64,000 nucleotides of DNA from an uncultured Bacteroidota bacterium (lineage in GTDB: Bacteria > Bacteroidota > Ignavibacteria > Kryptoniales > JAKASW01), in NCBI GenBank assembly GCA_963703365.1, contig OY969815.1, positions 2,888,577-2,952,576 of the forward strand. Reading direction: 5' to 3'. Under the pieces are notes generated by a model. It worked only from the letters and a program-made list of their open reading frames with translations, was not told where the DNA came from and made no database searches. The stretch's first letter is position 1. Each line of letters opens with the position of its first letter. This document shows positions 1 through 64,000 of the stretch, piece by piece. A program made the translations under genes and the position numbers.

Positions 1-2
1 GC

Positions 3-2078
3 AAATCGCTCGAAAGAATTTTGCCGACGGGAGACTCAAACGATCCACAAAACTTCGAGACCTGTACAGATTCCAATAAAAGCACGCCTACAAAAATCAA
101 CAGCGTAACTCCGCGAAACTTTGACCTGGCAATAGGGACAATAAGCTATTCGCCGTGCCCGATTCAGTCGGGCGAGAGCATAACGATTTCCGCATCCATC
201 ATAAATCGCGGATTGAGACCATCCGGGATTGCGACAATTATTTTTTTCTACGACAAAAATGGAGATGGAACCTGCGACGCGGGCGAGGCGATAGATTCGA
301 CTCAAATATCACCGATGGCTCCGGGCGACTCGACCATGGTGAGCTTCATGGCACGCAATTTATTATTTGGCTCATATCGGTTTGGCATATACATAAACTA
401 TTACGACGACGAACAAATGTCGAACAACATGAAAGTTATTTCGGTGAGCGTCGGGCTTTCTCCTGCTTCGATAGTTATAAATGAAATTATGTACGCGCCG
501 AAATCGCCAGAACAAGAATGGATCGAACTTTATAACACCAGCGACACGGTAGTTGACTTGTCAAATTTTAAGATCGAAACACACGGCGGCTTGAAGAAAA
601 TAGCAGCGGGTTCTGTGATTGCTCCCGAAGGCTTCGCTGTAATTTGCAATGATTCGTCGGTTTCGCAGCTTCATTATCCTGTCAAGAATCTCATCGTTCA
701 GTCAACTCCTTCGCTGAGCAATGACGGTGATTGGTTAGTCCTTTATGACAATCTCGGGAATCTTCTAGACTCGATGAATTATGTGCCATCTTATGGCGGC
801 GCAAATGGGAAATCACTTGAGCGCGTCGATTGCTTTTCTGGAAATGATTCAACCAATTGGCATGAATCAGTTGACTCGACTGGCGCCACTCCTGGAATGA
901 TAAATAGCACTGCGAAGCTTACCTATGATATCTGTTTAAAAAGATTGAGCTGCACGAAGACACTCGATATGAACGAGCATGGAAACATAAGTCTTGTTGT
1001 TCAAAACGTCGGAAGAAATGCGTTGAGTGACATGCAAGCGGCTGTAAAAATTTTTAGCGACATCGATGGAAAAATAACTTTTTCCGATGAACAATTGATG
1101 AATATAACTCTGATACCAGGTGACAGCGTAATCGAAAATTTCAGTTTTATGCCGTCACAACCGGGAGCTTATAAAATAGTTGCAAAGATTTCTGAGCAAC
1201 AGGATCAGCGTCAGTGGAATGACACTCTTTCGACATGGATCAACGTTTGCTACCAACCTCAGAACATCGTGGTTAATGAAATCATGTATAGCAGTGGATC
1301 GATGGGAGAGTATTTCGAAATTTACAACTTATCGCAAAATCCTATTGACATCAGTGGTTGGACATTTTGCACATCTTCAACTCGATCGAAACCAAGTCGC
1401 CTGTCAACGATTCCCAAAATTCTTCTTCCGAAAAATTACTTCGTGGTTGCCGCCGACTCTTCGATACTCAATTTCGTGTCCGACACGAGTATTGTTCAGA
1501 TTGCAAAGTCGCTGACCCTTCCCGATGCTGGGGGATGTGTCGCGCTGACAGATCCGGCAGGGGTCACCGTTGACAGCGTCGATTACTTGCCATCATGGCA
1601 CAACAGCGACATTTCCAACACGTCCGGCCGCTCACTGGAAAAAATAAATCCGACGCTTCCTTCAAATGATAAGACAAGCTGGTCAACATGCGTTTCGCAA
1701 AATGGCGGAACACCGGGCAAAAGGAACAGCCTGTTTGTTGATGCAGGAAATGCGATCGGCTCAATATCAGTCGCGCCGAATCCGTTCTCGCCCGACGGGG
1801 ACGGCATCGACGACTTCACTTTCATCAATTATTCATTTCCGGTATCATCCGTGAAAGCTCGAGTACGAATCTTCGATTCAATCGGAAGACTCATCGCGAC
1901 ACCGGTGGACGATGTGATTCTTCCGTCAAGCGGGAAAGTAGTTTGGGACGGCAGGGACGGTTCTGGCAAGATTGTTAAGTTCGGATTGTATATTTTGTTG
2001 GTTGAAATGAACGGACCAGACGGAAAATCTATATCGACATACAAGCAGCCGCTTGTCGTGGCAAAGAAAATGAAATGA
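3..2078 (+). CDS. Secreted multi-domain protein with two lamin-tail-domain (LTD)-like modules, Ig/CARDB-like repeats and a FlgD-Ig/T9SS-like C-terminal beta-sandwich; 5' end cut by the window edge
   Basis: The frame stays open from nt 3, with no stop upstream of the TTG at 21. The LTD-like signature occurs twice (VINEIMYAP...EWIELYN and VVNEIMYSS...EYFEIYN). The C-terminus reads SVAPNPFSPDGDGIDD...LYILLVEM. Confidence 0.7.
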   Translation, partial: KSLERILPTGDSNDPQNFETCTDSNKSTPTKINSVTPRNFDLAIGTISYSPCPIQSGESITISASIINRGLRPSGIATIIFFYDKNGDGTCDAGEAIDSTQISPMAPGDSTMVSFMARNLLFGSYRFGIYINYYDDEQMSNNMKVISVSVGLSPASIVINEIMYAPKSPEQEWIELYNTSDTVVDLSNFKIETHGGLKKIAAGSVIAPEGFAVICNDSSVSQLHYPVKNLIVQSTPSLSNDGDWLVLYDNLGNLLDSMNYVPSYGGANGKSLERVDCFSGNDSTNWHESVDSTGATPGMINSTAKLTYDICLKRLSCTKTLDMNEHGNISLVVQNVGRNALSDMQAAVKIFSDIDGKITFSDEQLMNITLIPGDSVIENFSFMPSQPGAYKIVAKISEQQDQRQWNDTLSTWINVCYQPQNIVVNEIMYSSGSMGEYFEIYNLSQNPIDISGWTFCTSSTRSKPSRLSTIPKILLPKNYFVVAADSSILNFVSDTSIVQIAKSLTLPDAGGCVALTDPAGVTVDSVDYLPSWHNSDISNTSGRSLEKINPTLPSNDKTSWSTCVSQNGGTPGKRNSLFVDAGNAIGSISVAPNPFSPDGDGIDDFTFINYSFPVSSVKARVRIFDSIGRLIATPVDDVILPSSGKVVWDGRDGSGKIVKFGLYILLVEMNGPDGKSISTYKQPLVVAKKMK

Positions 2079-4648
2079 GCCTTTCTGAAAATCACTCGGA
2101 GCTTCAAAAACGCATTTCACTATACATCACCGCGCTCCATAACGAGATTGAGGCTCTCAGAAATTATTCCTCTCGAAACTACTCTCTTTCAGCCGGAAAA
2201 TTTCTCGGTAATGCCGACGCAGAATTTCTTTACGAGTTCAAGTTAGATGACGATGCGAGAATAAGCGATGATGTGCCGGTGGAGATCGATGTTGAAAGCG
2301 AAATTACCCGTGGAAGTGTCGTTGCCGTTGAAGGAGACAGGATCGTCTTTCTGCTTCAGACACACATCGGGGATAATGTGGAACATGCGATTCTCCGAAC
2401 TGCGCCGTTCTTCCTTATTGAACAGCTTATCGAACGTCTGGAATCTATCGAAGACAAAGACGCGGAGTGCATCGAAGCGCTGTTCGACGAAGACAAAGAT
2501 GGTGAGCAAGACCAAAATCTTTCCATCGACCCGAAGGAATTAAACGAGTTTCAGGTTAATGCGGCGCGCGCGGTCGTGCAAAAACAAATTTCATTTATAT
2601 GGGGGCCGCCGGGAACGGGAAAAACGCGAACTCTCGCATTTGCAGCGGCAAATTTAGTTTCTATCGGAGAAAAAGTTTTAATCGTCTCAAACACGAATAT
2701 CGCTGTCGATGTCGCTCTTCAGAAAACGCTGGAATATCTGAAAGAAGATAACGAATATTTAGACGGGAAGTTCGTACGCCTCGGCATTCCACGGCTCGCG
2801 GAACTTGAGGATTTCCCTTGGTCAATTCCACAATATGTCGCACGCGACAAAAGTCCGGCACTCTACGCGACCATCGAAAAGATCGAGAAAGACATCCGTG
2901 ATATCATGGCACGACTTCGAACTCCGGGATCAAAACGAGGAGCCAACCATGAAAAGCTTTCCAACCTTCGCGAAAAACTTTCAGCATTTCGCGAGGAAGC
3001 TTACGGCAAAGAAAGCAGGATAGTTCAACATGCGAATCTCGTCGCTTGCACTGCGGCGAAAGCGGCAATCGCATCTCAGGTTTTCTCAAGACGGTTCGAT
3101 GCAGTTCTTATCGACGAAGCAAGCATGTTGTATCTTCCTTATGTTGTCTATGCGGCATCTCTTGCGAAGAAACGCTTAGCAATATTCGGCGACTTCATGC
3201 AAATTCCACCAATTACGCAATCTTCAACGAGAGTTTTGAACGTTCTATCGAAAGACATTTTCCGTGAGACAAAGATGCATCGCTACATGACAAAGTCTCA
3301 TCCACGATTGAATATCTTAGAAGTTCAGTATCGCATGCAGCTCCCGATAATGGAACTCGTCAACGACAAAATTTACGCTGGGAGATTAAAAGCGAGTGAG
3401 AAAATAAAAAATGCAGAGCCAAAGGAAGAACCGGTTGTCTTTTATGATACATCAAAATTAAACTCAAAGTCTTTTCGCGAAGCAACTACGAACAGCAGAG
3501 CAAACATTTTATCCGGCATAACTGCAATCGACCTTGCTGTTGCATCGTTAAAGCACGGCGCAAAGTCGGTCGGCATCATTACTCCTTACAGGTCGCAAGC
3601 AAAATTTTTACGCGCCGTCTTGAACAGCATGAGCTTAGACAGCACAGTGATTTCCGCCGCTACCGTCCACACATTTCAAGGCAACGAGCGCGACGTGATC
3701 GTTTTCGATTTCGTCGATGATAAGCCGCTCCCACTTGGCGTTTTGCTCTCGGCATACGAGCGAGAAGATGATGAAGATGTTTCGGAGGGCGAACGCTTGT
3801 TGAATGTGGCGATGACCCGCGCAAGGAAGCGACTTCTATTCGTCGGCAATTTTGAATATCTCTCTTCGAAGGCAAGTGAAGGTTCGTTGCTGCGTTTCGT
3901 GCTTGAGAAGTTAAAACGTGACAAAGTTGTAACGCCGGTTCAGATTGAAAATAAAACCGAAAAAAATTATATCGGCAAGAATTTTCCCGGGCTTTCCATC
4001 CACCATGGATTCATTGACTGCACGATTCCGCTCTTGAGAGATATCCAGGGGTCGACTGAAGAGCTGAAATTGGTTCAGCCAATCAAAGCGAAGTTGCAAT
4101 TTTTCAAATATGTTTTAAACAAAGAAGTAGAATCGGCGAAAGAGTTTCATTCTCTTGAAATGAGCGTCCTTCAGCAAAAGCTCAAAAACACAAATCTCAT
4201 CACTTCCGATAAGTCCGACTTTTTTTTCTGGATTATCGACGGGAAGATTTTGCATCTCTTCGACATTTTAAACCGGGATAATATTTTCAGTCTGCGAATC
4301 GGCATACCGGAGATCGCAAGAGTTTTCAATTACATCTTGCCGAGAAAGAGTTCCAGGCTCACAGGGACCGGCACCAAAGAAATCGATGTGCGTTGTTCCG
4401 TCTGCGGCGGGAAGATGGAGTTGAAGGATATGAAAGGAATGATTGTGGCACAGTGCGCCGATAATCAGTGCGTGACTGTTGCTGCCGATGGGAAAATCAT
4501 TGAAGCGGTACTCGAAGAAAACGGAGAAAGCTGCCCGGTTGACGCAGGGAAAATAAAAGTGAAACGCGGAAGGCGTGGATTCTTTGCTGGCTGCGCGAAT
4601 TATCCCGGATGCAATTGGACGGCGGAGCTGGAAGAGATATTGAAATGA
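2075..4648 (+). CDS. SF1 (Upf1/DNA2-like) helicase with C-terminal topoisomerase-type zinc ribbons
   Basis: Helicase motifs present: Walker A GPPGTGKT, Walker B VLIDEASM, GDFMQIPP, QYRM, TVHTFQGNERDVIVFD, NVAMTRARKRL. The C-terminus carries the Cys clusters CSVCGG...C..C and CP...GCANYPGCNW. Its start overlaps the upstream stop as ATGA. Confidence 0.85.
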   Translation: MSLSENHSELQKRISLYITALHNEIEALRNYSSRNYSLSAGKFLGNADAEFLYEFKLDDDARISDDVPVEIDVESEITRGSVVAVEGDRIVFLLQTHIGDNVEHAILRTAPFFLIEQLIERLESIEDKDAECIEALFDEDKDGEQDQNLSIDPKELNEFQVNAARAVVQKQISFIWGPPGTGKTRTLAFAAANLVSIGEKVLIVSNTNIAVDVALQKTLEYLKEDNEYLDGKFVRLGIPRLAELEDFPWSIPQYVARDKSPALYATIEKIEKDIRDIMARLRTPGSKRGANHEKLSNLREKLSAFREEAYGKESRIVQHANLVACTAAKAAIASQVFSRRFDAVLIDEASMLYLPYVVYAASLAKKRLAIFGDFMQIPPITQSSTRVLNVLSKDIFRETKMHRYMTKSHPRLNILEVQYRMQLPIMELVNDKIYAGRLKASEKIKNAEPKEEPVVFYDTSKLNSKSFREATTNSRANILSGITAIDLAVASLKHGAKSVGIITPYRSQAKFLRAVLNSMSLDSTVISAATVHTFQGNERDVIVFDFVDDKPLPLGVLLSAYEREDDEDVSEGERLLNVAMTRARKRLLFVGNFEYLSSKASEGSLLRFVLEKLKRDKVVTPVQIENKTEKNYIGKNFPGLSIHHGFIDCTIPLLRDIQGSTEELKLVQPIKAKLQFFKYVLNKEVESAKEFHSLEMSVLQQKLKNTNLITSDKSDFFFWIIDGKILHLFDILNRDNIFSLRIGIPEIARVFNYILPRKSSRLTGTGTKEIDVRCSVCGGKMELKDMKGMIVAQCADNQCVTVAADGKIIEAVLEENGESCPVDAGKIKVKRGRRGFFAGCANYPGCNWTAELEEILK

Positions 4649-4734
4649 TTTTTGATATTGTTGCGCCGAAAAGAAACCGAGAATTCTTTGCTGCAAGTCA
4701 TCATGCCTAATTGTTGTATTGAGGTTATTCAATA

Positions 4735-5883
4735 ATGCGTACCATGATCGTCATCTTGATTGTCACAGCCATATTAGCAATATATGGTTTAGCTAACTAT
4801 TACATCTGTGTTCGTGGCATTCATGCACTTCGACCAATCGGATCCCTGCGTGTAGTGTACGTGGTTGCATTTATCTTTCTAGCAATCTCGTACGTTGCCT
4901 CGGTTTTTTTAGAACGCGCAGATATAATTGTGCTGGGCAAACCGCTCAGCTGGATCGGCTCATTTTGGCTCGGGGCGTTTGTCTATTTTCTTCTTATTGT
5001 CGCTGCGATTGATCTGCTCCGGTTCATCAACCGTTTCCTTCCGTTCTTTCCTTCTTTTATTATTTCGAATTCTGCGCGCTCCGCATTCGTGGCAGCAATC
5101 GGCACGTTTTCACTCGTAGCAATTATAGTTGTTTATGGTTTTGTTAATGCACACATCATCCGCGTGCGAACGTTCGATATCGCGATTCCGAAGGAAGCCG
5201 GCAAACGCAAAACATTAAACATCGTCATGGCGTCCGATATTCATCTCAGCTCCATCATAGGCCGGAGCCGCATTAGATCCATTGTCGAAAAAATAAATTC
5301 ACTTTCACCCGATCTTGTGCTTCTGCCGGGTGACATCGTGGATGGCGATCTTAACCCTGTTATTCATCAAAATCTCGGCGAATCGCTGCGTCAAATCTGT
5401 GCTCCGCTTGGAGTCTATGCAATCACAGGCAACCACGAATATATCGGTGGAGTGGAGAAGGCTTGCAAGTATATAACGGACCATGGTGTCAAGATGCTGC
5501 GGGACACGAGCGTCTTTGTAGATGAAAGTTTCTACATCGTGGGCCGTGAGGATCTTTCTGCAAGGAAGCGCCGTTCACTCAAAGGGGTCATGGAAGATGT
5601 TAATACAAAATATCCGGTTATCCTCATGGATCACCAACCTTTTCACCTTGAGGAAGCAGAAGCAAATGGGATTGATCTCCAGCTTTCCGGACATACGCAT
5701 CATGGACAGCTATGGCCATTCAATTATATCACAGATATGGTCTATGAGCTGGCGTACGGCTATTTGGTGAAAGGGACGACGCGCATTTACGTTTCGTCGG
5801 GCGTCGGCACATGGGGTCCTCCGTTACGAATCGCCGCGGATCCGGAGATTGTGAACGTGCGGATAAGCATAGACTCAAATTAG
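4735..5883 (+). CDS. Membrane-anchored calcineurin-like metallophosphoesterase
   Basis: The N-terminus has hydrophobic TM segments. Phosphoesterase motifs follow: SDIHL, PGDIVDG, GNHE, GHTHHGQ. Confidence 0.85.
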   Translation: MRTMIVILIVTAILAIYGLANYYICVRGIHALRPIGSLRVVYVVAFIFLAISYVASVFLERADIIVLGKPLSWIGSFWLGAFVYFLLIVAAIDLLRFINRFLPFFPSFIISNSARSAFVAAIGTFSLVAIIVVYGFVNAHIIRVRTFDIAIPKEAGKRKTLNIVMASDIHLSSIIGRSRIRSIVEKINSLSPDLVLLPGDIVDGDLNPVIHQNLGESLRQICAPLGVYAITGNHEYIGGVEKACKYITDHGVKMLRDTSVFVDESFYIVGREDLSARKRRSLKGVMEDVNTKYPVILMDHQPFHLEEAEANGIDLQLSGHTHHGQLWPFNYITDMVYELAYGYLVKGTTRIYVSSGVGTWGPPLRIAADPEIVNVRISIDSN

Positions 5884-5915
5884 TTCATAGCTCATGGTTT
5901 TTAGCTGACAGCTTT
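5881..5915. repeat. Degenerate tandem heptamer array (TAGCTNN)n
   Basis: TAGTTCA TAGCTCA TGGTTTT TAGCTGA CAGCTTT. The first TAG is the stop codon of the metallophosphoesterase gene. Confidence 0.7.
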
Positions 5916-5934
5916 CTGAGTCCGGCTTTTGACC

Positions 5935-6633
5935 CTATTTCAACATCAACATCTTCTTCACCTTGCTCCAATTGTCGGCGCTTATTCTGTAGAAATAAAC
6001 ACCGGATGAGACAATGGTGCTATTTTTATTTATGCCGTTCCACGTTAGCTCAGTATAACCTGCAGGATAATCTGCATCCGCAACTTGTGCCACCTCTCGA
6101 CCCACGATATCGTAGATACTGAGTTTCACATGAGATGCTTTCGGAAGATCAAATGCTATCTTCGTTGATGGATTAAACGGATTAGGAAAGTTATTGTAAA
6201 GCTTATAATCTGTTGGTGCTGCAACTTCGACCGTTATATCTTTTGTCCATTTTTGACCATCTGATGTGCTTATCGTCGCCGTTAATGTCGTATCCTTTCC
6301 AATCGGTGCCTTCTTGTCTACGGAAAATGTGAACTCTGCGTCTCCTGTAGCGTTGGCTGCAATGCTTTTAATGAGCACAGTGTTTTGCGCCAGAGGCGCA
6401 TCCGCCTCTGGCGGAGATTTGAAGTCGAGCCATGTCGGAAGGTGATTGAATGTTACAGAGACATTCTTTGCTTCGAGGCTGGAAGTATTTTGAATATTCA
6501 GGGAAATCGTGTTGCCAGTCGACGCGAACGGTATTTCCCAAACTTGTCCGGTAACGTTCGTCGAAGCGACCTTCGCAGGTTGACCAAATGTGCTAACGGA
6601 AATTGCTAACAATAGGATGACAACGTATTTCAT
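5935..6633 (-). CDS. Secreted protein with T9SS (Por-type) C-terminal sorting domain
   Basis: It has a signal peptide (MKYVVILLLAISVSTFGQ). The C-terminus FPNPFNPSTKIAFDLP...SGVYFYRI is typical of Por_Secre_tail domains. The ORF contains copy 1 of the 26-nt palindrome, read as ADAPLAQ. Confidence 0.7.
   Translation of the reverse strand: MKYVVILLLAISVSTFGQPAKVASTNVTGQVWEIPFASTGNTISLNIQNTSSLEAKNVSVTFNHLPTWLDFKSPPEADAPLAQNTVLIKSIAANATGDAEFTFSVDKKAPIGKDTTLTATISTSDGQKWTKDITVEVAAPTDYKLYNNFPNPFNPSTKIAFDLPKASHVKLSIYDIVGREVAQVADADYPAGYTELTWNGINKNSTIVSSGVYFYRISADNWSKVKKMLMLK
6387..6412 (+). repeat. 26-nt palindromic element, copy 1 (inside ORF 5935-6633)
   Basis: GCGCCAGAGGCGCATCCGCCTCTGGC. The stem GCCAGAGGC/GCCTCTGGC is 9 bp with a 6-nt loop. 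Confidence 0.8.
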
Positions 6634-6689
6634 TTTTTAATTTGTCCTTCCTCTCTTCTTAATTTCTTGATTCAGTGCCTCTGTCTTCC

Positions 6690-8276
6690 TTACGGTAATC
6701 TATCTATAAAATACTCAGCATTGTACTTCAAGAGTGCATAAGCCTCGCTTGTCATAATCGGATTCTGATTTCCTGCTTCTATCTTCTTGTCCACGATGCT
6801 CAACATCTCCACTTCGATCACAAATATCTCCAAATCCTTTCTTGCATCCACAGAGTCTTTCTTAGAAAGTTCAGCTTGTGCTTTATTTAATCTTCCGTCC
6901 AATACTTCAACTATTCCGTTATTCCAGTCCGTGTCAAAGCCCCAGGTAACATCAGGATTCCATTTGGCATACTGTTCAAAGTCGCCATTCTTGCACCAGA
7001 CTTTTTGACTCATTATGTTGTCACAATCCTGCTTGCAGGTCTTGTTGTCAGTGAGCCAGCCCTGCGCCACGCATTGGTGCTTATAGGAAATGAGGGTGTC
7101 GAGAAAAGCAAGTGCAATGAACGGAGACGGAGGATCACCCGCACCAATAGTCAAGCCATGTGCAGAATTAGTTAAAACATCGTTGTACCACGCTGGTCCT
7201 CCAGGTCCCATCGGAGGACCGTTATGACCACGCACATAATAATTGGTAATTACTGGTAACGCTCGTGTTCTATACGCAAATCTTGAATCAGTCTCGCCAG
7301 GTTTAATATAATCTGTAGAATTGTCTCCTATCACCCAATCGATAATTCCGTTACCTGGGTAGAATCCCCAACCCGGTCTATTACTCACCCCCTGCAGAGA
7401 ATCGGAAACTGGAGCGAGCACTATCTGATCGATATCTTGTTGACTGGTTGGTTTGCTGTGAATCACATATCTATAATCGAATCCGGACGCCGTTTCTATG
7501 ACCGAAGCATGTACGTCTACCTCAACCTTGTTCCTCGGTACTATTCCATTTACAGGGTATGGCGGCGTGCTCGGCCACTTGCCGTAAAGCTGCCCGTTGG
7601 AACTGTACACGATATACTTCTTCTCGATTATGTTCATGACCGTCTGGGTAATACCATTGTCAGTCTCATCGACAAATTGCACTGAATCTTGCTCTCCAAT
7701 TATTTCCATGATCCCATCGCCATTCACATCTTCGAGTTCAAATCCTCCCTGTTCCGCGGCGATTACAGATTGATTCTGATCGTCGAAAGCGTTCTCTAGA
7801 AACCCTGTATGCCCATCCCAGCCGAAAATCCATAGATACTCCTCTCCAAAACGATCTCCGACATCCCATGATGTTATGATATCCACTTTTCCGTCATGGT
7901 TTATGTCTTTGATAGCATAGAGATTCACGCCGCTCACATTGTCCTCATCAATCAAAGTATCTGAATGCCAAATAATTTGCCCCTCCTTGTAAATCCCTAT
8001 AGCCCCTCTTTCGCCATTTCCAGCAAAAAAGACAAAGCAATGCCTTAATGTTCCATACGGGTCTTCTATTTCACCAGCGGTGAGCGAACTATCAACACTT
8101 ATCACCAAGCCAGGGCCATAATCGGAGCCATAAACTTGTCTTATCTGAACGTTAATAGCCTGATAAACTTGGACGCTTACACCGGGTTCCTCTAACCATC
8201 CAGGCTGTGCGTGCACCACCCCTGTTAAATAGAAAAAGAAGGAAAAAATCAGGCAGAAAATATACTTGGTTTTCAT
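6690..8276 (-). CDS. Secreted protein with FG-GAP/VCBS-like Ca-binding repeats; function unknown
   Basis: It has a signal peptide ending VVHAQ. DxNxDGxxD-like loops are present (DINHDGKVDII, DVNGDGIMEII). Confidence 0.5.
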   Translation of the reverse strand: MKTKYIFCLIFSFFFYLTGVVHAQPGWLEEPGVSVQVYQAINVQIRQVYGSDYGPGLVISVDSSLTAGEIEDPYGTLRHCFVFFAGNGERGAIGIYKEGQIIWHSDTLIDEDNVSGVNLYAIKDINHDGKVDIITSWDVGDRFGEEYLWIFGWDGHTGFLENAFDDQNQSVIAAEQGGFELEDVNGDGIMEIIGEQDSVQFVDETDNGITQTVMNIIEKKYIVYSSNGQLYGKWPSTPPYPVNGIVPRNKVEVDVHASVIETASGFDYRYVIHSKPTSQQDIDQIVLAPVSDSLQGVSNRPGWGFYPGNGIIDWVIGDNSTDYIKPGETDSRFAYRTRALPVITNYYVRGHNGPPMGPGGPAWYNDVLTNSAHGLTIGAGDPPSPFIALAFLDTLISYKHQCVAQGWLTDNKTCKQDCDNIMSQKVWCKNGDFEQYAKWNPDVTWGFDTDWNNGIVEVLDGRLNKAQAELSKKDSVDARKDLEIFVIEVEMLSIVDKKIEAGNQNPIMTSEAYALLKYNAEYFIDRLP

Positions 8277-8291
8277 AAGTTCATCTCCTCA

Positions 8292-11288
8292 CTATGGCTG
8301 TGGTTGATATGTTTGGGAATTCTGAATAACGCCTGCAGCATAACCTGTTTTCGAGTTCCATCCATTGTACATCTGCAAAAATGCGTTATCATATCCGACG
8401 CTCCAGTTGGTTGTGCCATCAGGGTTTTCGTTCAGTATTTTCTGAAGCAAGAAAAGCTGATGCTTCATGGCAAATGGAAAGAAAACACTGTCCACATTAA
8501 GGTTTTCAGGCACGTGGTGATTGTCTTCTACATATCCACGATCAAGTGTTGTGGGATACATCATCTGCATCAACCCGTAGGAGCTGGCAATCCTTGTCTG
8601 AGCTACGATATTTTCAAGCCCCTTGGTTCCATTTTTTACCCCGCCATTCCACTGGTCGCGAAGATACGTGGTAATCGAATTAAGTGCGTTTGCGATATCA
8701 TCAGAGCTTGGTGATGGCTTATCCCCTTGGAAATGGTTCAAGATGGAATTATAAATTCTCTGAACTGTAACATACCCATACCTTGCAAAGTCCATTGTGC
8801 CATCCGGATTTCTCTTCCCGTATAATATAACCCCGCCCGGCTCAGATGGGCTTGTAAGCTGCGAATACTGGCTAACCATATACCAAACTTTCTCAGGGGA
8901 ACTGGGGTAAGGAATATATTGAGTATGCTGATGGTATGGAACAGGATCACCCGATCCCATATTTGTCGTCACATAGAATGGGCTGTTAGACCACGAGTCT
9001 GGTAATTGTTTGGGCGTTCGACCATTAAATTGCGTGGTAAAAGGTTCATACCTATACTGCGGCGGGTAGCCCAGCCCCGTGACTGGCTTGGATTCACTCG
9101 CGATTTGTCCTCTGATGTCCTGAGGCGGGATGCCATAAAGTCCTCCATTCACGATGCAGATAGAGTCAATGTCAGGGCGATTGTTAAAAACATCGATGGA
9201 ATAGCGCCATGGGTCGCTTGTGCCGAGGCTACTCGGTTTCTTCACCTCTATATCGATGCTCCCTGTTGCCGAGCCGGAAGACGCCGTCAGCAGAACTTTA
9301 TATGTGGTGCCTTGTTGCCAATATCTTCCAACAAGTCGAATCAACCCTGCAGGTAGAGGATTTCCATCCTCATCTTTGTATTCCCAATAAGCTCCCAACC
9401 TATCTCCTGACTCGGCTTGCACTGAAAACTGTGCATTCACCCTATCACTACTTGCTTGGCCCGGATCGGTGAGCTCTTTGATATCCAGCTTCGATGGATC
9501 GTTCGCGTCTGCCATCGCCTCATAATACTTTGTTTCACCGAGAAGAATTGTATGCCCCTCTATCACCACTTCACCGATGCCAAAATTACTCCACGAAAAG
9601 CTGTTCACATCAGAGACCGATTTAGTATTCCCCTTTCCCACGGACGAGACTACTGACATTGTGGGTGACTTAACGCCAGGGCTTTGAGCACGAGGAGTCG
9701 TTACCGTTGATTTCATCCCGCCTTGCAGAGAAGTCTTTGATATCGTATTGGTTGTCAAAGACTTCTGAAGCACCGTAGTCGCACTCTTCTCACCTGTTCC
9801 TTTTCCGCCCGGCTCAGTTGAACTTAACATTGGCGGCCGCGTTCCTACCCTTACCATTGCAACTACTGAATCAGCATCGACGCTATCTGCGGCTATAAAT
9901 CTGAATGGCTGTGAGACATTAGAAAAATACCCCCCAACGCGGCCATCCGATAACAGTATTGCTCCGTAATTCTCTCCACTCGATATCCCAATCTCAAACT
10001 TTTGGCCGGACGAAAAATCGGTCAAGCTGGCGTCTGCATTTCTCTGCTTTACAATAATTGCCACAGTGTCGCCGGGGGAAGCTACCGATGGAGTATCTGT
10101 CACAATCACAGGTGCCGGCAAGACCTGATCTACACCATAGAGGGGTTTGACGTTCTGCCCAGGCACTGCAATCTCTATCTGTATGTTTGTCGGTTGCTGC
10201 GGATCTTCACCATCCGCAATGTATTCGAATTCCCCGTAAGAAAGTGAGCCCCATTCAATGTCCGTCAGTACTTTTCCCTTCATGATTCCAGCTTGCAAAG
10301 TGCCATATTTCATTCCGGCACTGTCAAGCGTTATATCGATGAGGGTAGAATCCGGAATCGTTACGGGAAGATCATAAATATTCCCGGGTTCCAATCCAAT
10401 CCCTTCCTCATCCAGATGTTGGAGAGAACCCGAAGGAACTGATAGGAAATGATCAAAGTACGGCGGTTCAAGGAAGATCGAATTTTCGCTTGTCAAAGTC
10501 CCACTTTGTGCTTGAACTACTATCGAATCACCCAGTGAATCCACCGCTCCTAACCCATCGGCATCGAGCCAAAAGTCGCCTATGCTATCACCAACAGTCG
10601 TAACCGTAGCTCCCAACCCGACATCAACTCCCGTTTGTGAATCCAACCTGTGGAACGATACGTACTGACTACCGGAAACAATAGTCAACGTAACAGGGTC
10701 GGTGTGAGATGACCATGCTGTCGTGCTGCTATCGTCGTAACCCTGTAAGGCGACACTCGCACTCGTGGAGTATCCCTGCATAAGATAACCATAGTTATTA
10801 CTAAGGAGAAGATTAAACTTCGAGAAATAAGGAGTTGCAAAAGCCGCCTCCAAACCAACCATCGAGATCCATGTGCTATCCTCACCCGACTGACCCGAGC
10901 CGCACAAACTCCCCCACGGGTCAGTACCATCGTAATAATAGCTGAAACAGTTGCCCAGGTCAAACGAATGATACAGAGCCAAATACCCCTCATTAATACA
11001 CGGCGTAAAATAATACACACCAGCAACAGGAGACTGGATCTCGCCACTAACAGAGCCGACCGATGAAAAGACCTTGAAATAATTAGGCCCGCTGACTACA
11101 ACTATCGCATCATACGTCGAGTCCTGTAAAGAGAGAGTAAAGCTCAGCACGTGATTATTAGTTCCTCCCACCTCCACTTTTTTCGCCCGACCAGGCGCTA
11201 TCGTTGCGCTCTCCTTGATATGCACCTGCGCTAAAACTGCACTCGTCATTAGAAAGGTAATCGCAAAAACCGCTCCAGCCCTTTTCAT
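8292..11288 (-). CDS. 998-aa secreted protein with a Ser/Thr-rich linker and C-terminal lytic-transglycosylase-like motifs
   Basis: It has a signal peptide. The C-terminal third carries QIASES ... SYGLMQMMYP ... MYNGWN, matching the SLT motif order ES / GLMQ / YNxG. The ES-to-GLMQ spacing is unusually long. Confidence 0.55.
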   Translation of the reverse strand: MKRAGAVFAITFLMTSAVLAQVHIKESATIAPGRAKKVEVGGTNNHVLSFTLSLQDSTYDAIVVVSGPNYFKVFSSVGSVSGEIQSPVAGVYYFTPCINEGYLALYHSFDLGNCFSYYYDGTDPWGSLCGSGQSGEDSTWISMVGLEAAFATPYFSKFNLLLSNNYGYLMQGYSTSASVALQGYDDSSTTAWSSHTDPVTLTIVSGSQYVSFHRLDSQTGVDVGLGATVTTVGDSIGDFWLDADGLGAVDSLGDSIVVQAQSGTLTSENSIFLEPPYFDHFLSVPSGSLQHLDEEGIGLEPGNIYDLPVTIPDSTLIDITLDSAGMKYGTLQAGIMKGKVLTDIEWGSLSYGEFEYIADGEDPQQPTNIQIEIAVPGQNVKPLYGVDQVLPAPVIVTDTPSVASPGDTVAIIVKQRNADASLTDFSSGQKFEIGISSGENYGAILLSDGRVGGYFSNVSQPFRFIAADSVDADSVVAMVRVGTRPPMLSSTEPGGKGTGEKSATTVLQKSLTTNTISKTSLQGGMKSTVTTPRAQSPGVKSPTMSVVSSVGKGNTKSVSDVNSFSWSNFGIGEVVIEGHTILLGETKYYEAMADANDPSKLDIKELTDPGQASSDRVNAQFSVQAESGDRLGAYWEYKDEDGNPLPAGLIRLVGRYWQQGTTYKVLLTASSGSATGSIDIEVKKPSSLGTSDPWRYSIDVFNNRPDIDSICIVNGGLYGIPPQDIRGQIASESKPVTGLGYPPQYRYEPFTTQFNGRTPKQLPDSWSNSPFYVTTNMGSGDPVPYHQHTQYIPYPSSPEKVWYMVSQYSQLTSPSEPGGVILYGKRNPDGTMDFARYGYVTVQRIYNSILNHFQGDKPSPSSDDIANALNSITTYLRDQWNGGVKNGTKGLENIVAQTRIASSYGLMQMMYPTTLDRGYVEDNHHVPENLNVDSVFFPFAMKHQLFLLQKILNENPDGTTNWSVGYDNAFLQMYNGWNSKTGYAAGVIQNSQTYQPQP

Positions 11289-11353
11289 CGCACAACCCTC
11301 TTTTATGTTGATTTATCTTGTTAAACTAAGTCAACTGAACCATAGGCTCATCT

Positions 11354-11379
11354 GCGCTGAAGGCGCATCAGCCTCTGGC
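11354..11379 (+). repeat. 26-nt palindromic element, copy 2 (intergenic, degenerate left arm)
   Basis: GCGCTGAAGGCGCATCAGCCTCTGGC, upstream of the minus-strand 998-aa gene. Confidence 0.7.
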
Positions 11380-11626
11380 CGAAGCCTAAGGCTGAAAAAA
11401 CCACCTTAATATTGGTGCTTGGGAAGCTCTCTTTTTACAATAACATAAGAAGGAATGAATGTCAATAGGAACACACAAAAATGTTTGTCCACGTGAACTC
11501 CATCACACAGGGAACTTTTTGCTCGAAAGTCGGAAACACATTAAAAGATTCGTTGCATGTAGTCGGCATAAAATCTAAAAAAGGGAAAAGCGGAAGGACA
11601 ACCCTAAACAACCCAGCGCTCACAAT

Positions 11627-11668
11627 TAGCTATGATCTGATTACTTATTCAGCTTCCAGCTTCAGATT
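11627..11668. repeat. Weak heptamer-periodic array
   Basis: TAGCTAT GATCTGA TTACTTA TTCAGCT TCCAGCT TCAGATT. Only some units match the family. Confidence 0.35.
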
Positions 11669-11724
11669 TTCGTTGTTATATTATTACGATACAAAATCAT
11701 TCGCCAATAAAATCGGGATTTTAA

Positions 11725-12213
11725 ATGCTTATGTTTCAACAGACCATCGACGCATCTAAGGTAATACAGCTCATGGTCGCGCCGGCAGTGATGATTAGCG
11801 CGTGCGGGCTTCTAATCCTAGGTGCGAACAATAAATATTCAAATGTCCTGAACAGGATACGTCTCATCAACGACGAGAAGCGCCGCCTTGTCATAAGAAC
11901 GGCGGATCATAAAGCTACACCGGAGGAAGACCTTCGTCTCGAGAGCACCGTGCGACAATTGAATCATCTCCGCATTCGCGCAAAAATGGTGAGAAATTCA
12001 GTTATGAGCTACACAATCGGTGCAGCACTTTTCGTGATCAGTTCGCTTCTGATAGGGCTCGCGCTGTTTCAAGGATTTGTCGAGATACATTACGTCTCGA
12101 CTGCAGTATTTCTACTCGGGATGATAATGGTATTTGTCGGTGTCATATTCGGGTTACTCGAATCGAAAAAAGGCTATGAGATTGTTCAGCTTGAAATAAG
12201 TGCGGAAGAATAA
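11725..12213 (+). CDS. DUF2721-like small membrane protein
   Basis: The N-terminal segment QLMVAPAVMISACGLLILGANNKYSNVLNRIRLIN and two C-terminal TM helices match my recollection of the DUF2721 architecture. Confidence 0.55.
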   Translation: MLMFQQTIDASKVIQLMVAPAVMISACGLLILGANNKYSNVLNRIRLINDEKRRLVIRTADHKATPEEDLRLESTVRQLNHLRIRAKMVRNSVMSYTIGAALFVISSLLIGLALFQGFVEIHYVSTAVFLLGMIMVFVGVIFGLLESKKGYEIVQLEISAEE

Positions 12214-12290
12214 GCCGAATAAATTCTCGAAGATAGCCAGCAATTCATTTCGTTTTTTTGTAAATATAGATTAAAACTTAGGAGGCTCTA

Positions 12291-13004
12291 ATGGCAGCGG
12301 TAGTATTTGATATCGAGACCTCCGGTTTCTCGCCGGAAGTTTTCGACAGCGTGCAAATTGATTATTTGTTAAAAGGGGCTGAGAAGGAAGAAAACGAGGA
12401 GAAACGGCAGCATGTGAGAGATGAGCTGATAAAGCAATTGAATCTCTGGCCGCTGACCGCACAAGTCGTAGCGATTGCACTCCTTAATGTGGAATCGGGG
12501 AACGGCATTTCGCTTTACATCTCAGATAAAGAATCCGAAACGGAAAAAAAGGACGGTGAGAGAATTTTCACTTACATAAGTGGAGACGAAAAGAAGGTAC
12601 TAGAAAAATTCTGGGAATATATAACTCGGTTCGATGATTTTGTTACGTTTAACGGCAGAAGCTTCGATTGTCCATTCCTAATGCTTCGCTCGGCCCTGTT
12701 AGGTATTAGGCCGTCGCGTGATCTTATGATCGGAACGCGATATCAAACGCCGCATCACACCGACCTGTTGGAGGAACTGACTTATCATGGCACGACGCGG
12801 AAGTTCAATTTAGATTTCTATTGCAAAAGTTTCGGAATCGAAAGCCCCAAGTCTCACGGCATCACCGGCTATGACATCAACGATTATTTCAGGACGAAAC
12901 GATATACCGAAATTGCCGATTACTGCCTGGGCGATGTCATGGCAACCGCACAGCTATACAAAAAATGGAAGGATTTATTGTCCGGAATAAAATGGCAGGG
13001 TTGA
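12291..13004 (+). CDS. DEDDy-type 3'-5' exonuclease (PolB-exonuclease-like / RNase H fold)
   Basis: Exo I motif VVFDIETSG, Exo II FNGRSFDCPFL, Exo III YCLGDVMAT. The ORF overlaps the downstream helicase-nuclease gene. Confidence 0.65.
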   Translation: MAAVVFDIETSGFSPEVFDSVQIDYLLKGAEKEENEEKRQHVRDELIKQLNLWPLTAQVVAIALLNVESGNGISLYISDKESETEKKDGERIFTYISGDEKKVLEKFWEYITRFDDFVTFNGRSFDCPFLMLRSALLGIRPSRDLMIGTRYQTPHHTDLLEELTYHGTTRKFNLDFYCKSFGIESPKSHGITGYDINDYFRTKRYTEIADYCLGDVMATAQLYKKWKDLLSGIKWQG

Positions 13005-16000
13005 CGGATCAGCAAAAGAAAGCACTCACACTCGACAAGCATATTTCAGTCACGGCAAATGCCGGCTCAGGTAAAACGCGGGTACTCGTCGAAAGATATG
13101 TCGAGGCAATAAAAAGCGGCAGTACAGTCGAAGAAATACTCTGTCTGACGTTCACCGAAAAAGCCGCTCTTGAGCTTCGGCAAAAAATAATCGAACGGAT
13201 CAATACCGAATTTTTTCTCGCAAAGAGAACTGGTGGTGATTTGAACCATCTCTCTTTATTGCGAAACGCAAAAGCCAATATGCTGGAAGCAAACATCAGC
13301 ACTATTCATTCATTCTGCTCGCAGGTGCTGCGAGAGTTTCCGATTGAGGCGGGCGTCGATGCGAACTTCAAAGTGCTTGAAGATTTCGACGCGGCCATTC
13401 TGAAGGAAGAAGCTTGCGACAAAGCAGTGAGGGAAGCGCTTGCTGAAGAACGTGCCCGCCATGGTAAATTTTACAACTTTCTCGTGCGAGTCGGATACAA
13501 ACGAACGCTTCAGCTATTGAGTGATCTTTTGGATAGCAGGGAAAAAATCGAGCATATAAATATTACGGGCCATACTCTTCTGATGAATGAGAATGTCGTT
13601 CGAGAACATTGGAAAAATCTGTCGGAGGCTGTGCTAAAAGCTGCGCAAGAAAATGTCAGGATGAGAAAAGAGAATCTCGACTTAAATAAATTGAGAGATT
13701 TGCTAAAATCAAATGATACTGATCTCAAAGATGTTTTGGGCCAATTAGGCATTTTTCTTCGCGGAATACTAACAAATGATGGTACACCTCGCAAGAAAGA
13801 AGTGGAGAAGATAGTCGATGGGGAAACCTTTTCATCGGAGACTGTTGTCACTATTCTTGGGACGGCATTCGAGTCTTTAAAATATTTTTCTCCAAACTCT
13901 CTTTCTTCAGCCAAATATTTTTCTCTTCTCGGGGTTCTCATTTCTTTGTATGAGAAAACCGCCGCCGATTACTCGCGCAAAAAATTTTCAATGAGCGCAT
14001 TGGACTTTGACGATCTGCAAATCCGGACGATGAGGCTTATACGTGAAAATGAAAACGTGCGTATAGCGCTGACCTCACGCTTCAAACATATCATGGTCGA
14101 TGAATTTCAAGACACTAACTTTCTTCAATACGACATATTCCTGAGCCTGCTCAATAATTTCGGAGGCGATGCGCGGCTGTTTGTCGTCGGCGATCCAAAA
14201 CAATCCATTTACAGATTTCGGAACGCGCAGGTCGAAGTCTCCCGCAAAACAGAAAAGGATTTGTCGGAACGTTCCGATGCGGTCGCACTGCCGCTTGTCG
14301 AGAGTTTCCGCATGAACCCAGAGCTTGCTTCATTTGTCAATGAGATTTTCTCCAAAGTTATGACACGAGACCATGTCTTAGATATTGTTGGCTTTTCATC
14401 GATCAATAGAACCGAATACAAAGCTCTTGTGCCGCGGCGGCAAAATGGAATTGATCCCGCGATTGAGATTTTTGTTGCGCAAAAGTCGAAGATCCAGCAC
14501 GCGGGGGAAACCCATGATGAAAACTCCGGCGATTCCAGCGACAACGAAGTGAGCACCGGTGAGTTGCAGGCATTGTTCACCGCTTCACGGATCCGCAAAA
14601 TGGTCGACGACAGCGAAACAATAAACGATGTCAAAAAGAGCGAGCAGCCGAGAGAAATAAAATACGGCGACGTAGCTATTCTCTTGAGAAGCCGCGCGAA
14701 ACTAACTTTGCTCGAAGAAGCGCTCAGCGAGATGGGTGTTCCTTACGTCGTGACGTCGGGAATTGGATTTTATTCCGCGCAGGAAATTTTTGATCTTACG
14801 AATTATCTGACTTTTCTTCTCGACAATAATTCAGACATTGCCTTGCTGACTGTTCTCCGGGCTCCGTTCTTCGGAATTTCCGAGAATGAATTATACCAGA
14901 GTTCGATGTACAAGGGAGAGACTCTCTTTGAGAAATTTCGGAGTCTCGCTCAATCGGAAAAAGCTTCCGATGAAGTCAAGTATGCTATTTCGGTTCTCGA
15001 CGATGAGATCCAGCTTGCACACAGGCTTACGATTCCGCAGCTTGTGAATCGCATTCTTGATCGAACCGGATGGCTCGGTGCTTACAGGCTGTCGCCAACC
15101 GGAGGTCAACGGATCGCGAACATGAGAAAGCTTCTAAACATTGCGCGCGAATTTGAAAATCGCGGTTTCAGTCACCTTTATGATTTTGTGGAGCGGATAA
15201 AAAATCTAAAAGATGCTCGCGAGGGCCAAGCGCCTACCGAGGATACAGTCGATGCGGTGAAAATCATGACGGTTCACGCAGCGAAAGGGCTCGAATTCCC
15301 GGTCGTCGTCGTACCGTTCTGCGACGCAACGACCAATAGGCGGCAAAGCATGATAATTAATGATCAAGTCGGAGTTCTTCCCTTCATCCCAAACGAAGTG
15401 CCTGCGGAGCTTTCGCTCTATCAAAAATTTGAGAGCGAAAATGATCAAGCCGAGATTGCACGCCTGTTTTATGTCGCCTGCACTCGCGCGATGGATAAAT
15501 TAATCCTGACGACTTCGGCAAAGAAATCGAAATCTATAAACTCGTTCGGTGAAATATTGAATAAAACTTTTGATCTCTCCACTGTACCGTCATCCGGCTA
15601 TTATGAATATCCCGATGGAAAAATTAGGGCATTCACTGAAATTCCTGCGGTGCACGGTGAAGTCGAAGAACCAACACTCGGGAAAGCGGAGTCGATCGCG
15701 ATGCCCAAGACAAAAGTTCAGATCGGCAAAATTTTTCTCGACCCGATTCCAGCGGACATAGATGGTGAAATCTATTCGGCGACACTATTGCAAACTTTCA
15801 AACTGTGTCCGACGAAATATTTCCTCAGATACCGTCTCGGGATGCCATCGCCGGATTCTGCGGAGAGAATCGTGTTCAACGAGTTTGCGGAATATGACGA
15901 CTCCATTCTTTCGACGGTCCGGGGCAAATTGATTCATTCGGTCCTGCAGAGTCTGATTTCGGAAGGAAGAACCGATGATGCATTTATAAATGAAATTGGG

Positions 16001-16666
16001 GAGCGAACGGTAAGCTCCCGCTTCGGCAAAATTATCACCGATGAACAAACCGAGAAACTGCTGGCGCAGATCGTGGAGAATGCCGGGAACGCCGTTGCCA
16101 CATTACACAAAATTATCCCGGGCATTGCCGGCAGTAGAATTTATACTGAACAAACCATAACGAGAAAGTTCGGATATGATTTTTTGACGGGCACTCTCGA
16201 TCTATTGGTCAAAAATGAAAATGGTTTTCATGTTTTCGATTACAAGACCAACCGACTCGACAAAGGGATCGACAAGATTTACTCCGACTATGAAATCCAG
16301 ATGAAACTTTACGCCTCACTCTGCAGCAAGCTTGCCCTGAGCCAAAACCCGGAGCAAGACGAAGGGTCAGTCGAAGGGCTTCTCATGGGCGGAGTTGGCG
16401 GATTAAATCAAGACGCATTTGATGTTACGATCATTTTCACGCGCGAAGCCGGAAAGCATTTGATGAGAAGCTATTCGAGAAAAGAGCTTGAAGACTTTGA
16501 GAGTGAACTTGAGACGACGCTTCGGAAAATAAAGTCAATAGAACCTGTCGGTGGCCTTTATCCTCCGGCGGGCGGCGATAATTTGCCGACATCGACGCCA
16601 CACTGTCCAGAGTGCGAATACTTTGTCGGCGAATCTGGAAAAGAATGCCTGATGAAGAGGAAATAA
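12992..16666 (+). CDS. AddA/UvrD-like helicase fused to a PD-(D/E)XK nuclease with Cas4/AddB-type four-Cys cluster
   Basis: Walker A NAGSGKTRVL; MVDEFQDTN; helicase motif VI region YVACTRAMDKL. Nuclease motifs LDLLV...FDYKT and QMKLYA. The cysteines are arranged as C (LCPTKY) plus C-terminal HCPECEYFVGESGKEC. I took the ATG at 12992 as the start; the track ORF starts at 12965. Confidence 0.8.
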   Translation: MAGLTDQQKKALTLDKHISVTANAGSGKTRVLVERYVEAIKSGSTVEEILCLTFTEKAALELRQKIIERINTEFFLAKRTGGDLNHLSLLRNAKANMLEANISTIHSFCSQVLREFPIEAGVDANFKVLEDFDAAILKEEACDKAVREALAEERARHGKFYNFLVRVGYKRTLQLLSDLLDSREKIEHINITGHTLLMNENVVREHWKNLSEAVLKAAQENVRMRKENLDLNKLRDLLKSNDTDLKDVLGQLGIFLRGILTNDGTPRKKEVEKIVDGETFSSETVVTILGTAFESLKYFSPNSLSSAKYFSLLGVLISLYEKTAADYSRKKFSMSALDFDDLQIRTMRLIRENENVRIALTSRFKHIMVDEFQDTNFLQYDIFLSLLNNFGGDARLFVVGDPKQSIYRFRNAQVEVSRKTEKDLSERSDAVALPLVESFRMNPELASFVNEIFSKVMTRDHVLDIVGFSSINRTEYKALVPRRQNGIDPAIEIFVAQKSKIQHAGETHDENSGDSSDNEVSTGELQALFTASRIRKMVDDSETINDVKKSEQPREIKYGDVAILLRSRAKLTLLEEALSEMGVPYVVTSGIGFYSAQEIFDLTNYLTFLLDNNSDIALLTVLRAPFFGISENELYQSSMYKGETLFEKFRSLAQSEKASDEVKYAISVLDDEIQLAHRLTIPQLVNRILDRTGWLGAYRLSPTGGQRIANMRKLLNIAREFENRGFSHLYDFVERIKNLKDAREGQAPTEDTVDAVKIMTVHAAKGLEFPVVVVPFCDATTNRRQSMIINDQVGVLPFIPNEVPAELSLYQKFESENDQAEIARLFYVACTRAMDKLILTTSAKKSKSINSFGEILNKTFDLSTVPSSGYYEYPDGKIRAFTEIPAVHGEVEEPTLGKAESIAMPKTKVQIGKIFLDPIPADIDGEIYSATLLQTFKLCPTKYFLRYRLGMPSPDSAERIVFNEFAEYDDSILSTVRGKLIHSVLQSLISEGRTDDAFINEIGERTVSSRFGKIITDEQTEKLLAQIVENAGNAVATLHKIIPGIAGSRIYTEQTITRKFGYDFLTGTLDLLVKNENGFHVFDYKTNRLDKGIDKIYSDYEIQMKLYASLCSKLALSQNPEQDEGSVEGLLMGGVGGLNQDAFDVTIIFTREAGKHLMRSYSRKELEDFESELETTLRKIKSIEPVGGLYPPAGGDNLPTSTPHCPECEYFVGESGKECLMKRK

Positions 16667-16818
16667 GTTCAGCGGCTTGTTCCATCCATCCATCCATGAT
16701 GCATCAGGTGCTCTGTTTAGCTGCTCATAAATGATCGCCGGTGAATTGCATGCGGCTAATGGAAGCATTCAATCGACGACTTGGCAATAACCGTATATCG
16801 AATTAGAAAAGGAAAACG

Positions 16819-17631
16819 ATGTCACAGTACATACACGGAACCAGCTCCGAAGAGCAGCAACGCCTTACTCTCCTAAATACTGTTCTTCTCAACGAAGCAT
16901 GCCTGAAAGAGCTGTCGCTTCTCGGCGGAGAAAGAATTCTCGATGTAGGAAGCGGATTAGGTCAATTCTCACGGGCGATGGCGAGAAAGTCGAAGACGAC
17001 CGTCCTCGGCATAGAAAGAAGCGAAGAGCAAATCGCCGAGGCGTTGCGTCAGGCGAAGAAAGATCGGGAGGAAGAGCTGGTGGAGTTTCGCAAAGGCGAC
17101 GCAAGGCAGCTTCCGCTGCGGGAGGAGGAGTGGGGAAGATTTGACGTTGCATACGCGCGATTTGTTCTCGAACATGTTCCTGATCCATTGAACGTGGTGA
17201 AGCAGATGGTACGGGCAGTCAAGAAAGGAGGACGAGTCGTTCTCGCAGATGACGATCATGACGTCCTTCGCCTGTACCCTGAAATACCGGAGTTTGCGGA
17301 TTTGTGGAGCGCATATATGCAAACTTACTCTGCACTCGGCAACGATCCGGTTGTCGGAAGAAAGCTCGTTTCCCTTCTGCACGAATCCGACGCGGTGCCG
17401 GTCCGCAACACATGGATCTTTTTCGGAAGCTGCTCCGGTGGTAAGCATTTCGATATCTACGTCGATAACTTGATCGGAGTCGTTGAAGGAGCAAAAGAGC
17501 AGATAGTGCGGCAAGGGCTGGTCGAAGAGAAAAGATTTGATCGGGTAATAGCGTCCTTTCGGAGTTGGCATAAACAACCCGACGCAACATTATGGTACGC
17601 CGTCTCCTGGGCGGAAGGGATAAAACGCTGA
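16819..17631 (+). CDS. Class I SAM-dependent methyltransferase
   Basis: Motif I ILDVGSGLGQF, followed by the acidic loop and the FDVAYARFVLEHV region. Confidence 0.8.
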   Translation: MSQYIHGTSSEEQQRLTLLNTVLLNEACLKELSLLGGERILDVGSGLGQFSRAMARKSKTTVLGIERSEEQIAEALRQAKKDREEELVEFRKGDARQLPLREEEWGRFDVAYARFVLEHVPDPLNVVKQMVRAVKKGGRVVLADDDHDVLRLYPEIPEFADLWSAYMQTYSALGNDPVVGRKLVSLLHESDAVPVRNTWIFFGSCSGGKHFDIYVDNLIGVVEGAKEQIVRQGLVEEKRFDRVIASFRSWHKQPDATLWYAVSWAEGIKR

Positions 17632-17688
17632 GTGGGGGATTAGAACCGGAGCTTTTTCGTGAAACAGCGGCTGAGATTGCATCCCAAA

Positions 17689-17723
17689 AGCTATTAGTCA
17701 TTACCTATGAGCTATCAGCTAAA
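17689..17723. repeat. Tandem heptamer array, five units
   Basis: AGCTATT AGTCATT ACCTATG AGCTATC AGCTAAA. The complement reads TAGCTGA TAGCTCA TAGGTAA TGACTAA TAGCT. Confidence 0.7.
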
Positions 17724-17727
17724 TCCG

Positions 17728-17756
17728 TTGACATTATAACATGGGACGGCTATATT
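17728..17756 (+). promoter_or_regulatory. Sigma-70-type promoter candidate for the S41 peptidase gene
   Basis: TTGACA, a 17-nt spacer, then TATATT. It lies 65 nt upstream of the ATG at 17821 and directly follows a heptamer array. Confidence 0.55.
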
Positions 17757-17820
17757 TTTTCAAGATGATAAAGGGCTGTTTGGAATTATCGAAGACAGGA
17801 ATAATTGCAGATCGGAAAAC

Positions 17821-18873
17821 ATGAGGCAGAAAAAACTCCTCGTTAAACTTTTATTCCTTTCTCTTTTGATTTTGTCTTCTTGTAAAAAGGAAGACAATCC
17901 GGGTGGGATCACACCGCCAGACAATGAGAATACACCGCAAAACAATTTCAATGTCCTCTGGAATGATTTCGATCAAAATTATCCGGTATTTGAATTGAAT
18001 GATATTAATTGGGACTCTGTCTATTACGTTTATTATCCGAAGATAACTTTAAATACCACCGATGCCGATCTTTTTAATATTTTAAAGTCATGCATCTTGA
18101 CATTGAAGGATGCTCACTCGGACATAATTTCAAATCAATTCGGAAGCTGTGATTATTACGATTTATTTGTTCAACAAAAACCGACTAATTTTATAAGCTG
18201 GAATCTGATCAGCTCAAAATATGTCCAGGTACTAAAATCTAATAACCAGCATTTGGCTTACGGGAAAGTGCTCAACGAGGACATAGGGTATTTCTTTATC
18301 GGGAGCTTTGACGACAGCGCAAGTAATTATTATCTGATAGATTCTCTTCTTACAGTATTTCAAAATTCAAAGGGGATAATAATAGATGTAAGACAAAATG
18401 GCGGCGGCAATGAGACGTACGCCCAGATTGTGGCAAGCAGGTTGACAAATACATCTGTGATTTATCGATATTACAGAGAAAGAAATGGCCCGAAGCATTC
18501 CGACCTAACCGGTTACTTTCCGGTAGTTTTGGTTCCTGGCGGGCCGATCAAGTACACAAAGACGGTCGTATTGCTCACCAGCCGGCGAACATTCAGTGCT
18601 GCCGAGGATTTTACTTTAATGTTGAAGAGCTTGCCGAACGTAATTCATATCGGCGATACGACATTCGGAGGTGTCGCAACAAATCCGATCACTAAAACCC
18701 TGCCGAATGGTTGGACATACCGTATGGCAAGAGCAATTGAATGTGACAACAATGAAGTTCCGATAAAGAACGGAATTGTCCCGCAGATTCCGGTTCAGAT
18801 TAGTAAAGCCGATTCAATTCAGGGCGTCGATAGGATTCTTGAAGAAGCCATAAATAAAATAAATGGAAACTGA
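17821..18873 (+). CDS. S41-family (tail-specific/tricorn-core-like) peptidase lipoprotein
   Basis: Lipobox LILSSC; IIDVRQNGGGN; TSRRTFSAAEDF, which is the S41 catalytic Ser context. Confidence 0.75.
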   Translation: MRQKKLLVKLLFLSLLILSSCKKEDNPGGITPPDNENTPQNNFNVLWNDFDQNYPVFELNDINWDSVYYVYYPKITLNTTDADLFNILKSCILTLKDAHSDIISNQFGSCDYYDLFVQQKPTNFISWNLISSKYVQVLKSNNQHLAYGKVLNEDIGYFFIGSFDDSASNYYLIDSLLTVFQNSKGIIIDVRQNGGGNETYAQIVASRLTNTSVIYRYYRERNGPKHSDLTGYFPVVLVPGGPIKYTKTVVLLTSRRTFSAAEDFTLMLKSLPNVIHIGDTTFGGVATNPITKTLPNGWTYRMARAIECDNNEVPIKNGIVPQIPVQISKADSIQGVDRILEEAINKINGN

Positions 18874-18958
18874 ATTTCTCATTGCGACATTCTCAAACCG
18901 TGAGGGCAGGGAAAAGTTTTCATACAACCGATGGAATTCAGAAAAGATAAGCCACGAA

Positions 18959-18986
18959 AGCTATCAGCCATGAGCTAATAGCTAAC
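18959..18986. repeat. Tandem heptamer array, four units
   Basis: AGCTATC AGCCATG AGCTAAT AGCTAAC. Confidence 0.7.
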
Positions 18987-18991
18987 TCTTC

Positions 18992-19020
18992 TTGATATTA
19001 CAAGATGGAGCGGCTATATT
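18992..19020 (+). promoter_or_regulatory. Sigma-70-type promoter candidate for the ImmA-XRE/DUF4411 operon (paralogue of 17728-17756)
   Basis: TTGATA, a 17-nt spacer, then TATATT. The spacer is 13/17 identical to the copy at 17734-17750. Confidence 0.55.
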
Positions 19021-19201
19021 CATGTGAGATGACTAACCGCCCACGGCTTAGGCAGGACGGGATCCTCCGGAAGGGCGATCGGAGATCATCGAAAGGAAAG
19101 GTACGATTGCAAGATCAGGAGATGTTGCGGCAGGAAGTAGTTTACACAATTACCATAGACCAACAAAACAAACTTAATTCTTATTATCTTTAAGACACAA
19201 A

Positions 19202-20380
19202 ATGGCGGACAAAGCAAACATAACACCAAACGTGCTTAAATGGGCGAGAGAGTCAGCAAGAATAAGCGAAGAAATTGCGGCCTCTAAGGTTTCTGTATCT
19301 GTTGATAAACTTAAAGAATGGGAAAGGGGTACAAGCCAGCCAACAATAAGGCAGGCTCAAACACTTGCAAAGGCTTATAAGCGTCCATTCGCATTATTCT
19401 TCCTTCCTGAAATCCCAAGAGACTTTCAACCACTTCAAGACTTCAGAAAGAAGGATTCAAAGGCATTAGGGACGGGTTCTATTTTTATCATTCGTGAAAT
19501 CCAACAGAAACAAGCTTGGATAAGTGAAGTAGACGAAGAAAACGGCGAAGAAAAAATACCTTTTGTTGGCCAATTCTCAATTAGGGATAATCCATTAGCA
19601 GTAGCGAACGATATATTGAATGCACTCGGTGTTGTCCCTTCACATTACACGACTGATAATCCAATAAGAGAATGGATTGATAAGGCAGAATCAAAAGGAG
19701 TCTTTATTTCACGAACAAGTTTTATTCATCCAAAATTAAAACTGGATAGCGGAGAGCTACAGGGTTTCGCTATTGCAGATCTCTATGCTCCGTTTGTATT
19801 TGTTAACTCGGAAGATTGGGATGCTCCACAACTATTTACTCTCGTTCATGAGCTTGCACATATCTGGATAGCTGAAACCGGTATTTCAAATGAAATTGAA
19901 CCTGAAATAAAAAACAGGGACAAGTTTCATCCTGTAGAATTGTTCTGTAATGAAGTAGCGGCTAATGCTCTTATACCCTCCGACATTATTAATGATCTGG
20001 AACGTGACATTTTCAAATCAGCTAAGGAAGTTTTTAAGGTATCTAAAAGTCTAGGAGTAAGTTCTTTTGCTTTTTTGGTAAGAGCCCTAAATCTCAACTT
20101 GATCTCCCATGATATTTACAAAAAACTGAAGCATGAAGCAGATATGGAGTACAGGGCATTTTTGAAAAGAGCAGAAGAAAAAGAAGCAAAGGGTAAAGAC
20201 AAAGAAAAGAAAGGTGGACCTAGTTACTATTTATTGCAACTAAACAAGAATAGCCGGCTATTTACTCGGACTGTTTTGGACGCCTTTCATGGCGGTTTCA
20301 TTGAACCGACACAAGCAAGTAGCCTGCTAAACGTTAAAGTAAATAAATTTTCGCTGTTGGAAGCGCAACTGCATAAATGA
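19202..20380 (+). CDS. XRE-type HTH fused to ImmA/IrrE (M78, DUF955) zinc metallopeptidase
   Basis: The N-terminal HTH is LKWARESARISEEIAASKVSVSVDKLKEWERGTSQPTIRQ. The HEXXH motif is VHELAHIW. A Lys/Glu-rich C-terminal helix follows. Confidence 0.8.
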   Translation: MADKANITPNVLKWARESARISEEIAASKVSVSVDKLKEWERGTSQPTIRQAQTLAKAYKRPFALFFLPEIPRDFQPLQDFRKKDSKALGTGSIFIIREIQQKQAWISEVDEENGEEKIPFVGQFSIRDNPLAVANDILNALGVVPSHYTTDNPIREWIDKAESKGVFISRTSFIHPKLKLDSGELQGFAIADLYAPFVFVNSEDWDAPQLFTLVHELAHIWIAETGISNEIEPEIKNRDKFHPVELFCNEVAANALIPSDIINDLERDIFKSAKEVFKVSKSLGVSSFAFLVRALNLNLISHDIYKKLKHEADMEYRAFLKRAEEKEAKGKDKEKKGGPSYYLLQLNKNSRLFTRTVLDAFHGGFIEPTQASSLLNVKVNKFSLLEAQLHK

Positions 20381-20883
20381 GTCCAACAGCAGACATCTAT
20401 TGCTTAGATGCCAATGTACTAATTCAAGCCTGGCAGAAATACTATTCACCTAAATTTTGTCCCGACTATTGGCAAGTTTTGGATGAGCTTGGAAACCGAG
20501 GAACCATATTCGTGCCTGAGATGGTACATGAAGAAATTGTCAGAACGGATGACGACTTGTCGAAATGGTTAATGAAAAGTAAGATTCCCGTTCGCAAAAT
20601 TGATGAGGCGGTTACCAAATGCTTACAAAGTATTTATTCTAAAAATTCAACACATGAACTCCTTGTTGATAACACAAAGTATAGATCGTTAGCGGATCCC
20701 TGGGTGATTGCCCATGCGATCAATGAGAGAGCAATTGTCGTGACAAAGGAAGAAAAAATAACAGCTTTAAATTCGAGCAAAATAAAAATACCGAATGTGT
20801 GTGACAACATGGGTGTACCCTGGATTAACGACTTTCAATTAATTGAGAAACTTGGCATTCGATTTAATTGTAAGCTGACATGA
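20377..20883 (+). CDS. DUF4411 (PIN-like nuclease fold) protein, putative toxin/effector partner of the ImmA-XRE protein
   Basis: YCLDANVLIQAW...YYSPKFCPDYW...LADPWVIAHA...VVTKEE...KIPNVCDNMGV matches the DUF4411 pattern as I remember it. It overlaps the upstream gene by 4 bp (ATGA). Confidence 0.7.
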   Translation: MSPTADIYCLDANVLIQAWQKYYSPKFCPDYWQVLDELGNRGTIFVPEMVHEEIVRTDDDLSKWLMKSKIPVRKIDEAVTKCLQSIYSKNSTHELLVDNTKYRSLADPWVIAHAINERAIVVTKEEKITALNSSKIKIPNVCDNMGVPWINDFQLIEKLGIRFNCKLT

Positions 20884-21036
20884 TTCATCTCGTTACTATG
20901 GTCTCCACGGTAACTAAAAGATTGGCGCTCCGCGCCAGCACAAATTAATGTGACACTATGATACATCTCCGACATGGTACACGACAGGTCAGGGATTGAC
21001 ACATGAACCGGAGACTCTTTAGTTTACTTCTTTTAG

Positions 21037-21813
21037 CTAAACGCCTAAGAGTTCATACGAGTAACCGACAGAAATTATCAAGTTGCCCGTGTGGCTCGTT
21101 CCATCCTGTGGATCTTTCTGGACATTTGTAAAGCCGTACAATCCGCGAACGTCTAAGGAGACACTCGCCCTGCTTGTGACAGAAACGGTGGCGCCGACCC
21201 CACCTGCAACGCCGAAATTCACTTTATTAATGCTGCTTGTCACATCGGTGCTTGCGTTGAAAGGTTGAGGAGGCACTGGTACTAATTCTCCACTGCTGTC
21301 GGGCATTTCGAGTACAGTTCCGTTCTTGTCAATGTAAATTGAACTCGTGCCGCTTGTATTCTCGGTTGCATTGAGGAGAAAACCGATGTAAGGCCCGGCA
21401 TTCACGTCAAACTTCAAGCAGCTCACGCCAAAAGTGTACTTCGCAAGCACAGGTATTTCGAGGTAGTTAAGAATAGACATATTTTTGAAATTTGCGTAAT
21501 AATACCCGCTAGGCGGCGACGGAAGGTCTGGCGGAAGGTTTGTTACAGGCTGGAGACCGTTTCGTTGCCCGCCTTGTCCGTCGAAATTAATTTCAGGTTC
21601 GATTGAAAAGTTATCTGTGATTGCGAACTCTGCTGTGATTCCGAAATTTGGCGCGAGCCGCGATGTGTAACCTTCGCTGACCTCGTTGTTCCCGCCGCTG
21701 AGATTCGGTACGCTTAGACCGCCTTGAATTCCGAGTCGTACTTGTGCGTGCGATGTTTGCAACATTAACAAGAATAACGATATAAGTACAAAGATTGGAA
21801 TCACTTTCTTCAC
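21037..21813 (-). CDS. Outer-membrane beta-barrel (porin/OmpA-like barrel family) protein
   Basis: It has a signal peptide ending SHAQ and alternating amphipathic beta-strands. The terminal aromatic residue is missing but the barrel end looks typical (VGYSYELLGV). Confidence 0.65.
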   Translation of the reverse strand: MKKVIPIFVLISLFLLMLQTSHAQVRLGIQGGLSVPNLSGGNNEVSEGYTSRLAPNFGITAEFAITDNFSIEPEINFDGQGGQRNGLQPVTNLPPDLPSPPSGYYYANFKNMSILNYLEIPVLAKYTFGVSCLKFDVNAGPYIGFLLNATENTSGTSSIYIDKNGTVLEMPDSSGELVPVPPQPFNASTDVTSSINKVNFGVAGGVGATVSVTSRASVSLDVRGLYGFTNVQKDPQDGTSHTGNLIISVGYSYELLGV

Positions 21814-22023
21814 TGGTTTCTCCTTAGATTTGGTTTTGTGACAATTTTGTGATACAGATTAAATTACTTTTTGTATTGACGATTTGCAACAGGATAAGTT
21901 TTGTCTTTGTGCCAGCCCCCAAAACTTATTTGCAGCAGTGCCCTTTACTTCTCGATTTTACCGATCGGCGAATAATTATACTTGCCACAGCTATTAAGCC
22001 TGCAAGAAAAATAATTTCGCCTA

Positions 22024-24096
22024 TCATATCAAAGTTCCGACATTATACACGACAAACGCGACAAGCCATGCTATCGCAAAACTATACCCGAGGAATAGAA
22101 AGCCGAACATTTTTCCGCCTTCCCTTGCCATCACGGCAACCGTCGCGAGACATGAAGTGTACAAGAGGAGAAAGATCATGAACGACATAGCGGATGCCGC
22201 TGTGAAGCTCGACCTTATCATGGCACGCAAGCTCTCATTGCCGCTGTCGGTCTGAAGCGTTTGAATCGTCGGCGTGAGTAGCGATGTGAAGCTCTCTTTC
22301 AATGCGGTTGCAAGAGATTTTGCCTGTCCGCCGAGAGCAGAGTAGAATTGGAACTTCGTTGTACTCGTCGGAATGTTTTCGGAGTAAATCGTGCCCATTG
22401 AACTTAAGACAATTTCCCGCGCGAGAAATGCTGGAATGAGTGACGTTGAAATTCTCCAATCGTTTATGCCGATCGGCTTGAATATCGGAGTGATTGCTTT
22501 GCCGATGTATGCTGCAGCGCTATCCGACGGATTCTTTAACCCCGGCGGCGTATTCAACAAAACCCAAATAGCTACTGAAGCTGCGAAAATTAATGTCCCG
22601 GCTCTGTAAAGAAAACTTTTCACCTGCACCCAGGTGATTCTCATTACAGTCTTCAACGCGGGAAGCCGATACGGCGGGAGCTCCATGACAAAGTGCGAAA
22701 GGTTTCCTTTGAACGCCGTCTTACGCAGGAAGAACGCCGTCAGAAGCCCGATCAGAATTCCGAGCACGTAAAGAGAAAATATCACGATGGCCGGGTGATT
22801 GAAAAATAGAATCGCGAAGAAAGAGAATATGACGAGTCTTGCCGGACAGCTCATAAATGGAATCATTGCCATGACGAGAAGTTTATCGCGCTTGTTTTCC
22901 AAAGTCCTGGTTGCGATGATGGCCGGCACATTACAGCCGAAGCCTAAGAGAAGCGGAATCATTCCCTTGCCGTGGAGTCCAAGCTTGTGCATGAACCTGT
23001 CCATCATGAAAGCGATCCGTGGCATGTACCCCGACATTTCGAGGAGCGCGAGGAGAAAATATATCACGCCGATCAGTGGAACGAAAGTAATTACAAAACC
23101 GACGCCGCCTATAATTGCTCCGGAAAAGAAACTGAGAATCCATTCACTCGCGCCGGCCTTCGCAAGCATCGACGAGACTAACGGCGAGAGAAAATTGTTT
23201 ATCAAATTCGTCGTCCAGTTCATAAGCGGGTTGGAAAAATCGAACGAGATTTTGAAAATCAAAAACATTACAAGCAGGAAAATTGCGAAACCGAGGAACG
23301 GGTGAAGAACAATCCTGTCTATCCTGTCGGTCATGTCTCTTGCTGCCGATTTTTTTCTCTTGAAGACCTCGCTGTAAAATCCATTTGCGAACGCGTACCG
23401 CTCTTCTTTGACGATTGTGGAAATATTTTTCTTGAAGAATTTTTCTAGTTTAACTTTTTCTTTGTTCTCTCCGTCGCCGTTTGAAAGAAGATTAATGAGA
23501 GTGTGCTTGTCGATTTTTCCATTTTTATTGCTGTGTTCGACCCTCGCGAGTGATTCTTCGAGTGCGTCGTTGTACTTCAACGGGTTTGGGGCTGACTTTT
23601 CCTCGACTGTCTTGATGATCGCATCGAGAAGTTCCTGCACGCCGTCGCCGTTTCTGCCGTTCGTTTTTATTACGGGAATGTTTAAAAGCTCCCTTGAGTG
23701 TCCGCTGTCGATTTCTATCCCGCGGCGCTGTGCCTCGTCGATCATGTTAAACGCGAGAACCATCGGTCTCTCGAATTCAAGAAGCTCAGTCGTCAGCAGA
23801 AGATCGCGCTCGGCGTTAGTAGTTTCTATGACATCGACGATGACGTCCGGATTTTCTTCGACTAAGAAATTATATGCCACCCACTCATCTTCGGAAAGAG
23901 GCTCGAGCGTGTAAATGCCGGGAAGATCGATGAAGTGGATGTCGTACCCTTTATAACTCATGGACCCTTCGCGCTTCTCAACCGTAACGCCGGACCAGTT
24001 GCCGACTTTCAAATCCGTTTTTGCGGCGCAATTGAGAAGCGACGTCTTGCCAACGTTTGGGTTCCCTGCAAAGGCTACTTTGATTACCTTCTTCAT
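22024..24096 (-). CDS. feoB: Ferrous iron transporter FeoB
   Basis: N-terminal G domain with GNPNVGKTSLLN and DLPG, followed by a polytopic membrane domain. Confidence 0.95.
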   Translation of the reverse strand: MKKVIKVAFAGNPNVGKTSLLNCAAKTDLKVGNWSGVTVEKREGSMSYKGYDIHFIDLPGIYTLEPLSEDEWVAYNFLVEENPDVIVDVIETTNAERDLLLTTELLEFERPMVLAFNMIDEAQRRGIEIDSGHSRELLNIPVIKTNGRNGDGVQELLDAIIKTVEEKSAPNPLKYNDALEESLARVEHSNKNGKIDKHTLINLLSNGDGENKEKVKLEKFFKKNISTIVKEERYAFANGFYSEVFKRKKSAARDMTDRIDRIVLHPFLGFAIFLLVMFLIFKISFDFSNPLMNWTTNLINNFLSPLVSSMLAKAGASEWILSFFSGAIIGGVGFVITFVPLIGVIYFLLALLEMSGYMPRIAFMMDRFMHKLGLHGKGMIPLLLGFGCNVPAIIATRTLENKRDKLLVMAMIPFMSCPARLVIFSFFAILFFNHPAIVIFSLYVLGILIGLLTAFFLRKTAFKGNLSHFVMELPPYRLPALKTVMRITWVQVKSFLYRAGTLIFAASVAIWVLLNTPPGLKNPSDSAAAYIGKAITPIFKPIGINDWRISTSLIPAFLAREIVLSSMGTIYSENIPTSTTKFQFYSALGGQAKSLATALKESFTSLLTPTIQTLQTDSGNESLRAMIRSSFTAASAMSFMIFLLLYTSCLATVAVMAREGGKMFGFLFLGYSFAIAWLVAFVVYNVGTLI

Positions 24097-24428
24097 TTTA
24101 CTTCGATATTCTTTGCGACGTCGCCAGTGATTACTATCCGCGTGCCGCCGGCCTTGATTAAAATTCCTCTTCCTAATTTTTTTAGGATGGTGATGTGCTT
24201 CCCTTTCCGAAGTCCCATGGCTTCGATTTTTTTTGCTGTCTCATTGTGGTCGAAGAAATCTACAATCTGTGCCGTGTCGCCGACGTGAAGTTCCTTTAGA
24301 TTATTTTTCTTGTCGGAGATTCCATGTGCGGAACTCGCCGACTTTCTTGACTCATTAATTTCAATATTTTTCTCCCCGGAGTTCCCGTGTGCAGGAGTCG
24401 TACCGCGGAGCTTGTTTCCAAAGTTCAT
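24093..24428 (-). CDS. feoA: FeoA-family protein
   Basis: FeoA SH3-like core LHVGDTAQIV...LGRGILIKAGGTRIVI. It overlaps feoB by 4 bp. Confidence 0.8.
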   Translation of the reverse strand: MNFGNKLRGTTPAHGNSGEKNIEINESRKSASSAHGISDKKNNLKELHVGDTAQIVDFFDHNETAKKIEAMGLRKGKHITILKKLGRGILIKAGGTRIVITGDVAKNIEVK

Positions 24429-24445
24429 TGTAATTTATTTCTTTT

Positions 24446-24471
24446 GCGCCCAAGGCGCATCAGCCTCTGGC
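24446..24471 (+). repeat. 26-nt palindromic element, copy 3 (fur stop / fur-feoA spacer)
   Basis: GCGCCCAAGGCGCATCAGCCTCTGGC. The fur stop codon (complement of 24460-24462) lies in the loop. Confidence 0.8.
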
Positions 24472-24975
24472 TGAATCACGTGCATCGTTCTTTTGACATT
24501 CCGAACACAATCCGAATATCTGGTGCGAATGACTTAGTAATCGAAACTTGAATCTCTTCGCAATGCTTTGCTGAGCGGCTTCAATATTTTTGTCGACGAA
24601 CTCGGTGATCTTTCCGCAATTGATGCACACAAGATGATCATGATGTGTGCGGCCGAATGCCTTTTCGTAACGTGAGCCATGATCTTTAAGTCTGGTTTTG
24701 AATACAAGCTTGCACTTTTCGAGAACGTCGAGCGTGTTATAAACTGTGGCCCTTGACACTTTGCTGCCGTCTTCTTTCAGCTTGAGGAACAATTCGTCTG
24801 CATCGAAATGACCGGTTGCCGTATTCACGGCATTAAGGACTTCAAAGCGTTCGGAAGTTACTCGGTAGCCTTCTTTTCGCAGAAATTCTTCTAACTTTTG
24901 TTTTGCTGTTTCCATCCCGCGGTCATATTTTAAATTAAGTCTAAGTAAGTTATCTGTATCAGGCATAGAGTTCAA
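24460..24975 (-). CDS. fur: Fur-family metalloregulator (start uncertain: TTG 24975, ATG 24966 or ATG 24915)
   Basis: Winged-helix segment RVTSERFEVL...SRATVYNTL; metal sites HHDHLVCINCG and CSEC. The stop codon lies in the loop of 26-nt palindrome copy 3. Confidence 0.85.
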   Translation of the reverse strand: MNSMPDTDNLLRLNLKYDRGMETAKQKLEEFLRKEGYRVTSERFEVLNAVNTATGHFDADELFLKLKEDGSKVSRATVYNTLDVLEKCKLVFKTRLKDHGSRYEKAFGRTHHDHLVCINCGKITEFVDKNIEAAQQSIAKRFKFRLLSHSHQIFGLCSECQKNDARDSARG

Positions 24976-25026
24976 GCCCTCCCGAACTACTTCCGAAGCG
25001 TAACGATTCTTTATCTCTATTCGTAC

Positions 25027-27285
25027 CTAGAATGTTTCTGAAATTCCTGCATAAATCATTCGTCCGATTGAGGGAATGATCCCGGGACCGGGATATTCAT
25101 CTGTCCGCATTGTGAAGTACATTGCATTTGTCAGGTTGTTGATTCCTAATCTGAATTCGTATTTTGAGATTTTGTACTCAGCAGACAAATCGATAACACC
25201 GTATGCTGGAATAATTCCTACTAAACCCTCAGAAGAAAACTTCGTATCGGCAGGATCGCTGTAGCATGAAGAGGTGTAAGAGTACTGCGCGTTTATCGAG
25301 AAACCATTGAAGCTATAGTCAAAGCCGAAGCGATCTGTATGCTTTGAAGCATAGGGAACATAATTGCCGTCGTATTCGCCTGAGACGTACCGTGCATCCG
25401 TATAAGCAAACGAATTATAGACGCCTAGTTTCCCGAATTCATCATCAGGAATGAGACCGCCTATAACGTTCAATTCTACATATGCTTCCATTCCCTTGTG
25501 ATCATCGGCTCCGGTATTCGTCTCGAATTGGTAAGTTGATGTATCCTCCGTTTGCTCTATGATTCCGATATCGTTCTTCACATGCATGTAGAAGAGACTC
25601 ATGTCAAAGTTCAGAAAGTCACCGACCATTCCTCTGAATCCAAAATCGACATTGTTTGTCGAAGCATCTTTCAAATTCTGGTCGATCTTCGCAATCGTAC
25701 CGAATGGCGTCAAGTCGTCATACGTGACAGGACGGTATGACTGGCTGAAATTGGCATAAGCGTTGGTCGCGTCGGAAGTTTTAAATTCTACGCTGACCGC
25801 ACCTAACAAAAATGTCCGCGTGTGCTGTTCATTGTTTGCATAGACGTATGACGAACTTCCGTCATTTTCTTCATTCTCCGCGTAACCATTTGCAGTCGTG
25901 CTCAAATATTCAAAGCGCAAGCCTGGCGTTATGCTCAGTGCGTTGCTGATCCGGAATATGTTTTGAAAATAAGGAGCGATATTGGTGGTGTAAAAATTCA
26001 TATCCTGTCCCCACGGAGAAAGCGTGGTCAAATCGAAATCTGTTCCTGTCGTACCTTCCGCACCGTCCTCTCTCACAAGATGTGAATAAGCGTATCGCAA
26101 GCCGAGCGAAAAAGTCTGGCTTTGTCCAAAGAGATTGTAGCTAGATAAAAATCTGAGTTCGTTGGTAAGTGTATTGAAAAATTCTCGCTCCACTTCGCGG
26201 GGGGTGTAAGTCAGGCTTGCGGTGATGGTATCTGGCACGTAAGGTGGTACATCTTCATTCCTCCAGACCAAATTGCGTTGACTGAGGAGATAAGACGACA
26301 CCAGGTTCAGGGAAGAGTTGTCATTTATTCTGTAATCTATATGTGCGGCTCCGATGTTCCATGGACTATCGAGCCAGTTCCGAGCACGAAGCGACCCCTG
26401 GGGATTTGCGTAAAACATTGAATCGTTTTCCCCGCCTGGCATTTGAATTAGATTGCGTAGGATTGTGTACTCTAATCCGAAATGTAGTTTCTCATTAGGA
26501 TCGTATTTAAGGCTCGCATATCCCGACCATTGTGTCTGTTGAGAGTTGGCCCTCCAACCCTCCACACGCCTGTACTGAAGGAAACCATAATACTTGAAAA
26601 CTCCGTCAGTGCCGCCTATGGAATTAAAGCTATTGAAGAGTCCGTAACTACCGGCGGTTTGAGAAGAGTTGATTTGAAGGGCACTGGATGCACCATCTTT
26701 CAGATCGTAGTTCACAATGCCGCCTATTTGCGGTCCGAACGCCAGTGCTGAGCCGTCTTGCAGGATGGTTATGCTTTTCACAGCTTCCATTGGAGGGAGG
26801 TAGTAAGCCTCATTATACCCGTACAAATCGGCAGAAATATTGTATCCGTTTTGCCGTGTATTTGTCTCAATGCTCTGATAAGGGCTAAATCCCCGAAATC
26901 CGATTCCGTTTGCCGTGAACCCGCCCATTTCGTTCTCGGTAATGTCTATCCCCGGTATCCGTCCTAAAATCTGTCTCGTATTGTTTATGGCTTTATTGGC
27001 ATCCAAGCTGTCTATTTCAAGCAACTCATTCTTCATGCCGGAGTAGATGACTCCGTCGGAATAGTCTTTCATACGTCCGATGCCGTCCATGACCCTATTA
27101 CTCATCACGGTGACACCTTTAATAATGAATGTTGAATCAAGTGTCTGAGCGGATAATTCCGAAGCAAGAATGAGCAGGACAATTGCTGATACTTTGATCA
27201 GACGACTGAAGATAAATGTAATTTGTTTTCTGGTTTTCGATATTATTTCGACTGCGTTTTCTTGAAGAACTCTTAGCGGCACCAT
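25027..27285 (-). CDS. TonB-dependent outer-membrane receptor (iron/siderophore type by context)
   Basis: Plug-domain region (VTVMSNR...GIDITEN), a long beta-barrel, and C-terminal YAGISETF ending in F. Confidence 0.85.
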   Translation of the reverse strand: MVPLRVLQENAVEIISKTRKQITFIFSRLIKVSAIVLLILASELSAQTLDSTFIIKGVTVMSNRVMDGIGRMKDYSDGVIYSGMKNELLEIDSLDANKAINNTRQILGRIPGIDITENEMGGFTANGIGFRGFSPYQSIETNTRQNGYNISADLYGYNEAYYLPPMEAVKSITILQDGSALAFGPQIGGIVNYDLKDGASSALQINSSQTAGSYGLFNSFNSIGGTDGVFKYYGFLQYRRVEGWRANSQQTQWSGYASLKYDPNEKLHFGLEYTILRNLIQMPGGENDSMFYANPQGSLRARNWLDSPWNIGAAHIDYRINDNSSLNLVSSYLLSQRNLVWRNEDVPPYVPDTITASLTYTPREVEREFFNTLTNELRFLSSYNLFGQSQTFSLGLRYAYSHLVREDGAEGTTGTDFDLTTLSPWGQDMNFYTTNIAPYFQNIFRISNALSITPGLRFEYLSTTANGYAENEENDGSSSYVYANNEQHTRTFLLGAVSVEFKTSDATNAYANFSQSYRPVTYDDLTPFGTIAKIDQNLKDASTNNVDFGFRGMVGDFLNFDMSLFYMHVKNDIGIIEQTEDTSTYQFETNTGADDHKGMEAYVELNVIGGLIPDDEFGKLGVYNSFAYTDARYVSGEYDGNYVPYASKHTDRFGFDYSFNGFSINAQYSYTSSCYSDPADTKFSSEGLVGIIPAYGVIDLSAEYKISKYEFRLGINNLTNAMYFTMRTDEYPGPGIIPSIGRMIYAGISETF

Positions 27286-27443
27286 CTATTCCTTACGCGT
27301 CCTTTCAAGTTGTTATTTGTTAAGACTTAATCTAAGTAAAGATAGAGTTGCCGGGTGCTATTGTCAAGGGAAAGGTGGTCCTCTTTGGTCACCGTCGTGG
27401 CGAGTCGCCTCGTTCGTTGCAACGATATTTATTACACAACGTA

Positions 27444-27480
27444 GAGTAACCAAATTGACAGATGAGCGATTTGGTTACTC
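27444..27480. other. Perfect 12-bp inverted repeat (hairpin or operator) between the TonB receptor gene and bfr
   Basis: GAGTAACCAAAT - 13 nt - ATTTGGTTACTC. Confidence 0.5.
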
Positions 27481-27567
27481 TGATAAATCGCGATTCAAGA
27501 CGGCGGGGTGTACCACCCTGGAACAAGATGACAGATCACCCCGTCGAACCCAGATAAAAACTATTCT

Positions 27568-28032
27568 TTACTTCTGCTGAGATAAATAGTTTTGTATTCC
27601 CATCTGTTTGATTTGATCCATTTGGGCTTCGAGCCAATCAACATCGTCCTCTTCGTCGAGCAGGTTAGATTTGAAAAGTTCGCGCGTGCCGTTATCTCCG
27701 GCCTCCGTGCACACCCGCATACTCTCATTGTAAGATTTCACTGCGGACTTCTCTGCCTCGTAATCTGATTTCAACTGGGCTTCAACGTCCTTGCCTATGT
27801 TGATCGGATTGAGCGTACTAACGTTGGGTTTGCCTTCAAGATAAAGAATACGTTCGATGATTTTTTCTGCGTGCTTCATCTCATGGATAGCTCTCTTCTC
27901 GATCGCTTCGTGAAGTCTGGCATATCCCCAATTCGCGCACATCTCAGCGTGGACAATGTATTGGTTGATAGCTGTGAGTTCCTCTGCCAGACGGAGGTTA
28001 AGTATTCGGATAATCTGTTTGTTGCCTTCCAT
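27568..28032 (-). CDS. bfr: Bacterioferritin
   Basis: Ferroxidase ligand pattern in LNLRLAEELTAINQYIVHAEMC...HEMKHAEKIIERILYLEG; 154 aa. Confidence 0.9.
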   Translation of the reverse strand: MEGNKQIIRILNLRLAEELTAINQYIVHAEMCANWGYARLHEAIEKRAIHEMKHAEKIIERILYLEGKPNVSTLNPINIGKDVEAQLKSDYEAEKSAVKSYNESMRVCTEAGDNGTRELFKSNLLDEEDDVDWLEAQMDQIKQMGIQNYLSQQK

Positions 28033-28224
28033 GATCTTCTCCTTTTTTGGGGTTACGGTTGCTATTTAAAATTATGTGGTCTCCGCTAAAATCGCAAGAT
28101 ATTCTAAATATGGTTGACGCCGACGCAGTTGTCATATTCGAAGGAAGGAACCCGCCAACCCCGGAATTACCGGGGCTCACGATTTCTTCAAACATGATAT
28201 ATTTCGATCTGGCCGCGGCCGCGA

Positions 28225-28286
28225 GTCAGCTAACTCCGGCGCCGATATGCCGCCCGGTGGAACTGGTTGTTAGCTGACCTTTTTTT
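28225..28286 (+). other. 10-bp perfect inverted repeat with T7 tail in the bfr-katG spacer
   Basis: GTCAGCTAAC ... (34 nt, GC-rich) ... GTTAGCTGAC C TTTTTTT. The T-tract is on the plus strand although both flanking genes are on the minus strand. Confidence 0.5.
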
Positions 28287-28323
28287 GCCGCCCTTTCAGA
28301 AGCCCTGAAAGACATCTATGCTA

Positions 28324-30528
<2,205 letters not shown>

Positions 30529-30697
30529 TCATGTCAATCTCCCTTCGATGTTAATCTGGGTTATTCAAAAAAAGTTGGCCATCAATACGCGAGTGCACCG
30601 CTGCGAAAAAACCTGCGCGTCACTCTCTGCATTTCCGTTTCATTGGTCAGCGTTCCATTGCCATTTGAATTTTCTTCTTTTTTGTCTAACAGTTGAC

Positions 30698-30719
30698 AGT
30701 AATAATAAGAATCATTACT
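30698..30719. promoter_or_regulatory. AT-rich palindromic box, candidate Fur/PerR-family operator upstream of katG
   Basis: AGTAAT-aataagaatc-ATTACT. The stretch AATAATAAGAATCATTACT matches 14/19 positions of the classical Fur box GATAATGATAATCATTATC by my alignment. It lies about 195-215 nt upstream of the katG ATG. Confidence 0.3.
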
Positions 30720-30950
30720 AATATATGTTGATGGTGACTGAATGTCAAGGCGAAAATTTGGCCAATATTCCGATAAGCGAAGCCTTCAGATGCACCACTA
30801 ATCCTATCCTTCGAGATTTTATCCAGCACAGCAGACAAACTTCTCGAACCGATCTGCACAATCTATCCCCTTTCGGCGAATCACCCAAACGTAACTCTAT
30901 AATGTAAGCCATTTGTAGTTTCAGAGAAAATAACGAGATGGTTTTGGCTT

Positions 30951-31874
30951 GTGAGTTTAGTAAATTATTCACAGGTGAGCGAGAACGCACTCAAAATATT
31001 GACGCCGAAATTTATTTCTCAACTGTCGGGCATGGAGATGCGGGCGAGGCTGATAGTTGAGGGATTTCTCGTCGGAATGCACAGGAGCCCGTACCATGGC
31101 TTCAGCGTCGAATTCGCTGAACATAGGCAGTATTTTGCAGGCGACGATATAAGCAACATCGACTGGAAAGCATTCGGGAGAAGCGATAGACTTTATATAA
31201 AACAGTACGAAGAAGAAACAAATCTCAAGGCATACGTCCTTATTGACGGGAGCGGCTCGATGGGATTCAAGCGTGACGGTGAAATCACTAAACTTGAATA
31301 CGCTTCTTATCTTGCGGCCGGTTTGATTTATTTAATGATGAAACAACAGGATGCAACGGGACTGGCAATCTATGACGAAACGATCAGACGTTTTTTTGAG
31401 CCGCATCTCACTTACTCGTACATGAAGCTTCTTTTAACCGAGTTGTCCGGTCTCGAAGCGAATTCAAAAACATCGACCGCAACTGCGCTTTCGTCTCTCG
31501 CCGAAAGAATAAAACGCCGCGGACTCATCATCGTTATAAGCGATTTTCTCGATGAGACAAAAAGCGTTATTACTGCGCTGAAACATTTTCGTCATCGGAA
31601 AAACGAAGTCATAGCGTTCCATGTTCTCGACGACGCCGAGATCAATTTAGATTTTCCGGGTGATGCCATGTTTACGGACCTTGAAACAGGAGAACAAATT
31701 GCGACGCAGGTTTCCGCGTTGAAGTCGGCATACAAAAAAAGTGTGAACAGTTTTATTCGTAATTTGAAGAGCAAATGTTTTGAGAACGACATTGACTATG
31801 TGCTTCTAAGCACCTCGACACCGTTCGATAAGGCGTTGACGGCGTATCTTACAAGAAGAAAGAAAATATTTTAA
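30951..31874 (+). CDS. DUF58 (vWA-like, MoxR-associated family) protein; start uncertain
   Basis: SPYHGFSVEFAEHRQYFAGDDISNIDWKAF...RLYIKQYEEE is the DUF58 signature. Confidence 0.8.
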   Translation: MSLVNYSQVSENALKILTPKFISQLSGMEMRARLIVEGFLVGMHRSPYHGFSVEFAEHRQYFAGDDISNIDWKAFGRSDRLYIKQYEEETNLKAYVLIDGSGSMGFKRDGEITKLEYASYLAAGLIYLMMKQQDATGLAIYDETIRRFFEPHLTYSYMKLLLTELSGLEANSKTSTATALSSLAERIKRRGLIIVISDFLDETKSVITALKHFRHRKNEVIAFHVLDDAEINLDFPGDAMFTDLETGEQIATQVSALKSAYKKSVNSFIRNLKSKCFENDIDYVLLSTSTPFDKALTAYLTRRKKIF

Positions 31875-33077
31875 ATGGAGACCGTGATATTAGCAGTCAT
31901 TGCGATAATTCTCGTCGTCATAATTTTTATCTTTATCCAATTCAAAAGTTTATCGACGAAGCAGCAGTCATCCTCAGAACAGGCTGTTCAGCTTTTCACG
32001 ATTTTCAAATCTGATGTTGAGTCTGCGGTCAAATCGGCTGCCGAGACAACTCGTTCCAACAACGAAAATATGGCAAGCACGCTGAGGCTTGTCAGCGATT
32101 CACTGTCGAAGAGTTTGGATGACAACCGCGCCGGCACAAATGCTCAGGTTGAGCAGCTCGCAAATCAAGTGTCCCAGCTTGCTGGCTTAGTCGGCAAGCA
32201 AGTTGAGAATCTGCGCGGGTCAGTGGAAGAGCGGCTCACAAACTTCAGTTCTCAACTTGGCGGCCAGCTTTCCGAGGCGAACAAACTTTTTTCGTCATTG
32301 AAGCAAGATTTCGGTGAGCTGAAGGAATCGAGCAGCAACATGCTCGAGATCGGGAAGCAGATAAACCAACTGCAGAACATTTTAAGTTCGCCAAAGCTTC
32401 GAGGCAATCTTGGCGAGACGCTTCTTGAAGAATTGATCAAGCAAGTCATACCACAAGGCTTCTACGAATTTCAATACACGTTTCGCGACGGCTCAAAAGT
32501 GGATGCGATCATAAAAACTTCCGAAAGAATAATTCCCATAGACTCGAAATTTCCGAAGGATGAGTTCGAACGTTACGTTAATGCGGAAAATGAGTCTGAA
32601 AAAAATAGCGCCATGACGAAATTTTCGAAAGTGATGAAGGATCAGATCGACGACATTGCGGAGAAGTATATTAAGCCGACCGAAAACACGTTCGACTTTG
32701 CAATCATGTTCATACCTTCAGAGAGCATGTACTACGAGATTTTGATGCAGGATGGAGATGAGAACGGCGCGTATCGTTACGCCATGAAGAAGCATGTGAT
32801 CCCCGCATCGCCGAACAGTTTTTACGCATACATTCAGGCGATTGCAATCGGGCTCAAGGGGATGCAGATCGAAAAGAACGCTCAATTAGTCCGCGACCAG
32901 CTTGCCCAGCTGGAAAATTCTCTTGTAAAGTTTGACGATCATTTCGAGACGCTCGGCACACATCTAAAGAATGCGGCGAATAAGTACAACGATTCACACG
33001 AAGCGCTCGGAAGATTCAGAGAAAGGCTTCAGGCAATTGCGAAGTTAGAAGATAAAGAGCCGCCGAAGATTGTGTGA
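31875..33077 (+). CDS. rmuC: DNA recombination protein RmuC
   Basis: N-terminal TM segment plus coiled coil. RGNLGETLLEELI and the C-terminal RmuC nuclease-like region (MFIPSESMYYE). Confidence 0.85.
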   Translation: METVILAVIAIILVVIIFIFIQFKSLSTKQQSSSEQAVQLFTIFKSDVESAVKSAAETTRSNNENMASTLRLVSDSLSKSLDDNRAGTNAQVEQLANQVSQLAGLVGKQVENLRGSVEERLTNFSSQLGGQLSEANKLFSSLKQDFGELKESSSNMLEIGKQINQLQNILSSPKLRGNLGETLLEELIKQVIPQGFYEFQYTFRDGSKVDAIIKTSERIIPIDSKFPKDEFERYVNAENESEKNSAMTKFSKVMKDQIDDIAEKYIKPTENTFDFAIMFIPSESMYYEILMQDGDENGAYRYAMKKHVIPASPNSFYAYIQAIAIGLKGMQIEKNAQLVRDQLAQLENSLVKFDDHFETLGTHLKNAANKYNDSHEALGRFRERLQAIAKLEDKEPPKIV

Positions 33078-33121
33078 ATTAAAATGTTGTGTAGAAAATG
33101 TTTTGAGGACGCGCTGTTTCA

Positions 33122-33146
33122 CGTCAGCTTGAGCCACTGGTTAGGC
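33122..33146 (-). repeat. attC-like half site (R''-L'' arm only) at the distal end of the cassette array
   Basis: The minus strand reads GCCTAAC-CAGTG-GCTCAAGC-TGACG, starting 7 nt after the stop of ORF 33154-33651. It is 24/25 identical to 33797-33821. I found no matching L'-R' arm towards rmuC. Confidence 0.55.
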
Positions 33147-33153
33147 GGTGCGT

Positions 33154-33651
33154 TTATTTTTCTTTATGAATTAAAGTTGATAATCTAATACCGAACTTCA
33201 TCTCATTTTTTATATTTTTTGTGAAACCAGTTGCTTCAAGTGAATCTGGCGGAATCAATTTGAAATTAGAAGTCACGGGTTCAACAGTTTTATTGATGCT
33301 AATAAGTTCATTAGTGCTTACAGAATAAATAAATGTGAATGCTTGCCATGGTTGATGCCCACCAGAGCTTAGCATACCAAAAACAAAAAACTGCGAATTG
33401 GCTGTCCATTCCGCTTGAACCACACCATACCCATGCTCGTGATCTTTTGATGCATAATTTGTATCTAATATAACTTTCCCTTTATGGTTAAATATTTGAA
33501 TCCTACTTTCAAGTAAAACTCCCCTCTCGGCAATATTATAAACAATAGCACGCATGTTCTTATCAGGAGAAATGAATTCGCGCATATTCCGCGCCGCAAC
33601 GAATGAAATAAAAATAAATAGACTGAGCAATATTTTTATTTGTATTGACAT
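33154..33651 (-). CDS. Cassette ORF 1: small secreted protein of unknown function
   Basis: It has an N-terminal signal/anchor (ILLSLFIFISFVAA). attC-like sites flank it at 33122-33146 and 33672-33821. Confidence 0.6.
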   Translation of the reverse strand: MSIQIKILLSLFIFISFVAARNMREFISPDKNMRAIVYNIAERGVLLESRIQIFNHKGKVILDTNYASKDHEHGYGVVQAEWTANSQFFVFGMLSSGGHQPWQAFTFIYSVSTNELISINKTVEPVTSNFKLIPPDSLEATGFTKNIKNEMKFGIRLSTLIHKEK

Positions 33652-33671
33652 AAAGTATCTCTTTTAGTATC

Positions 33672-33821
33672 GCCTAATGGACTGGAGCTAAGCTGCGGCG
33701 ACGTGCAGCCAGTTCCACGTAGAATACACGCGCGAGAGACATTGCCAATTCCCTAAATTTTCTTTTGCGCGCGGCCAAATCATCGACGGCTGGTTCCGTC
33801 AGCTTGAGCGACTGGTTAGGC
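33672..33821 (-). repeat. attC-like site, about 150 nt (long class)
   Basis: Minus strand: GCCTAAC-CAGTC-GCTCAAGCTGACGG ... CCGCAGCTTAGCTCCAGTCC-ATTAGGC. The arms pair with two single-base bulges (G33806, T33799) on one arm. Confidence 0.6.
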
Positions 33822-33834
33822 AGTTTTTGCATAA

Positions 33835-34431
33835 TTATGGCAACACTTCAACAGTCGTTTTAAATAATGTATTTTGATTTACCCACGCTGGAATTTCCGA
33901 GTTTGTTTGTTCCATAAAGTGGAGCAATATTTTACTGGCAACATCGGATGCAAACTTCCAATCTCTTTTTGTAAAAACGTGACCGAAAATCTTGTTCACC
34001 TTATCAGGTTCGGAAGATGGATGAGCTACGAAATCTCGAGTCACCTTGACAACTTGTAGAAAATCATTCCAGAGAGTTTGATCTTTTAAATGAATTGCCT
34101 GAATGCCAAGAATCTCAGCTAGCACCTTTAGTTGTTCTTTGACTTCTTTTAAATCTGAATTCATTAAATGTTCAAAGCCCTGCGCCTTCGGATATTTCAA
34201 TTGGAGAAGCTTATCACTCGCGTTCCATATATCCCACAATTGCTCTGAAGCAAATGCTTGGATTGTCATGTATGCAAAAAAATATGCCTGAGATACAAAG
34301 GCGAATATAAATGTACCTGGCAAATAAGATTCTTCATTGCTGATGGTTTTGGGAATACCTTTTATGGGATCATATATGAACGCGCGAGATTGTTCCAAAT
34401 AAGATTGAACCGGCAGAATTTCAGTTTTCAT
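33835..34431 (-). CDS. Cassette ORF 2: helical protein with an Rx4H (RDFVAH) HEPN-like motif
   Basis: 198 aa, no signal peptide. The motif VKVTRDFVAHPS sits in the C-terminal half. The ORF is bracketed by a perfect 15-bp inverted repeat (33815-33829 / 34450-34464). Confidence 0.6.
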   Translation of the reverse strand: MKTEILPVQSYLEQSRAFIYDPIKGIPKTISNEESYLPGTFIFAFVSQAYFFAYMTIQAFASEQLWDIWNASDKLLQLKYPKAQGFEHLMNSDLKEVKEQLKVLAEILGIQAIHLKDQTLWNDFLQVVKVTRDFVAHPSSEPDKVNKIFGHVFTKRDWKFASDVASKILLHFMEQTNSEIPAWVNQNTLFKTTVEVLP

Positions 34432-34457
34432 TAGATTGATTTTCCTTCACAAAAACT

Positions 34458-34522
34458 GCCTAACTATATATAGTTATCCTGCCGTATATCCACATAGCAT
34501 TCCGGCAGTGAGAATGTTATGT
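34458..34522 (-). repeat. attC-like site, 65 nt (short class)
   Basis: Minus strand: ACATAAC-ATTCTCA-CTGCCGG...loop...CGGCAGG-ATAACTATATATA-GTTAGGC. The R box pairs 5-6 bp and the inner stem CTGCCG/CGGCAG pairs 6 bp. Confidence 0.5.
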
Positions 34523-34543
34523 TCCAATAAGATTTTACTACCC

Positions 34544-34966
34544 TCATTTATTCCTGTGTTCCCCTTTCATGAATGGAATATATTTCTGATCCATACCTAT
34601 GATATGGCTAATCCACCAGGTCTTCAAAAATTGAAACACATCCAGTGAAATATCGCCAACAAATGTCCGTTGGTGCCGCATGATCAGCTCGGTTGTTTTT
34701 TGCGTGAAAGCTTTATGGCTGGCTCGATGAGCTTCGAAGTCCGGATAATGGCGCTCTTGCATCAAGGCTTCTTCATCTTTCAGATGCGTATACACATATC
34801 TCTCCATCTCCGCCAAAATGGAGCCCACGATCTGAACTTGTTGTTTTTCCTGTATTGCCCAATACAATCTATTAATCACCTCGAAAATCTCACGATGTTG
34901 CGAGTCGAGTCTTTCTATCCCTACACTATACTCGGGCTTCCAAATCATAAATTCAGGGTTTGACAT
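34544..34966 (-). CDS. Cassette ORF 3: bacteriohemerythrin-like protein
   Basis: W.PEYSVGIERLDSQHREIFEVIN...H...E pattern of hemerythrin cation-binding domains. Confidence 0.8.
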   Translation of the reverse strand: MSNPEFMIWKPEYSVGIERLDSQHREIFEVINRLYWAIQEKQQVQIVGSILAEMERYVYTHLKDEEALMQERHYPDFEAHRASHKAFTQKTTELIMRHQRTFVGDISLDVFQFLKTWWISHIIGMDQKYIPFMKGEHRNK

Positions 34967-35008
34967 GGCTCCTCAAAAAGATAAATGTGATTTTTCCTAG
35001 ACATTAAT

Positions 35009-35207
35009 CACCCAAAGAACCGGAGCTAAACTGCGTGCGGTAGAATATTGAATAACAATCTGCGGCGCCCCGTTACTCCGATATTATTTATTTGTTGAAT
35101 GGAAATTTACTTGGTGAAACTCGTAAATACAACTAAACTTTTGTGGCTCGTGAGGCTGTGAATTTTCGTACACCGCAATTTCAGTTAGCTCGAGCGATTA
35201 GTCAGGC
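35009..35207 (-). repeat. Decayed attC-like site, about 200 nt (long class)
   Basis: Minus strand: GCCTGAC-TAATC-GCTCGAGC... and a far arm ...CAGTTTAGCTCCGG... homologous to 33672-33700. The inner stem is retained (GAGCTAA(A)CTG / CAGTTAGCTC) and the R box is degraded. Confidence 0.45.
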
Positions 35208-35222
35208 ATTTACATGGCGAAC

Positions 35223-35663
35223 TCATAGCAAGCGTAGAGCATAGATCAGCGCTATCAATGATGCTGCGATAAGAATGGGCGATGAATAGACTCCAGGCAG
35301 AAAATGTCTCTTATAGAGGGAACTTCCAACATGTCCGAGGCCGTTGCCGATCATCATTATGGAAAACGGCACCGCCGCTATGATGATCCATCTCGTACCG
35401 CGAAAGGCAAATGGGCTTAACACGAGCAAAAATCCTACCAGGGCGGACAAACCGGCGATCCAAACTCGAAAGGAAAACGTCGGCAGCGGAATCCACGGAA
35501 ACCTTTGACGAAGCGCCCGCACCGTTGGATTGTAAACCGCCAGAAAGTCCGTGATAGCCTCGTCGGCCACATGAAGAGCCAAGGCTCCCGCCAGTCCGAG
35601 CCAAGACCAGCCAAAATGGACTGTCTCAACTGACCACCATCTTGGGTTATATAGAGGGTTCAT
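35223..35663 (-). CDS. Cassette ORF 4: small polytopic membrane protein, HXXEE-domain-like (HVADE)
   Basis: Four hydrophobic segments and the LHVADEAITDF motif. It is GC-richer than its neighbours and spawns shadow ORFs. Its ATG lies 1 nt after the GTTAGAC core. Confidence 0.55.
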   Translation of the reverse strand: MNPLYNPRWWSVETVHFGWSWLGLAGALALHVADEAITDFLAVYNPTVRALRQRFPWIPLPTFSFRVWIAGLSALVGFLLVLSPFAFRGTRWIIIAAVPFSIMMIGNGLGHVGSSLYKRHFLPGVYSSPILIAASLIALIYALRLL

Positions 35664-35664
35664 C

Positions 35665-35711
35665 GTCTAACTACAATTAGCCTGTCATGGGTCCGCATAA
35701 CCTTCCGGCAG
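35665..35711 (-). repeat. Partial short-class attC-like site abutting the panB stop
   Basis: It is homologous to 34458-34508 (ACTGCCGGAA.G.TATG.GGA....CAGG.TAA...TAGTTAG.C) and ends in GTTAGAC 1 nt before the ATG at 35663. I saw no convincing R'' partner. Confidence 0.4.
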
Positions 35712-35725
35712 TAAAAGCGCTCTTC

Positions 35726-36541
35726 TTAGTAGCTCTCTTCCTTCGACGGAAATTTTCCCTTCTTAACATCATCTATATATCTGATAAAAGCATTGTGCAT
35801 CTCTTCGGCAATGTTTGCATAGTGGCGCACGAAGCGCGGCTTGAATTCCTGAGTCAGCCCGACCATGTCCGCATAAACAAGTATCTGTCCGTCACAATGC
35901 ACGCCTGCTCCGATTCCGATCGTCGGGATCTTGATGCTCTTTGTAACCTTCGCGGCCAACTGCGCGGGAATTTTTTCGAGCACGATCGAGAACGCCCCGG
36001 CGGCTTCGAGAAGTTTTGCATCGGCTAAAATTCCTGTCGCCTCGGCCTTGTCTTCTCCACGAGGTTTGTACCCGCCGAATTTATTTATCGACTGCGGAGT
36101 CAATCCGAGGTGTCCCATGACAGGGATCCCAATTTCCGTCATCCTTCGAACCGATTCGGCGATTGCTTTACCGCCTTCCACTTTCACGGCACTTGCACCG
36201 GTTTCTTTTAAAATTCTCCCCGCATTCCTGAGTGTTTCCTCCGCATCGACCTGATAACTCATGAACGGCATGTCAACAACGACAAGCGCACGCTTCACTG
36301 CCCGAGTTACAATCTTGGAGTGGTAAATCATTTCGTCCAGCGTCACCGGGATTGTCGTATCGTTTCCTTGAAATACATTCGAGAGCGAGTCGCCGACAAG
36401 TATTATATCGATGCCGGATTCGTCGAGTATGCGCGCGACAATTGCATCGTACGCCGTCAGCGCACTTATCTTCACGCCGTTTTTCTTCGACAGGACTATC
36501 GTCCGCGTCGTTACCACTTTTGGCTTTTCTGTCTCGATCAT
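35726..36541 (-). CDS. panB: 3-methyl-2-oxobutanoate hydroxymethyltransferase
   Basis: [10 protein letters not shown]...ILVGDSL...PFMSYQ...VKVEGG...GHLGLTPQS. Confidence 0.95.
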
Positions 36542-36578
36542 GGTATTCTCCTTTCAGTAAACTGTCGGCTGTCAGAAA

Positions 36579-37406
36579 TCAGCCAACAACCGGGTTCATA
36601 TTGCGGCTACGATTCATATAAATGTCATCAAGAATTTCGCCGGCATCATTTGAAAAATTCGCGTCAAGCATGTCTTCAAAGCCGTTTTTAACAGCTTCTT
36701 TTATTTCAGTGAACTCTATCTTTTGCGCCAGAGGCGCATCAGCCTTTGGCTGACTTTTCAGAATTTCTGTCAACGTCGTGGTGTGCGAATCAAGATCACT
36801 CAACGTTTTCTGTTTGAGTTTGTCATCGACGTTAAGATATTTGACGATTTGCTTGTGAAAGTTTCCGATCAGGATCGAGCCATGCTGAAGTAAGACATCG
36901 CCGAATCTGTGTTGTGCACTGCCGACAAGTTTTTTGCCATGCCATTCGACTTCGTAAACAGCGGAAGTCGAGAAACACGGTATCGTAGAAGGATCATGGA
37001 ACAGCTTGCGGAAATCGGTCGAGCTTTGGGATAATTCCAAATCCGCAACAAGAGTTCGAAGGCCTTCGGCGAGAGCGTTACTGATTAAATTATAGCTATC
37101 GCGAATCGGCAATCCACCTGTGCTCATTACGACGGAATAAGTCAACTCATCCGCATGGAGAACAGCCTTTCCGCCGGTAGGCCGCTTCACGACTTCGATG
37201 CCATCTTGTCCGGCAAGCTCAACGATTATATCTGAGTCGTTTTGATTCTTGCCGAGCGAAATGCAGAAGGGTTTCCAGCGGTAAAACCTGAGAATGGGTG
37301 TGTGATCAATTTTGAATTCATCCACAAGCCGGAGGTCGAAGTCCATGTTAAACCTCCCGTCGTGCTCTCCCGTGTCGATGCAATTCCACAGCACAACATC
37401 GCTCAC
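36579..37406 (-). CDS. Biotin/lipoate A/B protein ligase family protein (LplA/LipM-like)
   Basis: RRPTGGKAVLHADELTYSVV and GKKLVGSAQHRFGDVLLQHGSILI. The ORF contains 26-nt palindrome copy 4, read as ADAPLAQ. Confidence 0.7.
   Translation of the reverse strand: MSDVVLWNCIDTGEHDGRFNMDFDLRLVDEFKIDHTPILRFYRWKPFCISLGKNQNDSDIIVELAGQDGIEVVKRPTGGKAVLHADELTYSVVMSTGGLPIRDSYNLISNALAEGLRTLVADLELSQSSTDFRKLFHDPSTIPCFSTSAVYEVEWHGKKLVGSAQHRFGDVLLQHGSILIGNFHKQIVKYLNVDDKLKQKTLSDLDSHTTTLTEILKSQPKADAPLAQKIEFTEIKEAVKNGFEDMLDANFSNDAGEILDDIYMNRSRNMNPVVG
36725..36750 (+). repeat. 26-nt palindromic element, copy 4 (inside lipoate-ligase-family ORF)
   Basis: GCGCCAGAGGCGCATCAGCCTTTGGC, preceded by TTTT as in copies 1 and 3. 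Confidence 0.8.
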
Positions 37407-37408
37407 GA

Positions 37409-38188
37409 TTAAGGTCGAATAATGCCGCGTGAAGAAGACTTCAGGAACTCTAAGATGGTACAGACTTCTACTGAATGCGGAAACTCGTTTTCGATTTTCT
37501 TAATTCCTTCGCTAAACATCAAACCGGAAAAGTAAAGGACGTGATAGGCATTCTCAATTAATTCAATTTGTTGCTGCGTGAAACTGCGCCTTCGAAGGCC
37601 GGTTTTGTTCACGCCTTCATATCGCAGCGGCTCACGGCCTGCAAGCACGTAAGGTGGAACATCCTGCACAGTTCTAAATCCGCCGCCAATCATAGCGTGC
37701 GAGCCGATATGCCCAAATTGGTGAACCGTCACCAAGCCGCCAAGGATGACCCAGTCGCCGAGCGTAACATGTCCGCCGAGTGTAGCGACGTTCGCCAAGA
37801 TACAATTGTTGCCGACTATGCAATCGTGGGCAACGTGAACATAAGCCATAAGAAGACAATCGCTGCCGACAACTGTTTTTCCGGTTTCCGCTGTACCACG
37901 ATGCACGGTTACAAACTCGCGGATCATTGTGTTGTCGCCGATTTCAGTGATTGTTTCTTCGCCCGCATACTTTAAGTCCTGAGGTGCATTGGACACGACC
38001 GCACCATGATGAATGACGCAATTCTTTCCTATGCGGGCGCCGTTTGCGATAAGCGCGTTCGCGGCTATCTTGCAACCATCGCCGATTACGACATCATCTT
38101 CGATAACTGTGAAAGGTCCGACGGTTACATCGTTTCCAAGCTGCGCCTTCGTGCTGATGACAGCTCTCGGATCAATGGAAGTTGGCAT
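37409..38188 (-). CDS. lpxA: Acyl-ACP--UDP-N-acetylglucosamine O-acyltransferase
   Basis: Left-handed beta-helix hexapeptide repeats plus the C-terminal LpxA helical domain (YEGVNKTGLRRR). Confidence 0.9.
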   Translation of the reverse strand: MPTSIDPRAVISTKAQLGNDVTVGPFTVIEDDVVIGDGCKIAANALIANGARIGKNCVIHHGAVVSNAPQDLKYAGEETITEIGDNTMIREFVTVHRGTAETGKTVVGSDCLLMAYVHVAHDCIVGNNCILANVATLGGHVTLGDWVILGGLVTVHQFGHIGSHAMIGGGFRTVQDVPPYVLAGREPLRYEGVNKTGLRRRSFTQQQIELIENAYHVLYFSGLMFSEGIKKIENEFPHSVEVCTILEFLKSSSRGIIRP

Positions 38189-38220
38189 TTGTAAATTTTT
38201 CTCCCTCTAGGTTCTCCAAT

Positions 38221-39633
38221 TTAGTTAGGGGATTCGTTGTTCGTGTCGACGATAGCGACGGTCATTTCGGCCTCTGCCACAAGAGTCCCATCCACGAAAG
38301 CTTTCCCTGCCAATATTGTCATCTTGCTCCTTCTTGAAGTCATTTCGACCTGCATCACCAATTGGTCTCCCGGTACAACTGGTCTTCTAAATTTTACATT
38401 ATTCAGCGCCATGAAATAAACCAATCTACCGTCGAGATTCTCCATGCCGTTCAGAAGAAGTATTCCGCCGGTCTGTGCCATGGCCTCGACGATCAGGACG
38501 CCCGGCATAACCGGTTTCGATGGAAAGTGTCCCTGAAAGAACGGCTCGTTCGTAGAAACGTTTTTTATTCCGACAACTTTTTCGTCCAATTTGAAGTCGA
38601 CGATTTTATCGACTAACAAGAACGGATAGCGATGCGGAAGAATTCTTTTTATCGCTTCGATGTCGAATATGACGCCGGCAGTTTTCGTGAATTGATATTT
38701 CTTTACGATTTTTTTTTGCTGGTAGAGTTTCCGGATTTTTTTTGCAAACTCGACGTTATGCGGATGCCCCGGCCTCGCAGCAAGTATCTGAGCTTTCATC
38801 GGTGCACCAACGAGCGCAAGATCGCCGATGAGATCGAGAAGTTTATGACGCGCCGGCTCGTTTTTATAACGAAGAGTTTTATCGTTGAGAATTCCCGTTG
38901 AGCCGAGCATTATCGAGCCATTGATTCCTAATTTGTTTCCTAACTTCTTCAATTCTTCATGGGTCATCTCGTCATCCACGATGACGATTGCATTGTCTAA
39001 GTTTCCACCTTTGATAAGTCCTTTTTCCCGCAGCATCTCGACTTCTTTCAAGAAACAAAATGTTCGTGCCGAAGAAAATTCCGTGACGAATTCTTCCTCG
39101 AGAGAAAAAAGTCCGGTATGCTGGCTTCCTAGGGCAGGATTCTTATAATCGATCATGATGGTCGCCCTGAAGTCATCTAAAGGCAGAGCTACCATATCGA
39201 CATCTTTTTTTTCGTTTTTATATTCTACCGTCTGATCGATTATGAGATAGTCTTTTGGCGCATCCTGCTGTGTAAATCCTGCATTCATCAAAACATCGAC
39301 GAACGGCTTTGCGCTGCCATCCCCGACCGGCGGCTCGGGAGCATCAACCTCGATCGTTATGTTGTCTATTTCCAAGCCGGCTACAGCCGCTAATACATGT
39401 TCCACTGTGTGCATTTTGACATCGCCGATACCGAGAGTTGTGCCGCGTGATACATCGACAACAAAGTCGGCGAGTGCTGGAATCTCGGGTTTTCCTCCAA
39501 CATCGGCGCGGCGGAAAATTATTCCGTGATTTTCGGGCGCGGGAAGAAATGTGATTGTGGATTCGCATCCGGTATGAAGTCCGATGCCGGAAATCGAAAC
39601 TCTATTTGAAATTGTGCGTTGCTGAACAAGCAT
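38221..39633 (-). CDS. lpxC/fabZ: Bifunctional UDP-3-O-acyl-GlcNAc deacetylase / 3-hydroxyacyl-ACP dehydratase (LpxC-FabZ fusion)
   Basis: N-terminal LpxC (TVEHVLAA, RHKLLDLIGDL) and C-terminal FabZ hot-dog (LPHRYPFLLVD...FQGHFP...PGVL). Confidence 0.95.
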   Translation of the reverse strand: MLVQQRTISNRVSISGIGLHTGCESTITFLPAPENHGIIFRRADVGGKPEIPALADFVVDVSRGTTLGIGDVKMHTVEHVLAAVAGLEIDNITIEVDAPEPPVGDGSAKPFVDVLMNAGFTQQDAPKDYLIIDQTVEYKNEKKDVDMVALPLDDFRATIMIDYKNPALGSQHTGLFSLEEEFVTEFSSARTFCFLKEVEMLREKGLIKGGNLDNAIVIVDDEMTHEELKKLGNKLGINGSIMLGSTGILNDKTLRYKNEPARHKLLDLIGDLALVGAPMKAQILAARPGHPHNVEFAKKIRKLYQQKKIVKKYQFTKTAGVIFDIEAIKRILPHRYPFLLVDKIVDFKLDEKVVGIKNVSTNEPFFQGHFPSKPVMPGVLIVEAMAQTGGILLLNGMENLDGRLVYFMALNNVKFRRPVVPGDQLVMQVEMTSRRSKMTILAGKAFVDGTLVAEAEMTVAIVDTNNESPN

Positions 39634-39660
39634 TTATAAGATTACTCCTTTAAGTTGGCT

Positions 39661-39716
39661 CATAGCTATGGCTGAGGACGAAGAATAATATGCAATGAGC
39701 TACGATCTATGAACTA
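39661..39716. repeat. Tandem heptamer array at the lpxD 3' end
   Basis: The minus strand reads TAGTTCA TAGATCG TAGCTCA TTGCATA ... CAGCCAT AGCTATG. The third TAG is the lpxD stop. Confidence 0.65.
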
Positions 39717-40776
39717 CTTCTCCCTTGTTTATTAATTCTTTGACTTTGTGCTGAAGGTCGGTGAACTCGCGGATAAGTTGCGGGAGCATTTCCAATGCTC
39801 CCCAAATCCGCAAAGTCTCGTGAATTTCTTTTGCGGGATAACCGAAATATGTTTTGCCTGGCTCCTTGATAGACCTAGCGATTCCGGATTGTGCGCCGAA
39901 ATTTGTGTTGTCGGCAATCTCGAGGTGACCGGCAAAACCGACTTGTCCGCCTATCATACAATGTTTGCCGATCTTGGTGCTGCCGGATATTCCGGTCTGT
40001 GCAGCGATGACTGTGTTCTCGCCGATGACAACATTGTGTGCCACCTGGACGAGGTTATCGATCTTGACACCTTTGCAAATCTTAGTCTCTCCTAAAGTGG
40101 CACGGTCAATCGAGCAATTCGAGCCGATCTCAACATCATCTTCAATTGCAACTACGCCTAACTGTGGAATTTTCTCGTAACTCCCGTCGGCTTTCGGCAC
40201 GAAACCGAACCCGTCGCTCCCGATCACTGTACCGCTATGTATCGTGACCCTATTCCCGATTTTGCATCCTTGATAAACGGTTACATTTGAATGTATTACT
40301 GAGCCTTCACCGATTTCGGCTTCTTCTCCGATCACACTGCCGGGTAAAATCATAACTCTGTCGCCGACTTTCGCGTTGTCGAGAATGATGGCACAAGCAC
40401 CAACGCGTACGTCTTTTCCGAGTTTTGCATTCGGTGAAATATATGCTGAAGTATGAATTCCCGTCCCGCTTAAGGGATCCATGACTGGAAGAAGTTCGCG
40501 GCGAGGCATCATATTCTCCAGTGCAAAAACAAATGCGATGTATGGGTCCTTTGCGCGCAAAAGAACTATGTCTGTCCGTTCGGTTTTGAAGTCTTCCGAA
40601 ACGATTACGGCGGAAGCTCTTGTGTCCGCGACGTACTTCTCATACTTGGGATTCGCGAGAAAAGTTATCTCGCCGGCTTTTGCATCTTCGATTTTTCCGA
40701 TCCCGCCTATCTCGACATCAGCATCTCCATCGACCCTCGCTCCGATCACACGGGCAATCTCGGAGACTTTCATCAA
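39700..40776 (-). CDS. lpxD: UDP-3-O-acylglucosamine N-acyltransferase
   Basis: The LpxD N-terminal domain is followed by hexapeptide repeats. The last five codons and the stop lie inside a heptamer repeat array. Confidence 0.9.
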
Positions 40777-41438
40777 CGTCCGGGAGATGAAGATGGTGGA
40801 GTTGTCTGAGTCGGCGGAGCCGGAGAAGTTGTTCCTGGAGCAGTCGTTCCTGGAGAAATCGTCCCAGGCTTATTGGTTGTAATCTTCAGCTTGTCAAGTA
40901 TTTGCTGAGTAAGGTCATACTTCGGATTAGTGTACATTAAAAGCGCCTCTCCACTTTTGTCGAAGATGTAATCGTAGTTACCATCCTTGGCGACATCCTG
41001 AATTGCCTGCATGATCTTCTCTTGCACCGGTCGCATGATTGTGTTTTGCTGTTGGTAAAGATCTCCATTCTGCCCGAATCTTTGGTTTCTCAGGTCAACG
41101 ATTTTCTTTTGCATGTCGCTCAATTTGTTTTCTTCTTGCACTTGAGCTTGTTCGGGAAGTACCAGTCGTCTTTTTTGATAATCATCAGCTTCTTGCTGGA
41201 ACTGAGTCTGGAGTTTGTTGATTTCACCCTGCCATTGTGCAACAAGAGCGTCTAGCTTACCTTGTGCTTCGACCGCATCGGGGAACTGTTTCATGATTTC
41301 CTGTGAATCGATCCAGCCGATCTTCTGCTGTGCGAACGCCATGGTGCTCGACATGAGCACCAACGGGACAATGAACGAGGCAATTTCCCGAGGCATCATG
41401 GTGCTGATAAAATGTCCTCTTTTCATAAAGAGCCTCAT
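40773..41438 (-). CDS. OmpH/Skp-family periplasmic chaperone with Pro/Thr-rich tail
   Basis: Signal peptide, a coiled-coil Q/K/E-rich body and the [12 protein letters not shown] end typical of OmpH. It is located between lpxD and bamA. Confidence 0.75.
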
Positions 41439-42034
41439 CTGTCTTGTCTGTTTAAAATGTCCAGCACCTTATAAGTAAGATCGAAACTTGGTTCTGCATA
41501 GAGAATGACCGCCAGGTCTTCACGCCTGTCGATAACATATTGCATCTTCTGCTCCTTCGCGACTTGGCCAATTATACTAACGACTCTATCACGGATCGGT
41601 TTCATCAATCTCTCTCGCGCCTGATCGTACTCCCCGCCTTGGGCGACCTTTCCCTGTCGATAGGCAAGGATCTGTTGTTGAAGGCTCGAGAGGTCCTGCT
41701 GTGCTTGCTGTTTTGCTTGGTCGGTCATCATGGTTGACTGCTTTGTATAATCGTCAACTTTCTTTTGGTAATCCTGCGACATCTGGTCAACTGTATCGCT
41801 CCATGATTTCATCAGCGCATCGAGTTTTCTTTGTGCTGCCTGTGCTTCGGGAAGTTGATTAAGAATAATGACGGAGTTCACGTAGCCGATTTTCAGTGGA
41901 GCATTATTCGGCGATGCAGCAAACATAAATCCGAGTGCCGACAAGATTACTGCCACAGAAACTAAAACAACAGATTTTTCTTTCACTTCTAACCTCATTT
42001 TTTTGTTTGATATAAAATTAACATTCCTAAACAT
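41435..42034 (-). CDS. OmpH/Skp-family periplasmic chaperone
   Basis: Same architecture as the neighbouring skp. It overlaps both neighbouring genes. Confidence 0.75.
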   Translation of the reverse strand: MFRNVNFISNKKMRLEVKEKSVVLVSVAVILSALGFMFAASPNNAPLKIGYVNSVIILNQLPEAQAAQRKLDALMKSWSDTVDQMSQDYQKKVDDYTKQSTMMTDQAKQQAQQDLSSLQQQILAYRQGKVAQGGEYDQARERLMKPIRDRVVSIIGQVAKEQKMQYVIDRREDLAVILYAEPSFDLTYKVLDILNRQDR

Positions 42035-44532
42035 TAGAAACCTTTTCCGAATTGGAAATCGAAATGCCAGCCGGACGGAGGATAATTCGGTGCGACGGAA
42101 TCGAAACCGTAACCGTAATCGAAGCCTACCATGCCGATCGGGTTGATCATAACGCGCGCGCCAAATCCCGCCGCGCGCGCGAGCTGAAATATATCTGTAT
42201 GATGAAAATCTTGATAAACATTTCCACCTTCAGCAAACAGTAGAAGGTAAAGCGGGATCGGGTCTGTCAACACCGAGAAGCGCATCTCAAAAGTTTGCTT
42301 GAACATAACTTTTCCGCCAAGAGGGTTTCCTGTCGGAGTATCCGGAGATTTTGGACCCACAACTCTGTCGTCGTAACCGCGCAGAGGTGTTGTTGCAATG
42401 TAACCGAGTCCGGTGCCGCCCATAAAAAATTCATCTAACGGGAGAGGCGGAAGATGGTTATTTGTGATCGTTCCTACAACGCCAAAAACAGTGCCGCTGT
42501 AAAGAACAACTTTATTTGTCCCGAACATCTGCGTGTACCAGTCGGCAGAGAAAACATGCTTATGAAAATTTATTTGTCCGGGCAGAACCGGTGGTCCCGC
42601 TATTTCATCGGTCAGCGAAACGCTCGATCCAATCGTCGGAAAAATCGGGTTGTCGGTGCTGTTTCTGGAAATCACCTGGGCCAAACTGATTTTGCTGTAA
42701 TTACCATCCAAATATCCGTAGACAGTTCCGTTAGAGATGGCGTCCTGTTCACCTGTAAAAATCCAATCGATGCGGAAATAATCATCGGGCCATCTCAACC
42801 TGCGGCCTACACTCATCGAGCCGCCCTCCATGCTTAAATCATACCCGTACACCTGACGGGTGTCAAATAAGTTTACGCCGAGAGATGTCGGCGTGTTCAT
42901 AAACCATGGCTCAGCAAAACCGATCTGAAAAGTCCTGTAATACGTGCTCACTCCGAATTGCCATGTAAAGTTCAGTGCTTGTCCTGCTCCTCCCTCAAGC
43001 GGGTGGCTTATATCGAAGTTGTTGAAGCTAAGTCCTAAAGAACCTGTGAAACCGAAAGTCGCACTGTAGCCCACCGACGCGTTGAAGGTATCACTCGATT
43101 TTTCCTTAACGTCGTACGTCACGTTTACCGTCGAATCGTTTACGACATAATAATCGGGCTTGATTTTGTCCGGGTCGAAATAGTTCATCTGCGAAAGCTG
43201 CCTAACGCTTCTGATAATCAGCGCGCGGGAGAAATAATCTCCAGGAACTGTAAATAGCTCACGCCGGATGACCCTGTCCTGCGTTTTTGTGTTTCCGCTG
43301 ATTAAAACTTCTTCAATTCGGAATTGATTCCGTTCATAGATTTTTATTTTCAAATCGATTGAATCCGGTGGAACGCGAGTCTCCTCCGGCTCGACGTTGA
43401 ATGTCAGGTAGCCGGTATCTAAATAAAGCGATGCAACGTCGGTCTGGTCCTTGTTGCCGCGCAGGTTCTCGTCAAACTTCTCTTTGTTATAGACTTCGCC
43501 CTGCTTTAATCCAAGCCGCTCGTTCAAAACACTGGCAGGATATTTTGTGTTGCCTTCCCACGCAATATTTCTTATAAAATATTGTTTTCCTTCATAGACA
43601 TTTATATGAATGAACATGTCTTTCTTGTCGGAGCTGTACCATATTGAATCGGACACAATGGACGCATCTATATAGCCGTGCTGCCTGTAGAAGTCAACAA
43701 TTTTTTCTTTGTCATCTTCGTATTTCTTCGGATCAAATTTTACGCTTTGCCAGAACATCCACCATACATTTTGGTGGGTGTCATCCATCGCGCCGCGGAG
43801 ATCGCCATCTGAAAATTCTTTGTTCCCGTTGAAAGTTATCGACTTAATTTTTACTTCCTTGCCCTCGTCAATCTTCACAACAAGATTTACCGACGCGCCG
43901 GAGCTGTCTGCGACAGGCACAAGCTCAGGATCGATTGTTGCCAGAAGGTAACCTTTGTCTTCGTATTTTTTCTTGATGTTGTAGGCGAGTGTGCTTAGCG
44001 CCTCCGGATTGACTATCTGTCCCTTCACAAGACTTATCTGCTCCTTGATGTCCTTGTCGCTCAACTCATCGTTCCCCTTTAATACAATATCGTTCAGCCG
44101 AGGGTACTCGGCTACCTTTATGAGCAGATAGACACCGTCGGCGACTTGATTGTCGATTAAAATTTGGATGTCCGAAAAAATTCCGAGCGACCAAAGCTGC
44201 TTTATCGCTTGGCGTACTTCATCTCCACCGGGTGTAAACTCGCCGCCGATTTTCAAACCGGAGTATCTAATGATCGCGCCAGCTTCAGTAAGTTTGTTGC
44301 CCTCCACTGATATTCCTAAAATTTTCAGCGGCGGTGCTTTCTCAGGAGTTCCGGGTTGTTGTTGTGACTGAACATTTTGAGCTTGTGCCTGGCTTAGTGG
44401 AACAGAGAGACAAATCAGAAGACAAGCAATAAGTAAATGGTGAAAAGTGAAAGGCGTACTTTTAACTCTTAACCTTCTAATATTCACACTTCTCCGCTCA
44501 CTTTTTTGCGGCATTCTCTTCGCGTTTTTCAC
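42034..44532 (-). CDS. bamA: Outer membrane protein assembly factor BamA
   Basis: POTRA repeats are followed by an Omp85 barrel. The C-terminus ends GWHFDFQFGKGF. Confidence 0.9.
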   Translation of the reverse strand: MKNAKRMPQKSERRSVNIRRLRVKSTPFTFHHLLIACLLICLSVPLSQAQAQNVQSQQQPGTPEKAPPLKILGISVEGNKLTEAGAIIRYSGLKIGGEFTPGGDEVRQAIKQLWSLGIFSDIQILIDNQVADGVYLLIKVAEYPRLNDIVLKGNDELSDKDIKEQISLVKGQIVNPEALSTLAYNIKKKYEDKGYLLATIDPELVPVADSSGASVNLVVKIDEGKEVKIKSITFNGNKEFSDGDLRGAMDDTHQNVWWMFWQSVKFDPKKYEDDKEKIVDFYRQHGYIDASIVSDSIWYSSDKKDMFIHINVYEGKQYFIRNIAWEGNTKYPASVLNERLGLKQGEVYNKEKFDENLRGNKDQTDVASLYLDTGYLTFNVEPEETRVPPDSIDLKIKIYERNQFRIEEVLISGNTKTQDRVIRRELFTVPGDYFSRALIIRSVRQLSQMNYFDPDKIKPDYYVVNDSTVNVTYDVKEKSSDTFNASVGYSATFGFTGSLGLSFNNFDISHPLEGGAGQALNFTWQFGVSTYYRTFQIGFAEPWFMNTPTSLGVNLFDTRQVYGYDLSMEGGSMSVGRRLRWPDDYFRIDWIFTGEQDAISNGTVYGYLDGNYSKISLAQVISRNSTDNPIFPTIGSSVSLTDEIAGPPVLPGQINFHKHVFSADWYTQMFGTNKVVLYSGTVFGVVGTITNNHLPPLPLDEFFMGGTGLGYIATTPLRGYDDRVVGPKSPDTPTGNPLGGKVMFKQTFEMRFSVLTDPIPLYLLLFAEGGNVYQDFHHTDIFQLARAAGFGARVMINPIGMVGFDYGYGFDSVAPNYPPSGWHFDFQFGKGF

Positions 44533-44624
44533 TTTTAACTTTTCTTTGTTCAGTCTTATTGGATTTTGATGATTATAATTTGGAATTTTTTATTTATAGA
44601 GTTTGCTTACGATTTCCAAAGGGA

Positions 44625-45401
44625 CTATGACGTCTCGAGATGTTTTACTTGCTCGCTGACGAGCCCAAATCTGCGTTCGCGCTTCTGAAAATCGCTTATC
44701 GCCTCGTAAAGATGTTTGCGTCGAAAATCGGGCCAATAAACTTTTGAAATATAGATTTCCGTATAAGCAAGCTGGTACAGCAAGAAATTGCTGATGCGAA
44801 ATTCTCCGCTCGTTCGGATAAGCAGGTCCGGGTCAGGCATAGCGCTTAGGTAGTTAGCTATCGTAGATTCATTTATATTATCGACGGAAATTTTTCGGCT
44901 GACGGCATCGGCGGCTATTTTCTTTACTGCTTCGGTGATTTCCCACCTTCCTGAATAGCTGAGAGCGAGATTTAAATTCAAGCCCGTGTTATGTTTAGTT
45001 CGTTCAAACGATTCAAAAAGTTCGCGCTGCACACCGGACGGCAGTGAATCGAGATTGCCTATTGCAGTTAGACGTACGTTATTCTCGTTAAGTTTATCGG
45101 TCTCATCACGAAGGGCTTTGACTAAGAGTCGCATCAATGTTGATACTTCCTGCTGCGGTCTTTTCCAATTCTCAGTTGAGAAAGCGTAGAGAGTCAAACA
45201 TTTCGCTCCCAATTGCCCGCAGGCTTCGACTATGTCGCGAACCGAACTTACGCCTTCACGGTGTCCGGCGACGCGCGGGAGTGTACGCTGCTTTGCCCAG
45301 CGGCCGTTGCCATCCATAATGATAGCAATGTGCTCCGGGATGCTGCCGCCGCTTTTCAATTCCTCCTGTAAATTTTTGTCGTCAACGCTTTGCGTGATCA
45401 A
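44625..45401 (-). CDS. uppS: Isoprenyl transferase (undecaprenyl-diphosphate synthase)
   Basis: HIAIIMDGNGRWA, FSTENWKRP, RTSGEFRISNFLLYQLAYTE. Confidence 0.95.
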   Translation of the reverse strand: MITQSVDDKNLQEELKSGGSIPEHIAIIMDGNGRWAKQRTLPRVAGHREGVSSVRDIVEACGQLGAKCLTLYAFSTENWKRPQQEVSTLMRLLVKALRDETDKLNENNVRLTAIGNLDSLPSGVQRELFESFERTKHNTGLNLNLALSYSGRWEITEAVKKIAADAVSRKISVDNINESTIANYLSAMPDPDLLIRTSGEFRISNFLLYQLAYTEIYISKVYWPDFRRKHLYEAISDFQKRERRFGLVSEQVKHLETS

Positions 45402-45516
45402 ACTTTCCGCCTAAATTTCATGCCGTAAAATTTAAACCCGCATACAGTTAAAATCAAGGATTTGAACGGCTCGCCTTTGGCTTAACACACAAATTTTCCG
45501 TAAGTTACATAGGCAA

Positions 45517-45551
45517 TAGCTATTAGCGTTCAGCTTATGGCTGATAGGGAC
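45517..45551. repeat. Tandem heptamer array
   Basis: TAGCTAT TAGCGTT CAGCTTA TGGCTGA TAGGGAC, located between the uppS start and the stop of the SRPBCC gene. Confidence 0.65.
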
Positions 45552-45564
45552 AGTTAAAGCTAAT

Positions 45565-45966
45565 TTACTTCTTCTTTTTCTCTGCGAAATATTTCTTCAT
45601 CGGTAAAAAGTAAAACTCCTTCCAGCCATCTTTGTAGCGGGTACCGTGTCCCTCCGGTATATTGGAATGCTTGAGCGTCAACTTCGTACCGCCCGCGACT
45701 TCTTCGAGAGTCAGTTCAAGCTTTGAGTCTTCGCTGTCGTCGGGAAACTCGTTAGTGCGCCACGCTTGGACAATTAATTTGCCCGGTTTAAGCTCGAGAT
45801 TTTTGCCTTCTATATAATCGCCGAACACGTTGAAACGTCCTCCAACTTTCGGATCTATTACTGCTTTATCGCCTGTAAACCCCGTATGTTCTTTACTGCT
45901 CAGCCATGCTTTGTAAACTTCTTTTGGCTTCGCGGGCAGCGTGGTAGAGATTTTGAATGAGTCCAT
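45565..45966 (-). CDS. SRPBCC / AHSA1-like small protein
   Basis: I placed the start at the ATG at 45966, preceded by GAGGAGGG. The pattern PKEVYKAWL...GGRF...W is typical of Aha1/SRPBCC domains. Confidence 0.6.
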   Translation of the reverse strand: MDSFKISTTLPAKPKEVYKAWLSSKEHTGFTGDKAVIDPKVGGRFNVFGDYIEGKNLELKPGKLIVQAWRTNEFPDDSEDSKLELTLEEVAGGTKLTLKHSNIPEGHGTRYKDGWKEFYFLPMKKYFAEKKKK

Positions 45967-46025
45967 TATTTCCCTCCTCTTTTTTGGTAATATTATGCTC
46001 ATTGGTGAATGATGGTACAAAACAC

Positions 46026-47426
46026 TTATAAATGTGTTATCGCTTCGAGTATTTTATCAACCTTCTCTTTCGACTCCGCTTCGCAGTAGTAACGGATGAG
46101 CGGCTCTGTTCCGGACGCGCGGACAAGCATCCAGCCGCCGTCGGCAAAGAAATATTTGTATCCATCGATTGTCAAAACGTAGTCGATCTTGTGTCCCGCA
46201 ACTTCTTTCAAACCTTTCTTCAGTTTGCCCAGAACTTTTCGTTTGTATTGCTCGGTCGTGCGAACATCGATTCTTGTGTAAATGTGCGGTCCGACTTGAT
46301 CGAATAATTCTTTCACGAGTTGGCCGAGAGTTTTTCCGCGCTTAACCATCATCTCGCAAATCGTTAGTCCGAGAAACAAACCATCTCGTTCGGGTATGTG
46401 CCCTTTCAATCCGATGCCGCCGCTTTCTTCGCCGCCGATTAGAACATCCCGGCTGATCATGACCGAAGCGACGTGCTTGAATCCGACCGGCAATTCCGTC
46501 AATGTTAATCCATACTGCTTGGCCAGTATGTCCGGCATATCGCCAACCGAAACTGTCTTTACAACTTCACCACGAAGTCCTTTCGTTTCATAGAGATATT
46601 TTAAGAGAAGAGCAAAGACTTCCTGCGGGCCGACGAAGTTTCCATTCTCGTCAACCGCTCCGATCCTGTCTGCATCGCCGTCTGTCGCGAGCCCGACGTT
46701 ATAATTTCCCTGAGGCACGAACTTCATCAACTCTCCAAGGTGCATCGCGATTGGCTCCGGATGTTCGCCGCCGAAGGACGGATTGAATTCGTTATGAATC
46801 ACGACGGCGTCCTCGATGAGAGAGTTGAGAATTTTTTGTCCCGCGCCATACATTGCATCATGGGCAATCCTCAATCGTGCGCTTTTGATTGCCGTAATGT
46901 CAATCTTGTTTTTCAAATCATCTATATAAATCTGCCGAAGGTTAGCTTTCTTAATCAGCCCTTTCTTAGTCAGGTCGTCGAAACTTTTTTTGATCGAGTC
47001 AACGGACTTTTGTGAAATCTTGTTTGCCTCTTTTTCAACTTTTGCGACATACTCAACTTCTTCCGGGCCGCCGAAATCGGCTTTCAATTTGAAGCCGTTG
47101 TATCTCGCCGGGTTGTGGCTCGCGGTTATTACGACTCCGCCTACCGCGTCGAACTTCGGGATCGCCAGCGAGAGAGCCGGAGTCGGGCAATAGCCGTCGG
47201 AAAGTATTACTTTCAGACCGGTGTTTGCGATTACCTGCGCGGTCCTTTCCGCGAATTCCTGCGACTCGAACCGCGTATCATACCCGATTAAAATTCCGTT
47301 CTTTGCCTTTTTATGCTTCTTGTAAAATTTTGCTGTGGCGAGTGCGACTTTCGAAACATTATCGAAAGTGTAATCCTGTGCAATAACTCCGCGCCAGCCG
47401 TCGGTGCCGAATTTTATTTTTGCCAT
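46026..47426 (-). CDS. Phosphoglucomutase/phosphomannomutase family protein
   Basis: Active-site loop ITASHNPARYNGFK, metal loop ATDGDADR, and GGEESGG. Confidence 0.85.
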   Translation of the reverse strand: MAKIKFGTDGWRGVIAQDYTFDNVSKVALATAKFYKKHKKAKNGILIGYDTRFESQEFAERTAQVIANTGLKVILSDGYCPTPALSLAIPKFDAVGGVVITASHNPARYNGFKLKADFGGPEEVEYVAKVEKEANKISQKSVDSIKKSFDDLTKKGLIKKANLRQIYIDDLKNKIDITAIKSARLRIAHDAMYGAGQKILNSLIEDAVVIHNEFNPSFGGEHPEPIAMHLGELMKFVPQGNYNVGLATDGDADRIGAVDENGNFVGPQEVFALLLKYLYETKGLRGEVVKTVSVGDMPDILAKQYGLTLTELPVGFKHVASVMISRDVLIGGEESGGIGLKGHIPERDGLFLGLTICEMMVKRGKTLGQLVKELFDQVGPHIYTRIDVRTTEQYKRKVLGKLKKGLKEVAGHKIDYVLTIDGYKYFFADGGWMLVRASGTEPLIRYYCEAESKEKVDKILEAITHL

Positions 47427-47800
47427 GTTAGTTCCTTTTGATTTCTGTGGAAATAAAGTGAGGGATACTATTCATCTCTTTCATCGTTTGCTAAGGTAAA
47501 ATAAAATCCATGACTCAAACTTCCAAAGTTGAACTATATGCTAAAAATGCCTGCCGTCCCGCATACGGGATCATTGATTGAAATTCCGAGTCATTACTTT
47601 TATATTCACGAAACAAAATGAAATCTGAATTCACCGGATTAAAGAATTGTCAGAATGAAATCGGAAGATAATAATCCGGAAAATCCTGTGATTCAGAAAA
47701 TCCTATTCGAGGGGCAAACAAATTTTCTTTTAATTAAAAAATTGCACCTGAAAGGTTCTGAAAACCTGTTAGGTCCATGCAACTAAAAAAGGAGCTACTC

Positions 47801-49819
47801 ATGGCTGAGGAAGTCCGAACAACTTCGAGCACGCAGTCTTATGTGCCTGCCGAAACCACGATGAAAGAATTTACTGTTAGAGCGCTGCTGCTTGGCTTGG
47901 TAATGTGTGTCATACTCGGCGCGGCGAACGCTTACCTGGGTCTGAAAGCCGGAATGACTATCGCCGCAACTTATCCTGCGGCTGTTATCGGAATGGCAGT
48001 GCTTAGAATAATGAAAGGCAGTCTGCTTGAAGAAAATTTTGCCAGAACCGTCGGTGCAATAGGCGAATCGATTGCAGCGGGCGCGGTGTTTACGATTCCC
48101 GCATTTTACATCGCCGGTATCTGGAAGCAATTTGACAGCACGCACTACTTAGAAGCGACTTCGATCATGTTCGTCGGAAGCGTCGTCGGAATTTTGTTTG
48201 TCACGATTCTCAGGCGTGTCATGGTCGAAGACCGTGAGCTTCCGTTTCCGGAATCTGTGGCGGCGTCAGAAATTCACAAGGCCGGTCGAAGCGGCGGCAC
48301 CGGCGCGAAGTATCTCTTCAGCGCCATGGGACTGGGTGGTGTCATTCAGGCACTTGGACAACTCAACTTCTTTGCTGCTGCATGGGAAAGGTTTATTAAG
48401 TTTACTCCGCTGTCATTGTCGCTGAAGAATGGAACAGGAACATCTGCAGTTCAATCAGGCGGCGGCGCGCTCATCACGACGCCTGGCGTCAGCCCGGCGT
48501 ATATCGGGGTTGGCTACATCATCGGACCGAGACTCTCCGCGTTGAACTTCAGCGGCGGACTCTTAAGCTGGGGACTTTTTGTTCCGCTTCTTCTTTACTT
48601 TGTCGGACCGAGCGCACTTCCCGCCGATGCCTCGCAAGACGCATGGATTGCACTCAGCTATTCGGTTTGGTTGACGCTCGTTCGTCCGATTGCAATCGGT
48701 GGAATGCTTTTCAGCGCGGCATACACGCTTTATAAAATGAGGAACAGCTTGGCAGTCGGCATCGGCCGCGCGATTTCAGATGTTAAGAAATCCGCCGCAG
48801 GTGGAAAGGTAGAGATCAGAACGGAGCGCGACATGGACTTCAGATATGTCGGCGGTGGAATTCTCCTCGCGGGAATCGCAACATTTTTCATATATAATCA
48901 TTTCGCGCACAGCGTTTCAGCCGCTCTTACCGCAACGGTTGTCATGCTCGTCGCTGGGTTTTTCTTTGCCGCGGTATCCGGCTATCTCGTCGGAATAATC
49001 GGCTCTAGCAACAACCCCGTCAGCGGACTGACGATTTCTACTTTGCTGATAGCTGCACTATTGATGGTGGTTCTCGGACAAACGGGTGTTGCCGGCGTTG
49101 CTGCAGTGCTCGGCGTAGCCGCAGTGGTGTGTGTTGCAGCTGCTGTCGCGGGCGAGATGCTGCAGGATTTGAAAGTCGGGCACATCATCGGTGGTACACC
49201 ATGGAAGATGCAGGTTGGCGATTTGATCGGCGTTCTCGTCGGGTCAGCAGTTATGTTTGTTCCGCTGATGATTTTAAATCAGGGCGACATTAACCAAGGG
49301 GGCACCGGGTTCGGCGGACGGAATCTTCCGGCGCCGCAAGCTGGTATGATGGCTGCCCTGGCGCAGGGAATCGTCGGCGGACACATGGCGTGGCCGCTCA
49401 TCATTGTCGGAATATTGATGGCTTTCGGATTCATCATCAGCGGCGTGAAAAGCCCGATGCTCGTCTTTGTCGGAATGTATTTGCCTTTCGGAACCGTAGC
49501 AGCGATATTCGTCGGCGGATTGGTTCGCGGTATCGTGGACATGGTTGCGAAGGCGCGGAAATTCAATGAAGCACAGACAGGTCGTGTCGAAAACACAGGA
49601 ATACTGATTTCTTCCGGCCTCATTGCAGGTGAAGCGTTGACGGGACTCGTCTTTGCCGCACTTGCATTCTACGACATAAAGTGGATTTCGATTTTCGCAG
49701 TTCCGAGTTTCGGGATCAGCTTGCTCGTGTTTTTGCTGCTCGCGTTAGTTTTGATTTACTATCCGATTCGCAACGCGGGTTCGCCGGATCAGCCGGCACC
49801 GCCGAAAGCGGCGATGTAA
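47801..49819 (+). CDS. OPT-family oligopeptide transporter
   Basis: About 16 TM segments. N-terminal EFTVRALLLGLVMCVILGAANAYLGLKAGMT is OPT-like. I placed the start at the ATG at 47801, preceded by AAGGAG. Confidence 0.85.
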   Translation: MAEEVRTTSSTQSYVPAETTMKEFTVRALLLGLVMCVILGAANAYLGLKAGMTIAATYPAAVIGMAVLRIMKGSLLEENFARTVGAIGESIAAGAVFTIPAFYIAGIWKQFDSTHYLEATSIMFVGSVVGILFVTILRRVMVEDRELPFPESVAASEIHKAGRSGGTGAKYLFSAMGLGGVIQALGQLNFFAAAWERFIKFTPLSLSLKNGTGTSAVQSGGGALITTPGVSPAYIGVGYIIGPRLSALNFSGGLLSWGLFVPLLLYFVGPSALPADASQDAWIALSYSVWLTLVRPIAIGGMLFSAAYTLYKMRNSLAVGIGRAISDVKKSAAGGKVEIRTERDMDFRYVGGGILLAGIATFFIYNHFAHSVSAALTATVVMLVAGFFFAAVSGYLVGIIGSSNNPVSGLTISTLLIAALLMVVLGQTGVAGVAAVLGVAAVVCVAAAVAGEMLQDLKVGHIIGGTPWKMQVGDLIGVLVGSAVMFVPLMILNQGDINQGGTGFGGRNLPAPQAGMMAALAQGIVGGHMAWPLIIVGILMAFGFIISGVKSPMLVFVGMYLPFGTVAAIFVGGLVRGIVDMVAKARKFNEAQTGRVENTGILISSGLIAGEALTGLVFAALAFYDIKWISIFAVPSFGISLLVFLLLALVLIYYPIRNAGSPDQPAPPKAAM

Positions 49820-49828
49820 GTTTTCAGA

Positions 49829-49856
49829 AGGGCGGCGTGAGCCGCCCTCTCCTTTT
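49829..49856 (+). terminator. Rho-independent terminator of the OPT transporter gene
   Basis: GGGCGGC-gtga-GCCGCCC followed by TCTCCTTTTT, 10 nt after the stop. Confidence 0.75.
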
Positions 49857-49966
49857 TGGATGGTGAGATTATTGAATTCCAAACTTGAATCTTTAATTCT
49901 TGAAGCGTAAAATTTACTAGAAAATTGAAAACCCAATCTAAGTTGAATTTTTATTAGGAGGAGAAT

Positions 49967-50179
49967 ATGCCGCGATACAAAGTTGGATTGGCTCGAACTT
50001 GTTCTGTTACGATTGAAGCAGCCAATGAAGAAGATGCGAAAGGGTTAGCGGAGTTCTTCATTGTTGAACGGGACGGCTCAACAGTCAGAGATCAAGAGCA
50101 ATTTGGATTCAAAATTGAGGAAATTGAACTGACGTATAACGATTCCTTTGAATGCGAAGAAACAGCAGAGGCAAGTTGA
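49967..50179 (+). CDS. Small acidic protein (70 aa), function unknown, first gene of the R-M island
   Basis: AGGAGG lies 5 nt upstream of the ATG. By my count it has 17 acidic versus 7 basic residues. Its stop overlaps the methyltransferase ORF. Confidence 0.5.
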   Translation: MPRYKVGLARTCSVTIEAANEEDAKGLAEFFIVERDGSTVRDQEQFGFKIEEIELTYNDSFECEETAEAS

Positions 50180-51150
50180 GCAAGTCCAAGTCGGGGGGTA
50201 GAAGGAAGTCCAAGAAGCAAATCCCGCTCAAAAAGCAAAATGTAAGATTAGTACGCACTGGAGTATCCGAGCCAGCGTCATCTTATCGCTTGGACATTTC
50301 CTCTACGACTTCTCCGTTAGCACTAGATTCTGTGATTTGCGGGGACGCATTTGAAATGTTGAAGTCTTTCCCGAATGACTGTATCGATCTCGTTGTCACA
50401 TCTCCGCCGTACGCTGATAAACGAAAAGACACATACGGCGGAATTCATCCCGACAAATATGTCCAGTGGTTCTTGCCTATTGCGGCAGAGCTTAAACGTG
50501 TTCTTAAGCCGACTGGAACTTTTATCCTAAATATCAAAGAAGGAGTTGTGGCGGGCGAGCGGCACACTTATGTGATCGAACTAATTCTCGAAATGAAAAA
50601 ACAGGAATGGCTGTGGACGGAGGAGTTTATCTGGCATAAGAAAAATAGTTTTCCTGGGAAATGGCCAAATCGATTTCGAGATGCTTGGGAGCATTGCCTC
50701 CAGTTTAACAAGGAAAAATCATTTGCGATGTACCAGGGAAATGTCATGGTGCCGATGGGCGATTGGGCGAAAGGTCGACTTAAAACATTGGGGAAGAACG
50801 ACGTGGTACGTTTTGATTCACAAGTTGGCTCCGGCTTTGGCAAGAACATAGCAAACTGGATAGGCCGCGATATGGCTTACCCTAATAATGTCCTTCATAT
50901 GGCAACCGAATCAGGCAACAAGAATCATAGCGCTGCATTTCCGGTTTCATTACCGGAATGGTTCATCAAACTATTTACAAAACAAAACGACATTGTCCTT
51001 GATCCATTTCTAGGATCAGGAACGACCGCAGTGGCAGCGAAAATTAATAACAGAAGGTATATCGGTATAGAGATTTCAAAAGAGTTCTGTAATATTTCTG
51101 AAAAAAGGATTAAACAGGTAATTGCCGAGGCAGGAGATCTTTTTCCATGA
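50152..51150 (+). CDS. Beta-class N4-cytosine/N6-adenine DNA methyltransferase
   Basis: Motif IV DLVVTSPPYADKRK lies N-terminal to motif I VLDPFLGSGTTAVAA, which is the beta-class order. The start is uncertain. Confidence 0.85.
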   Translation: MRRNSRGKLSKSKSGGRRKSKKQIPLKKQNVRLVRTGVSEPASSYRLDISSTTSPLALDSVICGDAFEMLKSFPNDCIDLVVTSPPYADKRKDTYGGIHPDKYVQWFLPIAAELKRVLKPTGTFILNIKEGVVAGERHTYVIELILEMKKQEWLWTEEFIWHKKNSFPGKWPNRFRDAWEHCLQFNKEKSFAMYQGNVMVPMGDWAKGRLKTLGKNDVVRFDSQVGSGFGKNIANWIGRDMAYPNNVLHMATESGNKNHSAAFPVSLPEWFIKLFTKQNDIVLDPFLGSGTTAVAAKINNRRYIGIEISKEFCNISEKRIKQVIAEAGDLFP

Positions 51151-51902
51151 AGAAATTAAACCTCAAAGATGTTGAAAACTATATTGAGCAGAATATTGGA
51201 ACCTTTCACCAAAAACGGATTGAAAGCCTTGACGAACTAAAGCTTAAAGAAGTTCTCAGTAAAAAAAATCCATACTTATTCAAAGCAAAATATGTGCTAA
51301 CTGCTGAACAGATCGTCAAGGGGATTACTGATGCGCATATTTCTTCAAATGAGGAAACCATTTTCGGTGATTGGCTTGAAGGCCTTGCAATTTTCATCAA
51401 TGGAAAAGTGTATGATGGAAAGAAATCCGGCATTACTGGAATTGATTTAGAGTTTGATAAAGATGGGACGAGATATATTGTTAACATCAAATCTGGTCCA
51501 AATTGGGGGAATAGTAGACAGGTACCAGGTATGATCGAGGACTTCAAAAGAGCCAAGAAGACTCTTCGAACGAGTAGTTCTAAATTAAACGTGGTTGCCG
51601 TAAACGGATGCTGTTATGGCAAAATCAAAAATCCAGATAAAGGCGACTATTTCAAATACTGTGGACAAAGATTTTGGGAATTTATCTCCAACGATCCCGA
51701 TCTGTACACGAAAATCATTGAACCGCTTGGACACAAAGCAAAAGAAAAGAATGACGACTTTATGGGATCTTATTCACAAATGATAAATAGATTCACACGT
51801 GAATTTGCGAACAACTTTTGCAAAACGGACGGTTCAATCGACTGGGAACAGCTCGTCATCTTCAACAGTGGGAATTCCAAACAGGATTCGTTTAAGTCTT
51901 AA
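51147..51902 (+). CDS. Putative type II restriction endonuclease
   Basis: It overlaps the methyltransferase by 4 bp (ATGA) and is AT-rich. The N-terminal FHQKRIESL...LSKKNPYLFKAK resembles the N-termini of several REase families as I recall them. I could not pin down a catalytic motif. Confidence 0.5.
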   Translation: MKKLNLKDVENYIEQNIGTFHQKRIESLDELKLKEVLSKKNPYLFKAKYVLTAEQIVKGITDAHISSNEETIFGDWLEGLAIFINGKVYDGKKSGITGIDLEFDKDGTRYIVNIKSGPNWGNSRQVPGMIEDFKRAKKTLRTSSSKLNVVAVNGCCYGKIKNPDKGDYFKYCGQRFWEFISNDPDLYTKIIEPLGHKAKEKNDDFMGSYSQMINRFTREFANNFCKTDGSIDWEQLVIFNSGNSKQDSFKS

Positions 51903-52018
51903 CAATTCACTTCGTTTCTAATTCTTTAACACAGAATTAATTCCTTTATAACACAGATTAAACGAAAATTGGATACCATTCCCGTGATGTGGTACAAGAA
52001 TATAAATGGAGATCGAGA

Positions 52019-54664
52019 ATGATTAAGAGAAGCTGCAATGTTATCCTTGCTTTGTGTTCGTTCATATTCTTTTTTGTCGGCATTGCTTGCGCGCAGGTCA
52101 AAGATCAAGGTCGTAGGGACAAAGACGACATGGAATTCGATGAGCCGGGAAGTGAACAAGTTCTCAATCGCCAATTGTGGGAGTTTGCAAAAGGAACTTC
52201 GTATGAATCCGTCGAGACTTATGTTGTGGATGCTCAGAAAAAATCACGTGCCATGATGTCGAACGAGGTGGAGCTTCCGACCGGATGGAAAATCGATCCT
52301 GCCGGAAAACAGGTTGAAGTCGGACGCCTGCCGTATGAAGCGATTGTTTATAACGGCAAACTCGTTGTGTTGAATAACGGCTATTACAGCGGCGAGCCTC
52401 AGGAAATTTCTGTGGTTGACCCTGAAAGCGGTGAGGTTATAAAAACCGATACGCTGCATTCGATGTTTCCAAGCGCAAAGATCGGATTGGATGGGAACTT
52501 GTACGTCAGCGGCGGATTCGATTCCAAGGTGTACATGATAAATAAAAGTTTCAATTTCGAGCGTGAGTATAAAGTCGGCGACTACGCTGCGGGACTCACG
52601 CCTGTTGATTCACAGCACATTGCGGTCGTTTATCTTGTTGCCACCGATTCAACCCGGACACGCCGAGACCCGCTCGGCACAGGCCACTACAGCAAAGGAA
52701 AGATCGCGCTTCTAAATCTAGTGAACGGGAAAGTAGAGAAGGAAGCGGTCGTAGGTTATTTTCCCTATGCCGTGGAATTTGTGAACGGGAAATATTTCGT
52801 AACGATTCTTGGTGAGAACAAAATAAATATTTACGATTCGCAGTTCAGGGAATTGAAATCTTTGAAAATCGGAAGCGCGCCAGCGAGTATGACTGTTGAC
52901 GGGAACTACATCTATGTAGTGAACACTACGTCCGACGACATTTCCGTGCTCGATACAAAGACCGACATAATATTTCGAAAAATCTTCGTCGGCAAAAAAG
53001 GATACAAGTCCGGAGTATCGCCAACCTCGTGTGCCATCAAAGACGGGAAATTGTATGTCTGCGAGGCAACGCTGAATGCTATCGGCGTTTATGAACTAAT
53101 AAGCGGCAAACTCCTTGGCTATATTCCGACAGGATGGTACACGACAAAAGTTCTCCTGGGTGATGGGAATTTATTTTTTCTCAGTGCGAAGGGAGTAATT
53201 CCGAGGCGTCCGAATCCGAATGGACCTCAGCCAATTGCCGGCAAAGGCGGACCAGATTATGTGTTGACTCTGTTGAAAGGCAGTGCAGGGATTCTTCCGC
53301 AAAATTCAATTAAGAAAAATCTATCCGGATGGACGAAGGAAGTTGGGGAAGGCTCACCGATTTACAGTCCTCAAGACGGTTTGAAGCCTCCGATAAGGCA
53401 TGTCTTTTATATCATCAAAGAAAACCGGTCTTATGATCAGGTGCTGGGTGATCTCGGCAGAGGGAACGGCGATTCGAGTCTGACAATTTTCGGAAAGAAC
53501 GTCTCCCCAAATGTTCACAAAATCGCAACAGATTTTGTGACACTTGACAACTATTACGTTGACGGCGAGGTGAGCGTACTCGGGCACAGCTTCACCACCA
53601 GTGGTTATGCGAGTCCGTTTCTTGAGTGGCTCGGAAACGCGGAGTATTCCGGCAGGTATAATGGCTACCCGTTCGGCACGGTGCCGGCAGTTTTCTCGAA
53701 GGCTTACATCTGGGAGGCGCTCGAAGCGAAAAAAGTTGACTACAAAATTTATGGCGAACCGTATTATATAATGACCGCCGCTTATAAAATAATCGAAAAG
53801 TTTTTTGGAGATAACAGCGGGATCGCGAAGAAGTTTTATGCAAACAGCATGGAGATCGCTGCCAAGGTCGACAGGGGTGAAGAATTCAGCGACTTTGTGC
53901 AGCCATATTACGGAAAGGCGAATAGCCCGAAAGGTGCGCTTAAACTCCTGGAGGACAGTGTGTTCACAAAAGGCATCTCGGAAATTCTCTCGGGCGATGA
54001 AACTTTGCATGATGCTCTCGAAAAAAACAGTCGATTCAAGAAAGCATTCTCGGAATTTCTGTACCACTATCCTTTAAATTATTACACATGGGATTTATGG
54101 TATTCCGACCTGCGCCGCGTCGAGGCGTGGAAAGCCGATTTCGATCAGCAATTAAAATCGGGGAGCGTTGTTCCGTTTGAGTATATATGGCTTCCGAACG
54201 ACCACACAGGCGGGACAAATCCGAATTATCAGAATCCATATCAGCTCGTTGCGCAGAATGATATTGCGCTCGGTTTGATGGTACAAACAATTGCCGAGAG
54301 TCCGATTTGGGAAAACAGCCTTATACTTGTTGAAGAGGACGATGCTCAAAACGGTCCAGACCATGTCGATGCAACGCGTACCGAAGCACTCGCTGCCGGT
54401 CCGTACGTGAAGCGAAACTCAGTCGTGAGCGATCGTTATGATCAGTTAAGCATGCTCCGGACAATCGAAATTATCCTCGGCCTTGATCCGCTGAATTTTG
54501 AAGATGCCATGTCGGTACCAATGCTCGGAATCTTTTCACCAAAACCGGAATTCGCGAAATATGTTGCATCACCACCTTCGGACAGTTTATCTAATTCAGA
54601 TAGATTTATCCTCGAAAGACTTTCGACTAATAAGGCTAACGCAATAGAGCTGCGCCAAAAATGA
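52019..54664 (+). CDS. Secreted fusion of a YVTN/beta-propeller region and a phosphoesterase (PlcN/AcpA family) domain
   Basis: I placed the start at the ATG at 52019, which gives a signal peptide ending IACAQ. Propeller-like repeats are present (YVVNTTSDDISVLD). Phosphoesterase motifs: HVFYIIKENRSYDQVLGDLG and EEDDAQNGPDHVDATRT. Confidence 0.7.
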   Translation: MIKRSCNVILALCSFIFFFVGIACAQVKDQGRRDKDDMEFDEPGSEQVLNRQLWEFAKGTSYESVETYVVDAQKKSRAMMSNEVELPTGWKIDPAGKQVEVGRLPYEAIVYNGKLVVLNNGYYSGEPQEISVVDPESGEVIKTDTLHSMFPSAKIGLDGNLYVSGGFDSKVYMINKSFNFEREYKVGDYAAGLTPVDSQHIAVVYLVATDSTRTRRDPLGTGHYSKGKIALLNLVNGKVEKEAVVGYFPYAVEFVNGKYFVTILGENKINIYDSQFRELKSLKIGSAPASMTVDGNYIYVVNTTSDDISVLDTKTDIIFRKIFVGKKGYKSGVSPTSCAIKDGKLYVCEATLNAIGVYELISGKLLGYIPTGWYTTKVLLGDGNLFFLSAKGVIPRRPNPNGPQPIAGKGGPDYVLTLLKGSAGILPQNSIKKNLSGWTKEVGEGSPIYSPQDGLKPPIRHVFYIIKENRSYDQVLGDLGRGNGDSSLTIFGKNVSPNVHKIATDFVTLDNYYVDGEVSVLGHSFTTSGYASPFLEWLGNAEYSGRYNGYPFGTVPAVFSKAYIWEALEAKKVDYKIYGEPYYIMTAAYKIIEKFFGDNSGIAKKFYANSMEIAAKVDRGEEFSDFVQPYYGKANSPKGALKLLEDSVFTKGISEILSGDETLHDALEKNSRFKKAFSEFLYHYPLNYYTWDLWYSDLRRVEAWKADFDQQLKSGSVVPFEYIWLPNDHTGGTNPNYQNPYQLVAQNDIALGLMVQTIAESPIWENSLILVEEDDAQNGPDHVDATRTEALAAGPYVKRNSVVSDRYDQLSMLRTIEIILGLDPLNFEDAMSVPMLGIFSPKPEFAKYVASPPSDSLSNSDRFILERLSTNKANAIELRQK

Positions 54665-54771
54665 ATAGCCGCTGAAACTATAAGGACTCGCCAAGGAAGA
54701 ATCTTTTATTGACCGTCGGGCTGTTTAGAGTCTAAAATCTATTTATTGCGGGTTTCGAGAGTTCCTTTTCC

Positions 54772-54860
54772 CTATTGAGATTCTTTTGTCTTATTTGTTA
54801 TCTTATCTGCGTACTCGATGAAATAATTGTTGCCGCGTTTGAATAGAAACAGCGCGGCTA
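54772..54860 (-). pseudogene. Possible remnant of a tyrosine-recombinase N-terminal (arm-binding) segment
   Basis: The translation ...LFLFKRGNNYFIEYADKITNKTKESQ* resembles the (F)KRGNxYYIxY.D..GK opening of many integrases. No recombinase body follows. Confidence 0.2.
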
Positions 54861-55046
54861 TTCCTTGAGAAAAGTAAGAACGACCGAGATGATCGGCTTT
54901 CACAATAATGGTACAGCGAGAGTGAACAAATCTGTGATTCTGACTCAGCCAACGGGAAAATGTTGTGTCCGTTATACGACAAGGCTCGGGTTTAAGTTTT
55001 GTCAACCCTTCAGTTTCCCACAATAAAACCAAGAGGACATTTAATA

Positions 55047-56045
55047 ATGAGCTTATCAAATTATATCCCATCCGAGAAACGATATGATCGAATGTTATAC
55101 AGGCGCTGTGGACGCAGTGGAGTTAAACTCCCTGCAATTTCTCTTGGCCTCTGGCATAACTTCGGAGGTGTTGACGTCTATGAAAATTTCCGGAATATTG
55201 TCTGGAAAGCGTTCGATTCAGGAATAACCCATTTCGATCTTGCAAATAATTATGGACCGCCGCCAGGTTCAGCCGAGGAAAACTTCGGTCGAATTTTGAA
55301 AAGTGATTTTTCCGGACTCCGTGATGAATTGATCGTTTCTACCAAAGCGGGATACATGATGTGGGATGGTCCTTACGGTGACTGGGGATCGAGAAAATAT
55401 CTTCTCGCCAGTCTTGACCAGAGTCTCAAGCGAATGCAGCTGGATTACGTCGACATTTTTTATTCTCACAGACCTGACCCCGAAACCCCACTTGAAGAAA
55501 CTATGGGAGCGTTAGCTTCCGCTGTTCACCAGGGCAAAGCTCTCTACGCTGGAATATCTAATTATCCTCCCGACTCGGCAGCGCGTGCAATCGAATTGCT
55601 CAAAGAGATGGGCACTCCGTGTTTGATCCACCAGCCAAAATATTCTATGTTCGTTCGATGGGTGGAAGATGGTTTGTTGGATGTTCTGGAGGATGGTGGT
55701 ACAGGCTGCATCGCGTTCTCGCCGTTAGCTCAAGGTATGCTCACCGACAAATACATTAACGGAATTCCAGCAGGATCCCGTGCCTCTAAACCACACGGGT
55801 TCCTCAGACCCGAAGAAATCACGGAAGAAAAGATTTCGAAGATCAAGAGACTTAACGAGATTGCAAAAGCCCGGAACCAGTCTCTCGCCCGGATGGCTCT
55901 TGCATGGCTGCTCAAAGATTCCAGGGTGACTTCCGTGCTCATAGGTGCAAGCAGCGTTGAACAGTTAGAGGATAGTCTGAAAGCGCTTGATAATTTGAAA
56001 TTCACTGGTGATGAGTTGAAGAAGATAGATCAGATACTGAAATAA
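55047..56045 (+). CDS. Aldo/keto reductase (YghZ/Tas-like)
   Basis: YRRCGRSGVKLPAISLGLWHNFG, FDLANNYG, DIFYSHRPD. I placed the start at 55047, 9 nt downstream of AAGAGGA. Confidence 0.85.
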   Translation: MSLSNYIPSEKRYDRMLYRRCGRSGVKLPAISLGLWHNFGGVDVYENFRNIVWKAFDSGITHFDLANNYGPPPGSAEENFGRILKSDFSGLRDELIVSTKAGYMMWDGPYGDWGSRKYLLASLDQSLKRMQLDYVDIFYSHRPDPETPLEETMGALASAVHQGKALYAGISNYPPDSAARAIELLKEMGTPCLIHQPKYSMFVRWVEDGLLDVLEDGGTGCIAFSPLAQGMLTDKYINGIPAGSRASKPHGFLRPEEITEEKISKIKRLNEIAKARNQSLARMALAWLLKDSRVTSVLIGASSVEQLEDSLKALDNLKFTGDELKKIDQILK

Positions 56046-56157
56046 GATTTTGCACAAAGTGATTATGGATTTCTCCATCAGTTTGATCCCTTTATTGAAC
56101 TCATAGAAGATTTTTTGCGTTGATTTAGATAACGTTCAAAAAAGCATTGGAGGAAAA

Positions 56158-56805
56158 GTGAAAATCGGTGTTCTTGGAACTGGAATAGTCGGCAGCACAA
56201 TCGGGACAAAGCTCATTCAATTGAAGCATGAGGTAAAAATGGGATCGCGAACCGCGGACAACCCAAAGGCTTTCGAGTGGGCGAAGGCAAATGGAGAGAA
56301 GGCGACACAAGGAACATTTGCCGATGCGGCGGCATTTGGTGAAATCTTATTCAACTGCACTTCCGGCGGTGGGGCGATCGCTGCATTGAAATCAGCCGGC
56401 GAGAAAAACATGAGCGGAAAAATTTTGGTCGATATTGCAAATGCGCTCGATTTTTCAAAAGGAATGCCTCCGTCTTTGAGCGTATGCAACACAGATTCTT
56501 TGGGTGAGCAAATCCAGCGGACGTTTCCGAACGTCAAGGTGGTGAAGGCTTTGAACACCGTGAACTGCAAAGTCATGGTAAATCCGTCTTTAGTTCATGG
56601 TGACCACGATATATTTATTTGTGGGAATGACACCGCGGCGAAAGAAAAGGTCATCAAAATTTTGAAGGACTGGTTCGGATGGACATCTGTTGTCGACCTC
56701 GGTGACATAACCGGGGCACGTGCCACTGAAATGCTGCTTCCTATTTGGATAAGGCTCATGGGGATTTTTAAGTCTCCAGATTTCAACTTCAAAATTGTGA
56801 GATAA
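56158..56805 (+). CDS. NADP-binding oxidoreductase (F420-dependent NADP reductase / ProC-like Rossmann family)
   Basis: N-terminal MKIGVLGTGIVGSTIG dinucleotide fold. GTG start preceded by GGAGG. Confidence 0.65.
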   Translation: MKIGVLGTGIVGSTIGTKLIQLKHEVKMGSRTADNPKAFEWAKANGEKATQGTFADAAAFGEILFNCTSGGGAIAALKSAGEKNMSGKILVDIANALDFSKGMPPSLSVCNTDSLGEQIQRTFPNVKVVKALNTVNCKVMVNPSLVHGDHDIFICGNDTAAKEKVIKILKDWFGWTSVVDLGDITGARATEMLLPIWIRLMGIFKSPDFNFKIVR

Positions 56806-56936
56806 CCCTTTTCTTTCGCGGTTCTCTTGTTCACGGCGATGAGGCAAAGGCGTCGCTGGGCAGCGTTTCTGTGCCATCAATCCATTTATTGCACATTGAA
56901 ACTCTTCGTTGTTCCGAATAAATTCTTATAATTTAA

Positions 56937-58352
<1,416 letters not shown>

Positions 58353-58353
58353 A

Positions 58354-58416
58354 TAGCTATTACCCTTAGCCCGTCCATTCATAGTTGGGACGAGCTAGTA
58401 GCTGACTACTAAAAGA
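58354..58416. repeat. Tandem heptamer-periodic array (degenerate)
   Basis: TAGCTAT TACCCTT AGCCCGT CCATTCA TAGTTGG GACGAGC TAGTAGC TGACTAC TAAAAGA. It starts 1 nt after the TGA of the lyase gene. Confidence 0.5.
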
Positions 58417-58422
58417 AATGGG

Positions 58423-60816
58423 CTATTTCCATTGTACTAGTTTGAAAGTATCCGCATCTACACGGAAATATGCCCCACCGAGTGAGTCCGTCCTCCAAAT
58501 TTTAATGTTTTCTCTTTTCATTTCAGCGATGACTTCGGGCGAAGGATGCCCGAACTTATTGTTCGCTCCGACGGAGATCACCGCATAAGTCGGGTGAACC
58601 GTTTTTAGGAATTCGGGAGTCGAGCTCGTCTTGCTTCCATGGTGTCCGGCTTTATAAATGTCGGAGGCTAAAAATGCTCCGTAAATTTTTACCAGATCAT
58701 GTTCTACGGGCTTTTCAGCATCTCCCGCAAGAAGAAAATTTTCTTTGCCGATGCACACTTTCAAAACAATCGAACCGTCATTAAATCTCGTTTTGTAAGC
58801 AAATCCGCCTTCACCGACATACTTCCGATTCGGATGAACGACGTAAACTCGGTAAGTGGAGCCTGAATCCAAAATCATTCCTGCCCTGACATTCCTCGAT
58901 GGGATCTTAAAAGCAGCGACACACGCCATGGTCTTTATCCAAGTTTCGGATTGCGATGACTGCTCCGGATAGACGAAGTTGTCAACTTTTACGTTTCTTA
59001 TTACATACGCAGCGCCTCCCATATGGTCGATGTGCAAATGCGTTACTACGAAATAGTTAATCTCATCGATGCCGTTCCGTTCCAAGAAAGGAACAACAAC
59101 GCGCTCTCCCATATCGTAGCTTCTAAACTTTATTCCTGCATCGATGAGCATATTTTTCCCGTCGGGCATTTCGACAAAGATTGCATCTCCTTGTCCGACA
59201 TCCAACACAAAAAGTTTGGCTTCAGGTTTCGCTGTGAAAAGACTTGCGTAAAGAATGATATTCGCCCCAAGCAGCACACTAAAAATAATCTTTCCCATCA
59301 GCCCCTCCTTGCCGATCGAGGATCCACTTCGCGGGAATGCAGCCACTGAGAAAAGCCAGAGGAAATATAACAAAGCGAACGACCAGCCGATATCGGGGAT
59401 CACCACATGGCTGATCTTCATTGAACCAAGAAAAAAATTTATTTGGAGAATCGCAAACCCAAAAATCTGAGCAGCCGATGCGTAAAGAGAAGCAAGCAAC
59501 GACGAGAACAATCCGAAAAATAAAAAAATAAAGATCATGGACATGAAAATTCCTGCAAGCGGCACGACAAGAAAGTTTGCAAAAACGCTCACCAGAGAAA
59601 CCCGGTGAAAATAGTAAACGGTGAGCGGAATCGTTCCTAAGGTTGCAGCGATCGTCAAAAAGGCGACAGAGAGCGCCGAATTAAGCAACGGCTTCTCTTG
59701 CAGTGCCGGATACGATCTTCGAACCATTCCGAGAATTCGTTCGTGTAAAAGCGCAATCGACAACACAGCCGCGAAAGAGAGCTGGAATCCCGCCGTAAAC
59801 AATTGCGAAGGATTGAAAGTAAGTATGATGAGAGCGGCAAAGCCAAGCGAGTTCAATATCTGACTTTTCCTTTGCAGAAAGAATCCGAACAAAACCACCA
59901 GTGCCATGATGACGGCGCGAGTGATGCTCGGAGTCATGCCAACAACGAGTGCATACAAAATCAAAATTGGCGCAATGATGAAGAACCGAAACTTGCGCGG
60001 AATTCTCAAGAGCGATGCGACAGCCATGAGTATTCCCATAAAGAATCCAATATGCAAACCCGAAACGGCAAGAATATGGATGGTACCGGTGTTGATGAAT
60101 TGCTCGCTGACTTCTTTGTTTATTCCGATCCTTTCGCCGATCACCATGGCACGCGCAAGCTCCGCTTCGTCTCCTTTCATAAAAGTTTTTATTTCATTGC
60201 GCATGAAATTTCTTACAGGTTCCACAATGCTGCGTTGGAGGCTGAAACCGCTATCATGGTACACGGAAAGGACATCTGCTTCATTCGTCAGGTAAATTCT
60301 GCCGACGATTCCACTCAACAGGTAATACGATTTGAGATCGAATTCACCGGGATTCCTTGCTTCGGAAATGGCACCGGTTCTGCCTGTAAAGATGAGTCTG
60401 TCTCCGGTACGAAATTGGGCCTTGAATTTGGGTGTTACAATTAATTCGCCAGCGATTTTGTGCCATGACTTATCGAATCCGGAACATTCACCAAGAATAA
60501 CGGATGAGATGGCGGTATCCCTCGGAGATTCTTCTATCCTTCCGGCGAAACAGACGTAATTTGACAAGGGAGTGGATGACAACGATGCTATGTTTGTACT
60601 CATACTGAATGCGAACGCGCATACCAGCGCCGCATAAAACCCGACGGATATCAGTGTGGATATTCTTTCTCTCCGGAGAATTAGCCATACGGACATCATC
60701 ACGACAAGACATAGTCCAACGCTGAGGAAGAGAAGTTGATAATGCGGGAATTCCTTTCCAATAAAAATGCCCACTGCCGCGGATATTGCTGCTTTAAGTG
60801 CCGGGAAACGTTTCAC
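58423..60816 (-). CDS. comEC: DNA internalization competence protein ComEC/Rec2
   Basis: Polytopic competence domain (LAVSGLHIG) plus a C-terminal metallo-beta-lactamase domain (VTHLHIDHMGG). Confidence 0.85.
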   Translation of the reverse strand: MKRFPALKAAISAAVGIFIGKEFPHYQLLFLSVGLCLVVMMSVWLILRRERISTLISVGFYAALVCAFAFSMSTNIASLSSTPLSNYVCFAGRIEESPRDTAISSVILGECSGFDKSWHKIAGELIVTPKFKAQFRTGDRLIFTGRTGAISEARNPGEFDLKSYYLLSGIVGRIYLTNEADVLSVYHDSGFSLQRSIVEPVRNFMRNEIKTFMKGDEAELARAMVIGERIGINKEVSEQFINTGTIHILAVSGLHIGFFMGILMAVASLLRIPRKFRFFIIAPILILYALVVGMTPSITRAVIMALVVLFGFFLQRKSQILNSLGFAALIILTFNPSQLFTAGFQLSFAAVLSIALLHERILGMVRRSYPALQEKPLLNSALSVAFLTIAATLGTIPLTVYYFHRVSLVSVFANFLVVPLAGIFMSMIFIFLFFGLFSSLLASLYASAAQIFGFAILQINFFLGSMKISHVVIPDIGWSFALLYFLWLFSVAAFPRSGSSIGKEGLMGKIIFSVLLGANIILYASLFTAKPEAKLFVLDVGQGDAIFVEMPDGKNMLIDAGIKFRSYDMGERVVVPFLERNGIDEINYFVVTHLHIDHMGGAAYVIRNVKVDNFVYPEQSSQSETWIKTMACVAAFKIPSRNVRAGMILDSGSTYRVYVVHPNRKYVGEGGFAYKTRFNDGSIVLKVCIGKENFLLAGDAEKPVEHDLVKIYGAFLASDIYKAGHHGSKTSSTPEFLKTVHPTYAVISVGANNKFGHPSPEVIAEMKRENIKIWRTDSLGGAYFRVDADTFKLVQWK

Positions 60817-60951
60817 GAAGCAAATTTTTTCTAATTAAACTATCCATGGTACAATAGTCAAGGTGTTTCCAGAGAGGTGTGGGAAAAGCTGTCTACAAAG
60901 CAAGCCAAACAATGGTCTGATAAATCCCTTAATGACTCGATAAGTGTGGGT

Positions 60952-61536
60952 TCACCGAATCTTCAAAAGCTTGTGCTCCTGCAAGGAAAGTTTCCACTGC
61001 GGATTTTCTTTCACCAATTTGATGCATTGATCGATGTTTGCTTCGTTCGAATAATCGCCGTCAAATTCAGGACTGATGAAGTAATGGTCCGCGTTGAGCT
61101 TGGGCTGCGGAATTCCCTGTGACCTGTTGCGGACATATCTCAGCTCGTTGATATGCACACCCTTAAATTTCCTTGCAAGAACATGCTCCGCTACTTTCGG
61201 GCTGACTGTAATCCAATCCAATTTTTTTGGCGGAGTAATTGTCCCATTTGTCTCGACAGCAAGATAATAATCGGCCTTCTTAAATAGTTTAATAACTTCT
61301 CCGGTCAATTGGAGAAGAGGCTCGCCGCCCGTGAACACAATGTTCTTACATAGAAATTGTCCGCACTCTTCCAGTAGATATTCAACCTTAATCTCGCGGT
61401 AACTTTCAAACTCCGTATCACAGAAACGGCATTTGAGATTGCAGTGGGCAAACCGTACGAAAATATTGGCGCTTCCCTTGCGTGCACCTTCTCCCTGAAG
61501 GCTGTAGAAAATTTCATTAACGTGCAACTTCGGCAT
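60952..61536 (-). CDS. queE: 7-carboxy-7-deazaguanine synthase (radical SAM)
   Basis: EIFYSLQGEG and CNLKCRFCDT. It overlaps queD. Confidence 0.85.
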   Translation of the reverse strand: MPKLHVNEIFYSLQGEGARKGSANIFVRFAHCNLKCRFCDTEFESYREIKVEYLLEECGQFLCKNIVFTGGEPLLQLTGEVIKLFKKADYYLAVETNGTITPPKKLDWITVSPKVAEHVLARKFKGVHINELRYVRNRSQGIPQPKLNADHYFISPEFDGDYSNEANIDQCIKLVKENPQWKLSLQEHKLLKIR

Positions 61537-61876
61537 AGCAATCCTCAGTTTCGTACAAAAGCACTTTCGACAGCCGATATGGCTTCGTTTTCAAATTTTC
61601 ATCGAGTGTTTCAAAAATATTTCTTGCGATATTCTCGACCGTTGGCACATCAAAGTAGTTGTTTAAATTCTGATGATCGAACTTTCCTATAATAATGTTC
61701 GCAATCTCATCGAGTTCTTCAAAGTCACAAATCCATCCGAACTGGTTGACTTCGCCTTCGATTTCTATTGTCAGCTCATAGCGGTGGCCGTGGAGATTTC
61801 CGCACCTGCCGTATATTTTACCGTTCAGTTGGTGCGACGATTCAAAAACGAATTGTCTTCCGATTTTTGTTTTCAA
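61517..61876 (-). CDS. queD: 6-carboxy-5,6,7,8-tetrahydropterin synthase
   Basis: FESSHQL...CGNLHGHRYEL (PTPS family). The start appears to be TTG. Confidence 0.85.
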   Translation of the reverse strand: MKTKIGRQFVFESSHQLNGKIYGRCGNLHGHRYELTIEIEGEVNQFGWICDFEELDEIANIIIGKFDHQNLNNYFDVPTVENIARNIFETLDENLKTKPYRLSKVLLYETEDCYAEVAR

Positions 61877-62042
61877 GCGTGTTCCATGATATTATTGACT
61901 TATGAACCTCAACGATGTTAAATTTACTCAAGATGGTAAAGAGAGACAAGGAAGAACAATTGTGAGTGTGTTCCTACTGCATCTAATTTGTTTTTCCATT
62001 TTTTTCATCAATTCGTTATTTTAAGGTAAATAATTTGTCGGA

Positions 62043-62531
62043 GTGACCATGATAAGACCCGTACGTTTATCGGATACTCAATCTATTTGCGATATTTACA
62101 ATGAATATATTAAAAATTCCACGATCACATTTGAGGACATTCCTGTGTTATCGGACGAGATGGTGGAACGAATTGAAACTGCGATACAGAATTATCCATG
62201 GCTCGTCTATGAGGTTGATGAAAAAGTCATCGGCTATATCTACGCGCGCAGGTGGAGAGAGCGTGCAGCGTATCGAAATTCAGTCGAGGCCGGAATATAT
62301 CTTCGTCCTGAATTTGTCGGGAAAGGAATCGGATCGGAAATGATGAAAGATATTCTCAAGACATTAAAGGAAAAATCATTTCATACAGTAATAAGCGGCA
62401 TCGCCCTCCCGAACCCGGCAAGCATCGCGCTCTGTGAAAAATTCGGATTCAAAAAGGTTGCACACTTCAAAGAAGTCGGATACAAATTCAATAAGTGGAT
62501 CGACGTTGGGTATTGGCAATTAATTCTATAA
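62043..62531 (+). CDS. GNAT N-acetyltransferase (phosphinothricin/MnaT-like)
   Basis: IRPVRLSD...ICDIYNEYI...STITFE and the acetyl-CoA loop RPEFVGKGIGSEM. Confidence 0.75.
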   Translation: MTMIRPVRLSDTQSICDIYNEYIKNSTITFEDIPVLSDEMVERIETAIQNYPWLVYEVDEKVIGYIYARRWRERAAYRNSVEAGIYLRPEFVGKGIGSEMMKDILKTLKEKSFHTVISGIALPNPASIALCEKFGFKKVAHFKEVGYKFNKWIDVGYWQLIL

Positions 62532-62571
62532 AATTGCCCCTAATTTTAGCAATAAACGGATAATTTCCTTG

Positions 62572-63123
62572 CTAGTAAGTTAGATTTTCGGAAAGAAGCT
62601 TCTTTCTACAATCTTCGCACAATTTCTCCGTTTTCACATCGATCTCTTCCACGCCGGTTGACGAGTGCATGACGCACAAATAATTATTGCAGTGTATCAG
62701 CCCGAAAGTATGACCGAGTTCGTGAATCGCTTCTTTGAGCAACCGTGCTTTGAAGACATTTTCATCGGCCTGGAGTCCGTAAAATTCTTCATGAAGTCGA
62801 TGTGAAGAAACAACTGCGGCTTTTCCTTCGAGTTGCGCTTCACCGAAAACGTAAGTGAGAACCGGCACGAAGAGGTCACCTTCGGTAACGCCGAGAACTT
62901 TTCCCTCGAAGCTGTCGAACTTTTCAAGCAAAGCCGACAAAATTGAAGTGGAGCTGTATTGGTTGCGTGAAACATTAAACGCGAATGAACCGTCTAACGG
63001 TGGCGATTGCACCACCTTAACTGATCGGAAATAAGTTTTGCCGAGTGGTTCTGCGAGAAACGATAGATATAATGGATCAGCAGGTGCAATCGCGACTAAA
63101 ATTACGGAAGACATCCGAGCCAT
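62572..63123 (-). CDS. Archaemetzincin-like zinc peptidase (M54)
   Basis: HELGHTFGLIHC...CVMHSS...CEDC: an HEXXHXXGXXH motif plus a Cys4 site. Confidence 0.8.
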   Translation of the reverse strand: MARMSSVILVAIAPADPLYLSFLAEPLGKTYFRSVKVVQSPPLDGSFAFNVSRNQYSSTSILSALLEKFDSFEGKVLGVTEGDLFVPVLTYVFGEAQLEGKAAVVSSHRLHEEFYGLQADENVFKARLLKEAIHELGHTFGLIHCNNYLCVMHSSTGVEEIDVKTEKLCEDCRKKLLSENLTY

Positions 63124-63158
63124 GGCTCATCCCGCATGACGCACCATCATGCAGGACA

Positions 63159-64000
63159 TCACGGTTTCTTTAAACCGTATTTCGAAATTTTGCTGTAAAG
63201 TGTAACCCTATCTATGCCGAGCGCATCTGCAGTGCGGGTGATATTCCATCCCATTTTATCGAGCACTTTTGCAATGTGAATTTTCTCCATGCTTGTCATC
63301 GAGTCATCGGGGACCCCATTATCCTGGTACGACTGTTGTAATTGGAACGGCAGATCTGCAGGTTTAATTGCCGGCGGATTCGCAAGGACCATGGCTCTCT
63401 CGATGACATTTTCAAGCTCACGAACGTTGCCCGGCCATCGGTTGCGAATGAGCAAGTCCATTGCTTCAGAATCAATATCGAGCACCGGCTTGCCCATCGA
63501 CGCCGCGTACTTTTTTACAAAATGATTTATCAACGGCGGAATATCCACGCGCCTTTCTCTAAGCGGTGGAACGTAAATCGTAAACACGTTCAGTCGATAA
63601 TACAAATCTTCTCTGAAACTTCCTTCGGCAATCGCTGCTTCTAAGTCGCGATTCGTCGCGCAAATTACCCTGAAGTCGCTCGATATAGCGTCGTTTCCGC
63701 CGACACGGGTGAATTGCTTCGCCTCTATCACTCGTAATAGCTGCACTTGCATTTTCTGACTAATCGTCCCGATCTCATCTAAAAAGATCGTACCACCATC
63801 CGCCATTTCGAATCTTCCCTTTCGGCGATATTGCGCACCGGTGAATGCGCCTTTCTCGTGTCCGAAGAGTTCGCTCTCCAATAAGGTCTCCGGAACTGCG
63901 CCGCAGTTGACGGTAATTATCGGAAAATATTTTCGAGAGCTGTTCGCATGAATTGTCCGCGCAACAAGCTCCTTGCCGGTTCCGCTTTCGCCGCGAATCA
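63159..64000 (-). CDS. Sigma-54-dependent Fis-family transcriptional activator (N-terminal part beyond the window)
   Basis: The ORF is open to the window end. Motifs: [23 protein letters not shown], and C-terminal [21 protein letters not shown]. Confidence 0.85.

Follow-up and report, generated by a model that had tools for sequence, protein, structure and literature searches.

The palindrome that lies in frame within a lipoate-protein ligase gene of an uncultured bacterium is most probably (we put the probability at about 0.72) a copy of a selfish 30-nt double-hairpin mobile element, here called E, which has been inserted in frame and which is inferred to be spread by repair that copies it into cuts made by a nuclease. 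E is a discrete insertion of 30 nt whose presence varies between close relatives; it is found in both orientations and decays afterwards, and its family spans many phyla. That E is both mobile and translated is well supported. Elsewhere it is tightly linked to cassettes in which a GIY-YIG gene is combined with two tRNA sequences, an intact gene and a fragment interrupted in the T-loop (GGTTC-E-GAATCC). No description of such a bacterial element was found in the full-text literature searched, which leaves most subscription journals uncovered, so that a prior description remains possible.

Copies of E in the 64-kb window

The whole stretch of DNA analysed (64,000 nt; the window) contains four copies of E in one shared orientation, located by repeat search at 6386-6415 (copy 1), 11353-11382 (copy 2), 24445-24474 (copy 3) and 36724-36753 (copy 4), the last of these within the interval 36716-36756. 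The 23-mer GCTGATGCGCCTCTGGCGCAAAA occurs three times in the window at up to 3 mismatches, where 100 dinucleotide shuffles lead one to expect none, and three occurrences of the full 33-mer compare with an expectation of 0; copy 2 is the fourth, a degenerate copy recovered by the repeat search (family D1). On the plus strand, copy 4 consists of TGCGCCAGAGGCGCA (hairpin A) followed by TCAGCCTTTGGCTGA (hairpin B), copy 1 of TGCGCCAGAGGCGCA and TCCGCCTCTGGCGGA, copy 3 of TGCGCCCAAGGCGCA and TCAGCCTCTGGCTGA, and copy 2 of TGCGCTGAAGGCGCA and TCAGCCTCTGGCCGA. Copy 4 is predicted to fold into two hairpins (-12.2 kcal/mol, z = -5.0), while the loops of copy 1 are complementary and allow an alternative single hairpin of 11 bp (-16.2 kcal/mol, z = -6.4). 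Copy 2, which folds only weakly (z = -1.1), lies 65 nt upstream of the start of a 998-aa ORF (8292..11288, minus strand), is followed by a third GCC-NNN-GGC unit (AGCCTAAGGCT), and is an old intergenic copy of E. Because neither a GIY-YIG ORF nor a tRNA gene was found in the 64-kb window, its copies are solo elements and not members of a cassette. GC skew gave no usable signal of the replication strand in 64 kb.

Copy 4 lies in the gene for a lipoate-protein ligase family protein (36579..37406, minus strand; PF21948, PF03099; LplA-B_cat domain), where the ORF reads SQPKADAPLAQK and E is translated as (S)QPKADAPLAQ. The host of copy 1 is the gene for a secreted protein with a T9SS C-terminal sorting domain (5935..6633, minus strand; PF18962, Por_Secre_tail); here the ORF reads PPEADAPLAQN and E is translated as (S)PPEADAPLAQ. 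The A codon begins at a distance of 663 nt from the ORF start in copy 4 and of 228 nt in copy 1, both multiples of 3, in agreement with the earlier note, which had claimed that the same palindrome is read in the same frame, as ADAPLAQ, in two unrelated proteins. The double hairpin, the spread across phyla and the link to tRNA and GIY-YIG nuclease genes had been missed in that note.

Exactly the 10 residues SQPKADAPLA are missing from 29 of 31 LplA-family orthologues (43-80% identity), the segment being kept only by a 97%-identical sequence and by one 77% relative with a decayed copy, and the empty site differs at the DNA level by exactly 30 nt. In a Kryptoniota orthologue of the T9SS-tail gene (L025), exactly 30 nt are missing at the site of copy 1; at another point of the gene this orthologue carries a 30-nt E of its own, which is turned the other way round and read as APEAHQPLAA, so that one orthologous gene pair carries two independent insertions at different positions and in different orientations. 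This alignment of orthologues had been proposed in advance as a check of in-frame insertion, and it bears that reading out: in both hosts the insert amounts to exactly 30 nt, or 10 codons, and the observation that would have refuted it, an ADAPLAQ-like segment conserved in orthologues without the palindrome, was looked for and not seen. The accompanying expectation that the insert would sit in a loop was met for one protein only. In the AlphaFold2 model of the ligase it forms a low-confidence coil between two helices (pLDDT 58; the flanking blocks reach 89 and 95); for the T9SS-tail protein, the single-sequence AlphaFold2 model was unusable (mean pLDDT 42.6), so that a loop position remains unproven for copy 1.

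Structure and reading frame of E

E consists of two adjoining 15-nt hairpins, TGCGCC-NNN-GGCGCA and then TC[C/A]GCC-NNN-GGC[G/T]GA, each of them GC-rich, its stem 6 bp and its loop 3 nt long. The pair formed by positions 3 and 13 of hairpin B covaries, being C-G in 61, A-T in 31 and otherwise constituted in 5 among the at least 97 GTDB copies, and C-G in 89, A-T in 37, T-A in 4 and unpaired in 2 of the 132 metagenome copies. These positions were left unconstrained in the search pattern. A single long hairpin formed through complementary loops was also considered and rejected: only 8 of the 97 listed copies have complementary loops, where about 12 would be expected (an estimate from loop frequencies), and the unit is therefore two separate hairpins. 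No match to Rfam was found in the whole window at gathering thresholds, and a permissive Rfam search around copy 4 returned only a chance match to VrrA (E = 0.36).

Since E is exactly 30 nt long, it never shifts the reading frame. Its commonest coding frame, [S/P]-P-[K/E]-A-D-A-P-x-A-Q, is used in 18 of 50 coding cases (PPxADAPxAQ; p = 8e-4 against 1/6), and stop-containing frames are avoided among coding copies. For the two window copies alone, sharing the common frame is only about a 1-in-2 event, because the third frame on that strand contains TGA, and the frame preference is thus significant only at the level of the family. It is proposed that copies survive, and are translated, when they happen to land in a tolerant loop and encode a harmless peptide.

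Distribution, mobility and target sites

More than 220 well-formed copies of E were found in metagenome-assembled genomes (MAGs) and metagenomes, from at least 12 phyla. GTDB genomes account for at least 97 of them, against no more than about 4 expected by chance (genomes of 50% GC or less), and a further 132 come from 120 metagenome contigs. The hosts are bacterial and archaeal MAGs and include Kryptoniota, Ignavibacteriota, Patescibacteria and Omnitrophota; among the more complete genomes with E are MEUD01000001.1 (WOR-1) and, from Ignavibacteriota, CAWIHK01 and CAVSHI01. This taxonomic range may be inflated by errors of MAG binning, of which L036 ('Nitrososphaera'), with flanks homologous to those of L063 (Bacteroidota), is a possible example. 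Independent assemblies from JGI, ENA, Logan and NCBI contain the same sites. Carriage by phages or plasmids was rejected, there being essentially no copies in the phage, plasmid and viral collections: 2.9 million viral contigs yielded one match, 50,697 phage genomes none, and 72,556 plasmids only a partial, chance match.

Filled and empty sites could be paired at three positions; in each case they differ by exactly 30 nt with no target duplication. The empty sites of copies 1 and 4 read CTA/GAT and TGT/CTC. Relatives also carry decayed copies at a shared site. The contexts are mixed and comprise ORFs, pseudo-tRNAs, intergenic DNA and the loops of other E copies. Within LeuRS (from Saccharibacteria), Tgt (from Omnitrophota), an Mpl-like ligase and transporters, E appears as extra residues relative to solved homologues, and in LeuRS and Tgt it is surrounded by untidy extra sequence. 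The target consensus is TTY/RAA, position -2 being T in 75 and position +2 being A in 79 of the 97 listed GTDB copies. Foremost among the insertion sites in hairpin loops is the tRNA T-loop, GGTTC/GAATCC, which is occupied by 17 copies in the GTDB set of at least 97 and by 25 in the metagenome set. At 10 of 80 other sites, E sits at the tip of a flanking stem of at least 5 bp, compared with 2.3 on average and at most 6 for shuffled flank pairings.

Linkage to GIY-YIG nuclease and tRNA genes

All-against-all clustering of about 2,700 ORFs around the 97 listed loci showed a single non-generic family recurring near E, that of GIY-YIG proteins; the other neighbouring families were only generic ones, together with an IS110 transposase in three Ignavibacteriota loci. 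The GIY-YIG genes encode 81-86 aa and are flanked on one side by an intact tRNA gene, on the other by a tRNA fragment that E disrupts. There are 13 such ORFs in the GTDB set, 12 of them within 130 nt of E, and 16 in the metagenome set, of which 15 lie within 400 nt. One over-extended GIY-YIG ORF of the GTDB set runs across its own copy of E. The cassette arrangement was met in 11 + 13 + 6 loci outside the window. In a reciprocal test, GIY-YIG homologues were picked by protein similarity alone, and all six adjoin an intact tRNA gene and a hairpin-disrupted duplicate, with canonical E in the T-loop at three of the six. Every E-bearing tRNA examined is a partial duplicate adjoining an intact copy of the same tRNA, and the intact tRNA of each cassette retains the presumed target. 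In some of the tRNA fragments, 10 nt of the anticodon arm are replaced by a single hairpin; this replacement and the untidy flanks in LeuRS and Tgt are better accounted for by break repair than by precise transposition.

Proposed mechanism and alternatives

In the explanation that we favour, E would insert without target duplication at TTY/RAA-like sites, preferably in the loop of an existing hairpin. The 81-86-aa GIY-YIG nuclease is inferred to cut T-loop-like DNA (GGTTCGAATCC-like), for which neither nuclease activity nor a cleavage site has been shown, and E within the cassette would render the left-over tRNA fragment uncuttable. Off-target breaks might then be repaired by copying E from the cassette through microhomology of 3-6 nt, a repair pathway for which there is no demonstration, and the outcome would be an exact 30-nt patch whose site is protected from recutting. 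Several observations strain this scheme. The window has no GIY-YIG or tRNA gene, and therefore action in trans must be assumed; for about 88% of E copies there is no GIY-YIG ORF closer than 400 nt; the presumed target persists in the intact tRNA of each cassette; loop sequences vary between the E copies of one genome, something that simple copying from a single donor would not predict; and stem sequences are conserved across phyla, which needs either horizontal spread or a constraint not yet identified.

It is tempting, though decidedly more speculative, to go further and to regard E as the footprint of an 'immunising patch' system, of which we found no description, in which a minimal GIY-YIG nuclease homes into the T-loop and cut sites acquire a patch copied from the cassette. 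A 30-nt sequence could thus invade genomes, and even essential proteins such as LeuRS and Tgt, without any transposase; such a system might be a counterpart or ancestor of the double-hairpin elements of mitochondria. A universally conserved target in the T-loop, which ranks among the most conserved sequences in biology, could let the cassette cross the boundaries of phyla and perhaps of domains, and a genome would be driven to gain the patch since only patched sites would escape cutting.

Of the competing explanations, the one that survives best, unlikely as we judge it, sees in E a minimal element of the REP/BIME or IS200/IS605 'PATE' type, itself non-autonomous, which is cut out and inserted in single-stranded form by a tyrosine HUH transposase (RAYT or TnpA) that has its gene elsewhere in the genome and recognises the two hairpins, with the GIY-YIG/tRNA link secondary. 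REPs are extragenic and species-specific, with a 5' GTAG adjoining the palindrome and a RAYT gene that REPs flank; IS200/IS605 elements recognise hairpins and make no target duplication. As a small hairpin repeat E resembles REPs, and its hairpin ends, lack of target duplication and insertion by a short T-rich motif match the HUH-mobilised family; the preference for hairpin loops suggests single-stranded targets, and the four window copies all share one orientation. However, no Y1/HUH family recurs among the approximately 2,700 ORFs of the 97 listed loci, whereas the GIY-YIG family does; a RAYT or TnpA gene elsewhere in the genomes is not excluded. The flanks of E show TTY/RAA and no GTAG, and this loose target is two-fold symmetric and accepts E in both orientations within one gene, in contrast to the insertion of IS200/IS605, which is strand-specific and falls 3' of a fixed tetra- or pentanucleotide. 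At 30 nt, E is also far below known PATE sizes. Finally, while REPs are lineage-specific and extragenic, E crosses phyla, and ORFs harbour two of the four window copies and dozens of others.

A second alternative, that E is a beneficial cis-element (an operator, or a pair of hairpins that stabilises RNA or directs its processing) whose presence in ORFs is incidental, is improbable. It draws some support from copy 3, which lies between fur and feoA, and from E being retained there in three lineages. Copy 3 is not in frame but starts directly after the fur stop codon: L121 (Fur 98% identical) and L122 (84%, hairpin A decayed) have E at that site too, and in both fur ends at a TGA immediately before E. 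Only because of a 1-nt deletion does the Fur-family ORF of the window (24460..24975, minus strand) read 5 codons into copy 3, from which it takes its last 5 codons (DSARG*) and its stop codon, the TGA of hairpin B serving as the stop of the frameshifted ORF. The position of cassette copies 13-20 nt upstream of the GIY-YIG start codon, and the compensatory changes that preserve stem pairing, would also suit a cis-acting role. Presence or absence between close relatives at three sites, decay of copies after insertion and the heterogeneity of contexts noted above (ORFs, pseudo-tRNAs, intergenic DNA, other E loops) argue against it, as do the absence from E of a U-tract for termination and of any match to an Rfam family.

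Less credible still is a mini-intron, removed at the RNA level and hence tolerated in tRNA and coding genes. The location of E exactly in tRNA T-loops and D-loops superficially recalls the non-canonical tRNA introns of archaea, but an intron in tRNA was rejected, every E-bearing tRNA examined being a fragment beside an intact copy; the bias in reading frame and the avoidance of stop-containing frames would be unexpected if E were spliced out, and there is no bulge-helix-bulge geometry. A hammerhead-like ribozyme, built from the flank stem and the two hairpins, was likewise set aside on inspection, the invariant CUGANGA and GAA core not being met: E reads C-[U/G]-G-A-U-G-C and then passes directly into the stem, so that A9 is missing and U4 is variable. 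The reading of ADAPLAQ as a protein motif, whether inherited from an ancestor or reached by convergence, or else as an artefact of assembly, had only the initial similarity to recommend it and, on the sequence comparisons, may be considered already refuted by the clean indel in orthologue alignments, by identity at the nucleotide level that includes synonymous positions, and by the same sites in the independent assemblies.

If E is what it appears to be, it would be among the smallest mobile elements known to us, at 30 nt, and one of the few found in many bacterial phyla and possibly in archaea. Housekeeping enzymes of uncultured lineages (LeuRS, Tgt, LplA-family ligase) have repeatedly gained a 10-residue loop from E, which is a concrete source of some lineage-specific indels in MAG proteins, with possible use as a marker of recent divergence. 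The GIY-YIG genes wedged into tRNA genes point to a homing system aimed at the T-loop, and the cassette link suggests that a short sequence can be spread by break repair and not by transposition. Gene callers, tRNA finders and alignment pipelines will go wrong at E sites, and pseudo-tRNA fragments that carry E can be mistaken for intron-bearing tRNA genes.

Relation to known repeats and homing nucleases

By analogy, the closest counterparts of E would seem to be the Rickettsia palindromic elements (RPEs) and the double-hairpin elements (DHEs) of fungal mitochondria. RPEs, reportedly described by Ogata et al. in 2000, are said to be selfish palindromic repeats that lie in frame in unrelated genes, are translated and are tolerated at protein surfaces. 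E behaves likewise as a selfish palindromic repeat in frame in unrelated ORFs, and to that extent the resemblance to RPEs drawn in the earlier note stands; membership of that family does not, for RPEs are about 100-150 bp long and known only from Rickettsia, whereas E is a double 15-nt hairpin of exactly 30 nt found in at least 12 phyla. We know of no link between RPEs and nuclease or tRNA genes.

To our knowledge DHEs are restricted to mitochondria. In Allomyces, other chytrids and Schizosaccharomyces they consist of two adjacent GC-rich hairpins (Paquin et al. 2000, via PMC10085805, PMC7218506). In these sources DHEs measure a few tens of nt, show presence/absence evidence of mobility, have near-identical copies across species and are located in intergenic DNA and rRNA genes, and no copies in frame in proteins or in tRNA T-loops are reported there (PMC10085805, PMC7218506). 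E shares with them the two adjacent GC-rich hairpins and the presence/absence polymorphism but differs in occurring in bacterial and archaeal MAGs, in frame in proteins and in tRNA T-loops. The GC clusters of yeast mtDNA and the hairpin elements of sponge mitochondria are short, mobile and GC-rich within AT-richer genomes, and lie mostly in intergenic DNA and rRNA genes, occasionally in protein genes (PMC4478555, PMC2800124). E is also a short, mobile, GC-rich hairpin, but those elements are organellar and belong to other sequence families. In yeast the GC clusters favour target motifs of their own, and no link between GC clusters or sponge elements and a tRNA-targeting nuclease is known to us. 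Classical MITEs derived from DDE transposons, whose terminal inverted repeats are bordered by a target-site duplication, differ from E, for which none of the three filled/empty comparisons revealed a target-site duplication.

We know of no hairpin module associated with SegB, the remaining system with which E may be compared. SegB of phage T4 is a free-standing GIY-YIG homing endonuclease encoded in a tRNA gene region, where it drives the inheritance and segmental amplification of that region (PMC13096335). It is larger, phage-encoded and equipped with a DNA-binding part, whereas the E-linked proteins are catalytic domains alone, of 81-86 aa, in cellular genomes. The E-linked gene is similarly lodged among tRNA genes, and at L043 and L061 the cassettes form tandem arrays that parallel the amplification.

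A double-hairpin element in four copies

The sequence TGCGCCAGAGGCGCATCAGCCTTTGGCTGA at 36724-36753, within the interval 36716-36756, is one copy of a repeated element. A 23-mer and a 33-mer derived from it each had three matches in the window and none in dinucleotide shuffles, and a repeat search of the window (family D1) added a fourth, degenerate copy. The four copies (copy 1 at 6386-6415, copy 2 at 11353-11382, copy 3 at 24445-24474 and copy 4 at 36724-36753) share the same orientation, and when they are aligned conservation does not extend beyond a core of about 30 nt. Every copy consists of two 15-nt hairpins side by side: hairpin A, TGCGCC-NNN-GGCGCA, and hairpin B, TC[C/A]GCC-NNN-GGC[G/T]GA. 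Copies 3 and 4 are predicted to fold into two hairpins (-12.3 and -12.2 kcal/mol respectively, z about -5), and for copy 1 an alternative single hairpin of 11 bp is possible (predicted at -16.2 kcal/mol, z = -6.4).

Copy 1, read as PPEADAPLAQ, is inside ORF 5935..6633(-), which encodes a T9SS sorting domain; copy 4, read as QPKADAPLAQ, is inside ORF 36579..37406(-), which encodes an LplA/LipB-family catalytic domain. The degenerate copy 2 is intergenic, and copy 3 directly follows the position of the normal fur stop codon. The earlier note was correct that one palindrome is read in one codon phase, as ADAPLAQ, in two unrelated ORFs, but with TGA in the third frame of that strand this coincidence of frame is only about a 1-in-2 event.

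Insertion or ancestral sequence

In an alignment of 31 LplA-family homologues (43-97% identity), the ten residues SQPKADAPLA occur only in the window and in one 97%-identical sequence, are degraded to ELKPDAHPGH in one 77% relative, and are matched by a clean 10-residue gap in the 29 others. At the DNA level, an 80%-identical ligase orthologue (L119; L numbers denote loci outside the window) has an empty site, ...AAGAG|ACAAAT..., compared with which the window has identical flanks, exactly 30 additional nucleotides and no target duplication; a decayed element keeping 22/30 positions remains at this site in L120. The orthologue of the T9SS-tail gene in a Candidatus Kryptoniota MAG (genome-scan locus L025; 79% nucleotide identity by BLAST, 83% mean column identity in a MAFFT alignment) lacks exactly 30 nt at the copy-1 site, and has its own 30-nt element about 30 codons into the gene, in the opposite orientation and reading APEAHQPLAA, at a site (GCTTC|GACG) which is empty in the window. 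Two independent insertions of exactly 30 nt each have therefore taken place in one orthologous pair. The ligase gap and the exact 30-nt differences from L119 and L025 bear out the proposal of the earlier note that the segment is an in-frame insertion confined to a lineage, and we put at about 0.9 the probability that both copy 1 and copy 4 are mobile 30-nt insertions, specific to the lineage and translated.

The accompanying expectation that the insert would form a surface loop could be followed only in the ligase, where the insert is mostly coil: in an AlphaFold2 model (mean pLDDT 84) residues 224-231 are coil between helices 220-223 and 232-247, and the pLDDT is 58 for residues 221-230 but 89 and 95 in the blocks on either side. 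For the T9SS-tail protein, a model predicted from its sequence alone (mean pLDDT 42.6) was too poor for placing copy 1.

Copy 3, at the 3' end of fur, is present also in L121 (Fur 98% identical) and in L122 (Fur 84%), in the latter with hairpin A decayed. At 24475-24480 the window has a 1-nt deletion relative to L121 (CAGTGA to C-GTGA) that abolishes the normal stop codon, and its Fur is therefore extended by five codons into the element, ending at the TGA of hairpin B. The element is demonstrably a separate unit of 30 nt, gained at individual sites and subject to decay there. Compared with window region 24975-31900, L121, a 98%-related JGI contig, shows a strain-level structural difference: its DUF58 gene directly adjoins fur, and the window's is separated from fur by a gene for a TonB-dependent receptor and an ORF of 726 aa.

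Distribution and sequence variation

The loose pattern GCCNNNGGCNGATGCGCCNNNNGCGCA, searched for in 185,579 species-representative genomes, matched at least 118 loci. About 20 of the 118 listed are chance matches in high-GC genomes (Nocardia, Cyanobium, Burkholderiaceae), where such matches are expected, as they are not at 50% GC or below; the other 97 listed GTDB copies have the full double-hairpin form, including positions left unspecified by the pattern. The hosts of the listed copies are MAGs without exception, and belong to Patescibacteria (many classes), Omnitrophota, Ignavibacteriota, Bacteroidota, Kryptoniota, Chloroflexota, Zixibacteria, Verrucomicrobiota/PVC, Planctomycetota and WOR-1, together with one Nanoarchaeota and one Nitrososphaera bin. 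The Nitrososphaera bin is suspect because the flanks of its element (L036) are homologous, over at least 40 nt per side, to those in a Bacteroidota bin (L063); this points to mis-binning or to a common mobile region, and to caution over the taxonomic range. When metagenome contigs were scanned independently for the full pattern, at least 132 copies were found in at least 120 contigs. Viral contigs gave one match in 2.9 million, the element was not found in 50,697 phage genomes, and 72,556 plasmids yielded nothing but one partial chance match.

Across copies the stems are conserved and the loops vary, loop A being purine-rich (AGA, AAA, GGA) and loop B pyrimidine-rich (TCT, TTT, TTC, TCC). Pair 3/13 of hairpin B, which the search did not constrain, is C-G in 61, A-T in 31 and otherwise in 5 of the 97 listed GTDB copies, and C-G in 89, A-T in 37, T-A in 4 and unpaired in 2 of the 132 listed metagenome copies. 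In more distant variants the same architecture is built from other stems, such as TTCGCC...GGCGAA (L127) and TTCC-AAA-GGAA|TCCC-TTG-GGGA (L130).

The element inside proteins

When only copies at least 40-50 codons from either ORF end were counted, 18/50 coding cases among the listed copies used the frame [S/P]-P-[K/E/Q]-A-D-A-P-x-A-Q (binomial p = 8e-4 against 1/6). Some of the 50 ORFs are spurious, for example those running across T-loop contexts or in high-GC loci, and apart from such ORFs the two arginine-rich frames are rare. On this sequence evidence the element is translated and not removed, since frame bias and avoidance of stop-containing frames are expected from selection on the peptide; excision at the RNA level, which would yield neither, was rejected. 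In the LeuRS of a Saccharibacteria MAG the element reads SPPKADAPQAQ; compared with T. thermophilus LeuRS this protein carries about 21 additional residues, which immediately precede the catalytic-core motif (LPVNLYTGGAEH in the MAG, aligned with MPVDQYIGGVEH). In the Tgt of an Omnitrophota MAG it reads TPPQADAPTAQ, with 17 extra residues relative to PDB 6ygl, the top-scoring solved bacterial Tgt. Other element-bearing proteins are a Mpl/MurC-like ligase, an M1 peptidase, a threonine-synthase-like protein, a POT transporter and a DUF819 membrane protein. One long ORF of L236 contains two copies (3778-3807 and 3816-3845), 8 nt apart and in different frames.

Insertion sites

With every copy oriented from hairpin A to hairpin B, the flanks give the consensus T-T-Y | R-A-A. 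Position -2 is T in 75 of the 97 listed GTDB copies, and position +2 is A in 79 and C in none; of the 107 listed metagenome copies that are not in T-loop contexts, 84 have A at position +2 and again none has C. The tRNA T-loop has this consensus as its central palindrome, and accordingly 17/97 and 25/132 of the listed copies lie exactly at GGTTC|E|GAATCC, where E is the element. Other insertions are in D-loops (GGTT|E|GAAT, L043), some are nested in the loop of another copy (CCGCCTCT|E|GGCGG; L050, L058, L091), and further copies are at the tips of unrelated stems. A flanking stem of at least 5 bp was found at 10/80 listed non-T-loop sites, whereas shuffling the flanks between sites gave 2.3 such sites on average and never more than 6. 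That the element targets T-loop-like sequence and hairpin loops is established.

Insertions are evidently not always clean. The Saccharibacteria LeuRS gene (L072, 1680-1740) has a 14-nt direct repeat, GAAATTAGAAATTC, on both sides of the element, and its insert exceeds the usual ten residues; imperfect flank repeats resembling this one occur in L037 and L070. In one Ignavibacteriota MAG, two copies of an IS110-family transposase gene each have the element (L002, 928-957; L040, 7109-7138) about 15 nt upstream of the start codon, and a third IS110-family gene is present in the element-bearing locus L098 of a different Ignavibacteriota MAG; a second kind of mobile element is therefore either a carrier of this one or a target for its insertion.

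tRNA genes and GIY-YIG nuclease cassettes

Each element-bearing tRNA examined, by ARAGORN and direct reading, is a partial duplicate adjoining an intact copy of the same tRNA. In one arrangement (L093, L096, L100, L021), tRNA(1-56)|E|GAATCC is followed after about 13 nt by an ATG-initiated GIY-YIG ORF and then by the intact tRNA; in the other (L061, L045, L059), the intact tRNA and GIY-YIG ORF precede the partial tRNA, ...GGTTC|E|tRNA(57-76). Such cassettes form tandem arrays in L043 and L061, and nuclease-free versions occur in L171 and in L034, which is from Kryptoniota, the phylum of the window's closest relatives. The ORF products (81-86 aa) comprise the GIY-YIG catalytic domain alone (PF01541, E = 1e-14 to 1e-16). 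In some pseudo-tRNAs (L125, L126, L153) the D-loop and anticodon loop hold extra single hairpins.

When about 2,700 ORFs of the 97 listed loci were clustered all against all, the only recurrent non-generic family was GIY-YIG, in 11 loci. In the listed genome-scan loci 12/13 GIY-YIG ORFs lie within 130 nt of a copy (one of the 12 is over-extended and spans its copy), as do 15/16 within 400 nt in 13 listed metagenome loci. Six GIY-YIG homologues were then chosen on protein similarity alone, which removes selection bias from the association, and all six adjoin a tRNA gene in two versions, one intact and one a hairpin-disrupted duplicate: three with the canonical element in the T-loop, one with a low-GC double-hairpin variant there, and two with a single TCCGCC-NNN-GGCGGA hairpin in place of 10 nt of the anticodon arm. 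The element thus clearly travels with a minimal GIY-YIG nuclease gene lodged in tRNA genes, and a functional tie between the family and these cassettes is likely.

Possible mechanism and known systems

We infer, without biochemical evidence, that the nuclease would cut TTC|GAA-like DNA, with the tRNA T-loop as archetype. The cassette would restore an intact tRNA and leave a displaced fragment whose cut site, being split by the element, could no longer be cut. Re-cutting of the intact copy and repair from the pseudo-copy might then produce tandem arrays, to which SegB-driven amplification of tRNA regions in T-even phages offers a parallel (PMC13096335). Where off-target cuts fall at TTY|RAA, repair could copy in the element from GGTTC|E|GAATCC as donor, guided by microhomology of a few bases. 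Five features would be accounted for together by this last step: the exact length, the lack of a target duplication, insertion in either orientation at a symmetric target, flanks whose consensus resembles the T-loop, and the untidy additional sequence in LeuRS, in Tgt and where the anticodon arm is replaced. In the main rival explanation a Y1/HUH transposase would mobilise the element, as with REP elements or IS200/IS605 derivatives; this would accommodate the hairpins and the absent duplication but fits neither the symmetric target nor the gene neighbourhood. The element being itself a REP, a classical MITE, a ribozyme or an intron is excluded on the features tested. Nuclease-driven cutting and patching nevertheless has weak points of its own: most copies are far from any nuclease gene, the window has neither a GIY-YIG nor a tRNA gene, the intact tRNA of each cassette retains the presumed target, and loops differ between copies of one genome. 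As a specific mechanism it is tentative, every step of it being inferred.

We rate the element a short palindromic selfish repeat of the sort able to sit in frame. The resemblance to Rickettsia palindromic elements suggested in the earlier note holds for behaviour, but the element falls outside their defining size and host range. Fungal mitochondrial double-hairpin elements are nearest to it, judged on architecture alone (PMC10085805, PMC7218506), and yeast GC clusters and sponge hairpin elements are more loosely alike (PMC4478555, PMC2800124). In full-text literature, incompletely covered and so giving absence of evidence only, no such element or GIY-YIG/tRNA/hairpin cassette was found described for bacteria or archaea. 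The element is set apart by being unusually small, by an unusually wide range of hosts and by a testable mechanistic lead. The finding also reaches beyond what was first noticed in the window.

Other repeats in the window

A solo hairpin of the hairpin-B type with one G:T pair, TCCGCCGCAGGTGGA, at 48791-48805 inside ORF 47777..49819(+), reads SAAGG; it may be a solo half-element, as in the pseudo-tRNA anticodon arms, or due to chance. A 28-nt direct repeat on the - strand, GCCTAACCAGTSGCTCAAGCTGACG, occurs at 33122-33149, 33797-33824 and 35183-35210, 5-12 nt downstream of the stops of three consecutive small - strand ORFs (33154..33651, 33835..34431 and 35223..35663). Its predicted folds are weak, and it could be a 3' element common to the three ORFs or another repeat family. 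A 41-nt repeat, TTGAYATTAYAASATGG..CGGCTATATT (family D10), at 17728-17768 and 18992-19032, lies upstream of + strand ORFs starting at 17821 and 19202 and looks like a promoter or operator common to both.
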